DNA of 64,000 nucleotides. Origin: a virus (Duplodnaviria; Caudoviricetes). The stretch is from the IMG/VR virus record IMGVR_UViG_3300012979_000034, positions 18,405 through 82,404 of that record. The stretch is one strand, 5' to 3'. Positions 1 through 64,000 of the stretch are shown piece after piece; position 1 is the first letter of the stretch; each line of letters begins with the position of its first letter. The notes beneath the pieces are model-generated. The model worked only from the letters and a program-made list of their open reading frames with translations. It did no database searches and was not told the DNA's origin. Made by a program: the position numbers and the translations under genes.

Positions 1-2
1 AA

Positions 3-716
3 TACATAGATATAAAACTTATTCATCTCACTTATTATGTATTCTGAAGGTTTAACTGGTACTAATAGATAACCATCTTCATATAACTCTTCTGAAATCA
101 AGCATATCCACCATTTCTCTAATTTCCTATGACCAACCTTATATTTAAATTTTTCTATAATCTTATCATGTACCCACTCAGGTATTTTGTCCAGTAGATA
201 TTTTATATATATCTTATCCTTTTTATTAGACCTTCTCTTATATGCTGAAGGTTGTTGTAACATCCTTGGTAGAATTCTAAAATTATTCCACCTATCAAAT
301 TCCATAATTAAAGCCAGAGTATCCTTATCCCAAGGATTATCTGAAGACCTTAGATATTTTATATTCCTTTCTATCACCTGGGTTCTGCGATTGACCAAGA
401 GATTAGTTGAATCTCCAGATTGTTTAGAAGCTTCTACCCTAGTTAATCTTTTCTCTATAACACCTTCTATGTAATCAATGAAACAACCTTCACATGGACA
501 ATCTGGTCTAAATATAGCTTCATGGATATTATAAAAGTCACTAAACATTCTAAAAAATTTCTCAGCTCTTTCCCTAATCTCTATATATTTATAATGAGCT
601 ATTTTTAATATACCACCAGCTTCCCAAGTTGACTTACCTCCAGATAGCTGTAAATAAAGGCTATTCCTTTCTAACTGACTTAAACATTCCCAAGCTTTTT
701 GTTGTGCTCTATCCAT
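3..716 (-). CDS. Partial CDS (runs off window) with N-terminal sigma-70 region-4-like HTH; putative transcription regulator
   Basis: Not in the ORF track. Manual translation from ATG 716 is open to the window edge: MDRAQQKAWECLSQLERNSLYLQLSGGKSTWEAGGILKIAHYKYIEIRERAEKFF..., which resembles a region-4/LuxR-type HTH. Starts 2 nt after the NusG-like stop. Confidence 0.6.
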   Translation of the reverse strand, partial: MDRAQQKAWECLSQLERNSLYLQLSGGKSTWEAGGILKIAHYKYIEIRERAEKFFRMFSDFYNIHEAIFRPDCPCEGCFIDYIEGVIEKRLTRVEASKQSGDSTNLLVNRRTQVIERNIKYLRSSDNPWDKDTLALIMEFDRWNNFRILPRMLQQPSAYKRRSNKKDKIYIKYLLDKIPEWVHDKIIEKFKYKVGHRKLEKWWICLISEELYEDGYLLVPVKPSEYIISEMNKFYIYV

Positions 717-718
717 AA

Positions 719-1429
719 CTAATATTGTCTAAAATCTAACACTTTATTGATAGACTCTTCTGTTATCTTAGATTCATCATATTCTTTACGATTTACTAAA
801 AGATCATCTGGGTCATAATTCTGATATACACTATATATAACGCTATCAAATGGTAAACTTATCTCCATTTTACCATTTTCTGGAAATAAGAGTAGTTTTA
901 CTTTTTTCGTAGTATGATTAACCTCTAATATATTAGCATCTATACCATCATAGGGATAACCTTTCAAAACTAAGTAATCACCAACTCTCAGATTAATCAA
1001 ATTATCAACAGAAAATCTTTTATTTTCTCTAGACAACCTCTGGAATCTTCTTACTTCTTCCTTTGTTGCAGTTGCTACAATTGAAAAATCATCAAAGATA
1101 TCCATATTATCAATCCTTAGCTTTTTCTTCTTAGGATGTAAAGACTCTGGAGACTTTACCCATCCTCTAATACCGTCTATATCCCTTTTCATTTTATTCA
1201 TAAAATCCCTATTAAAAGCTAATTCAGTAGGGATTTTAATAAAACCATAGTTAAACAACAACGGTACTTTCTTATATACATCTTTACTCCTTGAAGTTTT
1301 AGTGAGAATCTTTACGATAGGTATAATAGCTTTACATCTAGTATAACCCTTTTCAATAAGTTCTGATTTTATATTTTCATAAAACTTATTTTCTAAGTAA
1401 CATATACAATATACATAAGGTGTTTTCAT
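719..1429 (-). CDS. NusG/RfaH/UpxY-family transcription elongation (antitermination) factor
   Basis: NGN-like motif VPLLFNYGFIKI and C-terminal KOW motif VGDYLVLKGYPYDGIDANILEV. Confidence 0.75.
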   Translation of the reverse strand: MKTPYVYCICYLENKFYENIKSELIEKGYTRCKAIIPIVKILTKTSRSKDVYKKVPLLFNYGFIKIPTELAFNRDFMNKMKRDIDGIRGWVKSPESLHPKKKKLRIDNMDIFDDFSIVATATKEEVRRFQRLSRENKRFSVDNLINLRVGDYLVLKGYPYDGIDANILEVNHTTKKVKLLLFPENGKMEISLPFDSVIYSVYQNYDPDDLLVNRKEYDESKITEESINKVLDFRQY

Positions 1430-1944
1430 TGTCTTAGAAGTTTCTTAGCTTCTTTATGTACTAATTTATAACTTACTACTGATTTTACTTTACTAGCCAT
1501 GAATATAAAAACATTATGATTACCAAACTTTAAAGTCATGTGAGTTTGGTTTAAAAGAGGTTTAAAGGCTAATAACATATCAGACTGAATAACAAAGAAA
1601 AACTCTTTCTTAGGCATAGAGTTATACCTCATACATAAAATAGGTATCTTATCAGTTCTTTTAGCATCTCTACAAGCTTGTTCCCAAAATTTAACTATAT
1701 CACAACCTTTATTCTCAAGAAGAACATGCTCAAAGCGTATGTCTTTATAGGATTTACATTCTATTGACAGTTTACATCTATGAGCATGTCTAGTATCAGT
1801 GCAAGTAATATCTGCACCAGCATCTTTATTTCCCCACCATGATCCTGAACCAGCTCTATTTCTTTCAAATTTATAACCAGTCCATTCAGTTAACCAAGCA
1901 GCTACTGCCCGTTCCCAACGATTACCTTTATTCTTAGAATTCAT
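1426..1944 (-). CDS. Holliday junction resolvase, PD-(D/E)XK (Hjc-like)
   Basis: SKNKGNRWER, GADIT and SIECKSY motifs. Confidence 0.75.
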   Translation of the reverse strand: MNSKNKGNRWERAVAAWLTEWTGYKFERNRAGSGSWWGNKDAGADITCTDTRHAHRCKLSIECKSYKDIRFEHVLLENKGCDIVKFWEQACRDAKRTDKIPILCMRYNSMPKKEFFFVIQSDMLLAFKPLLNQTHMTLKFGNHNVFIFMASKVKSVVSYKLVHKEAKKLLRQ

Positions 1945-1991
1945 GTCTAGTACTTTTAATCTATTGTCTTGTATTTTTAATTTACAATAGA

Positions 1992-3704
1992 TTATAGTAC
2001 CCTATAGTAACTTAACCCATCCACTTTGTCTACTTGAAGTATTTTAGTATTTGGTAATGGTAAAGATGTATGGTGTGTGATTAAGAATAAGGCTTTGTTT
2101 TCGAAAATATACCTTATTAAGGATATAACGATTTCTATATTATCTTGACTTAAGGATTCGAATACTTCATCTAAGAAAGCTATATTAATACCTCTAGAAG
2201 CTGTTAAAGCCTCATTCATAGCAAATGCCATAGCTAAGTTAACTAACTGTTTTTCTCCACCTGATAACTCATCATATTCTATTATATACTTACCTCTTTC
2301 AATTAAAGTACAAAATTCTTTTCTAGTTGATGATAAATCTATCTCGAAGGCTATCCTAAAACCAAGTATATTAGAATAGCTTTCCAATATCTTATTCAAT
2401 ATATCTAATGAGGAATCAAATAGATATGCTTTTATACCGTTATTTCCTAATGGATCATCAATTACCCATTGATAGTTCTTTAATTCTAATTCCTTATTAT
2501 GATAATCCTCATCAACTTTACGTAACCTAGATCTAATCTGAGCTATATTTTCTTTATACTTTGGAGATAGGACCTTTAATTTTTCTTCTTTTAGCTTTAA
2601 AAGATCGCTATCAATAGAGGCTATATCATCTGATAAATCATTTGCCTGCTTTACATAATCTTGATAGTTACGATTTATCTCCTCTAACCTTGATAAACTA
2701 TCACTAGTTTTAGTGATTTGCTCATGTATATCTCTAGACCTAATAAAAGAATCCTTTAAGGTTTTCAAAGACTTTTTTGCTTTTACATATTGTTTATTTT
2801 TTAACATCATGTATACTTCGTCGATAAACGACTCTATTGGTATATTACCAATGCTCTTTGCTTTATTATAAGCCTCTTTTAGTTTGATTAAGCTATCCTT
2901 CTTCCTTTTAAGTTTCAATTCAAACTGTATCTCAAAATCATCACTTAAATGTTTTTTTACCTCTATTAGCCGTTTAGTAAATTTACTCCTTGTTTCTTTT
3001 AACTCTTTTCTTTCCTGTCTAATTTGCTCTGAAAAGGAAGCTTCTCTTTCTTTTAACTCTTTATAGGTAGCGATGTTTTGCTCCAGAGATTCTTTTAAAA
3101 CAGCAGATTCTCTTTCTACTTCATTAATCTTACTAATTAAGTTATTTTTATCCTCTAAAGCAATACCTTTAGCTATGTTTAGGTAATTTAAATCAAAAAC
3201 CTCTTCAAAAAGCTTCTTCTTATCACTATTTGGTTCCTGTATTAGCCTCTTTATACCCTGACCAAACATGATAGAATTCATAAAAAGGTTATAAGATAAA
3301 CCTATCACTTGATTTATCTTATCTTGTATAGCTAACTTACCTTTAATGTCTAAGATATCAGCATCTTTCATCAGAAGTACTCTGTCATTACCCTTAGCAC
3401 CATCATCTATAGTATCTTTATATTTTTGACAACGTACTACTTTATATGTATGATTATCAACTGAAAAATATACTTCTACTAATACACCTTTATAATCTTT
3501 TGGTTGTATATCCTTCCAGGTAACTACATCAGAAACCCCTTTTAGACTTTTTCCATACAATCCCCATACTAAAGCAGAAAATATACTGGTTTTACCTTTA
3601 CCATTAGAGGCTTTAATTAAGATTATACCCTTATTATTCAAAGGTAACTCTAAATCTGATATTGAACAAAAACCTTTGGCGTGTAATTTTAAAAGTGTTA
3701 ACAT
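1992..3704 (-). CDS. sbcC: SbcC/Rad50/gp46-like recombination ATPase
   Basis: Walker A NGKGKTS, long coiled coil, signature LSGGEKQ, Walker B FLDEVFE and H-loop ITH. Confidence 0.9.
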   Translation of the reverse strand: MLTLLKLHAKGFCSISDLELPLNNKGIILIKASNGKGKTSIFSALVWGLYGKSLKGVSDVVTWKDIQPKDYKGVLVEVYFSVDNHTYKVVRCQKYKDTIDDGAKGNDRVLLMKDADILDIKGKLAIQDKINQVIGLSYNLFMNSIMFGQGIKRLIQEPNSDKKKLFEEVFDLNYLNIAKGIALEDKNNLISKINEVERESAVLKESLEQNIATYKELKEREASFSEQIRQERKELKETRSKFTKRLIEVKKHLSDDFEIQFELKLKRKKDSLIKLKEAYNKAKSIGNIPIESFIDEVYMMLKNKQYVKAKKSLKTLKDSFIRSRDIHEQITKTSDSLSRLEEINRNYQDYVKQANDLSDDIASIDSDLLKLKEEKLKVLSPKYKENIAQIRSRLRKVDEDYHNKELELKNYQWVIDDPLGNNGIKAYLFDSSLDILNKILESYSNILGFRIAFEIDLSSTRKEFCTLIERGKYIIEYDELSGGEKQLVNLAMAFAMNEALTASRGINIAFLDEVFESLSQDNIEIVISLIRYIFENKALFLITHHTSLPLPNTKILQVDKVDGLSYYRVL

Positions 3705-4690
3705 GTTTCAGCTTTATTTAGTAAACTTATTAATAAGTTTTTCTTGTCTTTATCTTTCATACCAATTTTCTTCATATAGCGTCTTGCTAGAGTTCTTTTA
3801 GAAAGTTGTTTAGTAATATTATGTTCATTTGTATTACTAATACTAGCTTTCTTAGGTAATACCGTATAATAATTACCATCCTCTATTATATCACTCTCAT
3901 TTTCTACATCAATGAATTTAGGGAAATCCTTTAAGGGTAAAAATTTCATATCTAGGTTATCATATAATAACCATACCCCTAATTCACAATCTCTATCTGT
4001 TCTCCTTTGTTGTAATGGAGCACCTATCATATAAACCTTTTTAGATAACCTTTGGGGTTTATGTATATGACCACATAATACTAAATCGAACCTATTTAAA
4101 ATATTCAAATTTAGGTTTTCAACTGAATCTATAACCCTACCATCAGTATCCTTAGCTCCCGGGTAATCAGTATGTAACATTAAAATATGTTTATAATCAG
4201 GGTCTAATTCCAATTTAGACAAATATTCATTTAAACCTATATTATGGTCTATGTAAGGTACTCCATGAATAACTACTGAAGATTCTGTTAACTTAAAACT
4301 TACATTATCTATATTATATACCCATCTATACCTATTTGATAAGTATGTAATTAAGCTATATTTAGGGTTATTTATTGTATTTACCTCTTTTAATTCATGA
4401 TTACCAGATATAGCTAATAATTCAAAGCTATTACCATCATAAAAATTAGCTTCATCGTCATACTTAGCAAATTCATTATCCATAAGATGAAGTAATTCAA
4501 TACTTATACCATCAGGCTTATGAAAGAAATCACCACAAAACAGAGAAATACAATGATGTTTATTACATAAATCTCTAACGAACGAAAGGACCCTAAAATG
4601 GTTCAAGGTCCTTTCGTTATTCTTATTAAACTTAGCCCAGATGTTTAAATGTAAATCAGAAAAAACAACAGCTAATACTTTTTTACTCAT
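3698..4690 (-). CDS. sbcD: SbcD/Mre11/gp47-like metallophosphoesterase nuclease
   Basis: SDLH, GDFFH, GNHE and GHIH motifs; adjacent to sbcC. Confidence 0.9.
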   Translation of the reverse strand: MSKKVLAVVFSDLHLNIWAKFNKNNERTLNHFRVLSFVRDLCNKHHCISLFCGDFFHKPDGISIELLHLMDNEFAKYDDEANFYDGNSFELLAISGNHELKEVNTINNPKYSLITYLSNRYRWVYNIDNVSFKLTESSVVIHGVPYIDHNIGLNEYLSKLELDPDYKHILMLHTDYPGAKDTDGRVIDSVENLNLNILNRFDLVLCGHIHKPQRLSKKVYMIGAPLQQRRTDRDCELGVWLLYDNLDMKFLPLKDFPKFIDVENESDIIEDGNYYTVLPKKASISNTNEHNITKQLSKRTLARRYMKKIGMKDKDKKNLLISLLNKAETC

Positions 4691-5385
4691 AGTTTTAATT
4701 GATACTTTAGAATCAACTCCCTTTCATTTAAACCAAGAGAAGAAATGGTTAATACATCAGTATGACCATATATATTCTCTATAAAACCGTATTCTACACT
4801 GTCTGTTAATTCAACAAATCTATATAAACCCTTTGGAATACGTTCATAACTACCAACACGTTGATAACCCATAATACCAAGAGCAACCTTCATAATACCT
4901 GATATCTCAGCTTGAAAATAGTTGTTAGTTATCCTTTTATGATTATCTTCAGTAAGCCATTGATCTATATAACCTGGTTTAAAATCAAACATTACTAACA
5001 AATCACATTGTTGAACCAGTATCATAGAGCATAATCTAGAGAATTGGTCTAATTCACATGAAGGTTGTTTACCTGCTTGCTTATAAATAAAATAGGTCAA
5101 ACTATCAAGGTAACTACGGTCAGAAACAAATATTGGATGTTCTCTGAACAATTTACGTCTTAGATCCAATATCTGATAATCCTCTAAATATTGGGTTTTA
5201 GAATCCCTATCTAACATATCTCTGTGAGAAAGCTCTTTTGTAGAGGGTATTAAATCTGATACAGAACCAGATATAAATTCATAACCCAATGCCTGATACT
5301 CATCGGCTAACCATTTAGCTATGGTAGTTTTACCAATACCAGATGGACCGGCCATCATAATTCTTTGATACTTAAGGTTTTTCAT
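4687..5385 (-). CDS. P-loop nucleotide-kinase-like protein (AAA_28/dNMP kinase-like)
   Basis: GPSGIGKTT Walker A and FVSDRSYLD motif typical of the NMP-kinase fold. Confidence 0.65.
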   Translation of the reverse strand: MKNLKYQRIMMAGPSGIGKTTIAKWLADEYQALGYEFISGSVSDLIPSTKELSHRDMLDRDSKTQYLEDYQILDLRRKLFREHPIFVSDRSYLDSLTYFIYKQAGKQPSCELDQFSRLCSMILVQQCDLLVMFDFKPGYIDQWLTEDNHKRITNNYFQAEISGIMKVALGIMGYQRVGSYERIPKGLYRFVELTDSVEYGFIENIYGHTDVLTISSLGLNERELILKYQLKL

Positions 5386-6296
5386 TTTAATAATTCTTTA
5401 AAAGGTTTCATAAATTCATTAGTCATAAAAGATGAAAATGAGTATGAGATACAGATATTCTTGAAACGTTTTTCCTGTATTACCTTTTTCTTATATGAAT
5501 GTATGATATCATTAACTCTAGAATTTGGGTGATTCTTAACAAACCATTTCAAATCTATTAGTTGTTGATTTACTTTCCAAGCTCTTTCTATCTTTTTATA
5601 ATCTTTTAAATCCTTATTTTCTAAAGCTTTTTCTATAGAACCGTACTCATCAAGGAATTTTCTAACCTTTACAGGACCATAACCTCTTACACCAGGGATA
5701 TCATCAGAATTATCCCCAACTAGTGATAAATAATCAACAGTTTCATAAGATTCATATCCAAATAACTCTCTACAGTTATCAACCCTTACCATAGATTCTT
5801 TTCTTGGATTAAATATCTTAAGCTTATCGCTTAACAACTGATTAAAGTCTTTATCACTTGAAATTAAGATATATTTATAATCCTTATTATCTTTTGTAGT
5901 TAAATAAAGGTATGCTAGAAAATCATCTCCTTCATAATTAGATATTTTATATTTATCAAAGATATAAGTAATTCTTAGCATCCTTAAAATTGCCATTATT
6001 TGCTTTTTCTGAGCTTGTAAAGACTCATAATCTACTGATATATTTTTTCGATGAATCTTATAGGTTGGTAAAAGCTTTTCTCGGTATTTAGAATGGCCAT
6101 TATCAAAGGATATTACTACTTTATACGGTTCAAACCTAGTTAAATACATGTGTAAGGATTTAAAAAACCCAAATATAGCTCCAGAAGGTTTACCATCAGT
6201 AGAATGTAGATTCTCAAATTTATGGAAAGACTGGTGAAGTATATTTTCTCCATCTATTAATAGGATTAGCTTAGATTTAGATGATGCTTTCATCAT
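5382..6296 (-). CDS. 5'-3' exonuclease / flap endonuclease (T4 RNase H-like)
   Basis: LLIDGEN, YKIHRK, YEGDD, SSDKDFNQL and GDNSDDIPGVRGYGP motifs. Confidence 0.9.
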   Translation of the reverse strand: MMKASSKSKLILLIDGENILHQSFHKFENLHSTDGKPSGAIFGFFKSLHMYLTRFEPYKVVISFDNGHSKYREKLLPTYKIHRKNISVDYESLQAQKKQIMAILRMLRITYIFDKYKISNYEGDDFLAYLYLTTKDNKDYKYILISSDKDFNQLLSDKLKIFNPRKESMVRVDNCRELFGYESYETVDYLSLVGDNSDDIPGVRGYGPVKVRKFLDEYGSIEKALENKDLKDYKKIERAWKVNQQLIDLKWFVKNHPNSRVNDIIHSYKKKVIQEKRFKNICISYSFSSFMTNEFMKPFKELLK

Positions 6297-6681
6297 ATTC
6301 TGAATACATTAGAAGACTTATATTATGAAAAGCTTTATTATAATCCTTGTTTAAGATAGAGAGTACTATATCTTGGAATATTGGGAAGGATTTTGGCTCT
6401 CTGAATGAGTTTTTAAACTGAAGAACATATTTTGATAAAAGTGTATCTTCTAGGTATATTACTCCATTATATGTATTTGGGTATTTATCCATAGTAATAG
6501 CCATTTCACATACATGGGCTGATTTCTTTAAATCTGATAAACCATTTTTTCTAAAGAATCTTGAAACATATTTAAAAGCCTCACCCTGAAACCAGTTTAA
6601 TTTATACTGGGATATAATGGTTACTGGTTCTATATCTAAATCTTCATAATGTGAACCACCAACTTCTCTTAATTTATTCAT
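6277..6681 (-). CDS. DUF3310 (SaV-like) protein
   Basis: VGGSHY...GEAFKYVSR...KNGLSDLKK. Likely start is ATG 6681 (or 6687), overlapping the recA stop; the track start is 6723. Confidence 0.75.
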   Translation of the reverse strand: MNKLREVGGSHYEDLDIEPVTIISQYKLNWFQGEAFKYVSRFFRKNGLSDLKKSAHVCEMAITMDKYPNTYNGVIYLEDTLLSKYVLQFKNSFREPKSFPIFQDIVLSILNKDYNKAFHNISLLMYSEYDESII

Positions 6682-7825
6682 TATCATCGTCTTCTTCCTC
6701 CTCTGAATTACTAAATGATTCATACTCTACTCCATCTACTGGGAAAAAATTCTCTTTTAAATTATCCAGTTTTTTACGAGTATTACCTATGGTATTTATA
6801 CTAGCTTTACGTAAAAGCTTTCTTCTGAGATCTTCATCTTCTTCTAGAAGTTTCTGAAATTTCTCTTCACCACGACATAGCTGTTTATCTCCAAGTTTAT
6901 ATACACCACCAGAAGATTTTACTATAATTTCATTTTCTACAAAAACATCCTCTAAACCATAATATCTATCAAAACCAACCTCATGGAAAGTAGGATTAAA
7001 ATATACAGGACATTTTGAAATACTTGGTCTTGGTGGAGCTACCTTATTTTTAATTAATCTAACAGTTACTAATTTACCTGCCCTACGTTCTTTACCCTTA
7101 TACTTAACAGTTATTGATTTACCTGAATAAAAAGCAGCTCTTATAGCAGCATAGAATTTCAAAGCAGCTCCTCCAGTAGTTGTAGTATTATCTTTACCAA
7201 AACCAACATTCAAAGCTGTTCTTAATTGGTTAATATATATCTGAGTAATACCTAGTCTATAGAATAATTCTGAGCGTATACGAAAATATTTATATAAAGC
7301 CTTAGCTCTACCACCCATCTCAGCTTTACCCTCTACCATTTTAGCATCTATATTATCTGCACAATCCATAGCTGCTATAGAATCAACTACCAGTAATATG
7401 GGTTCATTATGAGTTAATTGGGATCTCAAGTATATAGCTAAATCTGCTACTATATCAGCAACATATTCTATTCTAGTATCATTTACTACAGTTACATTAC
7501 TGGGATCAACACCATTAGTTTCAGCCCAAGAATTCATCCAAGATTGTTCTGCATCAACCCATATAACTTTACCACCAAGCTGTTGACAAGCATAAGCAAA
7601 ATTATAAGCTATTAAAGATTTACCTGATGACTCTTCTCCAGCTACTTCTAAGATTTTACCAAATGGGATACCTCCACCAAAAGTATAATTAAGCATAAAA
7701 AATGTAGAGGGTAACCAAAGCCCAGATTCTTTTGTATCTGAAGCTAATTTTACCATATTACCATACTTTTTAAGTATCTCATTTTTGGTTGGTACTTTTA
7801 TACCGATTTTACCGTTCTTTGCCAT
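6674..7825 (-). CDS. recA: RecA/UvsX recombinase
   Basis: GEESSGKS, WVDAEQ, VVDSIAAM, YINQLR, TTGGAALKFYA and KNKVAPP motifs; acidic tail. Confidence 0.95.
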   Translation of the reverse strand: MAKNGKIGIKVPTKNEILKKYGNMVKLASDTKESGLWLPSTFFMLNYTFGGGIPFGKILEVAGEESSGKSLIAYNFAYACQQLGGKVIWVDAEQSWMNSWAETNGVDPSNVTVVNDTRIEYVADIVADLAIYLRSQLTHNEPILLVVDSIAAMDCADNIDAKMVEGKAEMGGRAKALYKYFRIRSELFYRLGITQIYINQLRTALNVGFGKDNTTTTGGAALKFYAAIRAAFYSGKSITVKYKGKERRAGKLVTVRLIKNKVAPPRPSISKCPVYFNPTFHEVGFDRYYGLEDVFVENEIIVKSSGGVYKLGDKQLCRGEEKFQKLLEEDEDLRRKLLRKASINTIGNTRKKLDNLKENFFPVDGVEYESFSNSEEEEDDDNE

Positions 7826-7845
7826 ACTTTTTTTAAATGAAGTTA

Positions 7846-7888
7846 AAAACTAAAGAAGGTGGTAACCCATAAGGAATACCACCTCCTC
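7846..7888 (-). terminator. Rho-independent terminator between ssb and recA
   Basis: Minus strand AGGAGGTGGTA...TACCACCTTCT stem followed by TTAGTTTT. Confidence 0.7.
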
Positions 7889-7924
7889 ATCAACACATAA
7901 AACTTACAAACAAAAGACAAACTA

Positions 7925-8707
7925 CTAAATATCAGATTTGTATTTTTTCTTCTTTTTCTTTACTGGTTCATCATCACTAGATTTCTTCTTTTTCTTTACT
8001 GGTTCATCAGTATCTTCATCAGCAGGAGTTTCATTGAGGAAAGTATTTAACATATACTGTAATTCATCATAATCCTTGATTTGACTGCGAACTATAGATT
8101 CTAGATCAACATTACCCCTGTATTTTGAATCTAATGAGGATGGTTTACAAGCTCTTGCTGAATATGTAGTATCTAACTTACCAGAACCTGAACGTATAAT
8201 CTTAATATCATAACCATGATCTGGGTCTGTCATATCTCCAGCCTCATCCTCATCTAAATATAAATCTACGATATCTTGGTATACTGACCTTGGTATTAAA
8301 ATACCCTTATCTTTACCGTCATAATCAAAGCTACTGCCTTTATCATCAGTATATACCAGACCACCAATTATATACCTACGACGAGGAACCATTTTCTTAG
8401 CTAATTCCTTATCATCGTCATCTTTAGAGTTCTTTAACTCATTGTACTTTTCCATAAATGGGCAAGGCTCATCAAAAGTAGCTGGAGAAATAATACCACC
8501 TACATCAGGTATATAGAATTGAACAACCTCCATTCCCAATTCCTGATCATCACCTGGGGATTTCATTCTAACTCTAGTAGTACCTTCTTTTGGATATACC
8601 AATGAGGACCCTGAACCCTTTTCAGTTAACTTTTTCTTCCTTGCTAACATCTTCTCTCTGGTAGTCATACCATCAGAGGAAATTTTCTTTTCTTTCTTTA
8701 CTTTCAT
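7925..8707 (-). CDS. Single-stranded DNA-binding protein (gp32-like)
   Basis: SPATFDEPCPFME and GYDIKIIRSGSGKLDTTYS motifs, acidic/basic tail, position next to recA. Confidence 0.65.
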   Translation of the reverse strand: MKVKKEKKISSDGMTTREKMLARKKKLTEKGSGSSLVYPKEGTTRVRMKSPGDDQELGMEVVQFYIPDVGGIISPATFDEPCPFMEKYNELKNSKDDDDKELAKKMVPRRRYIIGGLVYTDDKGSSFDYDGKDKGILIPRSVYQDIVDLYLDEDEAGDMTDPDHGYDIKIIRSGSGKLDTTYSARACKPSSLDSKYRGNVDLESIVRSQIKDYDELQYMLNTFLNETPADEDTDEPVKKKKKSSDDEPVKKKKKKYKSDI

Positions 8708-9102
8708 AACTTATTACACTCTGAATAAATAATCTCATTAACGGATAGTACTGTTAACTTATTAGTTTTTAATAAATCATTTAATCCTGATGGTAAATCA
8801 TATTGTAATTCCAATTCTTTACCAGCATACAAACCATAAGTAATAATCATACCAATTTTAGTACAATCTCTAAAACACCTATTTAGTTCATCTATATAAC
8901 CAGATTGAACTACAACGCCCTTTCTTGGTAAATCATCTTTAGCAGTACCAGGAATAATAATACCTGTTGAAGTAGTAGTCTCATTATTTGGAGATAATAC
9001 TACTACCCTATTTTCTGGACATATACCTGTACTACTAAGGGCTTCATTTAACTGATTAGCCACTTCGTAAGATACGAAATTCATTTTTACATTCATATTC
9101 AA
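8704..9102 (-). CDS. groES: GroES-like co-chaperonin
   Basis: PENRVVV...TTTSTGIIIPGTAK...KGVVVQSG mobile-loop pattern. Confidence 0.75.
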   Translation of the reverse strand: MNMNVKMNFVSYEVANQLNEALSSTGICPENRVVVLSPNNETTTSTGIIIPGTAKDDLPRKGVVVQSGYIDELNRCFRDCTKIGMIITYGLYAGKELELQYDLPSGLNDLLKTNKLTVLSVNEIIYSECNKL

Positions 9103-9133
9103 TTAGAATTTTATAGTATATATTAATAGTTCT

Positions 9134-9553
9134 CTATTGTTGTTTCCTGAGAGTGGCACTCAGAGTTCTAAGGATGTTCTCCCTATTCTCATAAACTCTG
9201 CATATTGAAATAAACATATTAGCTTTAGCTGAAGCTTTTAAATAACGTTTACACAGTGAACAATATTTATTATTAGAATTAGCTAAATGGGATACCTGTT
9301 CATTAGAATACCTCTCATTACTTGATTTATAATAAGTCCATACTTTGCTATAAGCTTCTTCTTTTTCACGTTCAAGAGCATCACGTTTTTTAATATAATT
9401 ATCTCTCAGTTTACAAAGTATATAATAACTAGACGGACTATCTTTCAGCTGAGAATTCAATAAATTTTCATTTATAGATAATTCTTTTGCTAAGTCTATT
9501 GTTAATACCTTACCATCTAGTTTAACCTTAATAACCTTAATCTCGGCTTTCAT
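9134..9553 (-). CDS. UvsY-like recombination mediator (helical)
   Basis: Size, helical coiled-coil character and position in the recA/ssb cluster; no decisive motif. Confidence 0.45.
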   Translation of the reverse strand: MKAEIKVIKVKLDGKVLTIDLAKELSINENLLNSQLKDSPSSYYILCKLRDNYIKKRDALEREKEEAYSKVWTYYKSSNERYSNEQVSHLANSNNKYCSLCKRYLKASAKANMFISICRVYENRENILRTLSATLRKQQ

Positions 9554-10148
9554 ATTCTTGTAATAGTTTTATACCCTGTTTAATCTTATCATCCCAGGTA
9601 ATTTTATAATCCTTACCTAATTCTAAAATACTACTGACTACCTTCTTAGCTTTAGTAGATACAATAGTTACAACACCTTCACCGTCTTCAATACGTTTCT
9701 TTACTGAATCCCAGGCCATATGATTCTTTAGGTCATGATTTGGAAACTCTATATAGTGTTTAAAACCATGTAACATCTTCCATAGTGTATAAGCCCGGAT
9801 ATCAGATATATCATCAGTACCAGAAATAGAGATAAACTCTTTCAACAGTGAATAATACTGGAACATAGTAGTATCATGGGAGTATATACAACTTTTCTCA
9901 GTAGTTAATATAGACTTTTTCTGTAACTCATCTACTAAAAACTGAAATCTAGTTGAAAGCCTTATCAATTCACTAAGAATACGCTTATTTTCATGTTCTA
10001 ACTCAGTCCTAGTAGCTTTTAAGTTACTTTCCATATCCATAAATGATTGTTGTAAACAAGCTGCAAGTACATAAGTAACATTCAACTGAATATTTGTAAT
10101 TGATAGTTTAGGGTTAGACTCTAACTCTTTTTTTGTAATCGGTTCCAT
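9537..10148 (-). CDS. Hypothetical protein
   Basis: 203-aa ORF in a tight operon. Confidence 0.6.
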   Translation of the reverse strand: MEPITKKELESNPKLSITNIQLNVTYVLAACLQQSFMDMESNLKATRTELEHENKRILSELIRLSTRFQFLVDELQKKSILTTEKSCIYSHDTTMFQYYSLLKEFISISGTDDISDIRAYTLWKMLHGFKHYIEFPNHDLKNHMAWDSVKKRIEDGEGVVTIVSTKAKKVVSSILELGKDYKITWDDKIKQGIKLLQEYESRD

Positions 10149-10149
10149 A

Positions 10150-10368
10150 TTATAAAAAACTTTCAGTAACTAACCTATCTGAGGTGGTTGTTTTCACAGA
10201 ATTATTATGAAGTATTAGATTACCACATTTAGGGCAACTTACATAAATAGAATTACTACCATCTCTTAAATTTACATTAACGCAATCCTCATATTGATAT
10301 TCAAATTCTGTATCACATACCTGACATTTAGCAATGAATACCGATGGACCTTTTAAAATCTTCTTCAT
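10150..10368 (-). CDS. Small zinc-ribbon protein
   Basis: CQVC...CPKC. Confidence 0.6.
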   Translation of the reverse strand: MKKILKGPSVFIAKCQVCDTEFEYQYEDCVNVNLRDGSNSIYVSCPKCGNLILHNNSVKTTTSDRLVTESFL

Positions 10369-12619
10369 ACTCTTTCATCTCTTTAGAAAAATACTTAGGA
10401 TAATCTTTAATACTTATATGTTTATATTTCTTAGCCAGTTCCATATATTCATCAACATTGAAATCAGGCTTTAACATATTATTATAATCATACAATGGTA
10501 TAAATGGTAATTCTTCTGCCATAGTTCTACCTATTTCATAATCCATATCCATTGTAACATCATCTATCTGAAAACCAAAAAATTTCTTAGTTCTTGGGTT
10601 TCTATAGATATTCCACATCGTATATATGGTCCATACATTAATAAATTCAGGCTTACTGTTAAAATAGTTAGCATCATGTACTAAGCAAACTGAATCCATT
10701 TTTGGTAACTTACCTTGCCTCATCATATAATATATTAATATTGAGCCAAATAAACACATATCTGATGCAGCTGATTGACAAGGGAAATTTAAACCCAATC
10801 TTATAGCATAAGCTACCTCATCACTATTGTTTGAATATATTTGTGGTAATCTTCTTTTTCTACCAAACAAAGATTTAAGATAACCGTTTTTCCTTAAATA
10901 CTTTTCCTGTTTTTCCTTAAATACCTTTAATTTAGGATGCTCTTCAAAGTACTCATCCATTTGTTTTTGAGCTTCTTCTTTAGAAACTATTAAACCTGCT
11001 TTTGGATCTGATAATTTTACAGCTAGTAAAGCAGCACCAATACCATAAATCAAACCAAACGCTAATTGTTTAGCTTGTTTTCTTCTAGTTTTCCATAGTT
11101 TAAAATCAGGATGTTTTTCATCTTCATAGATCTTAAGAGTTTCATTATAATCTACTCCATATTTTTTACAAGCAATAGCTAAATGAGGATCTTGACCTTC
11201 TGCAAAAGCTTTCAGATATGTTTCATCTCCAGATAGGTGAGCCATTATTCTCAATTCAGCTTGGGAAAAATCTGAAGCAAAATATAAAGTTCCTGGTTTA
11301 GCTACTAATTGATTTTTTATATTAGGGTCAACTGAAGTCTTTGGTATCTGTTGTATATTTGGTTCTTGTGAACTTAATCTGCCAGATGTAGTACCATGTA
11401 TTAATAATCTACCATGTAAACAATTATCATCCTGTACTTTTTCATTCCAACCTAAAATATAAGTTTTATACATTTTTTCCAAACCTCTTAATTCCATAAG
11501 CTTATCTAAAAATATAGCTTTCGGATTATCAGGTTTCTTTACTGTTAATCTTAATTCAACCAAAGTATCCTCAGACGTTGAGGGTTTACCTGATTCAGTT
11601 TTATTTATGGGTTCAAAACCTAAACCATGTTCTCCATACATTAGTAGAGGTAAATCATTATTACTATTTAGGTTGATAGGAGCAATTAATGCTTGCTCAT
11701 TTTTAGTAATATATATTCCGGCACGGATATTAGCAATTTTATTCTGCCTACTAGTGATTTTTCTCTTATCTGCTGGATTATTTATATCTAAAGAATCTAA
11801 TTCTTCTTGTATTTTACTTATATATGCCTCTATCCTAGATTGGTTTAAATACTTTTGAAACTTTTTTACTTTTGGTAGATTCATTACCGTATTACGAGCA
11901 TCATCTATCTTCGGTTTATAAGTATTGAGTAGTTCCTCATTAAAACCCCTATTTAAATATAAACCAGATTTCTCTACTGAAGTTAATACCCTTGAAGCAG
12001 TCATTATCAGGTTTCTATAAGTATCATACAAACCTAGTGTAATTAACTTATTTTCAAAGAAAATACTTAATCTAAAGGTATAATCAGTATCTTGACAGCC
12101 ATATTTACATAGAGGTTCTAATGGTTTTTCATCCCATGGTATTTTATCAAAGGCATCTTGCTTTTCATAATTACCATGTTCCGGTAAATACCTTTTGACC
12201 ATATCTTTTAGTCCATTCGGTTTCTCCTCATTTAGTAAATACTTAGCTAACATACCATCTATAAGTACACCTCTATAGAATATACCATACTTCTCCATTA
12301 TCTGATTATCAAACTTAGCATTCCAGGCTATCTTAGTAATATTCCTATTACAAATAACCTGTTCACCAAAATACTTAAGTTCTTTTAACCAATCCCAACC
12401 TGGTTCAGTATAATCTTTAGTTTCTGGGTGATCTAAGGGTATAGAACAACCCATACCAGGTTGAAATGTTACTGATAAGATTGTTGGTTTAAAATCCCTA
12501 TTATAAATTGGTTTAGCATTAGTTTCAAAATCATATGAAGCATATCCAGTTATTTTACAGGCTCTTACAAGTCGTTTCAGTTCTGAATGAGAACGAATAA
12601 TGTGATATTTTGTCTCCAT
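10328..12619 (-). CDS. polA: DNA polymerase family A with 3'-5' exonuclease
   Basis: Exo DFET; TTSGRLSSQEPNIQQIP; motif A SDFSQAELR; motif B RKQAKQLAFGLIYG; motif C VHDA. Confidence 0.95.
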   Translation of the reverse strand: METKYHIIRSHSELKRLVRACKITGYASYDFETNAKPIYNRDFKPTILSVTFQPGMGCSIPLDHPETKDYTEPGWDWLKELKYFGEQVICNRNITKIAWNAKFDNQIMEKYGIFYRGVLIDGMLAKYLLNEEKPNGLKDMVKRYLPEHGNYEKQDAFDKIPWDEKPLEPLCKYGCQDTDYTFRLSIFFENKLITLGLYDTYRNLIMTASRVLTSVEKSGLYLNRGFNEELLNTYKPKIDDARNTVMNLPKVKKFQKYLNQSRIEAYISKIQEELDSLDINNPADKRKITSRQNKIANIRAGIYITKNEQALIAPINLNSNNDLPLLMYGEHGLGFEPINKTESGKPSTSEDTLVELRLTVKKPDNPKAIFLDKLMELRGLEKMYKTYILGWNEKVQDDNCLHGRLLIHGTTSGRLSSQEPNIQQIPKTSVDPNIKNQLVAKPGTLYFASDFSQAELRIMAHLSGDETYLKAFAEGQDPHLAIACKKYGVDYNETLKIYEDEKHPDFKLWKTRRKQAKQLAFGLIYGIGAALLAVKLSDPKAGLIVSKEEAQKQMDEYFEEHPKLKVFKEKQEKYLRKNGYLKSLFGRKRRLPQIYSNNSDEVAYAIRLGLNFPCQSAASDMCLFGSILIYYMMRQGKLPKMDSVCLVHDANYFNSKPEFINVWTIYTMWNIYRNPRTKKFFGFQIDDVTMDMDYEIGRTMAEELPFIPLYDYNNMLKPDFNVDEYMELAKKYKHISIKDYPKYFSKEMKEYEEDFKRSIGIHC

Positions 12620-12642
12620 TAGTTTTATATGTTTGTTATGCT

Positions 12643-12672
12643 ATAATAGGGAAGATTTCTCCTCCCTATTAT
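12643..12672 (-). terminator. GAAA-tetraloop hairpin, probable terminator/attenuator before polA
   Basis: Minus strand ATAATAGGGAGGA-GAAA-TCTTCCCTATTAT: 13-bp stem with one G-U; weak U tract. Confidence 0.55.
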
Positions 12673-12686
12673 TAAATTGTTTACCA

Positions 12687-13463
12687 TTAAACTAAGTCGT
12701 CAATGTTAGAATTTAGATAATGCCAATCTTTTTTATAAGCATGTAGAGAATCAATTGTATGATATAAATAGCCAGGTTTTATATTAATTTCCCTAGCAAT
12801 ATATTCCATAAGTCTCCAAGCTAAATATACATCATCTCCAAAGTGCATACAAAAATCTGAGCTCCTTTGGTGATATACTATGTTCAATTGTTTCTCACCT
12901 CTAGCATTCCATCTGATTAGAAAATCATAATACATTGAACAAGGTATACGATGTTCTCCAGCATAATAATCACTATCAAAATCATGAGGACCAATACCAT
13001 ATATACTTAAAACAGCCTTACGAGTACCTGGGTCAGTCTTTAGCAATTGTATAATAGCTTCCAACTTAGTCATCCTAGTACCATTAAATAATACTGGTTG
13101 ATTAATACGTTCACAGTATGTATAATCAAAATGACGGTCATTGGTACCTACCAAAAATTGTTCCCACATATCTTCACGTAACTTCCAAGCTTCGCCAGGA
13201 TTATTGTATGTTTCATCTGGATCAATTCTCTCCAGGAATTCAGCATCAGCCCATTCTTTAGCCTTTGTATATACAAATAGGTAATCTACATTTTTAAGTG
13301 AAGTTAAACAATACTGTTGACATATTATTTCTTTTGTAATAAAGTCATCAATACCTTCTATCACCTTATTCTGGTAAGTCTTTGGTTTTACTACTTGACC
13401 ATAGCTATTGAGTTCTCTGCCCATCTCAGACATTAAATCTCTACAATCTGAATAAATTCTCAT
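12687..13463 (-). CDS. ThyA-fold enzyme, probable dCMP hydroxymethyl/methyltransferase
   Basis: EFLER Glu, TRKAV, catalytic RIPC, QRSSDFCMHFGDD (Asp at the E. coli TS Asn177 position), DSLHAY. Confidence 0.75.
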   Translation of the reverse strand: MRIYSDCRDLMSEMGRELNSYGQVVKPKTYQNKVIEGIDDFITKEIICQQYCLTSLKNVDYLFVYTKAKEWADAEFLERIDPDETYNNPGEAWKLREDMWEQFLVGTNDRHFDYTYCERINQPVLFNGTRMTKLEAIIQLLKTDPGTRKAVLSIYGIGPHDFDSDYYAGEHRIPCSMYYDFLIRWNARGEKQLNIVYHQRSSDFCMHFGDDVYLAWRLMEYIAREINIKPGYLYHTIDSLHAYKKDWHYLNSNIDDLV

Positions 13464-13464
13464 G

Positions 13465-14379
13465 TTACTCTTCTTTATGCTTTAAACTATTTTTATGTTT
13501 TTTCTTATACAACTTACGCTGTGAAAAAGAGATACAATCCTCTGGATATTCTATATCTTCATATTCTAATAGTAAATCCCTAGCATATAAGGGTTTATAA
13601 GTATATAGATCAGGTCTAAGTACTTTAAAACTCCTAAAGAATACCTTGAAAGATGAGAATTGTTTTTCTGTACCATTTTGAAACTTATTGAATACTTCCC
13701 ATACTTTATCAGTAAATGGGTTTTGTACACCCTTTAATACTTTCTTGAGAGGTTTATAAGTGTGATACATCATCAGGGTTTCTATATTACCATACATTTG
13801 AGTAGCAAATACATTTACCTGAATAGATTGTTCTGGTCCATATACATATTCAGACATCCTTTGAATTAATAAGAAATCAAATATTAACCTCTTAGTTATT
13901 TCCGATGCCCTCATTATCATAGTAACAACAGGAGTATCTTCCTGGAACCTTTTTGAGAAAGTAGCAGCTATTAAACACTGCTTACCATTATCGTGGTGGT
14001 TATTGAAAGTATAAGTTATGTTGTAATTTTGATTATACTTGTTCTTTAATACTCTAAGCTTAGAACGTAGTAAATCCAGTTTGTTAAAATCAATATAATT
14101 GTTTAACAGGGAAGTCCATTTAGCTTCTGTATAATTAAACATTCTACCATAATCAAAATCAGGATCAACCCAAGCCTTCCTTATCTTTATAAATACATTG
14201 TATGATACAGCTACTCCACTATTAGCTGTAGCTCCAGCTTTAAATAATATTGGGTCTATTCTCAGAAAGGATTCATTTAACTTTTCCCAAGCTTCTTGTG
14301 AAGTTGCGAACTCTAAAGCATGTATATTCTCTTCTGTATTAGTTTCTAGACCCTTTAAAGGTTTATTCCATCCAGACAT
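13465..14379 (-). CDS. Second, divergent ThyA-fold protein
   Basis: GKQCL Cys and MRASEITKRLIFD motif (Asp at the specificity position); the C-terminal HxY motif is degenerate. Confidence 0.6.
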   Translation of the reverse strand: MSGWNKPLKGLETNTEENIHALEFATSQEAWEKLNESFLRIDPILFKAGATANSGVAVSYNVFIKIRKAWVDPDFDYGRMFNYTEAKWTSLLNNYIDFNKLDLLRSKLRVLKNKYNQNYNITYTFNNHHDNGKQCLIAATFSKRFQEDTPVVTMIMRASEITKRLIFDFLLIQRMSEYVYGPEQSIQVNVFATQMYGNIETLMMYHTYKPLKKVLKGVQNPFTDKVWEVFNKFQNGTEKQFSSFKVFFRSFKVLRPDLYTYKPLYARDLLLEYEDIEYPEDCISFSQRKLYKKKHKNSLKHKEE

Positions 14380-15258
14380 TTAATAACCAGTTTTTTGTCT
14401 CCATAAGTTGAGACGTTGTTTTTTAAACATTAATACATATATACTCTCTTGATCAAAACCATTAAGACCCAAGTAACCAAGATATAATAGGAAAGCTTTT
14501 ACTACAGCTTCCTGGTAATCAAGTTCTTTTGACATTACCTGTGTTTGCTTCCATGGACGATTCTTAAGCAAATTCCTAGCACAATTCAATTGATAGATTA
14601 CCTGCCACATTAAATATATACCATTGTTAATACGGGAAGGTGATAATGAATGAAACCCGGGAGCATATTGCTTGAATTTATCAAAATCGTTCTGAGTTTT
14701 ATTGAACTTACCAGTAAAGATATCTGAACTTACTAACGGGAAACTAAGATGAAGCAAACTATCATATACATCAAAACCACAGTCATTTTGAAGCTTTATA
14801 CCAAATGACATCAAATCATTGGTTGAATTTATATCTATACCACCATTAGAATCTGCATAATTAAAAATATCTTCTGGCAATATATTAGAGTATGTTAGAA
14901 GAGCAAAGAAGAATCCAAAAGCATCTGCTTGTTCTTCATTTGCATTTTGAATATGATTTAATACTTGATTATATTCTTTGTTATTGAGCTTATATATGTT
15001 ATAACCAATAGGATTTAAAATCTCATTCAATAGTAAAAGGGACTCATGACCCTCGGTTAACTCTTCTATTATTCTACCTATAAAATCCTTTAGTATAACC
15101 TGATTCTTGGCAGTATTTATATCAAAAGGGTAAGCTGGTAGATTTTCTATAATACGATAACCCTCTAGCTGTTCTATACCCAAATCAAACATCTTTGACA
15201 GATACTCTTTTGGGTCAGATACCTCTAGAGGGTTTTCTGTAATATTTCTAATATCCAT
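14380..15258 (-). CDS. All-alpha dNTP pyrophosphatase (dimeric dUTPase / T4 gp56 dCTPase-like)
   Basis: EELTE, EEQAD, KNRPWK and C-terminal KKQRLNLWRQKTGY. Confidence 0.7.
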   Translation of the reverse strand: MDIRNITENPLEVSDPKEYLSKMFDLGIEQLEGYRIIENLPAYPFDINTAKNQVILKDFIGRIIEELTEGHESLLLLNEILNPIGYNIYKLNNKEYNQVLNHIQNANEEQADAFGFFFALLTYSNILPEDIFNYADSNGGIDINSTNDLMSFGIKLQNDCGFDVYDSLLHLSFPLVSSDIFTGKFNKTQNDFDKFKQYAPGFHSLSPSRINNGIYLMWQVIYQLNCARNLLKNRPWKQTQVMSKELDYQEAVVKAFLLYLGYLGLNGFDQESIYVLMFKKQRLNLWRQKTGY

Positions 15259-15821
15259 TAGTCACCAGAACCAAGTCCATTACTACCTCTGGTACCCCAA
15301 GTAGTAGCCAGATCTTCATATTCTTCTACTGATATCTCTTCCAGTGGTGTAATATAAATAGGTACATGAATAAACTGTAAAATAGAACCAACTTCAACAA
15401 CCTGAGTAGTACTACTAGTATTACAAATACCCAAATGAATTTCACCGGTATAAGGAGAATCAACAATCTCTGCAGTATATACTAAACCCTTTTTATAGGA
15501 TTTACCAGATTTATTTGCAGCCATTAGCATTGAATTTTCAGGCTCTATTAAAACTCTGATACCTGATGGAATCAATACACGTGAATGAGGTCCCAAGATT
15601 ATACTGGTTATATATCCGGTACTGTGATTTATTACTGTTCTAACTATACCAACTCCAGTTATATCTGGGCTGATCACAATATCTTCAGCTTGAGCATTAG
15701 CTGTACGGATATTTTCAATAGTTAAATTACTTGGAATCTTAAAATCCAAACCTGCATCTCCATGATTTGCATAAGAAGGTACTTCAACTTCCCTTACCTT
15801 ACAAAAGCGAATACGATTCAT
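15258..15821 (-). CDS. dut: Trimeric dUTPase
   Basis: AGLDF, KSGKS, IVDSPYTGEI and RGSNGLGS motifs. Confidence 0.85.
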   Translation of the reverse strand: MNRIRFCKVREVEVPSYANHGDAGLDFKIPSNLTIENIRTANAQAEDIVISPDITGVGIVRTVINHSTGYITSIILGPHSRVLIPSGIRVLIEPENSMLMAANKSGKSYKKGLVYTAEIVDSPYTGEIHLGICNTSSTTQVVEVGSILQFIHVPIYITPLEEISVEEYEDLATTWGTRGSNGLGSGD

Positions 15822-16066
15822 ATCTGTTGTAAAATTTTATAATAAGTAATACGTTTTTTGTACTTAAAAGTTATACCTACATTTTCTTCTATAGATTTTT
15901 TATTCAACTCATCAATCATCTCTTTTACATCTGATTCACCTCTCATGAATAGAGATGATAACCTATCTTCAGCTCTTACATAATAACCTGTATTATTCAG
16001 ATACCTTTTAAAAAGGCTCCAAATATATGGAATAAATATCCTAACTCTTTCCTCTTTCTTCATCAT
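15818..16066 (-). CDS. Hypothetical protein
   Basis: 82-aa ORF with ATGA-type overlaps on both sides. Confidence 0.55.
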   Translation of the reverse strand: MMKKEERVRIFIPYIWSLFKRYLNNTGYYVRAEDRLSSLFMRGESDVKEMIDELNKKSIEENVGITFKYKKRITYYKILQQI

Positions 16067-16440
16067 TTTAATTCTCTATAAATCTTTCTCAGATCCTTTT
16101 GAGGTACTTCAAACTTTTCAGAAGCTTGGTTTATTATATCCTTTCTGTTAACACTTTTACGTTTTAAATTTCTCATAAACTTCTTAATAGCCTGAACATC
16201 CTCTAAGATATCTAGATCCTTGAAATGTTTTTTCTCATCTAACTCTTTTCTAGTAATGTTTAAATCCTGAGCCATTTTGAAAGCACATAGTTCAGAATCT
16301 CCACATATTTTACACTCTTTAGTACTTAAATCATACCCTTTTCCAAAACAGGGATCTCCATTAGAACCCAATTGAGTTATATCTATCGGTTCTAAAGGGT
16401 CCTGCTTCTCAAGAATAGGTAGTTGTTGTTTCTTAGCCAT
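16063..16440 (-). CDS. Hypothetical protein with 4-Cys motif
   Basis: PC...ECKIC...LC pattern; basic C-terminus. Confidence 0.6.
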   Translation of the reverse strand: MAKKQQLPILEKQDPLEPIDITQLGSNGDPCFGKGYDLSTKECKICGDSELCAFKMAQDLNITRKELDEKKHFKDLDILEDVQAIKKFMRNLKRKSVNRKDIINQASEKFEVPQKDLRKIYRELK

Positions 16441-16520
16441 CTTTAATAAAAATTTTGTTATTATATAATAATAGTTTTAAACTTTAGTAGAGAGTAGGTG
16501 TATAGATACAGTTTGACCGG

Positions 16521-16898
16521 TTACCATATCTTGACAGTAAGAAGACCCTCCTTATGAGTATTAATATCATCCAACTCTATCCAAGTATATTGAATATCAG
16601 AATAGTTTAAATAAAATGGTATCTTTAATGAAGATGGTTTCTCTACAGCCTCTAATAATTTGTTCCTTATAGCATTTAATGCCATATCCAAAGCTAACCA
16701 AGAAGCATCACTTAAATAAGAACCCATTATTTGATACTGTCTGTACTTAGTAGCAAAATTAAATCCATATTGATACTTAACAGATGAATAACAAGGGCTA
16801 ATGTATTGTATATCATTTATATTGATGTAATACATAGTTAAATCCTTATTTAAATCCCTACTATCTACTATATTATCAAAAGTCAATCCTGTTTCCAT
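16521..16898 (-). CDS. Hypothetical protein
   Basis: 125-aa ORF with an AT-rich start context. Confidence 0.55.
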   Translation of the reverse strand: METGLTFDNIVDSRDLNKDLTMYYININDIQYISPCYSSVKYQYGFNFATKYRQYQIMGSYLSDASWLALDMALNAIRNKLLEAVEKPSSLKIPFYLNYSDIQYTWIELDDINTHKEGLLTVKIW

Positions 16899-17013
16899 GA
16901 TATTTATGTTTTAATCCTTAATTTTGTATTAGTTCTCACTTTAATTTCCTCCGGAAAATAAAGTAATACTTATTAGTCTACCCCATAATCTATATGGTAG
17001 TAGGTTTAAAAGT

Positions 17014-17259
17014 CTAGTCTAATATCTTATCAATTATTAGGGATAATGGTAATGCTAATATAAGAATAGGCCAAATTGGTATTATTATATATGAGATACC
17101 TTCAATAAGTGTATCCTTATATCTTTTAACCTTATTACTAACTAGATATTTATAAATTAAAGTTCCTATAGTTATATATAATATACAACCAAGGTAAACT
17201 GCTAGGATTATCAATAAAGTTTCCATATCAATATCTTGTTTTAAGCCTTGTATTTCCAT
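17014..17259 (-). CDS. Small two-TM membrane protein
   Basis: Two hydrophobic stretches and a WPI motif. Confidence 0.55.
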   Translation of the reverse strand: MEIQGLKQDIDMETLLIILAVYLGCILYITIGTLIYKYLVSNKVKRYKDTLIEGISYIIIPIWPILILALPLSLIIDKILD

Positions 17260-17429
17260 TCAAGTTCATCTATCCTTTCTTCCAGTTCTGATATCTTGGA
17301 ACGGAGTTGCTCAACCTCGTCAATCAGTTCATTTACCTTATTAGTCAACTGGGTGTTTGTCGGTGGGTATTCACCATAGGTGTTACCATACTGGTCTGTT
17401 TTAGGTGTAAAATTAAGTTTCTCTGCCAT
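17241..17429 (-). CDS. Small coiled-coil protein
   Basis: Heptad pattern VNELIDEVEQLRSKISELEERIDEL. Confidence 0.55.
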   Translation of the reverse strand: MAEKLNFTPKTDQYGNTYGEYPPTNTQLTNKVNELIDEVEQLRSKISELEERIDELEWKYKA

Positions 17430-17431
17430 AT

Positions 17432-17605
17432 TTATTCCTCCTTTTCAATTAGTTCAATCAATTCTTTATATGCTTCGCATCGATATTTTGCCTCACAAGA
17501 ATTTCTACCATTCCACTCATTATATAATTGCTTTATTTTTTCTATTAACTCTTCTCTTAACCCTTCCTCGATTGCAATAAACGGGTGTTTGTTCTTCTTT
17601 TCCAT
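17432..17605 (-). CDS. Small hypothetical protein (57 aa), not in the ORF track
   Basis: Manual translation MEKKNKHPFIAIEEGLREEL...LIEKEE*. Overlaps the helicase 3' end; stop lies 2 nt before the next ATG. Confidence 0.5.
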   Translation of the reverse strand: MEKKNKHPFIAIEEGLREELIEKIKQLYNEWNGRNSCEAKYRCEAYKELIELIEKEE

Positions 17606-19050
17606 AGCTTTTCTAATTGAATAACTTTAAGTTTTTCTTTTTGATAATAGATTCTCCTATGATTCCCGTGTCTTTGTAAATATGGACCTTGGTATTGAAT
17701 ATCATCAAGGTATACCCTATTTTTAGAAGCATGTGTTCTAACTAATCGGCCTAAAAATTGTATTGACTTTTCCTGGCTATCCATACTAGCTGCATTAATC
17801 ATATACCTCAATAATGGGAAGTTCTTACCTCTAGCTACTATGGTAGTAGATATCAATAAATCTACCTTACCTTCCCTGAAGTCAGAGATTATCCTTTTTC
17901 GTTCCTTATCTTTAGTATTAACATGTACCCTAGCAATGGTTAATTTATATTTTGCTAGTTTCTCGTTCAAATAAGAATAAAGATTTTCACAATGATTTAT
18001 ATATTTGCATACTACGAGAGCAGGAATCCTGCCATATTTTAAATTATATTCTAATCTATCAGATACAATTTTCATAGAAGTTTTATTATTTGTAATCGTA
18101 TCATCATAGATATCCTTATAATCAACCTTATCTGATTCCCAATTACCTAGCCACCTTTTACTTGGTACCATTTTAACAATAACCTTAGTTGAATAACCCA
18201 TTTTGATAGATTCTGCTAATCTGAATTCTGCTATAGTAGATCCAAAGAAAGCTTCCAAATTTAAGTTCTTAAGTCTATCTCTAATCAACTTACTCATATA
18301 AATGGTTCCAGACAAACCTATACGAACCCTAGTATTATATAAATGAGTTAACACCTGTTGATAAGACTTATTACCTGCTAAATCTGCCTCATCTACTAAT
18401 ACCATGTCTATACTGGTTAATTCTTTTTGATACTGCCTTATATTCCGGGATATGGATTGAACCATACCTATTGAGAAGTTAGACCAATTTTTAACATTAC
18501 CACCTTGTACAAAGGTTATATCCTCATTAGGTAGATACTGTTTAAACTCCTCTCTAGATTGATTTAACCAATCTGAGTCATTTGTTATCAATAAAGTTTT
18601 AAGTTTTTTCTTGAAAGAGTAATATAAAGCTGACATTATCAATGACTTACCAGCATTAACAGTATAGTTAATAACCCCTATGTGAAAATTAGCATTACCA
18701 ACCTTATTAAATAATACTGAAGATACTGCTTTTATTTGTTCTGGTCTTAATTTGTAATTACCTATACTCTTTATCTGAGTATTAACCTCTGGTACTGGTT
18801 TACGAAAATCTTCTATAAAAACATCTAAACCATATTCTTTACACTTATTGTATATTTTTGGTAGTAGCCCTATTCTAAATACACCAGACTTATTTATGAA
18901 ATGAATCATACCATCCCAATTAGGTATTCTCTTTTTTAAATAAAAGGACTGGGGATGCCTTACACTAAATTCATTATATAACTTGTTAGCATACTTAGCT
19001 GGTATGTTTAATTCACACTGATTACAGTTTTGTATTATAATACTTGCCAT
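17557..19050 (-). CDS. SF2 DEAD-like helicase (UvsW-like)
   Basis: TVNAGKS, LVDEAD, GLSGT, STTIVARGKN and QFLGRLVR motifs. Confidence 0.85.
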   Translation of the reverse strand: MASIIIQNCNQCELNIPAKYANKLYNEFSVRHPQSFYLKKRIPNWDGMIHFINKSGVFRIGLLPKIYNKCKEYGLDVFIEDFRKPVPEVNTQIKSIGNYKLRPEQIKAVSSVLFNKVGNANFHIGVINYTVNAGKSLIMSALYYSFKKKLKTLLITNDSDWLNQSREEFKQYLPNEDITFVQGGNVKNWSNFSIGMVQSISRNIRQYQKELTSIDMVLVDEADLAGNKSYQQVLTHLYNTRVRIGLSGTIYMSKLIRDRLKNLNLEAFFGSTIAEFRLAESIKMGYSTKVIVKMVPSKRWLGNWESDKVDYKDIYDDTITNNKTSMKIVSDRLEYNLKYGRIPALVVCKYINHCENLYSYLNEKLAKYKLTIARVHVNTKDKERKRIISDFREGKVDLLISTTIVARGKNFPLLRYMINAASMDSQEKSIQFLGRLVRTHASKNRVYLDDIQYQGPYLQRHGNHRRIYYQKEKLKVIQLEKLWKRRTNTRLLQSRKG

Positions 19051-19054
19051 AGCT

Positions 19055-19876
19055 TTACTTTATTTGATCCCATATACTTCCCTCTATCTCTTTAGGTTTA
19101 TTATAGGTATTCCTATTCTTATACAAACTCTTATTAAAGTGTTCTATAGATTTATCAGACATAAGATTCTGTAAAGATGGGATACCATTACAATAACTCA
19201 AAGCATCAAACTGAGCGTCTATATAAGTTATACTATCCCAATGTCTTTCATCTAAAAATTCTGCCAATCTATAAAACCATACATACTCTAAAGGGTTCTC
19301 CTCATAAGTTTGATATATTCCTGTTTCTGAAGCTATCCTTTTAATAAAATAATCATGTAACCTTTTAGCTTCATCCTTAAATTGATGTAAATCCTTTATT
19401 TCTGTTACTGCAGCTTCTTCCTCAGTTATAGCATCAGCCATACTTACTAACCTTTGTAACCAATTCCTATAACCTTTACCAATTCTCTTAAACCCTATAG
19501 ATAAATATTCTATAAAACCTTCACGGGTATCTAATTCAAAGTCACTACAAAAGGTATTACAGATATCTGCTAGCTTTTTGCATAAAGCCCATTCCCTAGT
19601 ATTTGATTGGGTTATTTTCCTAATACCCCTATGATTTAATTTCATACGTATTGCATATATTAAATCGGCTATTAATTGGGCATCTCCTATGCTTGCTAGT
19701 AAAGTATTTTGTATTTTCTTAGTATCTTTTTTATGTTGTATAAGAACAGCTCTACTAGAAATAGATTTTTTCCTAGCTACCATAAAAAAATTATCTATTG
19801 GGAAATTTGTTATAGCTAAATAATCCAAAATTTCCTTAAAGTCTTTCCTTGTAATATGTATACCTGGATCCCTCAT
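19055..19876 (-). CDS. Hypothetical replication-associated protein
   Basis: 273-aa ORF between primase and SF2 helicase; no motif recognised. Confidence 0.55.
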   Translation of the reverse strand: MRDPGIHITRKDFKEILDYLAITNFPIDNFFMVARKKSISSRAVLIQHKKDTKKIQNTLLASIGDAQLIADLIYAIRMKLNHRGIRKITQSNTREWALCKKLADICNTFCSDFELDTREGFIEYLSIGFKRIGKGYRNWLQRLVSMADAITEEEAAVTEIKDLHQFKDEAKRLHDYFIKRIASETGIYQTYEENPLEYVWFYRLAEFLDERHWDSITYIDAQFDALSYCNGIPSLQNLMSDKSIEHFNKSLYKNRNTYNKPKEIEGSIWDQIK

Positions 19877-20823
19877 AACTCATTTTTTAATTTTATTAAA
19901 TCTTGATAACTTTGATATCTAGTATTATAAACTAACCTCATAGTAGTAGTTCTACCTAGATCATTAACATCTTTACCTTCTGGTAAAAATACTACCTTTA
20001 CTTTTTTATAATTTACTAACTCTAAAGCTAATTTTAAAGCTTGTAATCTGGCATCGGGGTCAAGTAGTATGATGAAGTGGGATGCGGGTGATTTGATAAA
20101 AGTGTTGAGTTGGTATCTGGAGATTGATTTACCCATGGTGGCAATTCCATGTGAACCAATGGTGAGTGCATTAAATGCTCCTTCGCATACGTATACGGTT
20201 TTGAAGATATTAAGGGCATCTTCATTAAATATGATAAACTCTTTTCCAAGGCCCGTAATATCTTTATTCGGGTTATTATACCTTGGCCCGTTTCCAATAA
20301 CTTTTCTAGCATTATAGTACCTGAGCTGTCCTCCAGAATAGAATGGTATAATGACGTATCCAAACAAATTCCCTTTATTGCAGTAACCAATTCCTTGCCT
20401 AGACAAGTCCTCAATGGAAAAATGTCTATTGCGTAAATATCCCCTAATCGATTTTACGAGTGTACTTTTACCGAAGCTAAGAAGAGTAAATCCTTCTGGT
20501 AAATAGAAAGGTTTCTTTTCAACAAGTTCAACCTTTTCTTCCCGAAAAGTAAGTTCATTAAAATCTCCATTGTTTAAGAATCTTATTAGTTCTGAGTATG
20601 TTTCAAAATGTTCAACATCCATTATTAATTGAGAAGGATTTGGATGTTCTCCACATCTAAAGCAATTACATCTATATAAGGATAAGTTTACACCCATTTT
20701 ATTCTCCCTATGACAGTAGGGACATATGGGTATTCTCATCCATCCATGTTTATAATCAAAAGCATTTAACCTTTTAACTAAATAGGTTTTTAACTGGCTT
20801 TTAAATTGTTTAGTAATTTTCAT
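19873..20823 (-). CDS. dnaG: DNA primase (Zn finger + TOPRIM)
   Basis: CPYC...CFRC finger; VCEGAFNAL, LLDPDA and KDVNDLG. Likely start is ATG 20823; the track uses TTG 20829. Confidence 0.85.
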   Translation of the reverse strand: MKITKQFKSQLKTYLVKRLNAFDYKHGWMRIPICPYCHRENKMGVNLSLYRCNCFRCGEHPNPSQLIMDVEHFETYSELIRFLNNGDFNELTFREEKVELVEKKPFYLPEGFTLLSFGKSTLVKSIRGYLRNRHFSIEDLSRQGIGYCNKGNLFGYVIIPFYSGGQLRYYNARKVIGNGPRYNNPNKDITGLGKEFIIFNEDALNIFKTVYVCEGAFNALTIGSHGIATMGKSISRYQLNTFIKSPASHFIILLDPDARLQALKLALELVNYKKVKVVFLPEGKDVNDLGRTTTMRLVYNTRYQSYQDLIKLKNEL

Positions 20824-20921
20824 ATCCAACTATCATCATTACCATCGTATGGAGTATCATTAGTAGCTATTAAATATCCACCGATTATCATTATCAATAA
20901 AACTATAAACTTTAAAATCAT
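20820..20921 (-). CDS. 33-aa single-TM microprotein, not in the ORF track
   Basis: MILKFIVLLIMIIGGYLIATNDTPYDGNDDSWI*; ATGA overlaps with the dnaB stop and the primase start. Confidence 0.55.
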   Translation of the reverse strand: MILKFIVLLIMIIGGYLIATNDTPYDGNDDSWI

Positions 20922-22363
20922 ATATCTCCAGTTTTAAGTTTATTATACTTATCTGAATCTGCATCTGGGTTTACATTCTTCTTTGTAGTAGATTTATTAA
21001 AGGCTTCATCTAATTTAGACCCATATACTTCATCATACTTTTTCCTCTGGTCTTTAGTAAATTCTATAGCCCTTTGCCTATCTACATCTACATGGAATAG
21101 AGCCCTACCTGTTGGTTTACCATCCCTTTGAACTACTACCTCTAATCTTTGTATATCATCTTTATCCTCTTGAGGTGTAGCATTTAATCCAAGAATACAT
21201 TGGGCATTTCTAATTATTGATATAGCACCAGATATATCATTTTCTTCATATCTAGTTTCTCTATGTTTAGCACCTTCTCTAGTTATATGATGAGCAGTCC
21301 ATATACAATCTAGACCCATTTCTTCTGCAAGGTTTTGCATATCTACATACACATTACTTATGCGTTCAAAATCGTCTTTATCATTATTAATTGAAGCTAG
21401 TTTAGCAGCATAATCCACCATTAATACAGATATGTTTATACCCTGGGCTTTAAGCTTTAATATTAAATCCCTTATATATGTACAATCAGTAATCATAGCA
21501 GGAACTCTTTCAACAACCAATTCAACACCAAATCTAGAGAGTTTTCTCATATGTTGTATCTCTAGCTTATCATAATCTCCAGTGTATAGCTCCTTCTTAG
21601 TCTTATTAATAGAAGATTGAATAAACCTGTCCATTATCTGGCCTTTACCATTTTCTGTATCTATATATAAAACAGATTTTTTCATTCTTAAATAACCTCT
21701 AGCTATATTTACTAAGAAAAAGGTTTTTCTAGCTTTTGGTTTATCTAATAACACTATAACTGAACCTCTTGAATAACCACCAGCATTGGTTAAATCATTT
21801 AATTGTCTAAATGGACTTGGTACTACATCGGGATCAGCTTGTCTTTTAAACTGTCTATTTACTACATCCTTAATTAAATACAAAGGCTCATCTTCTTGTT
21901 TAGGTTTAGACCGTTGAAGTATACTTTCTATCTTTTTGCTATACTCTTCATACTGTTCAAAATTACCTAAATCAAAGGAATCATTCAAGTTTTTCATCTC
22001 TACATATGTAGAAAACTGATATACCTTTTCTTGTATGAAATCATGATCCTGCAGGGGTTCTGAATATAGATTATTTACTATGCTATAGATATTAGGTATA
22101 TCATCTACTGTAACCAGGTCTACATAGTTTTTACTTTCTAACAAGTCTTTTATAACCTCTTTTAAAACATTTTTAGAAGGTATTTTCTTGTTCTTCTTAT
22201 AGAACTTAGATAAACCTTCTGCAATAACGGAATGTTCAATCAAAACCAAGTAACTTGGTTTTATCCTTTTTAAAGCTAATCCACCCTCTTTATCTTGGAC
22301 TATATACCTTAAAATCTCCAATTGAAATTCCGGGCTAAAGCTAAACTTTATTTTATCTTTCAT
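20918..22363 (-). CDS. dnaB: DnaB-like replicative helicase
   Basis: RKT Walker A variant, YIDTENG, VDYAAKL, WTAHH and NDISGAISI motifs. Likely start is ATG 22363 (MKDKIKF); the track start of 22498 overlaps promoters. Confidence 0.8.
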   Translation of the reverse strand: MKDKIKFSFSPEFQLEILRYIVQDKEGGLALKRIKPSYLVLIEHSVIAEGLSKFYKKNKKIPSKNVLKEVIKDLLESKNYVDLVTVDDIPNIYSIVNNLYSEPLQDHDFIQEKVYQFSTYVEMKNLNDSFDLGNFEQYEEYSKKIESILQRSKPKQEDEPLYLIKDVVNRQFKRQADPDVVPSPFRQLNDLTNAGGYSRGSVIVLLDKPKARKTFFLVNIARGYLRMKKSVLYIDTENGKGQIMDRFIQSSINKTKKELYTGDYDKLEIQHMRKLSRFGVELVVERVPAMITDCTYIRDLILKLKAQGINISVLMVDYAAKLASINNDKDDFERISNVYVDMQNLAEEMGLDCIWTAHHITREGAKHRETRYEENDISGAISIIRNAQCILGLNATPQEDKDDIQRLEVVVQRDGKPTGRALFHVDVDRQRAIEFTKDQRKKYDEVYGSKLDEAFNKSTTKKNVNPDADSDKYNKLKTGDI

Positions 22364-22483
22364 TATATTACTAGTAATTAAAACGTTCATTATGATATAG
22401 TTTACAGTAGAAAAGAGTAGTACTATCCAGTACTGACCATACTCAAGTTTACTATAATCTTCTACCTTCTGGTCAAATTTTTG

Positions 22484-22491
22484 CAAATTTA
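22484..22491 (-). promoter_or_regulatory. Bacteroidota-type -7 element facing the replication operon
   Basis: TAAATTTG(CA) on the minus strand; no clear -33 TTTG. Confidence 0.45.
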
Positions 22492-22523
22492 TTTGCATTT
22501 ATTAAATAAAAGTATTATATTTG
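22492..22523 (+). promoter_or_regulatory. Bacteroidota housekeeping promoter for the sigma-like gene
   Basis: TTTG (22492-22495), 20-nt spacer, TATATTTG (22516-22523); ATG at 22551. Confidence 0.75.
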
Positions 22524-22550
22524 CACATATTAATATTAATAAATAACCGC

Positions 22551-23294
22551 ATGAAACAGAACTCTAACGGATATCAAGGATCCGAATTACATCGACTAAC
22601 ACCTATGCAAGAGGGTTACGATGTAGAACTATTTAATAGGCTTTATAAAATATGTAGGCCAGTTATTCGTAATCTATCTAAACAGATAGATTGTAAAAGG
22701 TTTAACCTTACTACTGATATAATTGCTTCATATTTTTGGGATAAGATGTTATTTGTATTCAATAAATATTATGGTACGTGTACTGAAGAACATCTAAAAG
22801 CTAGAATATTATCAGCCCTATCTACTTATAAGAATAAACTCCTGAGATCTGCTTACGGAGATATGGCAGATTATAACCAGAGTCTATCAAAGTTAGAAGA
22901 TTTATTTGATGATTCTAAGGAAGATACTTCTGAATTTGAAAGAGAGGAAGAGGATGAAACTAATAAAAATAAGCAGTTGATGTTAGATGAAATAAAGATG
23001 TATATGAAAAGGAATCTTTCAGAAGATGCTTATTTGATTTGGGAATGCATGTTTAATCCACCACAGTATATAAGAGAAAGAATGACTAGTAAAGATGGCA
23101 GGGTTACAGCTTTACTATTAATAGAGTTTTTCGATTTACCAAAGACTAAGAAATCATGCAGGTTTATAAAAGAATGTAAGGATGATATTACTTATTATAT
23201 GCAAAAAGCTGCTGAAGAATTACCTATTATACATAAGCTTCAGGCTAATCTAGAAAACTTACAATTATCTATAGCAGGTATCATGGGTAAATAA
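22551..23294 (+). CDS. Sigma-70/ECF-like RNA polymerase sigma factor
   Basis: Region-2-like FNRLYKICRPVI...TDIIASYFWDK...KNKLLR and a region-4-like C-terminal helical segment; own host-type promoter. Likely start is ATG 22551. Confidence 0.55.
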   Translation: MKQNSNGYQGSELHRLTPMQEGYDVELFNRLYKICRPVIRNLSKQIDCKRFNLTTDIIASYFWDKMLFVFNKYYGTCTEEHLKARILSALSTYKNKLLRSAYGDMADYNQSLSKLEDLFDDSKEDTSEFEREEEDETNKNKQLMLDEIKMYMKRNLSEDAYLIWECMFNPPQYIRERMTSKDGRVTALLLIEFFDLPKTKKSCRFIKECKDDITYYMQKAAEELPIIHKLQANLENLQLSIAGIMGK

Positions 23295-23317
23295 TCTATA
23301 TATCACTACACATAATA

Positions 23318-23347
23318 AAAGCCGGGACCTTCACAGGCACCGGCTTT
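23318..23347. terminator. Bidirectional terminator between convergent genes
   Basis: AAAGCCGG...CCGGCTTT stem with A/T flanks. Confidence 0.7.
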
Positions 23348-23399
23348 CTTAGTAATAAACATAAAATCTAAATCCTATTAATACCGCTATGGTAAAGAG

Positions 23400-24746
23400 C
23401 TATTCTGTTTTTATTATATATCTCAGAGTAATTGAAGGAGGTAACTTTTCTATTACTAAAGAATCTATGCTAGATTCATTATTTACAGCTCCAGATAATT
23501 GATTATAAGAAGTAGGAACAGCTCCTCCAACAATTCCCTGTGATGATGCAAAACCACCTACTGTACCGCCTACACTAGTATTTCTGTAATCATATGAAGT
23601 TGGTACTACACCATCCCTAGAGTTATCCTGACAAGTTCCTTTAGCTAAACCAACTGAATGTCTATGTCTTGGTAAGTTACTCTCACTAATAGTTACACTA
23701 TAAGTACCATCACTAGGAGAATACAAATCGCCTATATTAGTAAAGATATATTTATTATTTACCTGTATACCTCCTGCAGAATAACCAACTACTACTCTAC
23801 CAGCTGCCTTAGTATATTCAGCCCAACCCTCAGGAATTTCAGTACCTTCCCATAGTATGATTGAACCTATTGGTAATAAGGAATCAGCTATTTCTTTTTC
23901 TAGGGTCTTTTTAAGACTAGATATTTCATAATCTACATATTCCTTAACTGTAGTAGAATTATCAGTTACCAAACCAGCCATCATACTTTCTATATGACTA
24001 ATAGATTGTTTGATCATAGAATGGTTAGCCGTATTATAAGGTAACTCTACTGGGTATTTACCAAAATAAGGGACTATAGCAAAAGGTTCTGATACCCGGG
24101 TCATTGCATTAGTACCAGTTCCATATACACCAACCAATACCCAAGAAGTCTTTGAACTATTGTATGCAGAGCAGGCAGATTTTACTTGGTTCTCTAGATA
24201 ATTATAATTAAGGTCATTAGATTCATATACATCATTAGTGTTTATATCTAAAGTCCTTAACTCAGCTGAAGTTGGGTAATAAGGGTCTAAAGCTTTCTTA
24301 TACATAGTATAGAAATCAGTAGATGACTCATTCCAATAAGCTACAAAATCAACTGGGTTCTCTACTGGTTCTTCAACCTGAGTATGTACAGCAAATACAA
24401 AAACCTCATTATATGAGCCCTTAGTTCCCTGGATATTAGATATTACTATTGAGTTATCTGGAGAAGTAAAGATAGTACCATCTCTGGCAATACAACCAAA
24501 ATTTACATCAGGTTCTTCTGAATCTGTATTTATTTTGGATAGATATCGCCTAGCAATTAAATCTATAGCCTCCTTTGTATAGGATAAACCAGATGCAGGA
24601 TTTGGTGTTAAGGTTATAGATGTAGAAGTACTATTTATGGTACCACTACCAAAACCGCAAAAAGGTCCAACACCTATTGGTGAACTGATAGCTAAGGCTA
24701 AATCAGAGGACTTTATTAAAGCTTGATATTGAAAAAAGTTCTTCAT
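23400..24746 (-). CDS. Baseplate/tail fibre protein with tail-collar-like C-terminus
   Basis: LPIGSIILWEG..IPEGW, NLPRHRH and LPPSITLRYIIK; last gene of the baseplate operon. Confidence 0.65.
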   Translation of the reverse strand: MKNFFQYQALIKSSDLALAISSPIGVGPFCGFGSGTINSTSTSITLTPNPASGLSYTKEAIDLIARRYLSKINTDSEEPDVNFGCIARDGTIFTSPDNSIVISNIQGTKGSYNEVFVFAVHTQVEEPVENPVDFVAYWNESSTDFYTMYKKALDPYYPTSAELRTLDINTNDVYESNDLNYNYLENQVKSACSAYNSSKTSWVLVGVYGTGTNAMTRVSEPFAIVPYFGKYPVELPYNTANHSMIKQSISHIESMMAGLVTDNSTTVKEYVDYEISSLKKTLEKEIADSLLPIGSIILWEGTEIPEGWAEYTKAAGRVVVGYSAGGIQVNNKYIFTNIGDLYSPSDGTYSVTISESNLPRHRHSVGLAKGTCQDNSRDGVVPTSYDYRNTSVGGTVGGFASSQGIVGGAVPTSYNQLSGAVNNESSIDSLVIEKLPPSITLRYIIKTE

Positions 24747-24769
24747 ATATAATTTAATTTTATTGGCTA

Positions 24770-27394
24770 TTAGTTAGTATGAGATATTATTACTCTAAAT
24801 GTAGCAATAGTACCATCTGGTGCAGAGAATGTATATATTCCACTATTAGAAGTAGACCAGAAATATGGACTCTGTCTAGTTATACCATTTGGATCTGTAA
24901 ATGTAGTATGGGTATGTGTAGAATTATTCAAACAGGTTACCATTGTACTTGCTTCATCTATTGTAGATTCCTGATCAGTAGTATTATCTCCAACTACTAC
25001 ATTGAAAGTATTTGGAGAACATGAGATAGTATAACCAGAAGTAGAAGGCTCATCACCACCACTACCTCCACTATAAGATTGTACTATTATACTACACCTT
25101 AATGAACCATCCTCTGGTGAATAGAATTGATATATACCAGTAGTTAGATTCAATACTGTACCTACCTCATATGTAAATACATTAGATACATTTGCTATCC
25201 TATAGTATACTGTAACTGGACAACCAGATTGGGATGTATACATATTACCACCTATATATGGGTATATCTTTACTGAACAGTAATCTGTAGTACTTTGTAG
25301 TTCATAAGTAGCCCGACTAGTAACACTATCCAAATCTCTCCAGGTATCTCCAGAAGATGGTGTAGTGCCTGCAGTATATGGCTCTGGGTAAGTCCAACCT
25401 TGAGAAGCTGGGTTTACTGCAGATATAACCAATCTGTTAACTATATCAGTAGTACTTTCATATACTATAAAGGTAGTATACTTAGTATGATCAGCTACTG
25501 ATCTTAATGTATAAGTACCTGAAGCATTGAATACCCAATTATGGCCACTGTAACAATTATACACTTCTCCTGTTTCAACACATTCTACATTAAAGTTAGT
25601 ACCTATACCTCTTGTAGTAGAACAGGTTACCACAGTAGAAACACTAGTTATATCATCAGTAATCCTACCAGAAGCAGGAGATACAGTTACATTGTATACT
25701 ACATTAGTAGAATCCCTTACTATTAATTTAGCAGTATCTTTTGGGTATTTAGTATCTTGTATACAATAGAATGTATAAGTACCAGATACATACATAGTAA
25801 CTGTATCACCATCATGATAAGTCCTATTATTACCAGTACATAAGATCTCCAAACCATCATCTAAACTCGGGTAGTTTGAAGATATATGTATTGTTGTACT
25901 AGCAGACATTACTGAACCTGATTGTGATAATGTTATAGTACTGTTGTCAAATGTTATATTAAATACCCTTTCAGCTTGTGTAATCTCTATTTCGGTATAT
26001 CTAGCAGGGAATTCAGAAAATTCTACTCTCCAAATACCAGCTTGGTTAAAAGGTGTAGTACTAGTATAAGCTGAAGGTTTTAAAGTTGTAACTGTTCCAT
26101 CTGGAGCATATACCCTTAAACTTGGATAACTAGTAACAGCAGTTCCGTCAGTTGTAACTACTTTCTTTGCTTTAATAGTAGCAGTAATTGTATTATTATC
26201 ACTTAATACTGTAGCGTTAGTAGTTACAATTAATGTATATACCTTATTAATAACTGTTTCACCTATAGTAATTGTAGCTATTTTAGTAGGGTCTGCTACT
26301 GAACGGAATTTATAAGTTCCAGGTTTTGGTGTATAGTATATTTTATCATACCTAATATTACCATAACTAGAACCATTATCCATAGATACTTGATAACCTA
26401 GATCGGTATATAACCATCCGGAAGTAACGTTAACATTTAAAGCTACCCTATCTACTTCTCCTATAATAAACTTATGATTATTATCTGCATAACTAACCTG
26501 TATATCTACACCATCATCTAAACTTACTCCATTGTAAGTAAAGGAAGGTTTTACATAATATGGTAAGTATCTATAGAAAAAGTTTTCCATAGCTTTTCTA
26601 AACATACAGAAAGCTTGAGGAGGTTCATTACCACCTGCTATAGCTGTATTATAATCATCAGCTAATTCTAAAGCTTCTTGTACTGAAGTTATCTTGCCAT
26701 CGAATATAACGGATAAACTATCAGCAAAGTAATTACTATCTATATCCGTATAGTGTTCAATAGCTTCAAAATTAACGGTAATGGGTATACATCTATTACA
26801 GGTATAATACTTATCATAAGTTACCTTAGTATCATAATAATATATACTATCTGCAATAGGTATACCACTATCCCAACCATTAGCATTGTTTATACCATTA
26901 GTAGCAGAAGCATAGGGGTCACTTATAGTTATATCTATACCATATAATCTAAATACAGTTTTAAAAAATAACTCGGTACCCCTTATCTTACTAAGTGATA
27001 TAGAGTATTTTAACAGTTCCCTGATCCTTTTAGTATCAACTATTATAGGTCCACTTTTAGCAATTTCCCAAAGTGAAGCCTTAGCTAATTTTTCTAGGTT
27101 AGTATCAAAACCATTATAATACAAATCCCACTTACGCTTGTCTACGATATTATAATAAGCAAATGGGAGTTCTCCTAAAAACTCCCATAGATAATTCAAA
27201 TAAATTTCAGGTGTATTATCAATATCGAACAAGTCTAGTGTTTTTTCAACATCTTTAGTAATAATATCTTCAAAATATGTACCACATATTTCTAGAAAAC
27301 TTTCTAAGACGCCCTTACCCTCATTATTTTTATGAGTATCAGTATCTTTAAAATAAGTAGGTAAGAAATCTATTAGACTCTTTAACTTTCCCAT
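24770..27394 (-). CDS. Baseplate wedge protein (P2 gpI-like N-terminus) with tandem beta-rich repeats
   Basis: SKIRGTELFFKTVFRLYG motif; six recurring G-x-Y-x-F segments; follows the gpJ-like gene. Confidence 0.6.
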   Translation of the reverse strand: MGKLKSLIDFLPTYFKDTDTHKNNEGKGVLESFLEICGTYFEDIITKDVEKTLDLFDIDNTPEIYLNYLWEFLGELPFAYYNIVDKRKWDLYYNGFDTNLEKLAKASLWEIAKSGPIIVDTKRIRELLKYSISLSKIRGTELFFKTVFRLYGIDITISDPYASATNGINNANGWDSGIPIADSIYYYDTKVTYDKYYTCNRCIPITVNFEAIEHYTDIDSNYFADSLSVIFDGKITSVQEALELADDYNTAIAGGNEPPQAFCMFRKAMENFFYRYLPYYVKPSFTYNGVSLDDGVDIQVSYADNNHKFIIGEVDRVALNVNVTSGWLYTDLGYQVSMDNGSSYGNIRYDKIYYTPKPGTYKFRSVADPTKIATITIGETVINKVYTLIVTTNATVLSDNNTITATIKAKKVVTTDGTAVTSYPSLRVYAPDGTVTTLKPSAYTSTTPFNQAGIWRVEFSEFPARYTEIEITQAERVFNITFDNSTITLSQSGSVMSASTTIHISSNYPSLDDGLEILCTGNNRTYHDGDTVTMYVSGTYTFYCIQDTKYPKDTAKLIVRDSTNVVYNVTVSPASGRITDDITSVSTVVTCSTTRGIGTNFNVECVETGEVYNCYSGHNWVFNASGTYTLRSVADHTKYTTFIVYESTTDIVNRLVISAVNPASQGWTYPEPYTAGTTPSSGDTWRDLDSVTSRATYELQSTTDYCSVKIYPYIGGNMYTSQSGCPVTVYYRIANVSNVFTYEVGTVLNLTTGIYQFYSPEDGSLRCSIIVQSYSGGSGGDEPSTSGYTISCSPNTFNVVVGDNTTDQESTIDEASTMVTCLNNSTHTHTTFTDPNGITRQSPYFWSTSNSGIYTFSAPDGTIATFRVIISHTN

Positions 27395-27396
27395 AT

Positions 27397-29121
27397 TTAT
27401 AATACCTCATTAACTGTTAGTGTTAATTGATTCTCATTTTGGAACAGTGGAAGGTTATAACCAGGATCCTCATAATCGTGATTAGGTTCTGATACTTTAA
27501 ATGAATATTTATAACCACTAACATAATCATTAGAGGATATAGATATACCAAAATTAAAACCATTTATGGTATCATTTATATTTAGAGTTCTTCCAACTGT
27601 ACCGGATGTCTGAAATCCACCTAATACTGAACGTACTGTATAAGCTGTACTAGAAGTAAAGGATATAATATACTCCATAGAACCTTTAGCACTGTTTAAA
27701 ACATAACTATCAACAATAAGTGGCTTATTACCATAAATGGTAGTAGGCCAAGGCTTCATATAAAACTTAGTTATGTGTAAGTAATCTACGGTAGATAAAT
27801 TATCTATTAAAGCATATATATCAGAAATCCTGACATCACCGCCTATTTCAGCATTCTCTATAGAATAAGCATTTAATAAAGCTGAAGTAACTTGGGCCTG
27901 TATTTCAGAAGCTGTATAGGATTTTTTACCAGTAACATCCATCTCTAATATAATATTTACTACACCTGCTGATTTAACATTTAGCCAGGTACACAAAGGA
28001 GAATGTTGATGTAAATAATTATATACTGTATTACATAGAGTATTGGAAGCTATAGTACCATTATCTGGTGTTATATATACAGTTAGTTTTCTACCACATT
28101 CATATTCTGCAGCTGCTTTATTTACACCAGATACAGCTTTAGCTAAATCTATAAAATCTTGTTTAGTAATAGCTACACCTAAAGTTTTTACACTTAGTGG
28201 AATATGTTCTTTCAACATCCTAAAGGTTTCATAATCAGAACCACCACCTGCTTGATATAGGTTACTACATGTAGCATCAGATACAGAACTCAATATTGAA
28301 GCAGGGACTGTATTTATACTACCAGCATTTACATTACCAGTTAAACCCTTTGTAACATAACAACTAGCTGCAGTAATTGTACTACCAGAAGAAGGTTTCT
28401 TACCAAAAGTACCATCACCAAATACTATGGTAACATCTTGGTCTGAACCAACGGTTACTATAAAATGTTTATCAGTTGGTTTTGAATATGCGAAGGTTGG
28501 GACTAAAACCCATGATTCACCATCTACCTTAATACTCATAGTACCATCTTCATAGTAATTACCACTAGCAAAGGTTTGTACACCTAAAGATACTCTACCA
28601 TCTAAAGAAGGGATAACAGTACCTACTAAGCTATTTAATGAAAATGGGCTATGTTGTATCAAAGGTACTCTACAAGTAGTAGTATTAGCATACCAGGTAA
28701 CATCCTTAGCTACTAACCAGTTATTACTACTACTATCTATAAAGGATAAACCTTTTGGTATAGATAAGCTAGATGTTAAGTTTTCACTAGTAAGTGGCCT
28801 AGTAATAATTACATCTACCGTAGCAGCAATAGCTCCTCTTGGATGGTAGTCAACAAGAGTACCATGTTTAACAACTGACTCATACCTACGAGCTGTAGAT
28901 AAAAAGGATTCCCTAGCATTATTATCAATGTAATAGTGTAGTACTTCGGCAATAGCTGAGAAAAGGGATACCAGTATAATAAAGAGATTACCTTCTGAAA
29001 AATCTGTTATTAACTGATTACCATTTTCATCTTTAATACCAGCTAGGGCATCTAATAGTTTGGTTTTAATTTGTTGGTATGACCTTTGTAAAGGTGTTAA
29101 CCATGAATTTGATATTCCCAT
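27397..29121 (-). CDS. Baseplate J-like wedge protein
   Basis: FLSTARRYESV, FGDGTFGKKP, GGGSDYET and AITKQDF motifs. Confidence 0.85.
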   Translation of the reverse strand: MGISNSWLTPLQRSYQQIKTKLLDALAGIKDENGNQLITDFSEGNLFIILVSLFSAIAEVLHYYIDNNARESFLSTARRYESVVKHGTLVDYHPRGAIAATVDVIITRPLTSENLTSSLSIPKGLSFIDSSSNNWLVAKDVTWYANTTTCRVPLIQHSPFSLNSLVGTVIPSLDGRVSLGVQTFASGNYYEDGTMSIKVDGESWVLVPTFAYSKPTDKHFIVTVGSDQDVTIVFGDGTFGKKPSSGSTITAASCYVTKGLTGNVNAGSINTVPASILSSVSDATCSNLYQAGGGSDYETFRMLKEHIPLSVKTLGVAITKQDFIDLAKAVSGVNKAAAEYECGRKLTVYITPDNGTIASNTLCNTVYNYLHQHSPLCTWLNVKSAGVVNIILEMDVTGKKSYTASEIQAQVTSALLNAYSIENAEIGGDVRISDIYALIDNLSTVDYLHITKFYMKPWPTTIYGNKPLIVDSYVLNSAKGSMEYIISFTSSTAYTVRSVLGGFQTSGTVGRTLNINDTINGFNFGISISSNDYVSGYKYSFKVSEPNHDYEDPGYNLPLFQNENQLTLTVNEVL

Positions 29122-29143
29122 TTATTTTTAGATTTAATGTTAT

Positions 29144-29548
29144 TTATATTTCGGTGTCATATGTGATCTTTGCAACTCTGCTAGAATTATTAGATTTAAG
29201 TTTATAAGTAAACTCTATATTTAATTTACTACCGCTTCTAGAAATTTCTGATGAAACATATTTTATACGGGTTTCATACTCATTGATAGCAGACTTAAGG
29301 AATTCATCCACTAAATAACTTAAAGCTTGTGTATTAGGTTCTTCTAAACATTCTTCTAATCTAGTACCAAATTCTTCTTGTCTAAACCTCTGACCTATTT
29401 GATATGTAATCAAGGATAGTAAGTTATTTTCTATTAATTTAGGATCACCATTAACAGGATACCACCCAGTTAAACCACTGGAGTTTTCGGTTATTTGGAT
29501 AGGATATAGAGCACCTGACCCAATTAGATCTGCGTACAAACTTGCCAT
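29144..29548 (-). CDS. gp25/GPW-like baseplate wedge subunit
   Basis: GQRFRQEEFGTRL...EP...YETRI. Confidence 0.85.
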   Translation of the reverse strand: MASLYADLIGSGALYPIQITENSSGLTGWYPVNGDPKLIENNLLSLITYQIGQRFRQEEFGTRLEECLEEPNTQALSYLVDEFLKSAINEYETRIKYVSSEISRSGSKLNIEFTYKLKSNNSSRVAKITYDTEI

Positions 29549-29553
29549 GATTA

Positions 29554-30240
29554 TTAATGATTAAAGTTATTATCTTCGTAATCTTCTTTATTAAATGAAC
29601 TAAATGGGCTTGTGTGTGTAGTCGTTGGGATACCAGATACGGCAGTACCAGTAGTAACACCTATGTGTGTATGTGTATTAAAAGATACTTTTAAACTATC
29701 TATCTCTTTAACTAGTTTATTCAATTTCTCGGTTAACTCAACTATATTTATAACCCCACCGTTATTACCACCGTTTAAGTTTATAGTTCTAGCACTACCT
29801 ATATTGATATCATCCTTAGAATAGATATTTACTTTACCTTGAACATATATGTCAAGGTTACCTGTTTCATCATCTAATATAATAGCAGTACCATTAGGTG
29901 TTACTATACCAGCTCTATTGGGAGAATCTAAATCCATTGGCATTTCTCCAGAAGCCCACCCGTAATATTCCCAAACTGGTTTTGAAGGATCGCCTTGTTC
30001 AAAAGATACCCATACTACATCCCCAATTTTTGGAGCAAAATACTTAAAACCATTATCTAAGGAACCATGTTGACCTTTTGGTAAAGCCCATAGACTTAAA
30101 CCACCATGTATAAAACATGAAATCTTCAATCGGTTTTGACATTGTGGATCATCATTATCTACTACATAAGCTTTATATATAGAATAAAATCTACCAAGAC
30201 CTTCTATACCATTTTCAACTATAGTTTGTGCAATATCCAT
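29554..30240 (-). CDS. Baseplate spike (gpV/gp5 OB-fold)
   Basis: DDPQCQNRLKI, PKIGDVVWVSFEQGDPSKPVW and FNTHTHIGV tip motif. Confidence 0.85.
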   Translation of the reverse strand: MDIAQTIVENGIEGLGRFYSIYKAYVVDNDDPQCQNRLKISCFIHGGLSLWALPKGQHGSLDNGFKYFAPKIGDVVWVSFEQGDPSKPVWEYYGWASGEMPMDLDSPNRAGIVTPNGTAIILDDETGNLDIYVQGKVNIYSKDDINIGSARTINLNGGNNGGVINIVELTEKLNKLVKEIDSLKVSFNTHTHIGVTTGTAVSGIPTTTHTSPFSSFNKEDYEDNNFNH

Positions 30241-30242
30241 AC

Positions 30243-32216
30243 TTATCTAGTTTTTTGATTTGAACTACCGTCTATATTCCTGCTCATTTTCTTTAGAGAT
30301 TCTTCAGCCTTTAAAGCTTCTTTAGCATACTTCCTTCTCAACTCTGCAGTAATCTTAATACCTGGTTTTATACTATAACCTATCTTAGAACCATAGCTTG
30401 AAGTAGAGGTAACACCTGTATTCATAAGTACACCAGTCTTTCTCACATCTTCACCAAACTCTCCATTTGCAGCTGCTGTAGATAGTATTACAAAGTCCAT
30501 CCTTGATTGAGTAGCTTCTTTCTTGTCACCTAAAGCAGTATAATATACAGCATCCATTCTAGTTGGTACAAAACCTGAAGTACCTTTGGTCTTATTAGTT
30601 TTAGATTTAATAGAACTACCTTCTCCATTAGTAGAACCATCCAGAGAAGCTGAGGCATTTGTTGAAATACTTGGAGATACTCCATTATGTTTAACTAGTT
30701 CAACTAAACAAGTATAACCAGAACTACCTTCTAATTGATGTGTTACTGCTTTTATATACCAAGCTCCTGACCACCTTTTACCGACATTTTGTATGTTTAA
30801 GATTTGAGAAGTAGTTAAAGAAGGATTACCAACAATGGTCATTCTGCATATAAGTTTACGTTCAGTAATCTTACGTCTCTGATTATTTAATAGGTTCATT
30901 CTAGCTTCTACATCACTAATACTAAAAGAATTACCACTACCATACATTCTAGTAAAATAGGCTTGTAATACTTGATATTGAGATACCATTACCCGTCTTT
31001 TTTTCTTCATAAATACGGTAGTTCTAAAACCATTTAAATCACCAGTGACTATTACGGATGGGTCATTCTTTAATCTTAAATAACCATCTCTAGCCCTTTT
31101 TACATCATAGGTTTTTTGATCCATGTTACCTCTGAACATATCGTTCTGGCTAACCTTTTTAGGCATAGTAGAATATTCCCTAGTATCTACTACATATTCT
31201 CCATAAGCTTCTGGCATAAGACCAGTATCTGGTTCATCAAAGATATGTTTAGCAGCACCAAAATTAGCTTTTAAAAATTCATCTAATTGGTGATTCTTTG
31301 CAGCTAAAGCAAACTTCTTTCTTAATTCTTCTGCACCACCCTCTAAACCCTGGGAAACTTGGATAAGGATTCTCTCTACTTCATGTTTTAGCTGATCCTG
31401 GTTAGATTCTTCTAATAACCACTGTCTAGTAAGGTAATCATTTCCCATGTTTGATACAGCTCCTTGGTAACCGTACCTATTAGTAACTTTATAATTACCT
31501 GCAGCTCTACCTCCATGGGCTTTATAAACATTATATTTTTCTCTTACCTCTTCTCTTTTATTAGATTCTGATACTTGATGATTACTAGCTAACTCTTTAG
31601 AATGTTTAGTTTCTACTTTACCTCTTAGATTTGCTGGTAAAGTATTATTATTTACCTTAAGAGCAATCTCTAATTGTTCATAAGGTAACTTACCTGCCAT
31701 ATAATCCTGATAAGCTTTATAAGAACCAGCATTCCTTTCTTCAGGAGTTTCTCCAGCATATGAATAACCTGATGATAGATCATCTACGTCAGTAGTAATA
31801 TCTAGTTCTTTATCACCACCTATACCCATAGAAACACTACCATCTAAATACTTAGTAATATATTGAGTCTGAAAATCTATACTCAATAATTCACCATTCT
31901 CTGCTTGGTAAGTATAATCCCTAACTACGGGTTCTTGCATTACCCTATTATGTATGTATATAACACCATCTCTACTATCTACATACCATGGTCCATTAGG
32001 TAAAGCTTGAACTTTCTGTTTTAACTGAACTAACAGATTATTACCAGTTTCACCAATATCACTATTTAATATACTGGCATACTCTTTAGGCATAATCTTA
32101 TAATTCAAACCACTATACTCGTTAGCATAGATAATTTTACTTGTAGTAGTTGGTATTACTGTAGGAGTTTGAATTTCCTTAAATACCTGATTACTGATTA
32201 TTCTAGGTTCTGCCAT
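30243..32216 (-). CDS. Baseplate hub (gpD/gp27-like), C-terminal part with large insertion
   Basis: WYVDSRDGVIYI and IVGNPSL...WSGAWYIKAVTH motifs. Confidence 0.65.
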   Translation of the reverse strand: MAEPRIISNQVFKEIQTPTVIPTTTSKIIYANEYSGLNYKIMPKEYASILNSDIGETGNNLLVQLKQKVQALPNGPWYVDSRDGVIYIHNRVMQEPVVRDYTYQAENGELLSIDFQTQYITKYLDGSVSMGIGGDKELDITTDVDDLSSGYSYAGETPEERNAGSYKAYQDYMAGKLPYEQLEIALKVNNNTLPANLRGKVETKHSKELASNHQVSESNKREEVREKYNVYKAHGGRAAGNYKVTNRYGYQGAVSNMGNDYLTRQWLLEESNQDQLKHEVERILIQVSQGLEGGAEELRKKFALAAKNHQLDEFLKANFGAAKHIFDEPDTGLMPEAYGEYVVDTREYSTMPKKVSQNDMFRGNMDQKTYDVKRARDGYLRLKNDPSVIVTGDLNGFRTTVFMKKKRRVMVSQYQVLQAYFTRMYGSGNSFSISDVEARMNLLNNQRRKITERKLICRMTIVGNPSLTTSQILNIQNVGKRWSGAWYIKAVTHQLEGSSGYTCLVELVKHNGVSPSISTNASASLDGSTNGEGSSIKSKTNKTKGTSGFVPTRMDAVYYTALGDKKEATQSRMDFVILSTAAANGEFGEDVRKTGVLMNTGVTSTSSYGSKIGYSIKPGIKITAELRRKYAKEALKAEESLKKMSRNIDGSSNQKTR

Positions 32217-32731
32217 TATTGTCTAGGTTCAAAATATTCTATAATAACTCCAACTTCTCTATCACAACCTCTATCCAAAAAATCTACCATACTAGATTTA
32301 CCATCTTCTAAATCTGAAGCATCACATGGTGGATGAGGTGGTACATGTCTAAGTGATGAAACACTATCTACACATACTATAGTAACATGTGTACCAGTAG
32401 AATTAAATGTACAATTAAAATCTTTTACTCTTATAGATTTTACTGGACTTGATATAAAGTTACCACTTGGGTATACATAACCCCACTGTAAGAATATAAT
32501 CCTGTTTTCCTGTAGTTCATCTAAATCTACTGTATCTGGATCACCTGTCTCAAAAGTTAGAGAAGCTTGATTCTCTTTCTCTTCATCATACTTATAAGTG
32601 AATTTGGTTATATACGCCCCAAGAGGTACACCAGTTAGTTTATTCATCACCGGTGTACCGTCTTCACCAAATATGGCAAGATAAGGCATAGCTATACCAT
32701 CCTCATTAAAACTGTTATTCAATGATGCCAT
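32216..32731 (-). CDS. Baseplate hub, N-terminal part
   Basis: ITKFTYKYDEEKENQASLTF...LQWGY; TAATG overlap with the next gene. Confidence 0.6.
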   Translation of the reverse strand: MASLNNSFNEDGIAMPYLAIFGEDGTPVMNKLTGVPLGAYITKFTYKYDEEKENQASLTFETGDPDTVDLDELQENRIIFLQWGYVYPSGNFISSPVKSIRVKDFNCTFNSTGTHVTIVCVDSVSSLRHVPPHPPCDASDLEDGKSSMVDFLDRGCDREVGVIIEYFEPRQ

Positions 32732-32996
32732 AAGCAGGTATTCTTATTTTCATCCCAGCTTTTAATTCTGTGAATGGGTTAGAAATATGATTAGCTTCTG
32801 CTAGTATATACCATTTACCTGAATCACCATAAACAGCAAAAGCTAAATTATGTAGAGTCTCACCATCTTTTAGAGTATGGATAGTATCCATATCACTAGT
32901 AATGATAGTAGGTATATCTTTCTCTAAAGAAGCATCACCTTCATCATATTGTATGATATAGGCTTTATCGTAAGGGCTTGTTCCTATTATTGCCAT
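32715..32996 (-). CDS. LysM/gpX-like tail protein
   Basis: HTLKDGETLHNLAFAVYGDSGKWYILAEAN...G...IRIP. Confidence 0.85.
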   Translation of the reverse strand: MAIIGTSPYDKAYIIQYDEGDASLEKDIPTIITSDMDTIHTLKDGETLHNLAFAVYGDSGKWYILAEANHISNPFTELKAGMKIRIPAYGIIE

Positions 32997-33001
32997 AATA
33001 A

Positions 33002-33934
33002 TTATCCATTTATACCTCTAGTACGGTTCATTTTACTCTCTGGGAGAATATCACCATAGCTAAGATTAGTTGCACTTACTCTTTTAAAAATCAACTCTTG
33101 GGTTGCTACAATTGGGTATAAACCTTTACTTACTAGTTTAACTAATTTACCTTTAGACTTAACCCTTATACTATCAGAAAAGTTCTTTAATGTATAGGTA
33201 GCTGAAGTTAATATGAATAATTGATCCTTAAACATATCACCTTCAGTAACACTTGTACCACTTCCCCACTGAATTCTTATTACTGGTGGAGCTGCCTGAT
33301 AAGCATTAGCTTTGGTCCAAGTCTCTAAAAACCTACACTTATTAATTACTTCATCTGGATTAGCCTCGTCAGTAGCATACCATGATATATTGAATTGTAC
33401 TATATCCTCTGCTCCAGTATAATGATACATAGGTGTATTACGTCCCATAGATTTAATAGCAGCCCAGGAAGTTTCACCTTTAAACTCTACTGTAGATGGT
33501 CGATTTTGTATTATGATCCTTTCATAGGGTTTACTAGTAAGGTTATATAAGATAACATCATTACCGATATTTTTATACTGTGAAGCTATTTTATTTATCT
33601 CATCCTGACCTTTTACTTGAAACTGGGCTGTTAATTTAGAAGAATTCTTTTTCTCTTTAACTAACCTAGTTCTTTTTAACTCTTTAACCTTTCTATTACC
33701 ATCATATTTTGCAGGATCAGCTATAGATTTCTTTTTAACTCCAGTAGAACTATCTGATGGGCCGTGTGTAGTCCTATGTAAAAGTATAGCAACTCTCCAT
33801 AGTTTATTAGTATAGCTAGTCTCTAATTCAGTTACTACTGGATTAACGGCAGCATTAGAAAATATATCATGGTAAGCTGAATTAGCTCCTGATATATCCA
33901 TAACATTACCCATTTTTTTAAGTAGATTTGCCAT
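33002..33934 (-). CDS. Tail tube initiator (gpU/CIS-tube-like)
   Basis: Position between tape measure and LysM genes; APPVIRIQWG motif. Confidence 0.5.
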   Translation of the reverse strand: MANLLKKMGNVMDISGANSAYHDIFSNAAVNPVVTELETSYTNKLWRVAILLHRTTHGPSDSSTGVKKKSIADPAKYDGNRKVKELKRTRLVKEKKNSSKLTAQFQVKGQDEINKIASQYKNIGNDVILYNLTSKPYERIIIQNRPSTVEFKGETSWAAIKSMGRNTPMYHYTGAEDIVQFNISWYATDEANPDEVINKCRFLETWTKANAYQAAPPVIRIQWGSGTSVTEGDMFKDQLFILTSATYTLKNFSDSIRVKSKGKLVKLVSKGLYPIVATQELIFKRVSATNLSYGDILPESKMNRTRGING

Positions 33935-33939
33935 ATCTT

Positions 33940-35892
33940 TTAATTAAAAATTCCCCAAGTATCTATGTTAATAACATCACCAGTATTTATATCTCTATAA
34001 GGACTACCATCCAAAGATATAGATACTTTAGCAGGGTCTTTATTACCCTCTTTAAAAGCAGCTTTTACAGCATTCAAAAACCTTTCCTCGTAGAAAGCTC
34101 TAAATTCCTGATTAGACATACCTTCTGTATTTTCCCTAGTAGCTTGAGTATTAGCATCTTGAGCATTAGTATTACCATTGATAGCCTCAATTATAGATGG
34201 TAAGAAAGCTAACAAACCAGTTATTAGTAAGCCTTGCCAACCACCAAACATAAACATACCAGCTCCAAATACTTTACCTAAACTACCCACTGCTCTACCA
34301 CCTGCAGGTGGTCTAGGGGTAGGTGTTGGTTTAACTGTAGTTCCGGCAGCATACCTATTAGCATAATTACCGGGTACATATTTATTTCCCTTAAACGAAG
34401 CATATATCCTACCAGTTTTATCTCTACCAAGTCTACCACCCATTGGTAATAACATACTAGTACCAGCTGTCATAGACATAGCAGTATACTGCATCATCAA
34501 AGCTACTATAGTTCTTAGATGTGATTCTAGAGCTACAGTACTAGAAATCATAGATCTAGTACCAGTATTAGCAGAAGCTATACTTGTATTAAAGTAATAA
34601 GAAGTAGCTACTACAGTTTTTAAAGTATGGTATACTAATTTAAAACCATTAACTACGGTACCAACACCTATAGCTATAGCACCAGTCTGAACTACCCAAG
34701 CTCCTATACCTTTACTAGAAACTATATCTCCAACCCAATTTATTAATTTTGTAAACTGAGAGATAAGAGCATTGAAAGGTCCAGATAATAGCTTACCAAA
34801 AGCTACATTCAAGTTATCTATAGCAGCTCTAAACTGATCAAGTTTACCTTGAGAAGTTTGTAATCTTTCCTCGATAAGATTATTAACAGTACCTTCGGCA
34901 TCACCTAGCTTATGTATTAATTGAGTCATCTTACCATCAGAGTTCATAATAGCATAAGTAGCTCTTTCACCACGAACTCCAAAGATATTATACATAGCCT
35001 GTTCCTTAGTTATGGTATCTAATGTAGCCATCCTAGCTCTAAGCAAATCCATGGCCCTATCTATACGAATAAGATTACCCTGAGAATCTGTGAGATCTTC
35101 TTTAGATAAGCCTAACTTCTGTAACCAGTTAGTTCCCTTAACTTTCTGACCTGCGATTGACAAAGTTAAATATCTTACCATGTTTGCTAAAGCAGTACCA
35201 GCAGATGAAGCTTGAATACCCTGGTCTCCCAATACACCTATAGCTGCAGAAGCCTGAGCCAAGTCTACGTTAGCATTTCTAAAGATAGAACCAGAATATT
35301 GTAAAGCCTGAGCCAAATCTATCAAGTTCATGTTAGAAGATGTTACAGCTACAGCTAATGTATCTGCTACCTCTTCTGCCTTATCAGAGCTTAGTCCAAA
35401 GGTAGCCATGATATTAGTCATCAAATCGGCTACACCACCTTTGTTACCAAGCTGCATATCAAAGATTGATGCCAATTTAGCTGCTGGACCAAGCATAGCT
35501 TCTATCCTACTAACACTATTACCAGCCATTGCTAAGTATCTAGCACCAGAAGCAATATCCATATTAGTCAAAGGTGTTTGACGGTTTATATCCTGAACCC
35601 TTTTCATAATATCTAATTGCTGTTGGGCGGTTGCACCAGCGATCTTTGATGTCATGAATACCTGGTTATTAACAGCAGCAGATTGCTTATATGATTCATA
35701 CATACCACCTGTTAACTGTTTACCGTATTCAAAGGCATTACCTAAACCCTGAGTAAGTGCCCGGTTAGCTTGTTGCATATTATTAAGCATACTTACATAG
35801 GAATTAGAAACTCTACCAGCTTCAGTAGAGAAGTTATCCCTAAGTACCATTGATATGCCTACTTCAACTAAACCTGTGCTTAATCCAGCCAT
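33940..35892 (-). CDS. Tape measure protein (TP901-like core)
   Basis: ARYLAMAG and GIQASSAGTAL motifs, Ala/Gly-rich helices, downstream of the chaperone. Confidence 0.85.
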   Translation of the reverse strand: MAGLSTGLVEVGISMVLRDNFSTEAGRVSNSYVSMLNNMQQANRALTQGLGNAFEYGKQLTGGMYESYKQSAAVNNQVFMTSKIAGATAQQQLDIMKRVQDINRQTPLTNMDIASGARYLAMAGNSVSRIEAMLGPAAKLASIFDMQLGNKGGVADLMTNIMATFGLSSDKAEEVADTLAVAVTSSNMNLIDLAQALQYSGSIFRNANVDLAQASAAIGVLGDQGIQASSAGTALANMVRYLTLSIAGQKVKGTNWLQKLGLSKEDLTDSQGNLIRIDRAMDLLRARMATLDTITKEQAMYNIFGVRGERATYAIMNSDGKMTQLIHKLGDAEGTVNNLIEERLQTSQGKLDQFRAAIDNLNVAFGKLLSGPFNALISQFTKLINWVGDIVSSKGIGAWVVQTGAIAIGVGTVVNGFKLVYHTLKTVVATSYYFNTSIASANTGTRSMISSTVALESHLRTIVALMMQYTAMSMTAGTSMLLPMGGRLGRDKTGRIYASFKGNKYVPGNYANRYAAGTTVKPTPTPRPPAGGRAVGSLGKVFGAGMFMFGGWQGLLITGLLAFLPSIIEAINGNTNAQDANTQATRENTEGMSNQEFRAFYEERFLNAVKAAFKEGNKDPAKVSISLDGSPYRDINTGDVINIDTWGIFN

Positions 35893-35897
35893 GTTTA

Positions 35898-36074
35898 TTA
35901 TGTTTTATTTTTTAATTCATTCATTTTTTCATAATACCTATCAGCTACATCTTTAAAGATTTTTCTACTGCGATACGGAAGACGTAAAAAGCTGGGATAG
36001 TCTAAAACTATCTCAGCTCTAGTTATATATACAAAACGTTCTTCTAATGTTACGCTTCCGTCAGGTAGAAAAAA
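35898..36074 (-). CDS. -1 frameshift extension (GT product) of the tail assembly chaperone
   Basis: Slippery T TTT TTC at 36074-36068; the -1 frame is open: LPDGSVTLEERFVY...FLRLPYRSRKIF...KNKT* ending 5 nt before the TMP ATG. Confidence 0.75.
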   Translation of the reverse strand, partial: FFLPDGSVTLEERFVYITRAEIVLDYPSFLRLPYRSRKIFKDVADRYYEKMNELKNKT

Positions 36075-36811
36075 GATTGAGAAGCCATTATTGGATATTG
36101 TACTTTTTCACCAGTACTTGGATTTTCTAAATCGGTTAACCCCTGGAATACTGGATCATAGGTATTTATTATCTTTCGCATCTCTGCCATATCCCTTACA
36201 CTGAATAAAGAGAAATTCTGGACCTTCTCAAATTTACCATCAACATTTAACTTAAGGTTTCTGGCAATAAGTTCAGAATTTCTAGTTTTCTTTTCTTCTG
36301 GCAAGGATATTAAAAACTGCTCAGAATTACCCGTTAAAACGTCAAAAGAAATTACTTTACCACTGGTAAGTGTAATTACTTTATCAACTAAATTACTTGG
36401 CTCTAGATAATAAGGAACAGCATAAGGTTTATTATTTAATTCTTCCTCTGAAGGTACTGAACTGTAGTCCTCGAATACATAGTTATTCAAATCTTCCTCA
36501 TAATGCAACTCTTCTTTAGTACCAGGCCAAGTATAAGGTATATCCAAAATTTCACCTAATGAGAAGATCCTAGATTGTATAAGTATACAGTACCTATCCA
36601 ATAATGGTAAAGCTAGGGCATCTTTAACGGTTAATTTACCAGATACCGTAGCATCGGTTTTAACTACAATAGCTGAGATGAACTTGGTTATGTTCATCAT
36701 ATTTGATACATCTCTTGGATTAGATAGGATATCCTCATCTTCTCCATTCTGTTCTCTAATAGTATAGCTCTTTGTTGAAGGAGCTATAAAAGTAAATGTT
36801 CTTAGTTCCAT
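36050..36811 (-). CDS. Tail assembly chaperone
   Basis: Position between tube and TMP; REQNGEDEDIL motif; slippery site at the 3' end. Confidence 0.75.
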   Translation of the reverse strand: MELRTFTFIAPSTKSYTIREQNGEDEDILSNPRDVSNMMNITKFISAIVVKTDATVSGKLTVKDALALPLLDRYCILIQSRIFSLGEILDIPYTWPGTKEELHYEEDLNNYVFEDYSSVPSEEELNNKPYAVPYYLEPSNLVDKVITLTSGKVISFDVLTGNSEQFLISLPEEKKTRNSELIARNLKLNVDGKFEKVQNFSLFSVRDMAEMRKIINTYDPVFQGLTDLENPSTGEKVQYPIMASQSFFYLTEA

Positions 36812-36839
36812 AAATATTAATAAATTAGAATTATGTTTA

Positions 36840-36889
36840 TTACAACAAAGATGGGTGAAGACCTAATGTTTGTTAGGACCCCACCCATC
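36840..36889 (-). terminator. Terminator after the tail tube gene
   Basis: GATGGGTG...CACCCATC stem followed by TTTGTT. Confidence 0.7.
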
Positions 36890-36922
36890 CACCTATATCA
36901 GTTCTACTTCAAAATGGCCAAT

Positions 36923-37384
36923 TTAATATTGGTCTTCGGTACCAACTGAGAACTCTACGTGTTCTACAATGTTGTCTGAAGAGGTGCGGTCAAGGTCAAT
37001 ACCGTTTATCTTACAAGGCCAAACCTCATTATAAATATGGGTATTGAGTACTGTTGTACCATCTTCGGCTAGTTCATTAACTACCATAGTTTCCCAAATA
37101 CTTGAAGGAACATTACCACCACCAGTAATCATATCCTGACAAGCTAGTAACCAATCATGAGCCCAAGTATCTGAACCAGAAGTAGTTTTAAGCTTCTCTA
37201 TGATCAAGTTACCAACAGTAACTCTACCTGGAGTTTTTACATCTCTGTTAATATCTCCGTGAGTAACCTGTTCTACTTCTATATCTGGAAGAGTTACTTT
37301 TTGAGCAAGATATGTATTGATCGGGTGTTTAGGAAAAGCAATGCTAAATAAGAAAGCTTTTCTAGGATTTTTAATCTGTGCCAT
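36923..37384 (-). CDS. Tail tube protein (T4 gp19-like)
   Basis: VTLPDIEVE, PGRVTVGNL and WPCKINGIDLD motifs; follows the sheath gene. Confidence 0.85.
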   Translation of the reverse strand: MAQIKNPRKAFLFSIAFPKHPINTYLAQKVTLPDIEVEQVTHGDINRDVKTPGRVTVGNLIIEKLKTTSGSDTWAHDWLLACQDMITGGGNVPSSIWETMVVNELAEDGTTVLNTHIYNEVWPCKINGIDLDRTSSDNIVEHVEFSVGTEDQY

Positions 37385-37396
37385 ATCTTCTTAAAT

Positions 37397-39136
37397 TTAT
37401 TCGTTATTAATTTCTGTGGATATAGTACCAGAAGTCTTATCAATACTAAGAGTAAGACTAATTTCCTGAATAGGTACAATGTCCTTAAATTTCAAGATTA
37501 CTTTATACTTACCCTGACGAACATCGGCTTCATTATTAATTTGAAGGTCATCATAAGAAGAGGCATTCTGATCACCCAACCACTCATATTCGGAGATAGC
37601 ATCTCTAGTAACCAAATCATCTAACTCTGGTTTAACCTCAAGGTACATAGCTGCCCAGGTAGTCCAAATATTTGGTTCCTCTAAGTAAGATTCTAGAATA
37701 GGTCTCAAGAACTTTTTCATATACAGTACTAAACGTACAATAGATAAGAACTTGAAACTGTCTTGTTTTACCTGTGAAGTAAAGCAATGCCAGAGCATGG
37801 TTTGCTTACCAGCATTTCTAGTATCCCTTACTACCACCATATTAGCATAGTTATTAGCTAACTCATTCAACTCTGAATACCGAGAAGGAGAGCCGTAATT
37901 GATAGATACAGGGCCTTGGCCATCATATATTACACCACGATTTTGGCCAGCAAATGATTTCCAATAACCGTAGTCAGTAGCTGAAGCATCTCCAAGTCCC
38001 ATAATCGTACCGATACAATCGGAGTCCGTAAGAATACCGTTATCATTATAATACCGAATACCACCACCAAAATAAGCAACCCACTTAGAATGGCCAATAG
38101 TATTAGCACAGGACTGAATCCAACTAACAATAAGGTTTTTAGTATTATTCTCTTTAGGTACTTCGATGTAATAGGTATATTCTGCAACTTCATCACAAAT
38201 TTCCTTAATAGCCTTGTGTACCTTTAATTGATCTGCTGTTTGTAGATGCTGGTGTATATGAGAACATGATACTTGATATATATCAGTATAATCCCTCAAA
38301 TACTCGGCAGATTCAATCCACTGACTATAAGTTGGAGCAGTACCAGAGTTACCATAAGCAGCTTCTACAGTAACTGAGAAAGTACTTCCCATTGGAGTAC
38401 TAAGTACTGTAACTGAAGGTATACTGTTCCCGTCATAACCAGCTTTATCAACCGAATTAGCTAACCAGTTTAGTAATGTGCTAATAGATACTTGATTATC
38501 ATTGCCATCTACTATACCAGGTTCTAGATACTCCGAATTCTGTAAAAAATTAGCTAATGCTAGATAGTCAAACGAAGTATCATTCAAACCTGTTTGGTCA
38601 GCAGCCATAAAGGTTAGTACTGTACCTGACTCTACTACTGTAGTCTTACCTTTACCAAAGATTTGATAGTAGAGGGTATTATTACTTTGATAGAATTTTA
38701 CATGGAAAGTTGGTGAACCATCAACTTCCTGATCATAAGTTTTTGTCCAGAATCCAATTTTGTAAGTAGTATCCCCTTTAGTAAGGGTTAGGATAGTAGG
38801 CAAATTATCTGCAGTTAGTGTACTCTGAGCTTGAATAGGGTTATTTGGTACACTATCTGTAAGGTAACCCTTAGCATAACCCTCTCCAGGAACACGTATG
38901 ATACGAAGTTTTGAACCAAGTCCCAGGGCTTTTTCTATATTAGAAGGAGAACCATCTGGAACAACTTCACTACCAAACAATCTCTTGAATTGGGATATGG
39001 AGGTCACCAACTTAGTAGGGTCATTAAAAGTGCCCTTAGTAGTACGAGTCAACAAGCATGATACACCGATAGTTGGTGTAGTTTGCTCCAAATTGTTGTT
39101 CTCGAGCTTAAAATTTACTGTTGGAGATAATGGCAT
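37397..39136 (-). CDS. Contractile tail sheath protein
   Basis: SFAGQNRG, FLSIVRL and LEEPN...W motifs of the sheath C-terminal domain. Confidence 0.85.
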   Translation of the reverse strand: MPLSPTVNFKLENNNLEQTTPTIGVSCLLTRTTKGTFNDPTKLVTSISQFKRLFGSEVVPDGSPSNIEKALGLGSKLRIIRVPGEGYAKGYLTDSVPNNPIQAQSTLTADNLPTILTLTKGDTTYKIGFWTKTYDQEVDGSPTFHVKFYQSNNTLYYQIFGKGKTTVVESGTVLTFMAADQTGLNDTSFDYLALANFLQNSEYLEPGIVDGNDNQVSISTLLNWLANSVDKAGYDGNSIPSVTVLSTPMGSTFSVTVEAAYGNSGTAPTYSQWIESAEYLRDYTDIYQVSCSHIHQHLQTADQLKVHKAIKEICDEVAEYTYYIEVPKENNTKNLIVSWIQSCANTIGHSKWVAYFGGGIRYYNDNGILTDSDCIGTIMGLGDASATDYGYWKSFAGQNRGVIYDGQGPVSINYGSPSRYSELNELANNYANMVVVRDTRNAGKQTMLWHCFTSQVKQDSFKFLSIVRLVLYMKKFLRPILESYLEEPNIWTTWAAMYLEVKPELDDLVTRDAISEYEWLGDQNASSYDDLQINNEADVRQGKYKVILKFKDIVPIQEISLTLSIDKTSGTISTEINNE

Positions 39137-39188
39137 TGTTTTTAATTTTTAAATTATTACCTGGTTTGATAAAGGCTTCTGAGTATTG

Positions 39189-39905
39189 TTATTTTATATT
39201 AAGGGTATCAACAATATTATCTATACCTTCATCGTTAATGTTATTAAACATTACTGATATATCTTTGATTGGTACTAATTCCATATCATTTTCAGGATCC
39301 TCTAATATACCATCAGAAATATTATATGAATATACTCTTTCTAGTATACCATGGTTTTCATCATTATGGTCATAGTAGTTACCAACTTCAATAAATATAT
39401 TATCAGTAGGACTTATCTTACCTTGAGCATATTCACACCTATCATTATAATAGGGTTTTATATAACCCATAGCAGGCAGAGCTTTATACATTATAGAATG
39501 CAATAAACGCATATCTGGTTGGTTATTAGCTACCAAATGTACATCTATTACAATATCTTTTGATGTATAGCTTGAGTATTCTATCCTCTTTGGGTTATCT
39601 CTGTCATCAGTATTGAGAGCATACTTTTCTATACCTATATGTCCAGGATAATAACCTTGTAAATCTAAGGTAATTCTAGGACACAGTTTCTGACCCCTAG
39701 ATAAGTTGTTACCTATACCAAAGATAGCTATAAACTTATCCATAGCTTCACGATCTCTATGGAACTTAGCCTGTGTTTCTGGAGTAGGTAATTCAGTATT
39801 GATATCTAGATAATCATTGGGGTCTAGTGTAAGGTCATTTATTTTAGCAGTATATAATAAAGCATAATATACACTGCGCTCTACTATTTCCTGTGTACTT
39901 ACCAT
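39189..39905 (-). CDS. Tail terminator/neck protein (putative)
   Basis: Position upstream of the sheath gene; no decisive motif. Confidence 0.45.
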   Translation of the reverse strand: MVSTQEIVERSVYYALLYTAKINDLTLDPNDYLDINTELPTPETQAKFHRDREAMDKFIAIFGIGNNLSRGQKLCPRITLDLQGYYPGHIGIEKYALNTDDRDNPKRIEYSSYTSKDIVIDVHLVANNQPDMRLLHSIMYKALPAMGYIKPYYNDRCEYAQGKISPTDNIFIEVGNYYDHNDENHGILERVYSYNISDGILEDPENDMELVPIKDISVMFNNINDEGIDNIVDTLNIK

Positions 39906-39906
39906 A

Positions 39907-40509
39907 TTACATCAATTTTTTAAACTCATTCTGCAGATTAGTTTGTATAGACTTTATCAGACGTCTTTGACCACCAACCTCATCATATACGGGTTTCCAT
40001 AAAGGTCTTTTTGGTACATAACCTCTAGAACCTTTATCAACCCTTGAACCAACTTCTAGAATCTTAGCTACCTTTTGTAAAGTTAATAAGCCACTTATAT
40101 GAGAACGAGTTGGTATTTTCATAACCTGATTAGGTAAACCTACATACTGTCTTGAACCAACTTTGGTAGATCTGTAATACTCTACTTTTTCAGTATACAA
40201 GCCTACAGAATCAAAATACTGTCCCATTTTATAGTAGATTCTATAATCTGCAGCCTCATTCTGAGCATACTCTTCACTTAATGCGTCCCAGGTTACTCCT
40301 TTTGGAGGTATACCTCTATTTATACATTCTTTAACCCTCTTTATAACCTCTTTAGCAAAAGAATCAGTACTTTTCTGATAAGCCCGGGCTATAGCTTGAG
40401 GGGTTTCTTTTAATAACTTTAAAGCTTGAGCATTTTTATGGGGGTCAACAAAGATCCTTAACTGACCAAAAGGTAAATCAGTATAAAAGTTTATCTGAGT
40501 AGTAGCCAT
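39907..40509 (-). CDS. Tail completion/neck protein (HK97 gp10-like, putative)
   Basis: ILEVGS...VPKRPLWKP pattern and position. Confidence 0.5.
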   Translation of the reverse strand: MATTQINFYTDLPFGQLRIFVDPHKNAQALKLLKETPQAIARAYQKSTDSFAKEVIKRVKECINRGIPPKGVTWDALSEEYAQNEAADYRIYYKMGQYFDSVGLYTEKVEYYRSTKVGSRQYVGLPNQVMKIPTRSHISGLLTLQKVAKILEVGSRVDKGSRGYVPKRPLWKPVYDEVGGQRRLIKSIQTNLQNEFKKLM

Positions 40510-40521
40510 AATAAAAGTTCT

Positions 40522-40815
40522 TTATATTATTGCTGCTAGACCGTATATTAATATACTAAAGATAAGTATAAAGGAAACACCTAACATAGCAAATCTTACG
40601 TCACCTAAATCAGGTAAATCATCTAACTTTTTTTCCTTATATAATGAAATAATATAGGTAAACGGTATAGCACAAAATAAACCAATAAATAAACCAATAT
40701 CTTTAAAGAAGATGATTCCAGTTAAAGCTATTAAACTCGTAATAACAGAGCCGACAAGGAAATGTATTACCTTATCAGCTCCGTACTTATTTATGATGTT
40801 ATTGGTTAACTTCAT
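40522..40815 (-). CDS. Small multi-TM protein (VanZ-like DKxxHF motif)
   Basis: DKVIHF followed by three hydrophobic helices. Confidence 0.55.
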   Translation of the reverse strand: MKLTNNIINKYGADKVIHFLVGSVITSLIALTGIIFFKDIGLFIGLFCAIPFTYIISLYKEKKLDDLPDLGDVRFAMLGVSFILIFSILIYGLAAII

Positions 40816-41048
40816 TTCTTCATCTTCTTTTTATACTCTTCATCTTTTTCTCTCTGCTCACGATTAGCATCATATGCCTCTCGGTCTTCAATGTTGTAGA
40901 GGAACATATCACGGAGACGTTCGTATGCGCCCTTGATAAAGTCCCATATTATACTGAAACTTTTCCCGTTTCCTCTCCAGACAACATATAAGAATACTCC
41001 AACGAATAAGATTACAACTAATCTCCATTCTAACCAATAGGGTATCAT
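40812..41048 (-). CDS. Single-TM protein
   Basis: N-terminal hydrophobic helix and charged tail; ATGA overlaps. Confidence 0.55.
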   Translation of the reverse strand: MIPYWLEWRLVVILFVGVFLYVVWRGNGKSFSIIWDFIKGAYERLRDMFLYNIEDREAYDANREQREKDEEYKKKMKK

Positions 41049-41194
41049 TTTTTATCTCCTTTCTTATTTTTAAATAACTTATTATACACTCCGATTACTA
41101 GGTCTCTAAAACCTTCCCGATTTTTCTTACTCATAGCACAAGCCGTAACGACTGAGCCAATAACTAATCCTGCAATAAATCCAAAGTCTTCCAT
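41045..41194 (-). CDS. 49-aa single-TM protein, not in the ORF track
   Basis: MEDFGFIAGLVIGSVVTACAMSKKNREGFRDLVIGVYNKLFKNKKGDKK*; ATGA overlap with the next gene. Confidence 0.55.
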   Translation of the reverse strand: MEDFGFIAGLVIGSVVTACAMSKKNREGFRDLVIGVYNKLFKNKKGDKK

Positions 41195-41224
41195 TTTAAA
41201 GTAGATTATATTAAAAATTAACAA

Positions 41225-41584
41225 CTAGGACAAGGAGTCCTTGGAACCTTCGGAGTCTGTGTCACGGGAACCTGTTTGGGTTTGGGTCTCCGAATCCTTG
41301 TAGATGCTATTATAGATTTTTTCATAACAAGTATCTATATATCCAAAAAATAATTCTAACCAAATTGCTATATATGCTGAAAGGAAAGATATTGGTATAG
41401 ATATTATGATATCGGATTTAGATAATAAACAGAAAATCAATACACTCCAGAATGTTAAACACTTTATGCAATTAACTATTGGTAATCTTTTATTTATTAC
41501 CTCTTCGATAGCTGAAATCAGCCCCATGTGGTTTATTAATACACATGATAATATCAATAAACCAATATCTTCCAATTCATTCAT
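41225..41584 (-). CDS. Membrane protein with CxxC motif (DUF1360-like)
   Basis: NCIKCLTFW between hydrophobic helices. Confidence 0.6.
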   Translation of the reverse strand: MNELEDIGLLILSCVLINHMGLISAIEEVINKRLPIVNCIKCLTFWSVLIFCLLSKSDIIISIPISFLSAYIAIWLELFFGYIDTCYEKIYNSIYKDSETQTQTGSRDTDSEGSKDSLS

Positions 41585-41590
41585 AATTCA

Positions 41591-42067
41591 CTACCCATTA
41601 TTCTGACTAACTTCAGTGGCTTCCGTTTCGAGGGTAAATGATACATTCAAACTACACTCATTAGTAGAAGAGCAACCACAGGATACATTAGCAGCATCAG
41701 CCAATACTCCACTAGCAGTTACAGTAGGCATATCTGGTGAAGTAACTGGTACACATATTACAGCAACCACTTTTTCTGTCTGCAAACAAGTATTTTGACA
41801 ACAACCATAGTTATTATAAACCTGTTCATAAGTTAGGTCGCAAATACAACGAACATCACAACAATACACTTCAGTATTTGGTATAAGACGAGGTGCACCA
41901 AGTATCTGGACATCTAAGTTTGAAGCTACTGGGAAACCTTCTGGGTTATTTACACACATCTTCTTATTACCACAAGTGTAATGAGTTAAACCTAGTACAT
42001 AAGATGCACTTGTCTCTGTACTCCCGGGAACTGGAGTAAGGAAATTTACATAAGTTTTTCCGTTCAT
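41591..42067 (-). CDS. Cys-rich beta protein (13 Cys)
   Basis: YCCDVRCICD, GCCQNTC and SCGC motifs. Confidence 0.65.
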   Translation of the reverse strand: MNGKTYVNFLTPVPGSTETSASYVLGLTHYTCGNKKMCVNNPEGFPVASNLDVQILGAPRLIPNTEVYCCDVRCICDLTYEQVYNNYGCCQNTCLQTEKVVAVICVPVTSPDMPTVTASGVLADAANVSCGCSSTNECSLNVSFTLETEATEVSQNNG

Positions 42068-42116
42068 AGTAATTTAATTTATTTGTTTGGGCAGTCTATT
42101 ATTTACACCACTTGCC

Positions 42117-42383
42117 TTATTGTGCTATATCTTGAATCGGATTAATTAGTTCTTCATTCCTTTGCCTTTCTGATATCAGTTCACTTATTTGATTAGCCAT
42201 AGTTAACATAGCTTTACCAAACTCCTCATTCTGAATTTGCAAGGCATTAACTTTTTCAACCATATAAAAACTCATTTGAGCTGAACAAAAAGCATGTTGT
42301 TGAAGTCCACATTTAGTACAATCCTTAGGACAAGGTCTTACTTCCTGGGTTTTATCTGGATTTGGGTTTAACTCTTCTGCCAT
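42117..42383 (-). CDS. Cys-motif + coiled-coil protein
   Basis: PCPKDCTKC...AFC followed by heptads. Confidence 0.6.
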   Translation of the reverse strand: MAEELNPNPDKTQEVRPCPKDCTKCGLQQHAFCSAQMSFYMVEKVNALQIQNEEFGKAMLTMANQISELISERQRNEELINPIQDIAQ

Positions 42384-42402
42384 AATGATATTCTATTTAT
42401 GT

Positions 42403-42609
42403 TTATTTATGAAAATGTTCTATTACTTTGTTACGTACTATAGCATTATCTTTCCAATGTCTTAATGCTTGTGTTACCTTAGCTGCTGAAACATAACGGC
42501 CTTGTCTACCATGTTCATTAATGAAGTTAATGAAAGCTTGTCTCATTTCATCTACTTCCTGCTGATTTTCAGCCCATATATTAAAAGGGGCTACTTGAAA
42601 TGCTTTCAT
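42403..42609 (-). CDS. Hypothetical protein
   Basis: 68-aa ORF in the operon. Confidence 0.55.
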   Translation of the reverse strand: MKAFQVAPFNIWAENQQEVDEMRQAFINFINEHGRQGRYVSAAKVTQALRHWKDNAIVRNKVIEHFHK

Positions 42610-42630
42610 AGCTGTCTAGTTAATTATTAT

Positions 42631-43002
42631 TTAATTAATAGGCGGTATCTGCTCAGATTCAGCTACTTCTTCTACATCGGTAGTAAGGGTTGGTAATTGG
42701 CCCTTATTTACGATAACCTGACGGATAAATTCATAAACCTGAGATAATGTGTTTTGGTTTTGTTTTACCCAATCCATAACTCCATTAGCACCATCTTTAA
42801 CTTGCTGTTGCCATGTTGGAGGTATAGGATCAAAATCGGGTAAATTAATATCCTTAGCATAAAAATCATACATCTCTTGGGCTTTTTTAAGATCACCATT
42901 ACAGTACCATTGACAAACCTGTTTCAATTGTACTTTACTAGTTGGCCTAAAATTTTGTATAAATTCCATCCGTTCTTTATTTTTTCTATTTAACCATAAC
43001 AT
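42631..43002 (-). CDS. Hypothetical protein
   Basis: 123-aa ORF in the operon. Confidence 0.6.
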   Translation of the reverse strand: MLWLNRKNKERMEFIQNFRPTSKVQLKQVCQWYCNGDLKKAQEMYDFYAKDINLPDFDPIPPTWQQQVKDGANGVMDWVKQNQNTLSQVYEFIRQVIVNKGQLPTLTTDVEEVAESEQIPPIN

Positions 43003-43019
43003 CTGAGATAGTATTTATA

Positions 43020-43066
43020 TATAGATTGGGTTGAAAAAAATAAACCTTCCCTCAACCCAATCTATA
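43020..43066. repeat. Perfect 15-bp inverted repeat with 17-nt loop
   Basis: TATAGATTGGGTTGA (43020-43034) / TCAACCCAATCTATA (43052-43066). Confidence 0.9.
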
Positions 43067-43078
43067 ATCTAAACCATT

Positions 43079-43567
43079 TTAGCGTCCGCAGTTACAACTA
43101 CCTGGGCAACCGCATGGTTGAGGTGAGCTGTAGAGGCAAACAGGTTGAGCATCCAAACTTGAACGACCAGTCAGTCTATCGGAGATAATCTGATTATAAG
43201 CAGTAGCCATAGCAGAGTTCTCAACACTAGTATTCTGTGAAGTACTCTGCTGTCCCTGGATAGTATCAGCAACTGATTGAGTAATATTGATGTCACCCTG
43301 GATACGGCGGTTTACTTCACTCTCCAACAAAGCTCCAATATTATCCAACCTCTTGTCAATACCCTCTGAATAAGCTCTGCTAACGTTCTTAGCCTCATTA
43401 GCTTTAGCTCCAGCCCATGCACCTGCACCAATAGCAAGCACTGCTGCACCTACTGCTACGGTTAAACCTGCAATGGCCGTTCCACTAGCATGCTTAGAAT
43501 TCATGGCACCAATTTTAAACTGCTCATACTGAGACAAACCGTACAAACCGTTGGTTGTATTTTCCAT
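43079..43567 (-). CDS. Membrane-anchored protein with Cys-rich C-terminus
   Basis: Gly/Ala-rich hydrophobic segment; ends PVCLYSSPQPCGCPGSCNCGR. Confidence 0.65.
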   Translation of the reverse strand: MENTTNGLYGLSQYEQFKIGAMNSKHASGTAIAGLTVAVGAAVLAIGAGAWAGAKANEAKNVSRAYSEGIDKRLDNIGALLESEVNRRIQGDINITQSVADTIQGQQSTSQNTSVENSAMATAYNQIISDRLTGRSSLDAQPVCLYSSPQPCGCPGSCNCGR

Positions 43568-43692
43568 ACTCTTTCATTTTTAAAGTTAAACATTAAGTTA
43601 TATATTATCGAATGCGCATTCTCTATTGTTATAGATAATTACTAAGTTATTAAGTTTCGCTTAACTACTACTTTTAACTCAAATGGGGGGAT

Positions 43693-44397
43693 TTAGACTA
43701 CATCACTTCCATAAGTGAATGAGCCTGTACCAGCATTGCCGTACAGTGTACCGCCAATCTTGTCATACAGGTATCCAACTCCGTCCTTTCTAACAGGGAT
43801 GAGGTCATAGACCACATTGTCTCCAACTGTTATCTTGAAACTGTAGTACTTGACAGGGTATCTGTATGGTGTCCTGTAGCCTCCAAAAATTCTGAATTCC
43901 GTTATCGCAGCAGTAAGTGGCCTTGCAAGTGTCCTACTGGTTATTTCCCCATTCTCATTGCTTGACCATATACCCTCAGTGCTGAACTCCAATGTCGTCT
44001 TTACTCCACTTATAAAACTCCATCCACCGCTTGATGACACATTCCCGACATGAGAGGCAAACATCAACGAGCCAGTGCCTGAAGTATATGAGTAGAAATC
44101 GGTATTCATCTGCTGATAAGGACTTGCCCCGAACAACGCATACCTGTTTTTCGTTGTCCTTGAACTGTCATAGGTCGAAAGGAACTCACAATCCACACAT
44201 AGATATGTGTTCTTGGCAACTGACAATGGTAGCTGAATGTATTCAGTTCCACTGCTGCCAAGCCATTCCACCTCTGCATCATATGGAAGTGGTGCAGGTC
44301 CACTGCTGTACACAAGAGTGTCACCAAGGTACATCTTGCTAACCTCAGTACTGCCCAAATATATCTTACTGATGTTTTCTGCTCCTTTTCCTATCAT
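43693..44397 (-). CDS. Fibre-associated protein with beta-sandwich (LamG-like) domain
   Basis: ISKIYLGSTEVSKMYLGDTLVY N-terminal motif and YDLIPVRKDGVGYLYD C-terminal motif, both typical of fibre modules; foreign composition. Confidence 0.55.
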   Translation of the reverse strand: MIGKGAENISKIYLGSTEVSKMYLGDTLVYSSGPAPLPYDAEVEWLGSSGTEYIQLPLSVAKNTYLCVDCEFLSTYDSSRTTKNRYALFGASPYQQMNTDFYSYTSGTGSLMFASHVGNVSSSGGWSFISGVKTTLEFSTEGIWSSNENGEITSRTLARPLTAAITEFRIFGGYRTPYRYPVKYYSFKITVGDNVVYDLIPVRKDGVGYLYDKIGGTLYGNAGTGSFTYGSDVV

Positions 44398-45665
44398 TGC
44401 GTAATTACATAAAGGGTGTTACTATCTTTTGTGGTCAGCGCATTGTAATCTGCCTCGCTGATGCTGATAACTTTTTTGATGGTATTATTGCCCATTACAT
44501 TATAACTCATGTTATAAGTAAGGTTGCATCCATTGCTGGATACTATCGCATCACAAAAGAGAATGAAGCCAGCAGGTGCAGAAACACTAAGTGTAAAGTC
44601 AAAGGATAATACCACATTTTGATATTCTTCCAAAATAGTAGGTTGGAGAAAATAAGGAGAACCTATTCCATCATCCCATTTTACAAAAACTGACTTTCCA
44701 GCATTGTATGCTGCAAGGATGGCATCGTATGCAGCAGAGCCTGGAATGTTTTTCGTACCAGTTTGGGAAATCCCTGAAGCATCAACAGTATAGATGAAAG
44801 CACCCTCAATGGAAAGGTTGCCGCTACCCAAAATCGGTTCATTGTTTATGGTCTTTATATTAGTGCCACTGACTAATTGTGCCTGTTTTTCATTCCATGT
44901 GGATTTTTCAGCATCAGTTACAAGGCGATGGGTGGAGTCATCGGTTAACTGTTCTAATGAGCTTGGTATTACCACAACCCTTTCCAAAGTCCACACATCG
45001 CTAGAACTCACTACATATGTATAGGAAGCACCATCATCCATCAGCCTGTAAAAATAAATAGCTGCTGCCTCTTTTCCATCATAAGGATAGAGAAATCCTC
45101 CATACTGCAAATCTACATGACCTCCAGAATTTATAGCAGCCAATATCTCTGCATAGGTATAATTAGCCGTATAAGTAATAACACCAGTACCGGCATCAGT
45201 GCTTCCACTAAGTTCAATGTGCAGATTTGTCGAGATTGTAGGTTTGTCAGTCAAGTCGTTATAGCTGCCGCTGAAATTGCTCTTTGAATTTAGTTGTGTC
45301 TGTATGTTTGAGGTTACACCTGAAAGATACCCTAGTTCAGTTGATGTAACAGGTGATACTGCTACCTTACCACTAGAACTTGAAATTAAAGCTCGTGAAG
45401 CAACTAGATCGACTGAGGCTATAGATGTTGCACCTCCAGTTATTGTATCTTGTTTACTGTTTAATTTTGTATCTACTACTTTTATAGCAGAGTATACACC
45501 ACCTGATGTCACATGGTTAGTACTTCCTTCTATTGGAGCACTATCCATCTCATCTTCATCTGGAACTAGGTAAATTTCAGTATCAGAAGGATTTTCAATA
45601 CTTTGATATTGAGCCTTGGTCAATTTATTAATTACTAAATTGTCTATTGTAGTATCTGTTGCCAT
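44394..45665 (-). CDS. Tail/head fibre protein
   Basis: Related terminal motifs INKLTKAQYQSI...TEIYLV and ISEADYNALTTKDSNTLYVI; SGTNIKTINN and FSGSYNDLTDKP fibre motifs. Confidence 0.65.
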   Translation of the reverse strand: MATDTTIDNLVINKLTKAQYQSIENPSDTEIYLVPDEDEMDSAPIEGSTNHVTSGGVYSAIKVVDTKLNSKQDTITGGATSIASVDLVASRALISSSSGKVAVSPVTSTELGYLSGVTSNIQTQLNSKSNFSGSYNDLTDKPTISTNLHIELSGSTDAGTGVITYTANYTYAEILAAINSGGHVDLQYGGFLYPYDGKEAAAIYFYRLMDDGASYTYVVSSSDVWTLERVVVIPSSLEQLTDDSTHRLVTDAEKSTWNEKQAQLVSGTNIKTINNEPILGSGNLSIEGAFIYTVDASGISQTGTKNIPGSAAYDAILAAYNAGKSVFVKWDDGIGSPYFLQPTILEEYQNVVLSFDFTLSVSAPAGFILFCDAIVSSNGCNLTYNMSYNVMGNNTIKKVISISEADYNALTTKDSNTLYVITQ

Positions 45666-45672
45666 AGTTATA

Positions 45673-46503
45673 TCAATTTATCAATTCTTCAAATGGTATA
45701 TCTTCACGCGTCATATTTTTTCCAAGTTCTTGTACAGTAAGTTTTCTTATATCTGGCGAATGAAGAACAATGCCATCTGGGGTAATAACTTCAGAATATA
45801 AAAGATATGTTTTTCCTGCTTCAACTTTGTCTGCTATATTTACATAACATAAATAACCTGTATAATTTGTTGGACACCCTTTACTTTTAAATACCGTTCC
45901 ACATCTCAGTGTTGTTGAACCTACTTTTAGAGATGCAACTACTCTCATATTTATACTTTCATATTCATTTGCATTTTCCTCTTTCATGTATAATGTAGCA
46001 GAATTATAATTTAAACAATCAATACCTGTCATGTGGAATAAATATGTCCATTTGTTATTACCACCAGGATAAAAATGAGTATATGGGTATAACATCCAAT
46101 CTGGATTTTCTTTCAAATAGTATATAGTTCCTACCTGTGGAGTGTAATTAGTAGTATTTTCAGTTATAGCATTTGTAGCATCAAATATTTTTGTACTTAC
46201 ATTAGTAAGCTCACCATTATATGGTGTACCATTATCTACTATATTGGTAAAAACCTCTGAAGAATATTCACCATTGGCTAAGGCTGTTGCAATTGTACCC
46301 TTACCACCATAATCAGTAAATACTCCACCATATTTATCACCTGCAATAGAAGGAAAATCTATAGTTGGATAATCATTAATATACTTCTTTTCAATTATAT
46401 TATTACTTGTATGGTATATATAGAAACACTCTAGTTCAACTTGAAACTTCATCGGAATACTTCCTACATACATTTTATACTTATCACTTCCTGAATGTAT
46501 CAT
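45673..46503 (-). CDS. Hypothetical fibre-cassette protein
   Basis: 276-aa ORF inside the fibre cassette. Confidence 0.5.
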   Translation of the reverse strand: MIHSGSDKYKMYVGSIPMKFQVELECFYIYHTSNNIIEKKYINDYPTIDFPSIAGDKYGGVFTDYGGKGTIATALANGEYSSEVFTNIVDNGTPYNGELTNVSTKIFDATNAITENTTNYTPQVGTIYYLKENPDWMLYPYTHFYPGGNNKWTYLFHMTGIDCLNYNSATLYMKEENANEYESINMRVVASLKVGSTTLRCGTVFKSKGCPTNYTGYLCYVNIADKVEAGKTYLLYSEVITPDGIVLHSPDIRKLTVQELGKNMTREDIPFEELIN

Positions 46504-46504
46504 G

Positions 46505-47443
46505 TTACCATTGCCTAAATGTTACTGTACTACCCTTTTCTCCTTTAGGACCTTGGATGCCTTGTTCTCCTTGTGGACCCTGAATACCTTGGATTCCTTG
46601 AGATCCAGTGTCTCCTTTAGGTCCTTGAGGTCCGGTGTCTCCGGTATCTCCCTTCGGTCCTTGAGATCCCGTGTCTCCCTTGTCTCCCTTGTCTCCTTTG
46701 GAGCCCTTAGTTCCATTCTTCACCTGGAATGTAGACTGCGTTCCATTAGTCAGGGTCACAGTGACGATATTGTTGCCTCCGTCGGCAGTAGAGGTTGTCG
46801 TCTGCTCTACGGATGTTATGCCAGTACCATCATCTCCTGGGTCTCCCTTCGAACCTTGCAAACCAGTTTCTCCTTGAGGTCCTACTGGTCCTTGTTCTCC
46901 TTGTGGACCGGTATCACCCTTGTCACCTTTTTCTCCAGTTTCACCCTTTTCACCACGCAGCACTGGTGATGTATAAGTAGTACCATCAGTCAAGGTGATG
47001 GTCATGGTATAATCCGGATTGTAGACTATATTCTCAATACCTACACCATCCTCACCACGAACTCCAGTAGAAAGGTTTATTGTAATATCGTTAACCTCAG
47101 TATCAAGACCCTCAGGATCCTGACCACCCTCCATAGAAGTATCTGGAACTAAACGAAAGGCATCTTTTACATCTACTACAGTCTGACCATGCTTACCAAA
47201 ATTTTCCCAAACAGTTATCTTATATATACCAAGTACCTTTTGATCTATTCCCCAAAACATGAACTCAAGGGTATTTACATCGGTAACTGTAAAAGGCATG
47301 TCTATAGCATGACACCTATTATCAATAAGATGCACCCTTAGATCACGCCCTGCTAATGGCCTGGGCTCTTTATTAGTAAGTACATGAAGCCTGTTAGTTA
47401 TATCCTTACCTTTTCTATATCTCTTAATATCAATAATATCCAT
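46505..47443 (-). CDS. Collagen-like fibre protein with BppU-like N-terminal domain
   Basis: Two Gly-X-Y runs after a beta-rich N-terminal domain. Confidence 0.75.
   Translation of the reverse strand: MDIIDIKRYRKGKDITNRLHVLTNKEPRPLAGRDLRVHLIDNRCHAIDMPFTVTDVNTLEFMFWGIDQKVLGIYKITVWENFGKHGQTVVDVKDAFRLVPDTSMEGGQDPEGLDTEVNDITINLSTGVRGEDGVGIENIVYNPDYTMTITLTDGTTYTSPVLRGEKGETGEKGDKGDTGPQGEQGPVGPQGETGLQGSKGDPGDDGTGITSVEQTTTSTADGGNNIVTVTLTNGTQSTFQVKNGTKGSKGDKGDKGDTGSQGPKGDTGDTGPQGPKGDTGSQGIQGIQGPQGEQGIQGPKGEKGSTVTFRQW
46526..46954 (-). repeat. Collagen Gly-X-Y repeats, two blocks (about 15 and 21 triplets)
   Basis: GEKGETGEKGDK... and GTKGSKGDKGDK... read directly. Confidence 0.95.
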
Positions 47444-47445
47444 AA

Positions 47446-48558
47446 TTATGCACTTTCATTAAGTGGAACTCCTATTGTATTATATTTAATCTTCGCCTTG
47501 AGTATCCTTGAAACACCTCCAGCAGTATCATGCTGAGTATCACGAGCCATATAGAAGATGTACTGGTCATTGCCTATCTGTACTATACCTCTTGGTGAAA
47601 CATAGAAAGTCTGGTAGCTTGATGATATTATCTTAGATGTATTTATAGATACCTGAGTAACTGAGTTGTTATCAATAATATAACACCTCAAATCTTGAGC
47701 ATCAGCATCAGCATCATAGTGCGTAGGAAAGAGTATATCCCTATGATTATCTAGTGGCATAGCTGCAGCATTGTATAGAGACTCTGCGTCAAAAGCAATA
47801 GTTGGAGGTGCAATAAGATTACCATCATAGTCCATGTAGAAGTAACCTATCTGCCTGTTTCCTGTCTGAGAACTTTGTGTTGCTGTCCTCAATCTTAGAT
47901 ATACCTTGATCATACCACCTTTATCTATTGCAGACAACTGAGAGTCATAGTTACCCATCAGTACATCTCGCACTAAGGTAAAATTGACAGCATCATCAGA
48001 TTTGTATAGCCTTATTCGGTCTCTAGTGCCTACTCCGTAATTGCATATCAACCTGTATGGGTATCTGTAATCCTGCACCTTGAATACGTGATGCTCAAAT
48101 ACGCTATTCTCGAAGATGATGCCATTATTGTTTGGTGCATCGTAATTTGCAGGGAATCCTCGTACCCATGTAGTCCCGTCCGTAGAGTATGCGAACATGA
48201 GATGCTTGTAAGACGAACTAGATGTATTGTCGCCCTGCCCAAAGCTGGTATAATACAGATGGTACATGGAATCGGATATCTTCAGAACATTAAAGAAAGA
48301 GAACTGATAGTTGTCATACTGAGTAGCAGAAGAATCTGAAGTGGCAATGCAGGTTGTAGGATTATAATCAAATGTAATTTGAGTTATCTTGTTTGCTGCA
48401 ATACCGATAGTACCCATATTCTCTATGGCAGCCTCCATATCTTCTAGCTTATTATCAAGAGTCTTTCCATTATCATCTATGACTGCAGATGTTTTAGTAT
48501 GAGGGAAGAACTTATCATTCTTCTCTGGATCTATATATAAGGTACCTGTATATTCCAT
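47446..48558 (-). CDS. Fibre-attached beta-propeller, glycoside-hydrolase-like (GH32/43/130 clan or sialidase-like)
   Basis: Fibre adaptor FFPHTKTSAVIDDNG, Asp-box-like AYSTDGTTW and YKSDDAVNF, NYDSQ and YNAAA motifs. Confidence 0.6.
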   Translation of the reverse strand: MEYTGTLYIDPEKNDKFFPHTKTSAVIDDNGKTLDNKLEDMEAAIENMGTIGIAANKITQITFDYNPTTCIATSDSSATQYDNYQFSFFNVLKISDSMYHLYYTSFGQGDNTSSSSYKHLMFAYSTDGTTWVRGFPANYDAPNNNGIIFENSVFEHHVFKVQDYRYPYRLICNYGVGTRDRIRLYKSDDAVNFTLVRDVLMGNYDSQLSAIDKGGMIKVYLRLRTATQSSQTGNRQIGYFYMDYDGNLIAPPTIAFDAESLYNAAAMPLDNHRDILFPTHYDADADAQDLRCYIIDNNSVTQVSINTSKIISSSYQTFYVSPRGIVQIGNDQYIFYMARDTQHDTAGGVSRILKAKIKYNTIGVPLNESA

Positions 48559-48559
48559 A

Positions 48560-49417
48560 TTAATTTCTTGTTACGGTTATAAGATCGTTAAATGTCTTAT
48601 TGCTCAAATCTAGATTCCCACTGCCAGATGATGACTTGGCCCACATTGAGATGGCAAAATATTGAGCAGAGGGATCTATAGACTTAATAGTGTCAGTGTT
48701 CACTGATTCGGCTACTGCACCCGATATTTTCCCGTATGCAGAACTCTTTGATACATTGCTTGCAGTTGTCCCATTTACTGAACGGCACAAGTAGAAACGG
48801 AAGCCAACAAGGTATCCGGATATGCTCTTCGCTGCTATAGTGAAATTGGCTGAAGGCACGCCGAAGAAATAAGTTCCAAGATAGTTTGTGCTTGTGGTTG
48901 GTGTAGCTGTATTGTCTGATGTGTTGATGCTCCAGAATCCGTTGAACCAACTAGCATTGTCAAATAGACCGGCTTGGGCATCAGCAGTAGCAGTAGCTGT
49001 AATAATAACATCACCTGTAACATTTTGAATAGTTATTATTCCATTAGAATAAACTGAGGATGTAATATCAGTACCATCCATAGTTACTGTTACTAAACCA
49101 AGTGTATAACCTGCTTTAGCTGTTATAGTAGTAGTATATGGAGTATTAAGACTTACTGATGTAGTGTTAGAACTAGAATTACAATTGGTTAACCTACGTG
49201 TTATAGTAAAAGTTACCTCCCCCCCATCTATAGAATAATAAAGAGCCATACCAATACCCTCACTAGGTGTATGTTCATTCAAAGTATATACTAATGATTC
49301 TAAAAATTCTTTTTTAGTTCCAGTATAACCAGCAGTTACAGCATCATCATAGTAATTTTGTAACAATCGTTGGTCTATCTGTTCATTAGTAAAGTATTTA
49401 CTGTTATAGATTGACAT
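48560..49417 (-). CDS. Virion fibre/whisker protein with bacterial Ig-like repeat
   Basis: PYTTTITAKAGYTL..VTVTMDGTDIT....NG.ITIQNVTGDVIITATA repeat-domain pattern. Confidence 0.55.
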   Translation of the reverse strand: MSIYNSKYFTNEQIDQRLLQNYYDDAVTAGYTGTKKEFLESLVYTLNEHTPSEGIGMALYYSIDGGEVTFTITRRLTNCNSSSNTTSVSLNTPYTTTITAKAGYTLGLVTVTMDGTDITSSVYSNGIITIQNVTGDVIITATATADAQAGLFDNASWFNGFWSINTSDNTATPTTSTNYLGTYFFGVPSANFTIAAKSISGYLVGFRFYLCRSVNGTTASNVSKSSAYGKISGAVAESVNTDTIKSIDPSAQYFAISMWAKSSSGSGNLDLSNKTFNDLITVTRN

Positions 49418-49424
49418 ATGATTA

Positions 49425-49778
49425 TTATTGTTTATCGTTTATACTACTTTGTACAGGTGAAGATGGTACTGGTAGTCTATTGTTACATTCGTTAAAAGGT
49501 CTATAACAACCCCAAGTTACTAAAGACTTTTGAAGGTGATCTATCTTATCCTCCAAAGGTTTAACAGCTTGCTTAGTCTTTAACTCAACAATAGTATCTA
49601 TCTCTTTATAAAGATCTACTACTTTAGTACCATTACCAATAACATCAGATTTAACTTCTACCTTTTGTCTCTTAGATAATATAAACTTATCTACAAATAG
49701 GTATACAATTCCACCATTCATTACGAGTTGTGGCAGGCCACCTATAGCCTCATTAAAGTTATCTAATAAAGGAATCAC
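49425..49778 (-). CDS. Holin-like membrane protein (putative)
   Basis: N-terminal hydrophobic segment, coiled coil, C-terminal C-x6-C. Confidence 0.4.
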   Translation of the reverse strand: MIPLLDNFNEAIGGLPQLVMNGGIVYLFVDKFILSKRQKVEVKSDVIGNGTKVVDLYKEIDTIVELKTKQAVKPLEDKIDHLQKSLVTWGCYRPFNECNNRLPVPSSPVQSSINDKQ

Positions 49779-49812
49779 GGCTTATTTTTTTTAAAGTTCT
49801 TTGTAATCATAT

Positions 49813-50298
49813 TTATGTATTAGTTAATAAACCGTCAGGAATTGATAATCTGGCCTCCCTATCCCTTTTAAGAATGATTAGAAATACTAGGGCTTCATCC
49901 TTAGCTTGGGCTACCTGAGTATCACCTGATGCTCTATATATTTGACCATTAATCTGAAAACGATCTTCTGACCAATTGAAATCCATATAACCATCTTCAG
50001 TTAAATACCCCAATTTTTCAATTTGATTCTTGGAAATAAGTATAGAGAGGTTTTCTTCATCCAGTTCACCAGAAGTGGTAGACTGATTGATAGGCCAGTT
50101 ACGAAAAGCATTATAGTAACAGAGAGCCTCAATAACCAGGTAAGTAAATTGTGGGGCAACATCTTCTCCGTAACTTAATATCTGATCTATATGCTTAGCC
50201 CATACAATCTTTTGTCTACCAGCATCTACATCCAGGAAATCAGTAATTATTTTCTTATACCTAGCCCAAGCTTTATCGGAAATAAACTTTGAGCTCAT
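49813..50298 (-). CDS. Head closure/stopper protein (putative)
   Basis: Position after the adaptor; beta-rich. Confidence 0.45.
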   Translation of the reverse strand: MSSKFISDKAWARYKKIITDFLDVDAGRQKIVWAKHIDQILSYGEDVAPQFTYLVIEALCYYNAFRNWPINQSTTSGELDEENLSILISKNQIEKLGYLTEDGYMDFNWSEDRFQINGQIYRASGDTQVAQAKDEALVFLIILKRDREARLSIPDGLLTNT

Positions 50299-50314
50299 AT
50301 TTAATTAATTTAAA

Positions 50315-51190
50315 TTATATTATAGATGGTTTAGGCTTGTTTACCAAAGATCCAGGATTAGGTCCACTTATATGTCCAGGCAACCTTCTTAAATCCATTT
50401 GTGGTACATAAGGGTTTTTAACCTGGTCACATATTGGTAACCAAATATCTAATCTTTGGGCAAGCATACATAGGTTAGCTTTAATCCTATCTATAAGACC
50501 ACCATCACTTAAAGCCTGTGATAAAGCTTTGTATAGTGAACTTACACTATCAGTTAAAGTATCATAATACTGTACCTCAGTAGGACCAGTAGTAATTTGT
50601 TTCAAATGTCCAACTACACCTTCACCTTCACCGGATGAAGAGCTAGAAGAGCTTTCACTAGTAATTTTAGATAAAGCTGCCGAAGTAGAAGTTAACATTT
50701 GTGACAGTTCTATATGTAGATAATCCCACACTGCCAATTCCATTACCAGCTGGTTTTCTAGTGCTTCATAATATAACTCATTAGAATATTCTTCTAGAGG
50801 TACTTCATGATTTACTAGAGGTTGGATATATAACTGCCATTTATTAATATAAACCTTCTTATCGGAATACTTCATAGTAGTATTTAATTCTGAAGGTATA
50901 TAATAATCTATAAGGTTATATATACTGTCTGGTAATGAGGTAGAAACGTGATCAGATACCAATAAAGTATGTACAATATTTACTACATCCTCATCTTTAG
51001 AGGCTTTTAGGGTAACCGTATATATACCAGAAGTTTCATATACATGTTTTGGATTAGTCTTATCATTATCAGAAACTGTATCTGTATAATCACCAAAGTC
51101 CCAGACAAGTGTGGTACCTGCTGGGACTTTGTTTACTATCCTAAATGAAACCTCTAGGCCTTGTACGGTATAGACAAAGTCCAGATCCAT
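50315..51190 (-). CDS. PKD-domain head-tail adaptor
   Basis: LVWDFGD...NPKHVYETSGIYTVTL PKD signature followed by a helical adaptor-like domain. Confidence 0.7.
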   Translation of the reverse strand: MDLDFVYTVQGLEVSFRIVNKVPAGTTLVWDFGDYTDTVSDNDKTNPKHVYETSGIYTVTLKASKDEDVVNIVHTLLVSDHVSTSLPDSIYNLIDYYIPSELNTTMKYSDKKVYINKWQLYIQPLVNHEVPLEEYSNELYYEALENQLVMELAVWDYLHIELSQMLTSTSAALSKITSESSSSSSSGEGEGVVGHLKQITTGPTEVQYYDTLTDSVSSLYKALSQALSDGGLIDRIKANLCMLAQRLDIWLPICDQVKNPYVPQMDLRRLPGHISGPNPGSLVNKPKPSII

Positions 51191-51208
51191 AGTTATGTTA
51201 TGAAAAGA

Positions 51209-51586
51209 TTAGTCTTCCAAAATTGCTTTTAGTATATCCTCTATAGTATCGGTTTCCTCAATATCTACATTATTAAGTTCAGCTACCTTCTTAGCAGCTT
51301 CTAGACTCAGTGATGAAGCTATCTTTGAGATCTCGGTTCCCTTCTTCTTATACTGATTTTTAATACGTTTATCCAATTTAGCAACTTCTTCATCGGAGAT
51401 AACACCTACTGGAGCAGCTTCTTGTATTAAACGTAGGTGACCAGAAGCTAAAGCCTGTTGGATACGTCTAGAACGAAATTGTACTTCCCTGATATTAACT
51501 TTTTCACCTTTTATAACAGTAATACCAGTAGCTTGATCATGGAATACCTGAGCATTTGTACCAACTGTGATTGTATAATTTGCCAT
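51209..51586 (-). CDS. Hypothetical head-associated protein
   Basis: 125-aa ORF immediately after the capsid terminator. Confidence 0.5.
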   Translation of the reverse strand: MANYTITVGTNAQVFHDQATGITVIKGEKVNIREVQFRSRRIQQALASGHLRLIQEAAPVGVISDEEVAKLDKRIKNQYKKKGTEISKIASSLSLEAAKKVAELNNVDIEETDTIEDILKAILED

Positions 51587-51630
51587 AATTATTTTGAATA
51601 ATAGAATTGAAGTATAGGTTATATCTTGGG

Positions 51631-51660
51631 AAAAACCCCAGGAGGTAAGAACCCCCTGGG
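51631..51660 (-). terminator. Terminator after the major capsid gene
   Basis: CCCAGGGGGT-TCTT-ACCTCCTGGG then GTTTTT. Confidence 0.75.
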
Positions 51661-51696
51661 AAAAACTACCAAGAAAAAGTTTTGAGGTGCAGGTTA

Positions 51697-52821
51697 TTAC
51701 TCTAAGTTAACTGATAGATAAGAGTCGATTGACATGTAAGATGGGAATCCATAAGTAGCAAATGCCTTATCAGAAGCCAATAAGATAGCAGCATCCTGAT
51801 ACATCTTACTAAATCCTGTAGTTAAGCTAGCATAAGTAGCCTCGGTCTGGTTGGATACGATTCTCTCAGACTCAAGTTTCAACTGCTGAGCAGTAAGTTT
51901 AATAAGAGCAGCTGACTTATCTACCAACAACAGCTGATTTGCAGGAGTACCCGGGTGAATATAGAAGTCTGCAGAATTTGGAACTGGAGACTTGATATTC
52001 AGAGTAGCCATTGTTGTACCCTGTGAACGATTCTTAAATTCAGGCAAATCAAGCATAGTAATAGCCTGATCTTCACCACCAATCATAGACTGGAAGTTAC
52101 GACCCAAACGAGCTGCACGTACCCAAATATGGAGCAGGTCTTTATAGGTAATACCATTAGTAGTGCTATATACACCAATAACTGGAGAAGATTCAGAACC
52201 ATCTGCCTTGTTACCATTAATGAGTACATCCATTGCTAGAGTGTCCATAGCATAACCAAGCTGTACACCGAAGTCACGAAGGTAAATACCAAGAACATCC
52301 AAAGAAACATAGTTTCTAACCTCATCTGTAATTTTGAAACCCTTTCCGATTTTGAACAAACTTACAGACTTCTGGCCAAAGCTAATATCTCCCAATGGGA
52401 TAGTCTCAGCCTCATTTACCTTAGCTGGAGCAGCATCTGACATATTGATGCTTGGCATGATTGCTGACAAACCATTGATAGGCTGATCTGATGCAATGAT
52501 ATTTGGGTAGAAAGGAGCCTCACGGATACCCAATGTAATAGCCTCACGGATAATCTCTGGAACAATCCAACGGATAGATTGGTCAGGCATAGAGAATACA
52601 TTCTGCATGGTATCCATCTTTGGGTTGATACCCAGCTTATCATAGAAAGCTTCCTTAGATACACCATACTTACCTGTAACCAACTCTTCTAGAGAGATGT
52701 CAGTAGGTTTATGATTATTATTTCCAGCACGGAAACCATCCAACTGCTGAACCATAGAAGGCAACTCTCTTACAAGATCCTGAGCCTTCAATTTTTGAAA
52801 TTCTGTATTAATATCTGCCAT
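51697..52821 (-). CDS. Major capsid protein (HK97 fold)
   Basis: IVPEIIRE, KIGKGFKITDE and LESERIV motifs; high-expression codon bias; canonical position. Confidence 0.85.
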   Translation of the reverse strand: MADINTEFQKLKAQDLVRELPSMVQQLDGFRAGNNNHKPTDISLEELVTGKYGVSKEAFYDKLGINPKMDTMQNVFSMPDQSIRWIVPEIIREAITLGIREAPFYPNIIASDQPINGLSAIMPSINMSDAAPAKVNEAETIPLGDISFGQKSVSLFKIGKGFKITDEVRNYVSLDVLGIYLRDFGVQLGYAMDTLAMDVLINGNKADGSESSPVIGVYSTTNGITYKDLLHIWVRAARLGRNFQSMIGGEDQAITMLDLPEFKNRSQGTTMATLNIKSPVPNSADFYIHPGTPANQLLLVDKSAALIKLTAQQLKLESERIVSNQTEATYASLTTGFSKMYQDAAILLASDKAFATYGFPSYMSIDSYLSVNLE

Positions 52822-52830
52822 AGCCTTTTA

Positions 52831-53283
52831 TTATTTTACGAGTACTTGAATAATATCGTTAGCCTCATCAGCAGCATTCAAAGCAATAAAGTTTGTTTCA
52901 CTCTGAGATGCAGCTGCTGAAACAAAACGATTATTTACTAGAGTTGATGAAGGGGCTACATAACCTGCAGATAAAGCTGCAGATGCACACCAATGAACGA
53001 TTGCAAAACCTTCCACCATAACTGTTACTTCAATAGGGAAGTTTCTCTGAGCAGCATAAGCTGGATAAACACTATCGGTTACAGCAATACCCAAGTACAA
53101 ACCTGAACCAGAATATGGAGAGATGGTACCATCGGTTTCCAAGGCTACTGGCTGACCCTTTACAATAGTTTCACCACTCTTTACTGAAAAAGCTTGGTGA
53201 AGTTTCTGTGATTCATGTTTATAAATCACGGCTCTAGGGGTAGCATTTCCCACAAGAGTAAGAGGAGTTTCTGTTAAAGCCAT
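52831..53283 (-). CDS. Capsid decoration/cement protein
   Basis: 150 aa, IVKGQPVAL...GIAV pattern, directly upstream of the MCP. Confidence 0.6.
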   Translation of the reverse strand: MALTETPLTLVGNATPRAVIYKHESQKLHQAFSVKSGETIVKGQPVALETDGTISPYSGSGLYLGIAVTDSVYPAYAAQRNFPIEVTVMVEGFAIVHWCASAALSAGYVAPSSTLVNNRFVSAAASQSETNFIALNAADEANDIIQVLVK

Positions 53284-53304
53284 AAATATTCAATAATTAT
53301 AAGA

Positions 53305-54792
53305 TTACTTCATTTTTTTACTATACAAGTCATTTAATACATCTAAGGTAGATGATTCTTGGTTCTTTTCTGTAGTAGTCTGACCTTCATGAGTTTTCAT
53401 AGATGAAGCTCTACTGATATCATGAGAACCACAATTAGAACAAGTCATAGGGAACTTCTCATTTAACTGATCGGTATACTCTTTGTTCAAAGAAATAAGA
53501 GTAGCTAAACCAGTTGTTTCTGAATTGAGCATAGTGATGATAGTCTCATCTACTGTGTCACCCTTTAACTTTTTGTAGTTAGTAACTGCAGATTCACGAA
53601 GAGAAGCAATGTGTGATTTACCAACGGTAGCCATCTCTTGTAAATTTGCAACCTGAGTCTCTAAGTTAGTGATCTTCTCCGTGAGAGAAGCCTTCTCTGT
53701 CTGAAGGTTGTTAACCTGATCTGCCAAAGAAACCTTATCACTAACCATAGCCTTTAAAGCAGCTATAGCATTTTCAGCATTCTGCTCCTGGCCCTCTGCC
53801 AAATTCAGGAGACCTTCTCCGAACAGGCTAGCAATAAATACTTGGAGTTCGTTCATTTTTATTTGATTAATATTATTATTTCCCGGATTGTTATTTAAAG
53901 GCTCCTGAGTATCGTTGTTTTCGATAATATCTTCATGAACCATTTTAAAATCATTAAAGTAGTATTGCTTACCAGTTACTTCTTCATATTCTGAAAATGA
54001 GTTCCAAGTTCTTTTTGCAAAACTAGGATTAACGATCTTACCATCCGAACCTATTTTCTGAGCAAAAGTATCAGCTCCATGAGATACAAGTGAGGTTTCT
54101 AGATAACGAACTACTTCTGTTACCATTCTACGTACCATATTTCCCTTAGAGTCATATGTACCAAGCTTTTCAAAAAATTCATTATCATCCATTTCAGGAT
54201 GTGACTTATCCCATTTAAACTGGACTGTTACTGAATTTGAATGTATAGAAGGTGGTTCCATAAGGATTCCTCTAGCAATACGTGGATTAGCTTTACCATC
54301 AATACGTAATACACCATTTATACCGGCTGGTATAATAAAACTACCGTCTTTATAAGCTTCCTGCCACATTACTTTACTTACAGCACCAATGGCATTACCT
54401 ATATTAGTCTCATGATCACAGTTAATAGTTTGACCTAATAACATAGACATAGAACTTCTCAGAATACCCGGTTGACTAAAATCTGTTGGGTTGTAGTTTT
54501 TTGAAACTATAGTAGCAGATAGTAGTCTAAAGATTGGCTCTATAAATTCTTCTTCTTTAGGTTGAAACTCTCCGGGATCTACATTAGGATAGTAAGTATT
54601 ATAATCGATATCACCACCAAATAAACCAAATTTACTTATAGTTTCTGGAGTAGGTTTAGTCCATTCATAATACTTTTCTGAAAATACTTCAGGTTTGACA
54701 ACCTTTGGTATAAACCCTGCCATAATAGTATGACCAGATCCTATGATCATAGAGGACAGGTGTTCTTTGTTTTTAAAATTTAATACTGGCAT
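53305..54792 (-). CDS. Prohead protease fused to scaffolding domain
   Basis: DHET...IG, SNSVTV and ETSLVSHGAD motifs (HK97-type protease); C-terminal coiled coil and CSNC. Confidence 0.7.
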   Translation of the reverse strand: MPVLNFKNKEHLSSMIIGSGHTIMAGFIPKVVKPEVFSEKYYEWTKPTPETISKFGLFGGDIDYNTYYPNVDPGEFQPKEEEFIEPIFRLLSATIVSKNYNPTDFSQPGILRSSMSMLLGQTINCDHETNIGNAIGAVSKVMWQEAYKDGSFIIPAGINGVLRIDGKANPRIARGILMEPPSIHSNSVTVQFKWDKSHPEMDDNEFFEKLGTYDSKGNMVRRMVTEVVRYLETSLVSHGADTFAQKIGSDGKIVNPSFAKRTWNSFSEYEEVTGKQYYFNDFKMVHEDIIENNDTQEPLNNNPGNNNINQIKMNELQVFIASLFGEGLLNLAEGQEQNAENAIAALKAMVSDKVSLADQVNNLQTEKASLTEKITNLETQVANLQEMATVGKSHIASLRESAVTNYKKLKGDTVDETIITMLNSETTGLATLISLNKEYTDQLNEKFPMTCSNCGSHDISRASSMKTHEGQTTTEKNQESSTLDVLNDLYSKKMK

Positions 54793-54794
54793 AC

Positions 54795-56264
54795 TTATCT
54801 TGGTTTTGAATTTTGATCTCCTCTTGACGGATTAGGATTCTGTTTATCCCTTGAACGTCTAGCAGATTGGTTTTTATCTTCTTGTCTCTGTTTCTTTTTA
54901 ACACCCTCCTGTGGGTCTGTATTAGTACCATATTGATCTTCTAATGATACTCTAGGTTCACTTTCAGCAGGAGAATCATAGCCCATTTCCCAAGCATATT
55001 GATCCTGAGAAATAATTCCAGCTTTATACAAAAGATCGCAGTTCTGGATTTTATACTGACGGGCTTGTTGAGTTTTAACATCATCAGAAACAGTAGTAGT
55101 TCCCCAAGTAATGGTTATACCCTTATTATCAAACCCAGCTAACCTTAATTCTAAAGAATAGATAAATTCTAATACATAGGATACTATCATCTGTAAGTTC
55201 TTCAACTGACTTATCATCTTTGACAAATAAACTCCAGTTGAAGCCTCGGTAGAACTAGATACCCCTATAAGCGATCCATTTATACCTAAACCATTAGCTA
55301 CTGACTGTTGGTTCATATCCCATGGTGTACTAAGATTACCCAATTCTTTAGTAGTTGAATTCAGAGTAAATTCGTGGTCATCCATATAACCAGTTACTAC
55401 CCCATCCTTCATACCTTCTATCATGTTAACCTTAAGTTTTCTAAGGGTAGAATCCAACCTCCTTTGATAAGCTGATACTGATTCATTGGCTTGTCTATCA
55501 GGTTTTGCCATTTTAGCTTCTAGAAAACCAACCATACCACAAACCTCCATTATGTGCTTAAAATTGATTCTCATATCTTGTTGAGACTTTAGAGAATCTA
55601 GGGCAGCCATAAATGGAGGTACTCCGTACGGTTCATCGGTATCATTATACATACCAGCATATACATATGTATCTGTATTCAGCTTTATGTAATTATCCTT
55701 TCTTATAAGCTGATTCCGGTTAATCTGATAAGGATGGTAGATACCATTGTTTTCTCTCAAAAACCTAATATCTTCTGGTTTAATAAACAATATAGTAGCT
55801 ACACCATCTAATTCATTATTTGGTACAGCTTCTACAGATATAGCACCACCGATTAACAGTTGAACTATCATCCTATTTACTAAACCATCCATACCAGCTG
55901 AATACATAGACCATCTTTTAGTAACCAGTGCCAGATGGTCCCTCATTTGAGAAGCTTCTTTATCAGTATTATTAGGGAAAGTAATATTATGGCCTGTATT
56001 GGTTAGCTTAAACATATCCTGTAAAGCTATACCCATATCAGGGTTTACTTTGTACAAATCCCTTATTAACTGGATTACTTCAACTCTGAAAGAAGGATTA
56101 ACTAAGTTGGTAACCCCTTTTAAAGTACTTAATATAGAAGGTGGACCATCTGGCACTGATACTCTACCAGGAGATATACCAGATATATTCCTATTGAACT
56201 CTTCCTTCTTTTTCTGAGGTGGTGATTGCTTACCTCTAAAAAGATACAAAAATGGATTTTTCAT
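54795..56264 (-). CDS. Portal protein
   Basis: Follows terL; EPYGVPPFMAAL motif; 489 aa. Confidence 0.8.
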   Translation of the reverse strand: MKNPFLYLFRGKQSPPQKKKEEFNRNISGISPGRVSVPDGPPSILSTLKGVTNLVNPSFRVEVIQLIRDLYKVNPDMGIALQDMFKLTNTGHNITFPNNTDKEASQMRDHLALVTKRWSMYSAGMDGLVNRMIVQLLIGGAISVEAVPNNELDGVATILFIKPEDIRFLRENNGIYHPYQINRNQLIRKDNYIKLNTDTYVYAGMYNDTDEPYGVPPFMAALDSLKSQQDMRINFKHIMEVCGMVGFLEAKMAKPDRQANESVSAYQRRLDSTLRKLKVNMIEGMKDGVVTGYMDDHEFTLNSTTKELGNLSTPWDMNQQSVANGLGINGSLIGVSSSTEASTGVYLSKMISQLKNLQMIVSYVLEFIYSLELRLAGFDNKGITITWGTTTVSDDVKTQQARQYKIQNCDLLYKAGIISQDQYAWEMGYDSPAESEPRVSLEDQYGTNTDPQEGVKKKQRQEDKNQSARRSRDKQNPNPSRGDQNSKPR

Positions 56265-57754
56265 CTTGGTGTCACAATTATATTTAATTTTCCTTTCCGT
56301 ATGTGGTTACATATGGCTTTACCCATAATATCATCATCAGAGTATACTTCAGTCTCTAAATCTATATCACCAGAAGTATTACTACGGTGTTTACCCATAG
56401 CAACCGGTCTACCCAAACTGTCATATATAAAGGTATAAGCCTCTTGGACAAAGAACGGATCTTTAACTGTTATATTACCCTCTCGAATATCTTGTTCTAG
56501 ACCACCAATAATAACTGAACGGTTTTTATTAGTTGTTAACCATCCCGGGCTTTTATCTACCTCAGGACGACTCTTACCTTTTTTCTTAAGCATCTTCTGA
56601 TAGTAATATAATTTTGGATACCCCTCAGTTTGAAGGAAAGATGTAACTGCTAAACCAACATCATTGGATTCTGGAGCTATTGTAGCATAATTATACAAAG
56701 TACCCACATCACCCAATAACTTACCATATTGATCTACCGGCATACGACCTTTATAGATAGCTTGCTCATCACCAAACCTATCCATACATGTAAATGAAGA
56801 GTAGTCGGTTGCTCTACCAGTTGCTACGTCAGCTCCAATAAAATATTCTTTATCTGGTTCTGGTTCAGTATATTGTCTATACTGACCATTATACCTTTGC
56901 TTAATAGCAGGATAATCTGATAAGCAGTCTTCAATAGCTTTGATATCTGTAAGATCAAATACAGATGAACCAGAGCTTAAGAAGTCTCCATCTATCTCCT
57001 GGGCAGTCCTCTTTGGTCCTAGTGCAGTTGACATCTCTTTATACCACTTCTCATCTCTCTCTGGGTGCATTTGCCAATAAAGACGAAGTGGATTAAAGAT
57101 GTTACCACCAGATAAAGAGTCTACCCAAGTAGAATGATAGAAATTACCTATACCATAGGGAGTAGAATTTACTATTGCAGAACCACCAGTAGAAAGTGTA
57201 GGGAAAGCTGCTGCCCAAATCTGAGAAGCCCATCTAACTATAGCTGCCTCATCAATAACTAGTAATGAAAGAGATTCAGAACGACCTGCTTCTGATGATG
57301 TTGGTATAGACTCTATAAAAGAACCATTAGAAAACTCCATCAATGATGATGAACCGAATTCTCCAGCTCTACCGTTAATAATGGGTGTTTGTAAATACCA
57401 AGGAAGATTCTTATACATATACTTGATCTTCTTTAGTACTTTCTTAGCTGTAGTATCTTTAATAGAGATAATGTTTATCTTCTTATTAGGGTGATACATA
57501 GCTAACCATAAACAGAACATAGAGATTAACTCCGTAATACCAGCTTGTCTAAACTTTAGGATAATGTTAAACCTTTTAGCTAAAAACTGATATAGTACTG
57601 ATTTCTGATATGGGTATAGATCAAACTTTACCTTACCTCGTACTGGGTGAACTACATAAATGAAGGTGCTGAAGAAGAAAATATCCTTGCAAACAGTAGC
57701 AAGGATTTTTAGTTGGTCTTTTGTTATTCCAACTGGTGTTTCTACTTTAGCCAT
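56261..57754 (-). CDS. terL: Terminase large subunit
   Basis: LYPYQ, KFRQAGIT, LVIDEAA, STPYG, GADVATG, ESNDVG and DDDIMG motifs. Confidence 0.92.
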   Translation of the reverse strand: MAKVETPVGITKDQLKILATVCKDIFFFSTFIYVVHPVRGKVKFDLYPYQKSVLYQFLAKRFNIILKFRQAGITELISMFCLWLAMYHPNKKINIISIKDTTAKKVLKKIKYMYKNLPWYLQTPIINGRAGEFGSSSLMEFSNGSFIESIPTSSEAGRSESLSLLVIDEAAIVRWASQIWAAAFPTLSTGGSAIVNSTPYGIGNFYHSTWVDSLSGGNIFNPLRLYWQMHPERDEKWYKEMSTALGPKRTAQEIDGDFLSSGSSVFDLTDIKAIEDCLSDYPAIKQRYNGQYRQYTEPEPDKEYFIGADVATGRATDYSSFTCMDRFGDEQAIYKGRMPVDQYGKLLGDVGTLYNYATIAPESNDVGLAVTSFLQTEGYPKLYYYQKMLKKKGKSRPEVDKSPGWLTTNKNRSVIIGGLEQDIREGNITVKDPFFVQEAYTFIYDSLGRPVAMGKHRSNTSGDIDLETEVYSDDDIMGKAICNHIRKGKLNIIVTPR

Positions 57755-58363
57755 TTATTTTTTGAACTTATAGGTTATTGTTGCCTCTAAGTCTAAATTC
57801 GGTTTATTATTAAACTTTGGATAATAAGAAGAATTCAGGCTTAGTTTATAATTAAGCCTGGTAGTCTCGAATAATATACCTCCAGATAAATCATACAGGT
57901 TATTAAAGGGTCTTATACTAGCTTCTATAAACGGGTATAAGTTTAAACGACGATTTTTGGTATAAGTCATAACACCGTTTGAATAAGAATACTTGTACTT
58001 ATCTAAGTTTATCCTATACAACTCCTTACTGTAAACTGAGTCATTTTTCAAAAAACTCAGACTTATCTGGTTATTCTTTAATTCTAAACCCAACAGTGAA
58101 TCTATAAAACATTTCATCAGAGAATCCTCATCAACCATCATATCTTTGTAAATGATAACTCTCTCAGGTATTAATCTCTCTTTGTATTTTACTACCTCAA
58201 TTGGTTTATCAATAAAAACTGTATCTGTTTTGCTTATAATGGTTGGAGGTAAGTTTTCGATACCATTCATAAACTGGTTTAACCTATATACCCTGAAACC
58301 AAGATATATAGATAAAACCAGTAGAATGGTTGAAAGTATGAATAAGAATAATGTCTTCATCAT
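57755..58363 (-). CDS. Membrane-anchored protein, spanin-like (putative)
   Basis: N-terminal TM, KTDTVFID linker, C-terminal amphipathic beta strands ending ATITYKFKK. Confidence 0.45.
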   Translation of the reverse strand: MMKTLFLFILSTILLVLSIYLGFRVYRLNQFMNGIENLPPTIISKTDTVFIDKPIEVVKYKERLIPERVIIYKDMMVDEDSLMKCFIDSLLGLELKNNQISLSFLKNDSVYSKELYRINLDKYKYSYSNGVMTYTKNRRLNLYPFIEASIRPFNNLYDLSGGILFETTRLNYKLSLNSSYYPKFNNKPNLDLEATITYKFKK

Positions 58364-58532
58364 TGTTTAGTTCGAATCAATGTATTATAGTCTGAGGGTT
58401 ATTTGAGACAAGAGACCAGGCTCTAGAAAACCTTTATTAGGAAAACCATTAAAAGAAAGGTTAATTTAGAAAGTATATATAGATTAATCCTAAATCCTAT
58501 AATCCTAACTATTTTTTACTTACGTAAAAAAA

Positions 58533-58555
58533 TAAACACTACTTAGTAGTGTTTA
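58533..58555. repeat. 11-1-11 palindrome
   Basis: TAAACACTACT-T-AGTAGTGTTTA. Confidence 0.85.
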
Positions 58556-58599
58556 ATAGAAGAAGTTATATAATAGCGCGCATACGTACGAATACTTCG

Positions 58600-59607
58600 T
58601 TAACTGTTAACTTTTTGGATTTTCCTTAAACACTTTTTAAACCATATACCTACTTCTCCAACAGCCCCCTTAGCTATCGTATATCTAGCTTTATTCAACC
58701 AGTATAGATATTGACTTTCATCCATGTATATCTTAAATTTTTTGGAAAATCCCATTATTTCTAGATAATCCTCTATACCTAATGGCCATCCATCTGGTCT
58801 AAATTGTCTATCTGCAGGTCTTAGGGTTAATGGTGGTCTATTACCCTCTAACCTATATACTCCTGGCAAGGTTTGCATTTTAGCTGTTTTGATAGGCCAC
58901 TTCTTTTCATGTTTAAAATCCTTTACCCACAGATCTCTTATCTTTTTAACTGTTAATGTAGTTTTATCAGGGAGTTTACGATAATCATACATAGCTAGTG
59001 TTTTATCCAAAGGAGGCATAAAATTCTTACCAAAAGCTGGTTTTAATAAATCACTAGTGATTTTTAAATCATGTACTTGAAATTTCCTATCAAAAGCTTT
59101 AAGATACTCTGGTGCTTTAGTTAAATGTACCCCTATTATCATCAATCTTTTCCTTGAAAGTTGTGAATTACCAAACTCTGCTACTGATGAAGTATGATAT
59201 ACTAGCTTATAATCTGAAAATGTGTTCTCAAAAAACTTTTCTGGCATCAGTGACAGTAGTTTTGGTAGGTTTTCAAGTAAAAATATACCAGGTTTGTACA
59301 TCATTATAGCTTCAAACACCAGATTTAGACTCTTATTTTCCTCTGGATTACCCAAAATTTTCACTTTTGACAGTCTCATAGTACTAGAAGCTCCACAATC
59401 TGGTGAACTAAGTATGATATCTGGTTCCCAATTTGGGTCTAAACCACCCTTTAAGAACGGTACATCACCAAAATTTAGCTTCCACTGCTCTTCATTAGCC
59501 GTATGAAACACTGCTCTTGGTTCAACATTAGCTATTAAATTCTTCCTAAACGGAAATAATAGAGCTCCTTGCCCTGCTGATACACCCAAAACTTTCATCT
59601 TTTTCAT
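58600..59607 (-). CDS. Divergent DNA cytosine-C5 methyltransferase homologue
   Basis: Motif I SAGQG, IV SPDCG, VI ENL, VIII QLSRKR, X AKGAV. Confidence 0.7.
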   Translation of the reverse strand: MKKMKVLGVSAGQGALLFPFRKNLIANVEPRAVFHTANEEQWKLNFGDVPFLKGGLDPNWEPDIILSSPDCGASSTMRLSKVKILGNPEENKSLNLVFEAIMMYKPGIFLLENLPKLLSLMPEKFFENTFSDYKLVYHTSSVAEFGNSQLSRKRLMIIGVHLTKAPEYLKAFDRKFQVHDLKITSDLLKPAFGKNFMPPLDKTLAMYDYRKLPDKTTLTVKKIRDLWVKDFKHEKKWPIKTAKMQTLPGVYRLEGNRPPLTLRPADRQFRPDGWPLGIEDYLEIMGFSKKFKIYMDESQYLYWLNKARYTIAKGAVGEVGIWFKKCLRKIQKVNS

Positions 59608-60212
59608 TGTACACCTCTTGTTTTATATGAATTATAGGCTGCTTTTAATCTATTGTGGTAATTATTAGCAGTATATGACGGTCCATTGTAAGCTCTAGCA
59701 AAAGCTATCCAATTCTTACTTCTCAAATGTACCATTAAACCCTGAGAATTGATAAAATTGAAGAATAATACTACTTGATCTGCTGCACTTCTATACATAC
59801 TATTTACGAATTCCTGAAGTGAATCACAACCACAAGCTCTATAATTAAATCCCATAATTTGGAACATTCCAAAAGAAGTAGATTGAAGAGCACAGTCCCT
59901 GTCTATTTTAGCTGCTGGAGTCAATCTTTTATCATGTTCTGCTAAACCACCGAGATAATGTACCCTAGTCCACTGTTTATAAATCAGAGTTGGATATTGC
60001 AAAGCTAACTTTTGTACCTTATCTTCACCATATTTTTGCTTCAAAAGTTTATAAAATACATGACCTTCGAACAATATCTGTGGTCTACCATCACTTAAGA
60101 AACCAGATCTATTACCAGATTCAACTTCTTGAACAGCTTTTACTACAGCTACTTCTATACTATACTTACGTGATAGATCTTCTATCACTTTTTCATAATC
60201 TATGTTTTTCAT
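59604..60212 (-). CDS. Endolysin, N-acetylmuramidase (DUF3380-like)
   Basis: AVQEVESG, ILFEGHVF, SFGMFQIMGFN and FARAYNG motifs. Confidence 0.9.
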   Translation of the reverse strand: MKNIDYEKVIEDLSRKYSIEVAVVKAVQEVESGNRSGFLSDGRPQILFEGHVFYKLLKQKYGEDKVQKLALQYPTLIYKQWTRVHYLGGLAEHDKRLTPAAKIDRDCALQSTSFGMFQIMGFNYRACGCDSLQEFVNSMYRSAADQVVLFFNFINSQGLMVHLRSKNWIAFARAYNGPSYTANNYHNRLKAAYNSYKTRGVQ

Positions 60213-60249
60213 ACAATCTCATTTAAAGTTATTTAATTAAAACCAATGA

Positions 60250-60261
60250 GTATTGCAATAC
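60250..60261. promoter_or_regulatory. 12-bp palindrome in the divergent late/early intergenic region (possible operator)
   Basis: GTATTGCAATAC. Confidence 0.35.
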
Positions 60262-60318
60262 CTAGTTTCTAGCAAATCCCAATAACTATATGAAATAAAT
60301 TATTAAACTCGTTGAATT

Positions 60319-60810
60319 ATGGAAGAATTATGTAAAATTTGTGGTAAGCCCACTAATTTAGATGCTTTTGAACCAACACTTGTAATACCAAGGATTATGA
60401 AAGCTATGGGCCTATGTTTTTCATGTGCTCTTTGGACACGTAGGATAGTTTTAGATACAGATTCTAAAGAGGGTGATTCTGGTATTATACCAGTAATAAT
60501 ATCTGGTACTCATTATAGCTTTGATAAGAATCATGCTATTATTGGTATAAGTTCTCAAAATGGTTTAACATGGACACAGCTTTCTAATATGCAACATATC
60601 CTTATGTTTGACGGTACTCTGTATGCTACAAATAACCTATGGTACCAGGGTAAGATACCAAAGCATTTTCTAAAACATGAGCGTCTGCAGGATAATGCCA
60701 TGTTCATATCGCCATCTACATATCTAGAACTATCTCAACTCAAAGAGTTTACACAAACTGGTCACCTTCCAGCAGAAATTATTAAAAATTTATTAGAAAA
60801 TAATCAATAA
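60319..60810 (+). CDS. Hypothetical protein with N-terminal CxxC...CxxC
   Basis: CKIC and CFSC; first plus-strand gene. Confidence 0.6.
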   Translation: MEELCKICGKPTNLDAFEPTLVIPRIMKAMGLCFSCALWTRRIVLDTDSKEGDSGIIPVIISGTHYSFDKNHAIIGISSQNGLTWTQLSNMQHILMFDGTLYATNNLWYQGKIPKHFLKHERLQDNAMFISPSTYLELSQLKEFTQTGHLPAEIIKNLLENNQ

Positions 60811-60825
60811 TTAAAATAAAATTAC

Positions 60826-60833
60826 TATCTTTG
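60826..60833 (+). promoter_or_regulatory. Bacteroidota-type -7 promoter element
   Basis: TATCTTTG(CA) 25 nt upstream of ATG 60859; no -33 TTTG. Confidence 0.55.
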
Positions 60834-60858
60834 CATAAAATATCAATAAAAAGAATAT

Positions 60859-61248
60859 ATGAAAAAAACTTTACAAACCCGATTAGAAGTAGGAGAAACC
60901 CTACTATGTTATGACAACAACTCTATAGTTGAAAAGGTTAGTGTAGAATCTGTAGATAAAAAGGCTAAGCTGGCTACATTGAGTAATCAGGTAGTTATTT
61001 CCAGATACCCAGATAAAGATGGTTACTTTGCTAAAGAGGGCAAAGGTAATTACATTATATGCAGATGGGATGAAGAAGTAGAAAGGTTCTATACTTGTAA
61101 AATTGCTCGCTCTAGAGTTTTACACTTTATATCAACTATTCAGGTTGGCTTATTAAATCGTACTTCAGATTTATTACATGCTAGTCAGGAAGACATAGAT
61201 AAACTCATTAAACTAAATAAATATCTAACTAAAGTATTGGAAAAATGA
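60859..61248 (+). CDS. Hypothetical protein
   Basis: 129-aa ORF downstream of the promoter element. Confidence 0.6.
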   Translation: MKKTLQTRLEVGETLLCYDNNSIVEKVSVESVDKKAKLATLSNQVVISRYPDKDGYFAKEGKGNYIICRWDEEVERFYTCKIARSRVLHFISTIQVGLLNRTSDLLHASQEDIDKLIKLNKYLTKVLEK

Positions 61249-61412
61249 TTTTCTTAATTATTATCTACCTATTATCCCTGGTACCATCATTTATTATAAC
61301 ACCAAGGGTTTATCAGAACCATCCACTTAACTGGAACATCTGTTTAGTATTCTTATCAGTATGGCTAGTAATGCCAGTATTTATAATACTAAAATTAATG
61401 AAACTTATTTAA
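61245..61412 (+). CDS. 55-aa two-TM membrane protein, not in the ORF track
   Basis: MIFLIIIYLLSLVPSFII...VWLVMPVFIILKLMKLI*; ATGA overlap. Confidence 0.5.
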   Translation: MIFLIIIYLLSLVPSFIITPRVYQNHPLNWNICLVFLSVWLVMPVFIILKLMKLI

Positions 61413-61575
61413 AGGGTGCCCACCGATTATTTTAGCATATCTAAGTTTATTTAAATGCTAGTTTGCATATAAAATCTTAGATATGCTTTTCTTATGTTTC
61501 TAGATTTATACACTAAGGTCTATTATTTAATGAAAGCCCGGTTTGTTGTTTGTTGAATTTAAGAAATATAAGGTA

Positions 61576-61794
61576 ATGAGAAGATTTTATGATTTCAAAG
61601 AGGTAAATCGTCAAGAACCAGATAAGATAGTTAGTACTGTTAAAGTTTGGATGAGAACTAGAGGTAAGTTAGAAAAAGAGATTGCTGCCTATGAACGGGA
61701 GGCTACTTCTGGAGACTATGAAAATTTGATAAAAATATCACAGGCTATGGCAGATAAGTTAAATGCTGAAGCTAGGGATATGGATATTGATTAA
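61576..61794 (+). CDS. Hypothetical protein
   Basis: Likely start is ATG 61576 (MRRFYDF); the track start is 61543. Confidence 0.55.
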   Translation: MRRFYDFKEVNRQEPDKIVSTVKVWMRTRGKLEKEIAAYEREATSGDYENLIKISQAMADKLNAEARDMDID

Positions 61795-61929
61795 TTAATT
61801 GTATGGTTATTTGGGGGAGGTGTCCATTATTTATTAACCCAATTTAGTGTTAGTTAACATAATTACCTTATCTCGAATCACATGGATCAGCCTCCCCTAT
61901 AACCATTAACCCTTAAAAATTTTAAAAAT

Positions 61930-62160
61930 ATGATTTGGTTTTTTATCTGGTTAACTGGTTTTATAGTAGGTACTGCTTTAAATTTAGCAGGTTTTATGCT
62001 AGAGTATGGTAACTCTAACATTAAGACTAAGGTTATTCTGAGTATCATTTTTGGAATCTTTTCCTGGGTAATGATTTTACAGTGTATATTAATGGTTATT
62101 ATTGATAGAGTACTCAAGGCTTTAAATATATCCCTAAAATCTAATAAAAATAATGTATGA
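61930..62160 (+). CDS. Two-TM membrane protein
   Basis: Two hydrophobic helices. Confidence 0.55.
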   Translation: MIWFFIWLTGFIVGTALNLAGFMLEYGNSNIKTKVILSIIFGIFSWVMILQCILMVIIDRVLKALNISLKSNKNNV

Positions 62161-62315
62161 CAAGGTTGACTAAACAGAATATAAGATACAGGGAGGATGA
62201 AGCTTATAGAGAAAAGAAAAAAGCTGATGCTAGGAGAAGATATTGGGAAAAGAAAAAAGCCATAGAAGAACTGGTTTTCATTAAAAAACGTATGTGGGGT
62301 ATCAGCTTTAACTAA
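62157..62315 (+). CDS. 52-aa basic protein, not in the ORF track
   Basis: MTRLTKQNIRYREDEAYREKKKADARRRYWEKKK...FN*; ATGA overlap. Confidence 0.5.
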   Translation: MTRLTKQNIRYREDEAYREKKKADARRRYWEKKKAIEELVFIKKRMWGISFN

Positions 62316-62337
62316 AATAGAATTAAAGTAAAACACT

Positions 62338-62436
62338 ATGAAAATATTTCTTACCATCCTTGGGGTTTTATTCGTGGGATCTCTAATATCCTTTTATATC
62401 GAATACAAGAAAGCCCCTACTGAAAAAGATGATTAA
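62338..62436 (+). CDS. 32-aa single-TM microprotein, not in the ORF track
   Basis: MKIFLTILGVLFVGSLISFYIEYKKAPTEKDD*. Confidence 0.45.
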   Translation: MKIFLTILGVLFVGSLISFYIEYKKAPTEKDD

Positions 62437-62459
62437 TCTTTAATTATAAATAAATAAAC

Positions 62460-63368
62460 ATGAAAGTAGTACATTCAAGTTTTGAGATTTGGGGTTCAGA
62501 CCATTATGATCTTATTTCCCAATATAGACACATAGAAAGAGTCGGCAGAGTATGTTATAAGTCCGAGGATAAAATTACGGATATCTCATATGAGGGCTTT
62601 ATTTCTCGACTTAAAAAATCACAGCATTATGCAATGCTGGAGCACGGAACTTTATATTTAAAAATGTCTTTTGATTTACCGCTAGTAGATTTCTTCTTGT
62701 ATAATAAATATTCTCATGTAAATGATAACTATGATAAATCTAGAAAACACTGGGCATATATTACCACTAACCTGAGGGTATGTATTGAAAATAACCTGGA
62801 TATGGATAAGCTCAAGTGGTATATGGTAAACCCATCTGAATACCATGAGAAGAGGGTTACTGTACACTTTATTTGTGATAGAGGAGTAAGTCATGAGTTT
62901 GTTCGTCACAGGGTATTCTCCTTTGCCCAGGAATCCACTAGGTACTGCAATTACCAAAAGGGGAAATTTAATTCTGAAATTACCTATATTGTACCTACCT
63001 GGTTGCATTCCTATGTTCCTGAAGGTACTGTAGAGTTTAAGAACCCGGGATATATGATCAAGAGAGGTAATTATATTGGTCCCTGGGTTACTGAACATGA
63101 TAGGGAAGTAGAGTTCTTTAAAGCTCTAGAAGCTTGTGAGGATTCTTACCTTAAGATGATAGGTATGGGATGTTTACCTCAAGAGGCTAGGCAGGTTTTA
63201 CCAAATGCCTTGAAGACTGAATTGGTGATGACTGGGTTTATTAAGGACTGGAAACACTTCTTTGATTTGAGGGCTTTGGGTACTACTGGTAAACCTCATC
63301 CTGATGCTAGGGCTTTGGCTTTACCTTTATATAAGACCTTTGAAGAGAGGGGTTTAATTAAAGTATGA
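62460..63368 (+). CDS. thyX: Flavin-dependent thymidylate synthase
   Basis: RGVSHEFVRHR-x5-QESTRY signature; QEARQVLP and WKHFFDLR motifs. Confidence 0.93.
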   Translation: MKVVHSSFEIWGSDHYDLISQYRHIERVGRVCYKSEDKITDISYEGFISRLKKSQHYAMLEHGTLYLKMSFDLPLVDFFLYNKYSHVNDNYDKSRKHWAYITTNLRVCIENNLDMDKLKWYMVNPSEYHEKRVTVHFICDRGVSHEFVRHRVFSFAQESTRYCNYQKGKFNSEITYIVPTWLHSYVPEGTVEFKNPGYMIKRGNYIGPWVTEHDREVEFFKALEACEDSYLKMIGMGCLPQEARQVLPNALKTELVMTGFIKDWKHFFDLRALGTTGKPHPDARALALPLYKTFEERGLIKV

Positions 63369-63490
63369 GGTAAACTATTTAATATTGCATTAATTACATT
63401 TGTTAATATTCTCCCTTAATTTCTTTAAACATATCCAGCGGGATATGATTTCTAGAAGGTAGTGTTTTCAATTCGTAACATTAGACTTGT

Positions 63491-63525
63491 AATCCAGGCC
63501 GTTGGGAAACGTTCTGGATTTTTTT
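63491..63525 (+). terminator. Terminator downstream of thyX
   Basis: AATCCAG...CTGGATT stem followed by a T run. Confidence 0.7.
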
Positions 63526-63669
63526 ATGTGTCCTTGCTTGCATTGTTCCTTGCCTTCCCAGGGGGCTTTGGGATCCCCTTAATACGAGGCTTCAAAAGTT
63601 GTGGCAGTTAAAGGGGGGTACGGTATGCTTTAAATAATTATGTCCCTATTAAAAAATAAGGGACAAAAA

Positions 63670-63705
63670 AAATAGGTTTAAACCTATTAAGATTTAAACC
63701 TATTT
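63670..63705. repeat. Palindrome plus direct repeat forming alternative hairpins
   Basis: AATAGGTTTAAACCTATT palindrome at 63671-63688; TTTAAACCTATT repeated at 63677 and 63693. Confidence 0.8.
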
Positions 63706-64000
63706 AATAAAGAGATTTAAGTATAATTTGTACAGTAAATTACTCCTTTATTTTTTAGAGCTATTCTTTTTTTAATTTTATGTACAGGATTCTCTTTTAT
63801 AAATTTTTTTAGCTCTTCTAATGTTTTATTAGATGCTCCCGTTACGTCTAAAACAATTTCGTTTTTCATACCTAAAATAAAACTAAATATAAAAAAGCAA
63901 AAATGAATATCTCTATTAAAATAATTACTATAAATGAGTAAATAAAATTTTTATCCATATAGCATATATTTTAAATAAAACTAAAAAGAAAAAAAGAACA

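Follow-up and report, generated by a model that had tools for sequence, protein, structure and literature searches.

A conserved phage gene block encoding two thymidylate synthase-fold proteins and a probable pre-replicative cytosine-modification pathway

A block of five genes in a complete, 82-kb gut phage genome, which runs from dut through an all-alpha pyrophosphatase and two thymidylate synthase (TS)-fold proteins to polA, is read with moderate confidence as a pathway of the T4 type, acting before replication, by which a modified cytosine takes the place of cytosine. The first-pass annotation of the window (the whole stretch of 64,000 nucleotides analysed) had proposed a cytosine-modification pathway at this place, and the folds, catalytic residues and gene order bear it out, while a gp42-type hydroxymethylase is not upheld. 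All five open reading frames (ORFs) lie on the minus strand exactly where the annotation put them (Table 1). Their order is kept in 80/80 related IMG/VR loci, indicating that the arrangement is not a matter of chance.

Table 1. Genes of the block and further genes of the putative pathway, with positions in the window
Product	Position	Strand	Evidence
Dut, trimeric dUTPase, 187 aa	15258-15821	-	PF00692 1.3e-9, 38.4 bits (cut-off 22); phrog_135 6.6e-16
All-alpha NTP pyrophosphohydrolase, 292 aa, large insertions	14380-15258	-	phrog_12184 4.1e-16
Second TS-fold protein, 304 aa	13465-14379	-	phrog_34294 (unknown function); no Pfam match; AF2 model
TS-fold enzyme, 258 aa	12687-13463	-	PF00303 52.7 bits (above curated cut-off 24.3); phrog_160 2.6e-24
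PolA, family-A DNA polymerase with 3'-5' exonuclease domain	10328-12619	-	PF00476 2.8e-66; PF01612 7.6e-19
P-loop protein, 232 aa, candidate dNMP kinase	4687-5385	-	PF13521 AAA_28 3.5e-8; phrog_2107 'thymidylate kinase' 9.1e-8
ThyX, flavin-dependent thymidylate synthase	62460-63368	+	PF02511 1.3e-29, 103.8 bits (cut-off 24.8)

Dut, in which the motifs AGLD, VDSPYTGE and RGSNGLGSG are recognised by eye, would hydrolyse dUTP and so provide ThyX with dUMP. The separate thyX gene reported earlier is recovered in the window, and its product would supply dTMP independently of the TS-fold pair. Because Dut and ThyX are encoded separately, the pair has no needed role in dTMP synthesis. The P-loop protein is a weak candidate for the dNMP kinase that would phosphorylate the modified monophosphate, since it resembles the kinases found in the corresponding cassettes of C. 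perfringens phage CPAS-15 and metagenomic locus L018 in the P-loop only.

The 292-aa pyrophosphatase, previously described as gp56-like and all-alpha, is on its hhalign matches a probable member of the dimeric dUTPase/dCTPase (dUTPase_2) family, to which T4 gp56 belongs. On PF08761 it scores 16.6 bits, below the cut-off of 22.9, and the same domain is carried by its relatives in metagenomic loci L018 and L019. The hhalign value is 99.2% to the dUTPase_2-type enzyme of CPAS-15 and 51% (E 1.5e-4) to T4 gp56, the latter confined to the 55 C-terminal residues. Its acidic metal-binding motifs are EELTE (65-69) and EEQAD (108-112); the acidic residues of this EExxE/EExxD pair are invariant in 14/14 family members, as is KxxPWKQ. 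The protein is a predicted dCTPase, with a presumed specificity for dCTP, and would convert dCTP to dCMP, depleting the normal substrate.

The 258-aa TS-fold enzyme is predicted to modify C5 of dCMP. Its residues were mapped with MAFFT alongside E. coli ThyA and T4 gp42 and with hhalign against canonical TS, for which the hhalign value is 97.7%. The motifs quoted for it earlier, RIPC (containing Cys175), RSSDFCMHFGDD and DSLHAY, are all present, and the T4 gp42 strings given for comparison (RSNDVVFGFRND and GSLHVY) agree with the T4 record. In E. coli numbering, Cys175 corresponds to C146, Arg200 to R166, Ser201 to 167, Asp203 to D169, Asp211 to N177, and His241/Tyr243 to H207/Y209, with Arg172, Ser176 and His207 falling at positions 143, 147 and 173. 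The enzyme keeps Gln165 and Asp169, as true TS does, and retains the folate-contacting residues Asp169 and Trp80; its C-terminus is short, ending 15 residues past HxY, like those of T4 gp42 and RB69 gp48. RIPCS and RSSDF..HFG[ND]D recur in 80/80 related loci, in all of which the Cys146, R166-S167-x-D169 and H207-x-Y209 motifs are invariant and Asp177 is combined with a residue other than His at 147. Arg143 is likewise invariant across the clade.

Asp at position 177 specifies dCMP, and N177D is an established dCMP switch (PMC13326640). The dCMP-type Asp noted in the earlier annotation is found as Asp211 and is accompanied by a non-His residue (Ser176) at 147, so that dCMP is the presumed substrate. 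In the MetaGPA study (Yang et al. 2021, PMC8670742), Asp at 177 and non-His at 147 are the two residues by which TS homologs encoded on phage contigs with modified cytosine are best told from those encoded on unmodified contigs, and TS, all-alpha pyrophosphohydrolase and dCMP deaminase co-occur specifically on modified contigs. The MetaGPA neighbourhoods share with the present block the 147/177 signature and the co-occurrence with an all-alpha pyrophosphohydrolase; however, the study describes neither a second TS-fold family nor an R143/H173 clade, and its carbamoyltransferase is absent here.

The AF2 model of the 258-aa enzyme (pLDDT 88.9) is matched by Foldseek to MilA (2.6e-12, TMq 0.72) and AfhB (9iqc/9iqu, TMt 0.76-0.77), and AfhB is also the best PDB sequence match (E 4e-7). 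Both TS-fold models find their best structural counterparts in cytosine-specific members of the fold, namely MilA, AfhB and T4 dCH. AfhB of E. coli phage HY126, with RB69 gp48 and DLP3 gp80 (PDB 9iqu, 9iqc; PMC13326640), provides the closest solved structures for both TS-fold proteins, and Asp177 and the short C-terminus are common to this group and the 258-aa enzyme. The top Foldseek match of both models is MilA (PDB 5jnh, 5b6d), which hydroxymethylates CMP in mildiomycin biosynthesis; it is also cytosine-specific and carries Asp177, but it belongs to a bacterial antibiotic pathway, takes the ribonucleotide CMP as its substrate, has Asp143 and shows 11-17% identity.

In a tree with T4 gp42, RB69 gp48, the Xp12, SPO1 and PhiW-14 enzymes and true TS (E. 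coli ThyA, RB69 Td) as references, the 258-aa enzyme occupies its own clade (support 89/81), apart from all seven characterised enzymes. It therefore joins none of ThyA, T4 gp42, Xp12 and SPO1, the families against which the first-pass annotation had proposed to place it. Residues 143/173 are Arg/His in this enzyme, Asp/Gly in T4 gp42, Asn/Gly in Xp12 and Glu/Val in RB69 gp48. A gp42-type hydroxymethylase was considered and rejected on account of Arg143 (not Asp/Glu, the acidic residue that admits water in gp42-type enzymes), His173 (not Gly) and a tree clade apart from gp42; of the suggested likeness to the T4 dCMP enzyme, Asp177 stands, whereas residues 143/173 and the phylogenetic position do not fit. 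Because of Arg143/His173 and the separate clade, the C5 substituent cannot be read from the published residue rules (PMC13326640).

The 304-aa protein represents a separate, conserved and undescribed family that is probably catalytic; the earlier annotation had treated its gene merely as a second ThyA-fold gene. That fold is confirmed by the AF2 model (pLDDT 91.9), in a family for which 0/53 members match PF00303 at E<=1 and no TS is recovered when the PDB is searched with a sequence profile. All significant PDB matches of the model in Foldseek are TS-fold proteins. In VIA-align the model superposes on 9iqu (AfhB, a dCMP hydroxylase) with a Z of 14.2 over 178 aligned residues at 3.5 A; Z is 13.3 for MilA and about 10 for classical TS. 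The 304-aa and 258-aa families are related in hhalign (E 1e-3) with the catalytic core aligned. The family comprises 141 clusters at 50% identity. Cys135 (=C146), Arg157 (=R166), Arg164 (=position 173) and Asp168 (=N177) are invariant, Glu160 (=D169) is nearly so, with Asp in a few copies, and Lys87, Lys133, Arg174 and Arg249 are also conserved (53 diverse members); GK.CL and R.S[ED]...RL..D occur in 109/109 copies.

In TS, R126'/R127' of the partner subunit complete the active site. The 304-aa protein lacks this phosphate-binding pair, having NQNY before strand 119-124 (from model secondary structure and alignment), and may therefore depart from the classical mode of mononucleotide binding; its equivalent of His207 is also missing. 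These absences, the retention of R148/K149 in the 258-aa enzyme and the constant adjacency of the two genes would suit a non-catalytic subunit that forms a heterodimer with the 258-aa enzyme and donates or receives active-site residues. Such a role is nevertheless doubtful, as the conserved residues listed above are typical of a working pocket, and 29/80 relatives encode two different copies of the paralog, which would be odd for a simple partner.

The order pyrophosphatase, paralog and TS recurs in phages of four host phyla. It is found in CPAS-15, Gordonia phage SweatNTears, Serratia phage Opt-155, Brevundimonas phage Polewnik, Mycobacterium phage Muddy and metagenomic loci L018 and L019; a P-loop kinase usually lies ahead and PolA a few genes downstream. 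Serbin, PMBT14 and Gordonia Emalynvirus are also among the cultured carriers. All TS enzymes of these recurring cassettes carry R143, S/T147, D169, H173 and D177. More than 1,200 protein clusters are related to the 258-aa enzyme and belong to a very common human-gut phage group, many being encoded by complete ~85-kb contigs.

In the favoured cytosine-replacement pathway, Cys175 of the 258-aa enzyme would attack C6 of the dCMP released by the pyrophosphatase, while Asp211 would read N3/N4 of the cytosine. The enzyme would then install a C5 substituent, most likely a hydroxymethyl group from methylene-tetrahydrofolate, which is favoured because the enzyme keeps Asp169 and Trp80, lacks the C-terminal hydride-transfer lid and has a polar residue at position 143; the product could also bear a methyl, a hydroxyl or a novel group. 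The 304-aa enzyme, through Cys135 and Asp168, would act on the same cytosine nucleotide, either in a second chemical step or as a partner subunit. The P-loop kinase and host NDP kinase would then generate the triphosphate, and PolA would incorporate the modified dNTP. How the paralog acts, what product is formed and how far virion DNA is affected are presumptive elements of this scheme.

This arrangement follows the logic of the T4 hydroxymethylcytosine pathway (gp56, gp42, gp1): both link to the replisome genes an all-alpha pyrophosphatase, here a probable member of the gp56 family, a C-terminally short TS-fold enzyme with Cys146/Asp177 and a kinase, here a candidate one. It differs in having an extra TS-fold enzyme, a separate trimeric Dut and ThyX, and a family-A rather than family-B polymerase, and its TS enzyme belongs to a different clade, with Arg143/His173 instead of Asp143/Gly173. 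No glucosyltransferase was found either: in agreement with the earlier annotation, which saw no glycosyltransferase, no glycosyl- or other group-transferase is detected by Pfam among the 50 ORFs scanned.

Two features of the genome bear on how far cytosine is replaced. GATC is under-represented (162 observed vs 274 expected, O/E 0.59, z -6.8), which suggests that GATC-directed restriction still selects on the genome. The phage also carries a divergent C5 DNA-methyltransferase-like gene (PF00145 4e-8; motifs SPDC, ENL and QLSRKR), and a C5-methyltransferase would be left without a substrate if every cytosine were already C5-substituted. Both sit badly with a complete, bulky modification of cytosine. 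They would agree with ordinary cytosine in the DNA and hence with a cassette that only reshapes nucleotide pools, as a dCMP-first thymidylate route or a source of a counter-defence nucleotide, as would the ready assembly of relatives from standard metagenomes as complete contigs of ~82-88 kb. This explanation is rather unlikely, since a phage with its own ThyX and Dut needs no second thymidylate route and no dCMP deaminase is present in it, while a tight linkage to PolA and to an enzyme of the dCTPase family that recurs in distant phages is typical of DNA base replacement.

A more radical form of base replacement, speculative and improbable on present evidence, is that the two TS-fold enzymes jointly make a deoxycytidine substituted at C5 with something other than the three groups known from the TS family (methyl, hydroxymethyl and hydroxyl). 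The Arg143/His173 enzyme might use a different electrophile, or the Cys of the paralog might re-activate 5-hydroxymethyl-dCMP and put a different group in place of its hydroxyl while it is still a nucleotide. In some relatives the TS gene is immediately followed by IspD and LicD genes, and there the base might be further decorated on DNA with a phospho-alcohol from a CDP-activated donor.

Less probable still is an Xp12-type dCMP methyltransferase, in which case the phage DNA would contain 5-methylcytosine and the paralog would be accessory. The Xp12 enzyme also has Asp177 and is encoded beside a family-A polymerase region, Asp169 and Gln165 of the 258-aa enzyme are as in true TS, and the lack of a group-transferase among the scanned ORFs is in keeping with a plain methyl group; 5-methylcytosine, moreover, leaves many restriction enzymes active, fitting the GATC avoidance. 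However, the Xp12 enzyme is canonical-TS-like, groups in the tree with E. coli ThyA and RB69 Td rather than with the 258-aa clade, and reaches 138 bits on PF00303 vs 52.7 bits. It has a long C-terminal region, where the 258-aa enzyme ends soon after HxY, and Asn143 and Gly173 in place of Arg and His. The Xp12 gene is followed by one for DHFR and also has a dCMP deaminase gene adjacent, whereas the present phage has neither a DHFR gene nor a dCMP deaminase able to convert methylated dCMP, and the Xp12 cassette is without a second TS-fold gene and a dUTPase_2 gene. Flavin-dependent 5-hydroxylation of dCMP by one or both TS-fold proteins, in the manner of AfhB/RB69 gp48 and yielding 5-hydroxycytosine, is very unlikely despite the short C-terminus common to all and the standing of AfhB as best PDB sequence match and joint top structural match of the 258-aa enzyme and top VIA-align match of the paralog, because every verified 5hodCMP synthase has the diagnostic Asn169 (PMC13326640), which is Asp in 80/80 loci of the 258-aa clade and Glu/Asp in the paralog, and searches of the phage for arabinosyltransferase, glycosyltransferase and NDP-sugar genes found no such sugar-transfer functions.

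Replaced bases in phage DNA determine which restriction and CRISPR systems are able to cut it, influence sequencing and cloning, and have been a source of epigenetic tools. Carriers of the cassette include very common human-gut phages as well as cultured phages of four host phyla, among them Muddy, which is used therapeutically, and its two central enzymes represent branches whose products cannot be predicted from the published residue rules. If the novel-base proposal were true, abundant human-gut phages and Muddy would carry an undescribed DNA base. One widespread protein family of the cassette is still entered as 'uncharacterised' or hypothetical in UniProt and most GenBank records.

The 258-aa protein encoded directly upstream of polA is a thymidylate synthase (TS) homolog, with a Pfam score over the cut-off and a 97.7% hhalign match to canonical TS. 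The five open reading frames of its block lie exactly where the first-pass annotation had placed them, and the motifs quoted there for this protein are found in its sequence; three independent alignments, using MAFFT with reference enzymes from public records and hhalign against canonical TS, agree on their placement. In both MAFFT and hhalign, Cys175 corresponds to C146 of E. coli ThyA, Arg200-Ser-Ser-Asp203 to R166-D169, Asp211 to N177, and His241/Tyr243 to H207/Y209 (positions 143 to 177 below follow E. coli numbering). Only 15 residues follow the HxY motif of the 258-aa protein, so the C-terminal lid found in true TS is missing. The closest structures to its AF2 model (pLDDT 88.9) are those of MilA and of the dCMP hydroxylase AfhB.

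Features of the block and of other genes discussed, with positions in the window
Feature	Position	Strand	Pfam match
polA	10328-12619	-	
258-aa TS-fold enzyme	12687-13463	-	
304-aa second TS-fold protein	13465-14379	-	
Pyrophosphatase (292 aa)	14380-15258	-	
dut	15258-15821	-	
Collagen triple-helix repeat protein, virion module	46505-47443	-	PF01391, 8.5e-17
PKD-domain protein, virion module	50315-51190	-	PF18911, 2.4e-9
Divergent C5 cytosine DNA-methyltransferase-like protein, late region	58600-59607	-	PF00145, 4e-8
ThyX	62460-63368		

Positions 177 and 147 best discriminate the TS homologs of cytosine-modified phage contigs from those of unmodified ones in MetaGPA (PMC8670742), and N177D directs these enzymes to dCMP according to the rules of Lee et al. 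2026 (PMC13326640). The 258-aa enzyme carries Asp177 and Ser147 in the alignment, and a cytosine nucleotide is therefore its likely substrate; residue 143 is Arg and residue 173 is His. We read it as a predicted dCMP C5-modifying enzyme. Positions 143 and 173 both lie within 6 A of C5 in E. coli ThyA, hydroxymethyl products accompany Asp or Glu at 143, and D169N marks the flavin-dependent 5-hydroxy-dCMP synthases (PMC13326640). The signature of the clade is invariant in 80/80 related loci from IMG/VR and recurs in cultured phages infecting Clostridium, Gordonia, Serratia, Brevundimonas and Mycobacterium. In a maximum-likelihood tree, a comparison that the first-pass annotation had proposed, the clade is separate (support 89/81), with all seven characterised enzymes outside it. 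The likeness to T4 gp42 drawn in that annotation thus holds for Asp177, which both share, but not for positions 143 and 173 (R/H versus D/G) or for clade membership.

Residues aligned at five positions (E. coli ThyA numbering)
Enzyme	143	147	169	173	177
Clade of the 258-aa enzyme	R	S or T	D	H	D
T4 gp42	D	T	D	G	D
RB69 gp48	E	T	N	V	D
Xp12	N	P	D	G	D
SPO1 and PhiW-14	D	N	D	G	N

Among the conceivable products, a hydroxymethyl group is the most probable and a methyl group less likely; a new product is possible, and a hydroxyl group would be disfavoured because the enzyme retains Asp169. A dCMP-first route to thymidylate is rejected, since no dCMP deaminase was found in the phage and the separate thyX claimed by the first-pass annotation is indeed present; no DHFR was found in the phage either. 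A dUMP-directed, hydroxymethyluracil-forming pathway is likewise rejected because residue 177 is Asp in every member, unlike the Asn of SPO1 and PhiW-14.

The 292-aa protein matches phrog_12184, and its PF08761 match falls under the cut-off. Its hhalign match to the dUTPase_2-type enzyme from phage CPAS-15 reaches 99.2%, and that to the C-terminal 55 residues of T4 gp56 reaches 51%. The three proteins share an RQxxGY-type tail at their C-termini, and EExxE and EExxD motifs are invariant in the family of the 292-aa protein; for these reasons, membership in the gp56 family would be a reasonable assignment. The dut product is a trimeric dUTPase that exceeds its Pfam cut-off, and because this separate enzyme already handles dUTP, we infer from context that the 292-aa protein is specific for dCTP.

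The 304-aa protein constitutes a second TS-fold family, referred to here as the paralog, which sequence libraries do not recognise: Pfam returned nothing for the single protein or for all 53 aligned family members, and a PDB profile search gave spurious centrin matches only. An exhaustive search places the family at 141 clusters at 50% identity, and its longer members (322-483 aa) contain no informative fused domains. Lys87, Trp88, Cys135, Arg157, Arg164 and Asp168 are invariant in the 53-member alignment. By hhalign the paralog relates weakly to the 258-aa family (E 1e-3, 21%), and the match still pairs Cys135 with C146, Arg157-Ala-Ser-Glu with R166-D169, and Asp168 with N177; language-model features agree with a TS relation. 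Its AF2 model has high confidence (pLDDT 91.9, pTM 0.89), and all significant PDB matches of the model are TS-fold proteins, led by MilA, AfhB and T4 dCH; the VIA-align Z score is 14.2 against AfhB, with 178 residues aligned, 13.3 against MilA and around 10 against classical TS. Its closest BFVD relatives are labelled uncharacterised, one of them from Pseudomonas phage PMBT14. The protein lacks the R126/R127 pair, the Pro preceding the Cys, and His207, but it retains many conserved residues, both basic and acidic, and for that reason we think it a putative enzyme and not a decayed copy. Identity with aGPT-Pplase of thymidine hypermodification was dropped because that Pfam family is unmatched and the fold is that of TS. 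Two GenBank records (handles L103 and H201/H202; Yersinia phage vB_YenM_P744; MW202455) annotate a paralog homolog as 'pyrimidine hmase synthase', so its TS-like nature is recognised by some annotation pipelines; elsewhere it appears as 'hypothetical protein', and the CPAS-15 copy wrongly bears the name of a colanic acid glycosyltransferase.

All 80 IMG/VR loci keep the gene order dut, pyrophosphatase, paralog, TS, polA, with one paralog copy in 51 and two in 29; HNH homing endonuclease genes interrupt it in relatives among them. The cassette core also occurs in the Clostridium perfringens phage CPAS-15, the Gordonia phage SweatNTears, the Serratia phage Opt-155, the Brevundimonas phage Polewnik, Mycobacterium phage Muddy (gp49-gp44) and two metagenomic contigs (L018 and L019), where a P-loop kinase usually precedes it and a dCMP deaminase sometimes lies between the TS gene and PolA. 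The paralog profile finds a neighbouring 'hypothetical' protein in each carrier, weakly in Gordonia and Muddy, and every proteobacterial phage retrieved by means of the Serratia paralog also possesses an R143-type TS. The pathway logic of the block is shared with T4 (gp56, gp42, gp1) and with the modified-contig neighbourhoods of MetaGPA. What is new is the clade of the 258-aa enzyme, whose signature the published rules do not cover, together with a second TS-fold family that is obligate. For the carriers in culture, among them the CPAS-15 group, PMBT14, Serbin, Muddy and Gordonia phages, the literature searched yielded no papers on DNA modification; that such carriers exist opens the system to direct experiment and makes this worthwhile.

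Several variations accompany the cassette in relatives. HNH/NUMOD homing endonuclease genes interrupt the cassette at several points in L021-L100, the IMG/VR loci, and in some of these, insertions divide polA, as at L037:11441-12421 with a DUF559 domain. Two tandem, diverged paralog copies followed by a single TS-like gene occur at L019:2235-4044 and in 29/80 IMG/VR loci, with the motifs GKGCL/RSSE..TRLP.D and GKNCL/RASEVTKRLICD. An IspD-family cytidylyltransferase (PF01128, 2e-26) and a LicD-family phosphotransferase (PF04991, 1e-38) are encoded directly past the TS-like gene and ahead of polA in 7/80 related phages (L037 at 8154-9774, L029, L030, L033, L034, L036 and L062), all within the two-paralog subgroup. 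These genes match the 'Flandersviridae' ispD/licD insertion that Benler et al. 2021 read as cell-wall modification (PMC8008677). As they adjoin base-modifying genes, their products might instead be putative decorators of a hydroxyl-bearing base in DNA.

The source record (82,404 bp), of which the window covers bases 18405-82404, has direct terminal repeats and is rated complete; GC is about 30-38%, and nearly every gene lies on the minus strand. The block is surrounded by a replication module comprising SbcCD-like nuclease genes, a P-loop protein, a 5'-3' exonuclease, RecA/UvsX, a gp32-like protein, PolA, a helicase, a primase and a DnaB-like helicase. Matches to baseplate J and T4-baseplate would be consistent with a contractile-tail phage, and the collagen-repeat and PKD-domain proteins are probably fibre or decoration proteins.

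The observation behind the first-pass annotation is confirmed, and its interpretation as a cytosine-modification pathway is partly supported: Asp177/Ser147 and the reasonable gp56-family placement favour it, and two features call for caution. Of the 4-bp palindromes, GATC is the one most strongly avoided in the whole genome (162 observed versus 274 expected, O/E 0.59, z -6.8), and the C5-methyltransferase-like protein, in which SPDC replaces the PC motif, ENL and QLSRKR are present and motif I is atypical, would need C5-unmodified cytosine. Both features suggest that either at least some cytosine in the phage DNA is ordinary, or the DNA bears a small modification that leaves cleavage possible. 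The methyltransferase-like gene overlaps the start of a muramidase gene, and across the whole genome CCTAGG occurs 0 times versus 6.3 expected and ATGCAT twice versus 10.3 expected.

Follow-up and report, generated by a model that had tools for sequence, protein, structure and literature searches.

The gene run around X

The window that we have analysed is a stretch of 64,000 nucleotides, which covers the greater part of a complete gut-phage genome (82.4 kb, terminal repeats, GC content of about 32%). At positions 13465-14379 of the window, on the minus strand, we confirm a real protein gene with relatives in many phages; its product, which we refer to as "X", is an orphan protein of the thymidylate synthase (TS) fold (304 aa, pI 9.2), with a putative nucleophile (Cys135), a putative phosphate ligand (Arg157), a putative cytosine reader (Asp168) and a basic C-terminal tail. 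X is part of a tight run of minus-strand genes, in the following order: a trimeric-type dUTPase, the first of a four-gene run (15258-15821; Pfam PF00692, 1.3e-9; phrog_135); an all-alpha dNTP pyrophosphatase-like protein of the dUTPase_2/MazG type, whose gene abuts the start codon of X (14380-15258, 292 aa); X itself; a dCMP-type ThyA homologue, which we refer to as "NB" (12687-13463, 258 aa, pI 5.3; Pfam PF00303, 4.5e-14); and a family A DNA polymerase, located immediately downstream of this cassette and assigned by a database match (10328-12619). The original prediction had placed the end of X one nucleotide before the start of NB, and this is borne out, since a single base separates the stop codon of X from the ATG of NB (TAA-C-ATG); the KQCL and RASE motifs, the Asp residue 11 residues past the Arg and the basic tail that it described are likewise all present.

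With respect to the pyrophosphatase-like protein, only the last ~70 residues match known families (phrog_12184, 4e-16; Pfam dUTPase_2, 0.01, below the cut-off), and its 220 N-terminal residues are without a known-family match; dCTP as its substrate is something that we only infer. A P-loop AAA_28 protein, encoded at 4687-5385 on the minus strand, may be the (d)NMP kinase that acts on the modified nucleotide; an AAA_28-like gene also follows the polymerase gene in the metagenomic locus L091, and in the cassettes of cultured phages a gene labelled "thymidylate kinase" is located immediately upstream of the pyrophosphatase. A search of the source phage genome for dCMP deaminase (PF00383) found none. 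Elsewhere in the replication module, a Cpn10/GroES-like protein (8704-9102, minus strand; Pfam 1.1e-5) is encoded next to a gp32-like single-stranded DNA-binding protein (7925-8707) and RecA (6674-7825). Outside the window, positions 1-18500 of the genome contain ten larger open reading frames without a Pfam match at E 0.001.

On the plus strand, the open reading frame at 62460-63368 encodes ThyX, the flavin-dependent thymidylate synthase (PF02511, 4e-26, at positions 62526-63344 of the window, i.e. 80930-81748 of the genome); three "thymidylate synthase-type" genes, those of ThyX, NB and X, are thus found in one genome. ThyX is the phage's own route to dTMP, and since it is encoded both here and in the metagenomic lineage L087, neither of the two TS-fold genes is needed for dTMP.

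The family and the fold of X

A word-indexed search has returned 374 close relatives of X, while the family comprises 141 clusters at 50% identity according to an exhaustive phmmer search; a locus search with a second alignment (A2) returned only relatives of ~80% identity. The conservation counts that are given below are based on an alignment (A1) of 79 diverse members that are 19-58% identical to X. The AlphaFold2 model of X, built from this 79-member alignment, has a pLDDT of 92.6, and all of its significant Foldseek matches in the PDB are TS-superfamily chains, including the dCMP hydroxymethylase gp42 of phage T4 (PDB ID:1b5d, 6a9a; E 8e-5 to 5e-4), which has the same fold. The profile-profile alignment of the X family with the NB family reaches an E-value of 9e-6, and the NB-family HMM directly matches two X members (2e-5 and 5.5e-5). 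The ThyA fold originally predicted for X is upheld by these comparisons, which confirm the TS type of alpha/beta fold, built around a large central sheet.

Searches of a simpler kind do not reveal this relationship. X has no Pfam match, and PF00303 is absent from X and from five distant members even at permissive E-value limits; BLASTP finds no significant match between X and NB; and a PDB sequence search gives chance matches only for X alone, and sub-threshold matches to the phage enzyme AfhB for the X profile. The PHROGs assignments of X and its distant members, phrog_34294 and phrog_13667, are both of unknown function, so that the X family is missing from the curated family libraries that were searched. 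None of the literature searched describes the family; the only hint is that two distant members are labelled "pyrimidine hmase synthase" in GenBank. By sequence X is thus outside PF00303, with no match above the gathering score, and it shares with the TS superfamily the fold, the catalytic Cys on the strand that follows the active-site loop, and the phosphate-binding Arg with a base-reading residue 11 positions further on. X is best read as belonging to a clade of the thymidylate synthase/dCMP hydroxymethylase fold that is confined to phages and uncharacterised.

About half of the X members have C-terminal tails, often basic; in the longer members (322-483 aa) we have found only variable, basic or low-complexity tails and no Pfam domain. 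Three of them (P0174, P0181 and P0185) combine the X core with long, basic, low-complexity tails that contain GRPPKD-type, AT-hook-like GRP motifs. An 1811-aa protein (P0247) was considered as an X fusion and rejected as a cadherin-repeat false positive. The basic character extends beyond the tails: the median pI is 9.37, with 77 of the 79 members above 8, and the core alone exceeds 8 in 78 of the 79; NB proteins range from 5.3 to 8.3, and the contrast between a basic X and an acidic NB recurs in most pairs.

The cytosine-type neighbour NB

NB is a genuine member of PF00303, and its best PDB sequence match is AfhB (3.8e-7). Across all lineages, NB retains, in the numbering of E. coli ThyA, R126, R143, C146, R166, D169, H173, D177 and H207; its R148, the equivalent of R126, is invariant. 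From these residues, NB reads as a cytosine-type, gp42-like enzyme. One of the two readings in the original prediction involves a second step on hydroxymethyl-dCMP. NB, however, has an Arg at position 143, where the known hydroxymethylases have Asp or Glu, and thus its product cannot be called hydroxymethyl-dCMP. In the NB of the source phage, the sequence at residue 210, just before the specificity Asp, is G-D-D, compared with N-D in nine relatives; the extra acidic residue adjoins D177.

The active site of X

The equivalences between X and E. coli ThyA that are used here derive from alignments (global hhalign probability of only 63%) and from the spacing of the Arg and Asp residues, not from a residue-level superposition. 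On this basis, C135 of X corresponds to C146, R157 to R166, E160 to D169, R164 to G173, D168 to N177, L136 to H147, W88 to W80 and, probably, Y95 to Y94. The corresponding ThyA residues C146, H147, D169, G173, N177, W80 and Y94, together with L143, are among those located within 6 Å of the C5 atom of dUMP (Lee et al., PMC13326640).

All 79 members share K87, Y95, C135, R157 and D168, and five more residues (W88, E160, R164, L136 and R249) are nearly invariant. C135 aligns with the Cys of the PC motif of NB, and the branch that includes the Gordonia phage and Muddy retains it too; the spacing of 11 residues between R157 and D168 is identical to that between R166 and N177 of the E. coli enzyme. 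Several positions around the nucleophile are occupied differently: Glu160 is found in 76 of the 79 members, Arg164 occurs at the position of G173 in 75, and a Gly (Gly132) that aligns at L143 is located three residues before the Cys in 65. His207 has no counterpart in X, where either Gln194 or Met203 takes its place depending on the alignment. The Arg126/Arg127 pair is also absent, as is a counterpart of R21, and a Lys-rich loop (residues 114-117) lies in place of the pair, for which it may substitute; because both the pair and the R21 counterpart are missing, the binding of a nucleotide monophosphate in an X homodimer is not assured. Many conserved Lys and Arg residues occur beyond the four canonical ones.

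In enzymes of this fold, position 177 reports on the substrate (Asp for dCMP), and positions 143 and 169 report on the product (an acidic residue at 143 for hydroxymethyl, Asn at 169 for 5-hydroxy; PMC13326640); Asp at position 177 also marks experimentally modified contigs (PMC8670742). By these rules Asp168 is a putative cytosine-type reader, and X fits neither of the two product rules. The characterised systems nearest to X are the 5hodCMP synthases, MilA, T4 gp42 and the ThyA enzymes. X lacks the classical folate-dependent residue set (Asn177, Asp169, His147, His207/Tyr209 and Arg126/Arg127), and differs from the E. coli and L. casei ThyA enzymes in having no PF00303 match, in the replacements N177D, D169E, G173R and H147L, and in the loss of H207 and of the Arg pair. 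As regards the T4-type hydroxymethylases, X has the Asp (Asp168) but a Gly (Gly132) at position 143. The flavin-dependent dCMP 5-hydroxylases, or 5hodCMP synthases (AfhB of E. coli phage HY126, PDB ID:9iqu and 9iqc; RB69 gp48; DLP3 gp80), combine Asn169 with Asp177, whereas X, about 10% identical to this group, has Glu160 in place of the diagnostic D169N and an Arg at position 173; X is also set apart by the missing Arg pair, by a helical C-terminal domain of ~90 residues and by its basic charge. The CMP 5-hydroxymethylase MilA (PDB ID:5b6e and 5jnh), ~11% identical to X, is a folate-dependent enzyme of a bacterial antibiotic pathway with Asp at position 143.

Co-occurrence of X, NB and the pyrophosphatase

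The expected co-occurrence of X with a ThyA-like partner is very strong. Of 80 close IMG/VR loci, 79 have an NB gene after X in the same orientation, the remaining locus being truncated, and the two genes are also adjacent in divergent metagenomic lineages (L001, L002, L087, L088, L091/L092 and L090). The X-family HMM further identifies members in six groups of cultured phages: Clostridium perfringens phage CPD4 (gp74, 6e-41), Pseudomonas phage PMBT14 (1.7e-16), Serratia phage Opt-155 (gp50, 9e-16), Brevundimonas phage Polewnik (2e-10), Mycobacterium phage Muddy (gp47, 1e-8) and Gordonia phage SweatNTears (gp50, 2.4e-7; hhalign probability 91.5%). C. perfringens phage CP3 and Serratia phage Serbin are further cultured carriers. 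The order of the cassette in these six groups is (kinase), pyrophosphatase, X, NB, (dCMP deaminase), PolA. By tblastn, the three branches of the X family match 13, 18 and 85 records of phages, respectively. The number of sequenced phages with the cassette is well above one hundred, including the therapeutic mycobacteriophage Muddy, and the carriers are phages of Clostridia, Actinobacteria and Proteobacteria as well as uncultured gut phages, the source phage among them.

A pyrophosphatase-type gene is located directly 5' of X in most of the lineages where the upstream gene is visible, and this linkage is at least as tight as that of X to NB. The two genes are separated in one phage genome of 63 kb that has terminal repeats (CheckV completeness 65%): there, NB is found downstream of X at a distance of 9.2 kb. 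Some lineages have two X genes: they are arranged in tandem and are 28.5% identical in L002, and two are also present in L088, with the Cys, the Arg, the acidic residue and the Asp being kept in all four copies. No fusion of X with NB occurs among the 141 phmmer clusters or in a search of longer proteins. Directly 3' of an X copy in L088, which also has a dCMP deaminase, and in L089, we have observed a UDG-PolA fusion polymerase (at 10269-12623 and 1659-4085, respectively), a type that has been linked to phages with modified thymidine (PMC13697223).

The gene context follows the same logic as the gp56/gp42/gp1 pathway of T4, i.e. a pyrophosphatase, a TS-fold enzyme, a kinase and a polymerase; T4, in contrast, is without a counterpart of X, and the gp42-like role in the present cassette is already filled by NB, which makes X an additional TS-fold protein.

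The proposed role of X and its alternatives

X is best read as an active enzyme of a cytosine-nucleotide pathway that works with the gp42-like NB, possibly in a complex, and it probably contributes to making a modified cytosine. In the explanation that we favour, at about even odds, X is catalytically competent and most likely carries out a separate step in the pre-replicative synthesis of a modified dCMP, by a reaction unlike that of NB. The pyrophosphatase would supply dCMP; Cys135 would attack C6 of a cytosine deoxynucleotide, with Asp168 and Arg157 holding this substrate in place; and X would then perform a reaction at C5 (or C4) that differs from that of NB, because the side of the pocket that faces C5 and the cofactor appears rebuilt, with Glu160 for D169, Arg164 at G173, Leu136 for H147 and Gly132 at L143. 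Glu160, Lys163 and Arg164 would form the rebuilt cofactor side, and the step may involve a cosubstrate that is not a folate or is bound in another way, or else a reworking of the NB product. A more specific version, which we put forward tentatively and consider unlikely as it stands, is that X either reactivates the 5-substituted dCMP made by NB with a new nucleophile or uses a non-folate cofactor, giving a so far undescribed modification of cytosine that is made on the nucleotide; in the reactivation route, Cys135 would add to C6, the substituent would leave, and the resulting exocyclic methylene would be trapped by the new nucleophile, probably an anionic one held by Lys163/Arg164.

Besides the missing Arg pair and R21 counterpart, two observations count against the proposed modified-dCMP step: we know of no modified base reported in Muddy, a well-studied carrier, and the uniformly basic charge of X is unusual for a small-molecule enzyme. 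The basic charge would suit pairing with an acidic partner in a heterodimer and contact with nucleic acid equally.

TS-fold enzymes are obligate dimers, in which arginines are donated in trans. X and NB could accordingly form an obligate heterodimer through the TS beta-sheet interface, with X being mainly structural or regulatory, NB lending the R126-type Arg, and only one kind of site turning over. The absence of the Arg pair from X alongside the invariant R148 of NB, the adjacency of the two genes in nearly all lineages, with a 1-nt spacer here, and the pairing of a basic with an acidic protein all favour such a complex, which we nevertheless hold to be unlikely: a passive subunit has no need of the invariant catalytic triad of X, two X copies accompany one NB in some phages, the genes are well separated in the 63-kb genome, and fusions are missing. 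The retention of the Cys, Arg, acidic and Asp residues in the duplicated copies fits a chemistry of their own better than spare structural subunits and, together with the invariance of the Cys, Arg and Asp across the family and the separation of the two genes, makes it less likely that X is a passive or degenerate partner. The earlier interpretation, which offered either an obligate heterodimer with one active site or a second step that transfers a non-folate group at the nucleotide level, is partly supported, the TS fold and the strong co-occurrence being borne out.

It is quite doubtful that nucleic acid is the substrate or the anchor of X, either in a post-replicative modification of cytosine or by docking to DNA or the replisome in order to channel nucleotides. 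The basic cores, the often basic tails, with AT-hook-like motifs in three members, the many additional conserved Lys and Arg residues and the constant location of the gene in the replication module beside PolA agree with this; on the other hand, the closest structures all bind mononucleotides, we know of no TS-fold enzyme that acts on a polymer, and the close association with genes for a dNTP pyrophosphatase and a dNMP kinase speaks for chemistry at the nucleotide level. That X is merely a diverged ordinary thymidylate synthase or dUMP enzyme is highly improbable despite the shared fold and Cys nucleophile, as its specificity position is invariantly Asp rather than Asn, other residues line the surroundings of C5 and the folate site, and ThyX is already encoded by the source phage and by L087; the ThyX gene and the invariant Asp led us to reject X as the phage's thymidylate synthase.

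Implications

Nearly all of the pre-replicative pyrimidine modifications known from phages (5hmC, 5hmU and 5hoC) begin with a TS-fold enzyme. X represents a second TS-fold clade, with a fixed place in a conserved cassette alongside a ThyA homologue of the cytosine type. If X is catalytic, the cassette would produce an unknown base modification, or a known one in an unknown way; since several of its carriers are in culture, this question is directly testable. If true, the proposed role would matter for the evasion of restriction, for bias in sequencing and for how therapeutic phages, Muddy among them, behave.

Follow-up and report, generated by a model that had tools for sequence, protein, structure and literature searches.

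The locus lies in the window, the 64,000-nt stretch of phage DNA that we analyzed. The initial annotation had described nine co-oriented small genes at 40522-43567, placed between fibre and neck genes. All nine ORFs are present at these coordinates on the minus strand, and the setting is as described, with a collagen-like fibre gene on one side and the tail sheath and tube genes on the other. We call the nine genes g1 to g9. The features, including g6b, which overlaps g6, are as follows.

46505-47443: collagen-like fibre gene, flank
43568..43692, minus strand: intergenic leader 5′ of g1, 125 nt (sequence read)
43079..43567, minus strand: g1, 162 aa (ORF and TM prediction)
43020..43066, minus strand: hairpin right after the g1 stop, with a 15-bp perfect stem and a 17-nt loop (fold compared with shuffles)
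42631..43002, minus strand: g2, 123 aa, soluble (in 31/31 loci)
42403..42609, minus strand: g3, 68 aa, soluble (in 31/31 loci)
42117..42383, minus strand: g4, 88 aa, four-Cys knuckle (C-x3-C-x2-C-x7-C) followed by a helical region
41591..42067, minus strand: g5, 158 aa, 13 Cys, all-beta sandwich (AF2 model)
41225..41584, minus strand: g6, 119 aa, three TM segments (in 31/31 loci)
41218..41325, minus strand: g6b, 35 aa, +1 frame of g6, over the g6 3′ end (frame conservation)
41045..41224, minus strand: g7, small single-TM protein with a basic tail (not in the conserved module)
40812..41048, minus strand: g8, 78 aa, N-terminal TM segment and charged tail (not in the module)
40522..40815, minus strand: g9, 97 aa, three TM segments (not in the module)
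37397-39136: tail sheath gene, with tube, opposite flank

The motifs that had been singled out were all found: CGCPGSCNCGR at the end of g1, CPKDCTKC in g4, and CxxC in g6. The protein described as a 13-Cys beta protein is g5, with this number of Cys by our count and an all-beta AF2 model. Hydrophobic segments number one each in g1, g7, and g8, and three each in g6 and g9.

The proposal of a single nine-gene operon held for only part of the region. We defined a module by three features, namely g1-g6 in colinear order, a +1-frame g6b that overlaps g6, and a hairpin following g1; the window contains all three and lacks the usual eighth gene. The order of g1-g6 (41225-43567) is identical in 31 of 31 related phage loci, so these six genes are co-conserved as a unit, while g7-g9 are not. 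The eighth gene, which encodes DUF7841 (PF25223, a Pfam entry of no described function), directly follows g6 in 30 of the 31 loci. The sole exception is the window's phage, whose whole 82-kb genome lacks DUF7841 and from which the gene has been lost. Two units make up the region, a conserved module (41218-43567) and a separate membrane trio (40522-41224). The full module order is g1, g2, g3, g4, g5, g6 with overlapping g6b, and then DUF7841. As judged from these comparisons, the module is strictly syntenic and horizontally mobile among Bacteroidaceae phages, and the first unit holds seven of its eight genes.

In g6, His19 and C39-x-x-C42, located where the second TM segment begins, are invariant, and the C-terminal tail is acidic. 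The predicted g6b product is a basic, Pro/Thr/Lys-rich peptide with CPSC at its end. An ATG-started +1-frame ORF encoding C-P-x-C occurs at 31 of 31 loci, with the motif C-terminal in 26, while the +2 frame control gave 0 of 31; none of these 31 g6b sequences has a hydrophobic N-terminus. By frame conservation, g6b qualifies as a tenth gene, one that the initial annotation overlooked.

The g1 protein combines one Gly/Ala-rich TM segment (about residues 26-55), long helices, and a tail ending in CxCP..C. Across the 22 sequences compared, Y14-E15-Q16, C152, C154, P155, and C158 are invariant. The AF2 model of g1, which is of low confidence (pLDDT 49.5), places helices at residues 13-24, 29-47, 56-105, and 118-133, and the positive-inside rule gives no clear answer on orientation.

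The internal 15-bp hairpin that had been reported is present. Its 15-nt arms (43020-43034 and 43052-43066), which lie between g1 and g2, form a perfect inverted repeat, and the fold has an energy of -29.2 kcal/mol (z = -4.6). Hairpins of unrelated sequence (z < -2, at most 90 nt from the g1 stop) follow g1 in 22 of 22 loci. The hairpin may act as a terminator, an attenuator, or a 3′ mRNA-stabilising hairpin. Since one stands after g1 at every locus examined, we take g1 to be an over-produced, abundant subunit of the module. At 3 of the 22 loci, g1 is not adjacent to g2, yet the hairpin still follows g1.

Other signals attributed to the start of the operon were not recovered. Folding of 43565-43695, which covers the supposed structured leader, was no better than that of shuffles (z = -0.35), and a scan for sigma-70 promoters and terminators gave no signal above shuffles. 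Within 200 nt upstream of the window's g1 there is no TAnnTTTG box. An A/T-rich string near the g1 start, TTAAC-TTTAAAAAT, is found again in AT-rich relatives. The capsid-like high-expression codons ascribed to g1 were not seen either: with capsid, sheath, and tube as the CAI reference, g1 comes 55th among 66 genes, and its GC3 of 0.35, equal to that of the capsid gene, is the sole codon feature that the two have in common.

Among the soluble proteins, g2 retains a C-terminal tail of the LPPIN type and has invariant S22, C30, A41, P55, D58, and I122, and the only residues of g4 that are invariant across 22 sequences are the start Met and the four knuckle Cys. The most conserved module member is g5 (invariant C32, C69, C90, C105, and C130), whose AF2 model has a pLDDT of 87.1 and a pTM of 0.81. 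Relatives of g5 form 62 clusters at ≥53% identity; 49 representative clusters were found among 1.84 billion representatives, none with a domain fusion. Cys knuckles are invariant in five products (g1, g4, g5, g6, and g6b). Because g2-g5 and g6b have no hydrophobic N-terminal segment, we read them as cytoplasmic.

Searches of Pfam (E ≤ 1), PHROGs, and NCBIfam returned nothing usable for any of the nine products. PADLOC-DB gave no meaningful match for these products or DUF7841, and profile searches of g1, g2, g3, and g6 against PDB sequences found nothing below E 0.08. An Atlas feature search retrieved only unnamed viral clusters with g1 and no match with g5. Foldseek comparison of the g5 model with PDB and BFVD yielded nothing at E ≤ 0.001. 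In the wide list from VIA (50 matches shown), the best match to g5 was 5ds1_A, an HSP20/CS protein, with Z 5.9 and rmsd 5.4 over 89 residues, where a best Z of 7-8 is typical of no match. The g1-g6 module is widespread in Bacteroidaceae phages and, by these searches, similar to no described family: the seven module genes in the window match nothing in Pfam, PHROG, NCBIfam, PADLOC, or PDB, and the eighth matches DUF7841 only.

These results bear on the suggestion that the products form a coat crosslinked by disulfides, whose relatives would be the spore-coat or exosporium proteins of Firmicutes (DUF1360, CotE/SPOCS, Ena-like fibres). A Cys-rich beta protein is indeed among the products, and some g5 homologues begin with CNCNC strings, which we presume recall the Cys connectors of Ena fibres. 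However, these N-terminal Cys are absent from the window's own g5, g5 has no signal peptide, and the hosts are Bacteroidaceae. No product has a Pfam match at E ≤ 1, so DUF1360 (PF07098), to which g6 had been likened, and DUF3992 are both unmatched; NCBIfam likewise gave no match for g6. CotE/SPOCS had no Pfam match, and the Foldseek list and the 50 VIA matches shown contain neither this fold nor any other structure from a spore coat or an Ena fibre. A disulfide-crosslinked coat of this kind is highly improbable. Disulfide crosslinking is also unlikely as a default, since g2-g5 and g6b are read as cytoplasmic and the Bacteroidaceae hosts are anaerobes. The other part of the suggestion, a metal-binding, membrane-anchored assembly, is consistent with the sequences, because g1-g6 are co-conserved, their Cys motifs are invariant, and two members are predicted integral membrane proteins.

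The second unit, g7-g9, is by sequence an unrelated trio of small membrane proteins that occupies the usual DUF7841 position. The true start of g7 is likely the ATG at 41194, which would give a protein of 49 aa. Its homologue at another phage locus, L054, begins at the equivalent Met and lacks the Cys of the VTAC string, so g7 is not a lipoprotein; we rejected g7 as an o-spanin lipoprotein on the same ground. At L054, in a phage that has no g1, the g9 homologue adjoins those of g7 and g8 (the latter with 64% identity), and all three come after SSB and RecT. A scan of viral contigs with g9 gave no match.

The module occurs in unrelated flanks, including those of the 82-kb myovirus, of 50-kb temperate phages, and of 110-140-kb phages, all with Bacteroidaceae as hosts. 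The same strictly syntenic eight-gene set is thus present in at least three unrelated phage architectures, and by profile the g1 family comprises at least 1,865 protein clusters. The window's g5 is 83% identical to the g5 of a 124-kb phage, compared with 78% to that of its own lineage. In all carriers, the genes around the module are structural or late ones and never those of replication.

Many relatives also carry elements that could regulate the module. An HTH gene is found with it at 22 of the 31 loci, immediately upstream of g1 at 18. Of 22 loci, 9 have the TAnnTTTG box 5′ of g1, where 0.06 occurrences per 200 nt would be expected; palindromes were seen downstream of this box. Together with the post-g1 hairpin and the overlapping gene, the module's own HTH gene and host-type promoter, present in most lineages, point clearly to built-in regulation. 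Within a stretch of roughly 10 kb on each side of g5, 6 of the 31 loci have an integrase, which at L026 is directly upstream of the HTH gene.

These elements fit a moron-type accessory operon, in which a host-type promoter of its own would drive a membrane complex that protects the infected or lysogenic cell, through superinfection exclusion or abortive defence, or remodels the envelope, with no role in lysis or assembly. Also in line with such an operon, the module passes between phage lineages, and the g7-g9 trio stands among early genes at L054. However, the window's own module is inside the late operon and has neither the HTH gene nor the host-type box, most carriers have no integrase nearby, and the constant position amid structural or late genes counts against a moron role. 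PADLOC and NCBIfam gave no match. Seven to eight co-evolving genes are also many for exclusion, which is usually the work of one gene, as with T4 Imm and Sp, P22 SieA, and HK97 gp15. We consider superinfection exclusion, or another moron-type envelope function, unlikely.

An alternative is that the module serves morphogenesis. It would then be a membrane-anchored platform on which heads, necks, or fibres are assembled, or a set of chaperones for that assembly, by a logic like that of T4 gp40 and gp20 at the inner membrane; otherwise, g1 or g5 would themselves be in the virion. The module adjoins a head-completion protein (PF05521) and tube-like genes at L019 and L021; it follows the capsid gene at L058 and fibres at many loci, and precedes the neck and sheath genes in the window. 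The hairpin after g1 would fit as well, since highly expressed major structural genes typically have a 3′ hairpin. The fold list of g5 consists mainly of HSP20/CS chaperone-type beta-sandwiches, but their highest Z is below the tool's noise level and g5 has no Pfam HSP20 match. Moreover, g6 is polytopic and g1 bitopic, while tailed-phage particles have no membrane, and the main lineage has a host-type promoter dedicated to the module. The flanking genes vary from lineage to lineage, so the module has no evident constant structural partner. A role in assembly or in the virion is improbable.

Our data suggest that lysis control and exclusion are the two leading functional readings of the module; functions other than these and assembly account for the remainder. 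For lysis control, the closest parallel is T4, with its holin T and antiholins RI and RIII. Like a class III holin, g1 is predicted to have one TM helix between a short N-terminal cytoplasmic segment and a larger, Cys-containing C-terminal domain, and the small soluble and membrane proteins encoded with it could be regulators. In two lineages, the module adjoins endolysins (GH19, 31.8 bits, at L010; GH108, 69.2 bits, at L016). In contrast to T4 T, g1 resembles no holin family in sequence or by profile, and none of the nine products, including g1, g6, and g9, matched the holin families of Pfam or PHROG. The module has seven to eight partners rather than two, with Cys knuckles throughout. Its endolysin is usually distant: adjacency is the exception, since 16-47 kb separate the two in the complete genomes G000, G304, and G306. 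The host-type promoter and HTH gene of the main lineage suggest expression independent of the late genes, which counts against a simple late-lysis role. Control of lysis by a T4 T-like single-TM holin with cytoplasmic regulators is thus possible, if doubtful.

In favour of a link to the envelope and lysis, many loci have holin-like or spanin-like small membrane proteins beside the module (TA90, f17, f28, f67, and, at L010, a protein with a lipobox and a C-terminal TM segment). It counts against the lysis reading that L010 has a putative holin, endolysin, and spanin of its own next to the module. We rejected assignment of TA90, a tail-anchored protein of relatives, to XhlA (PF10779), as only sub-threshold coiled-coil noise was seen in G305 and G306 and none at the TA90 gene. 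The idea that the module is the phage's sole source of membrane proteins, and hence of a holin, was dropped, given small TM ORFs at 17014-17259, 57755-58363, and 61245-61412.

The g6/g6b pair also recalls the lambda Rz/Rz1 spanin, in that the +1 frame of a gene for a membrane protein encodes a small peptide that is rich in Pro and bears Cys; the g1 TM helix followed by long helices likewise resembles an i-spanin. However, g6 is polytopic rather than a bitopic coiled-coil protein, and the overlap is limited to the g6 3′ end. With no signal peptide or lipobox, g6b cannot be the outer-membrane lipoprotein of a two-component spanin. A different likeness is to zinc ribbons and zinc clasps such as the CD4-Lck clasp and the Rad50 hook. 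In g4, g6, and g6b, the residues that do not vary are those of CPxC-type knuckles, and one knuckle each from g6 and g6b is the arrangement of an intermolecular zinc site, by motif logic only; the module proteins have no homology to CD4-Lck or Rad50.

The model that we prefer, to which we give slightly less than an even chance, is a two-unit composite whose module encodes a metal-bridged inner-membrane complex acting on the host envelope. In this model, g1 would be made in excess through the 3′ hairpin and would enter the inner membrane via its Gly/Ala-zipper helix, with g6 as its three-TM partner. The cytoplasm-facing CxxC of g6 and the CPxC of g6b would form a shared zinc knuckle. The cytoplasmic g2, g3, g4 (with its four-Cys knuckle), and g5 (with its Cys-rich beta-sandwich) would dock on the g1/g6 platform, and the site of action of the complex would be the host envelope, not the virion. 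A bolder version, which we hold only tentatively and think unlikely, is a multi-subunit machine of eight proteins joined by inter-chain metal knuckles, with a zinc site split between the products of overlapping genes, that might carry out a novel infection step, such as a non-canonical timing or execution of egress through the Bacteroidota envelope.

At a minimum, the analysis adds a hidden overlapping gene, g6b, and re-annotates the region as two units. In the human gut and the rumen, Bacteroidaceae are dominant, and to our knowledge little is known of how their phages lyse or protect cells. Blastn and tblastn searches of 50,697 GenBank phages with the region, g5, and g1 gave no match, and the literature on BS162P1, DUF7841, and Bacteroides phage lysis yielded nothing on the module. 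A diverged copy, detected solely via DUF7841, is present in BS162P1, a cultured Bacteroides phage that grows on B. salyersiae, and since a cultured carrier exists, the function of the module is directly testable. A relationship between g5 and the 112-aa "MGCN" protein of another DUF7841 context was dropped (hhalign E 0.6). DUF7841 also occurs in Bacteroidaceae genomes, in another five-gene context in which g5 and g6 are not nearby.

The phage is an 82,404-bp IMG/VR record with direct terminal repeats, of which the window covers bases 18405-82404. It encodes a tail sheath, tube, collagen-like fibres, capsid protein, large terminase and a PF11860 muramidase, a kind of endolysin typical of phages infecting Gram-negative hosts. 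The nine-ORF region lies between fibre-like genes and the genes preceding the sheath, with all ORFs on the minus strand. Reading the ORFs and motifs of the window matched the initial annotation exactly in both gene layout and motifs. The features that concern us are:

40522-41224, minus strand, g7-g9, a trio of small membrane-protein genes
41218-41325, minus strand, g6b, overlapping gene, 35 aa, product ending CPSC
41225-43567, minus strand, g1-g6
59604-60212, single-domain PF11860 muramidase (profile match 7.9e-63)

We surveyed synteny using tblastn and HMM searches. The 31 related loci were non-redundant and were drawn from IMG/VR, contigs of ENA/Logan, one GenBank phage and two MAGs of rumen Bacteroidaceae. 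The order and orientation g1-g2-g3-g4-g5-g6 were kept in all 31, although in three of them g1 stood a few kb away and the g5 position was only weakly recognisable (hhalign E 0.011) in the cultured Bacteroides phage BS162P1. A DUF7841 (PF25223) gene directly followed g6 in 30 of the 31; the sole exception was the window, and the family is absent from the whole genome of its phage. The initial annotation had treated all nine genes as one operon, which held for g1-g6 but not for g7-g9, as the trio was found in none of the related loci carrying g1-g6. Instead, g7-g8-g9 occur together at 4849-5601 of a complete 87.6-kb phage (L054; IMGVR_UViG_3300012016_000003), directly after SSB (PF00436) and RecT (PF03837) genes, in an apparently early region. 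Neither g1 nor the g1-g6 module is present in that phage. Since the trio follows g6 in the window phage and DUF7841 is gone, g7-g9 sit where the eighth module gene would otherwise be. Together, these results show that the region is a composite of two units, of which the g1-g6 module is conserved.

The module flanks were unrelated across carriers, with three phage architectures among those seen: the 82-kb myovirus type (the window phage and locus L015), 50-kb phages with integrases, in which tube-like genes lie on one side of the module and a PF05521 head-completion gene on the other, and phages of 110-140 kb, in which the module ends the fibre operon. Since the window g5 is closer to that of a 124-kb phage (83% identity) than to that of its own lineage (78%), the module evidently moves between phages. 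Carrier samples were mostly rumen, and two module copies were on contigs placed in Bacteroidaceae MAGs by binning. With 62 clusters at 90% identity, the g5 family is small, and its 49 representatives among 1.84 billion were all standalone. A g1 profile search recovered at least 1,865 clusters, and two loci sampled from the matches again contained the whole module.

An ATG-started ORF overlapped the 3′ end of g6 in the +1 frame in 31 of 31 loci, while the +2 frame, used as a control, contained no comparable ORF in any of them. The predicted product is basic, rich in Pro, Thr and Lys, and 24-84 residues long, with a C-P-x-C motif that forms the extreme C-terminus in 26 loci and is internal in the five most distant. 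This comparison shows an overlapping gene, g6b. We conclude that the phage module is genuine, conserved and hitherto undescribed, with its boundaries corrected and one gene added. A diverged copy, with all genes annotated as hypothetical, is present in BS162P1 (OP172706.1, host B. salyersiae), and we found no mention of this copy in the literature; module function can thus be tested in a cultured phage.

No product matched Pfam, PHROGs, NCBIfam, PADLOC or PDB sequences, and the proposed resemblance to DUF1360 and spore-coat proteins found no support in family-profile and structure searches. The g5 product was predicted to be an all-beta sandwich with long strands (pLDDT 87.1, pTM 0.81). Foldseek with this model returned no match in PDB or BFVD, and an exhaustive structural aligner gave HSP20/CS-type sandwiches at Z ≤ 5.9, below the tool's stated background. 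The g1 model was poor (pLDDT 49.5); in it, a short N-terminal helix and the TM helix are followed by a 50-residue helix, a further helix and a disordered Cys tail. Invariant residues were as follows:

g1, N-terminal YEQ and a C-x-C-P..C tail
g2, one Cys, with a C-terminal LPPIN-type tail
g4, four Cys (C-x3-C-x2-C-x7-C), the only invariant residues apart from the start Met
g5, five Cys, with many further lineage-specific Cys
g6, His19 and C39-x-x-C42

There is one hydrophobic segment in g1 and three in g6; no hydrophobic N-terminus was present in g2-g5 or g6b, and most module products should be cytoplasmic. Since the hosts, Bacteroidaceae, are anaerobic and the products probably mostly cytoplasmic, the CPxC-type motifs may be read as metal knuckles rather than disulfides, the metal probably being zinc. 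The single knuckles of g6 and g6b have the layout expected if one site were shared between two chains.

The 15-bp hairpin noted initially is real, a perfect stem directly after g1. All 22 loci examined had a stable hairpin (z < -2 versus shuffles) no more than 90 nt from the g1 stop; its sequence was unrelated between loci, and it was present even where g2 does not follow g1. It is thus a conserved structure attached to g1, and most simply would raise g1 output above that of the other module genes. Two other proposals for g1, a structured leader and high-expression codons, were not supported in the window: the leader folded no better than shuffles (z = -0.35), and CAI against capsid, sheath and tube, a coarse test in such an AT-rich genome, placed g1 55th of 66 genes. 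An HTH gene accompanied the module in 22 of 31 loci, immediately upstream of g1 in 18. In 9 of 22 loci, a Bacteroidetes-type TAnnTTTG box preceded g1 by 68-93 nt (expected, 0.06 per 200 nt), and apparent palindromes downstream of the box were seen by eye. In a high-GC lineage (L007, L013, L023-L026, L036 and other loci), the leader 60-170 nt upstream of g1 has three elements: the box, a palindrome of high GC content immediately after it and, ahead of the start codon, the conserved string TTATTCACAACACAAAAAC. Just upstream is a small HTH gene whose Pfam matches, to Mor and HTH families, are weak.

The module neighbourhood points to the envelope. Two lineages have an endolysin beside the module, GH19 in L010 and GH108 in L016. 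In L010, a temperate relative, a complete-looking lysis cassette (11476-13121) directly follows the module: a 169-aa membrane protein matching phrog_15037 (putative holin), the GH19 endolysin and a 170-aa protein with a lipobox (LMVGC) and C-terminal TM segment, laid out like a unimolecular spanin. In the main lineage, three same-strand membrane proteins follow: a tail-anchored coiled-coil protein, one with a TM segment and coiled coil, and a two-TM protein. These neighbours, together with the resemblance of g1 in layout to class III (T4 T-like) holins, make control of lysis by the module the likeliest of the named functions, though well short of even. However, the endolysin is 16-47 kb from the module in three complete genomes, L010 carries its own lysis set, and in the main lineage expression of the module is driven by a host-type promoter, with an HTH gene of its own, all of which argue against a plain lysis role. 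That promoter and HTH gene fit an independently timed accessory function, for example exclusion, at least as well; exclusion or another moron-type function is only a little less likely than lysis control. The two integral membrane members speak against a place in the virion, and an assembly or virion role is improbable. Some function outside these three is about as likely as lysis control.

Several observations concern related genes. Among 301 Bacteroidaceae genomes, 11 also carry DUF7841 (loci L040, L043-L051), in most cases within another conserved five-gene set that often adjoins a tyrosine recombinase: a beta-rich 'MGCN...' protein (112-141 aa), a coiled-coil protein (about 175 aa), one rich in Gly, Arg and Tyr, then DUF7841, and finally a protein (about 130 aa) carrying an HExxH-like motif. 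The other members have no Pfam match. Locus L052 (1492-2972, minus strand) may hold a reduced version of the module, in which an HTH-like gene is followed by genes for a 168-aa protein, with an 'SRYE' motif and a Gly-rich hydrophobic segment like that of g1, and for a 142-aa protein, and then by a DUF7841-like gene. In L057, a phage of 95 kb, the module is closely preceded (5386-7144) by a reverse transcriptase (RVT_1, weak match) and a fibre gene with DUF4376, which suggests a diversity-generating retroelement that would act on the fibre. Elsewhere in the window, a 202-aa protein (57755-58363, minus strand), encoded between a methyltransferase-like gene and the large terminase near the endolysin, is strongly hydrophobic near its N-terminus and otherwise rich in beta structure; it had no family match and might function in the envelope or in lysis. 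ORFs of 81 aa (17014-17259, minus strand) and 55 aa (61245-61412, plus strand), with two strong TM segments each, offer other holin candidates beyond the nine-ORF region.
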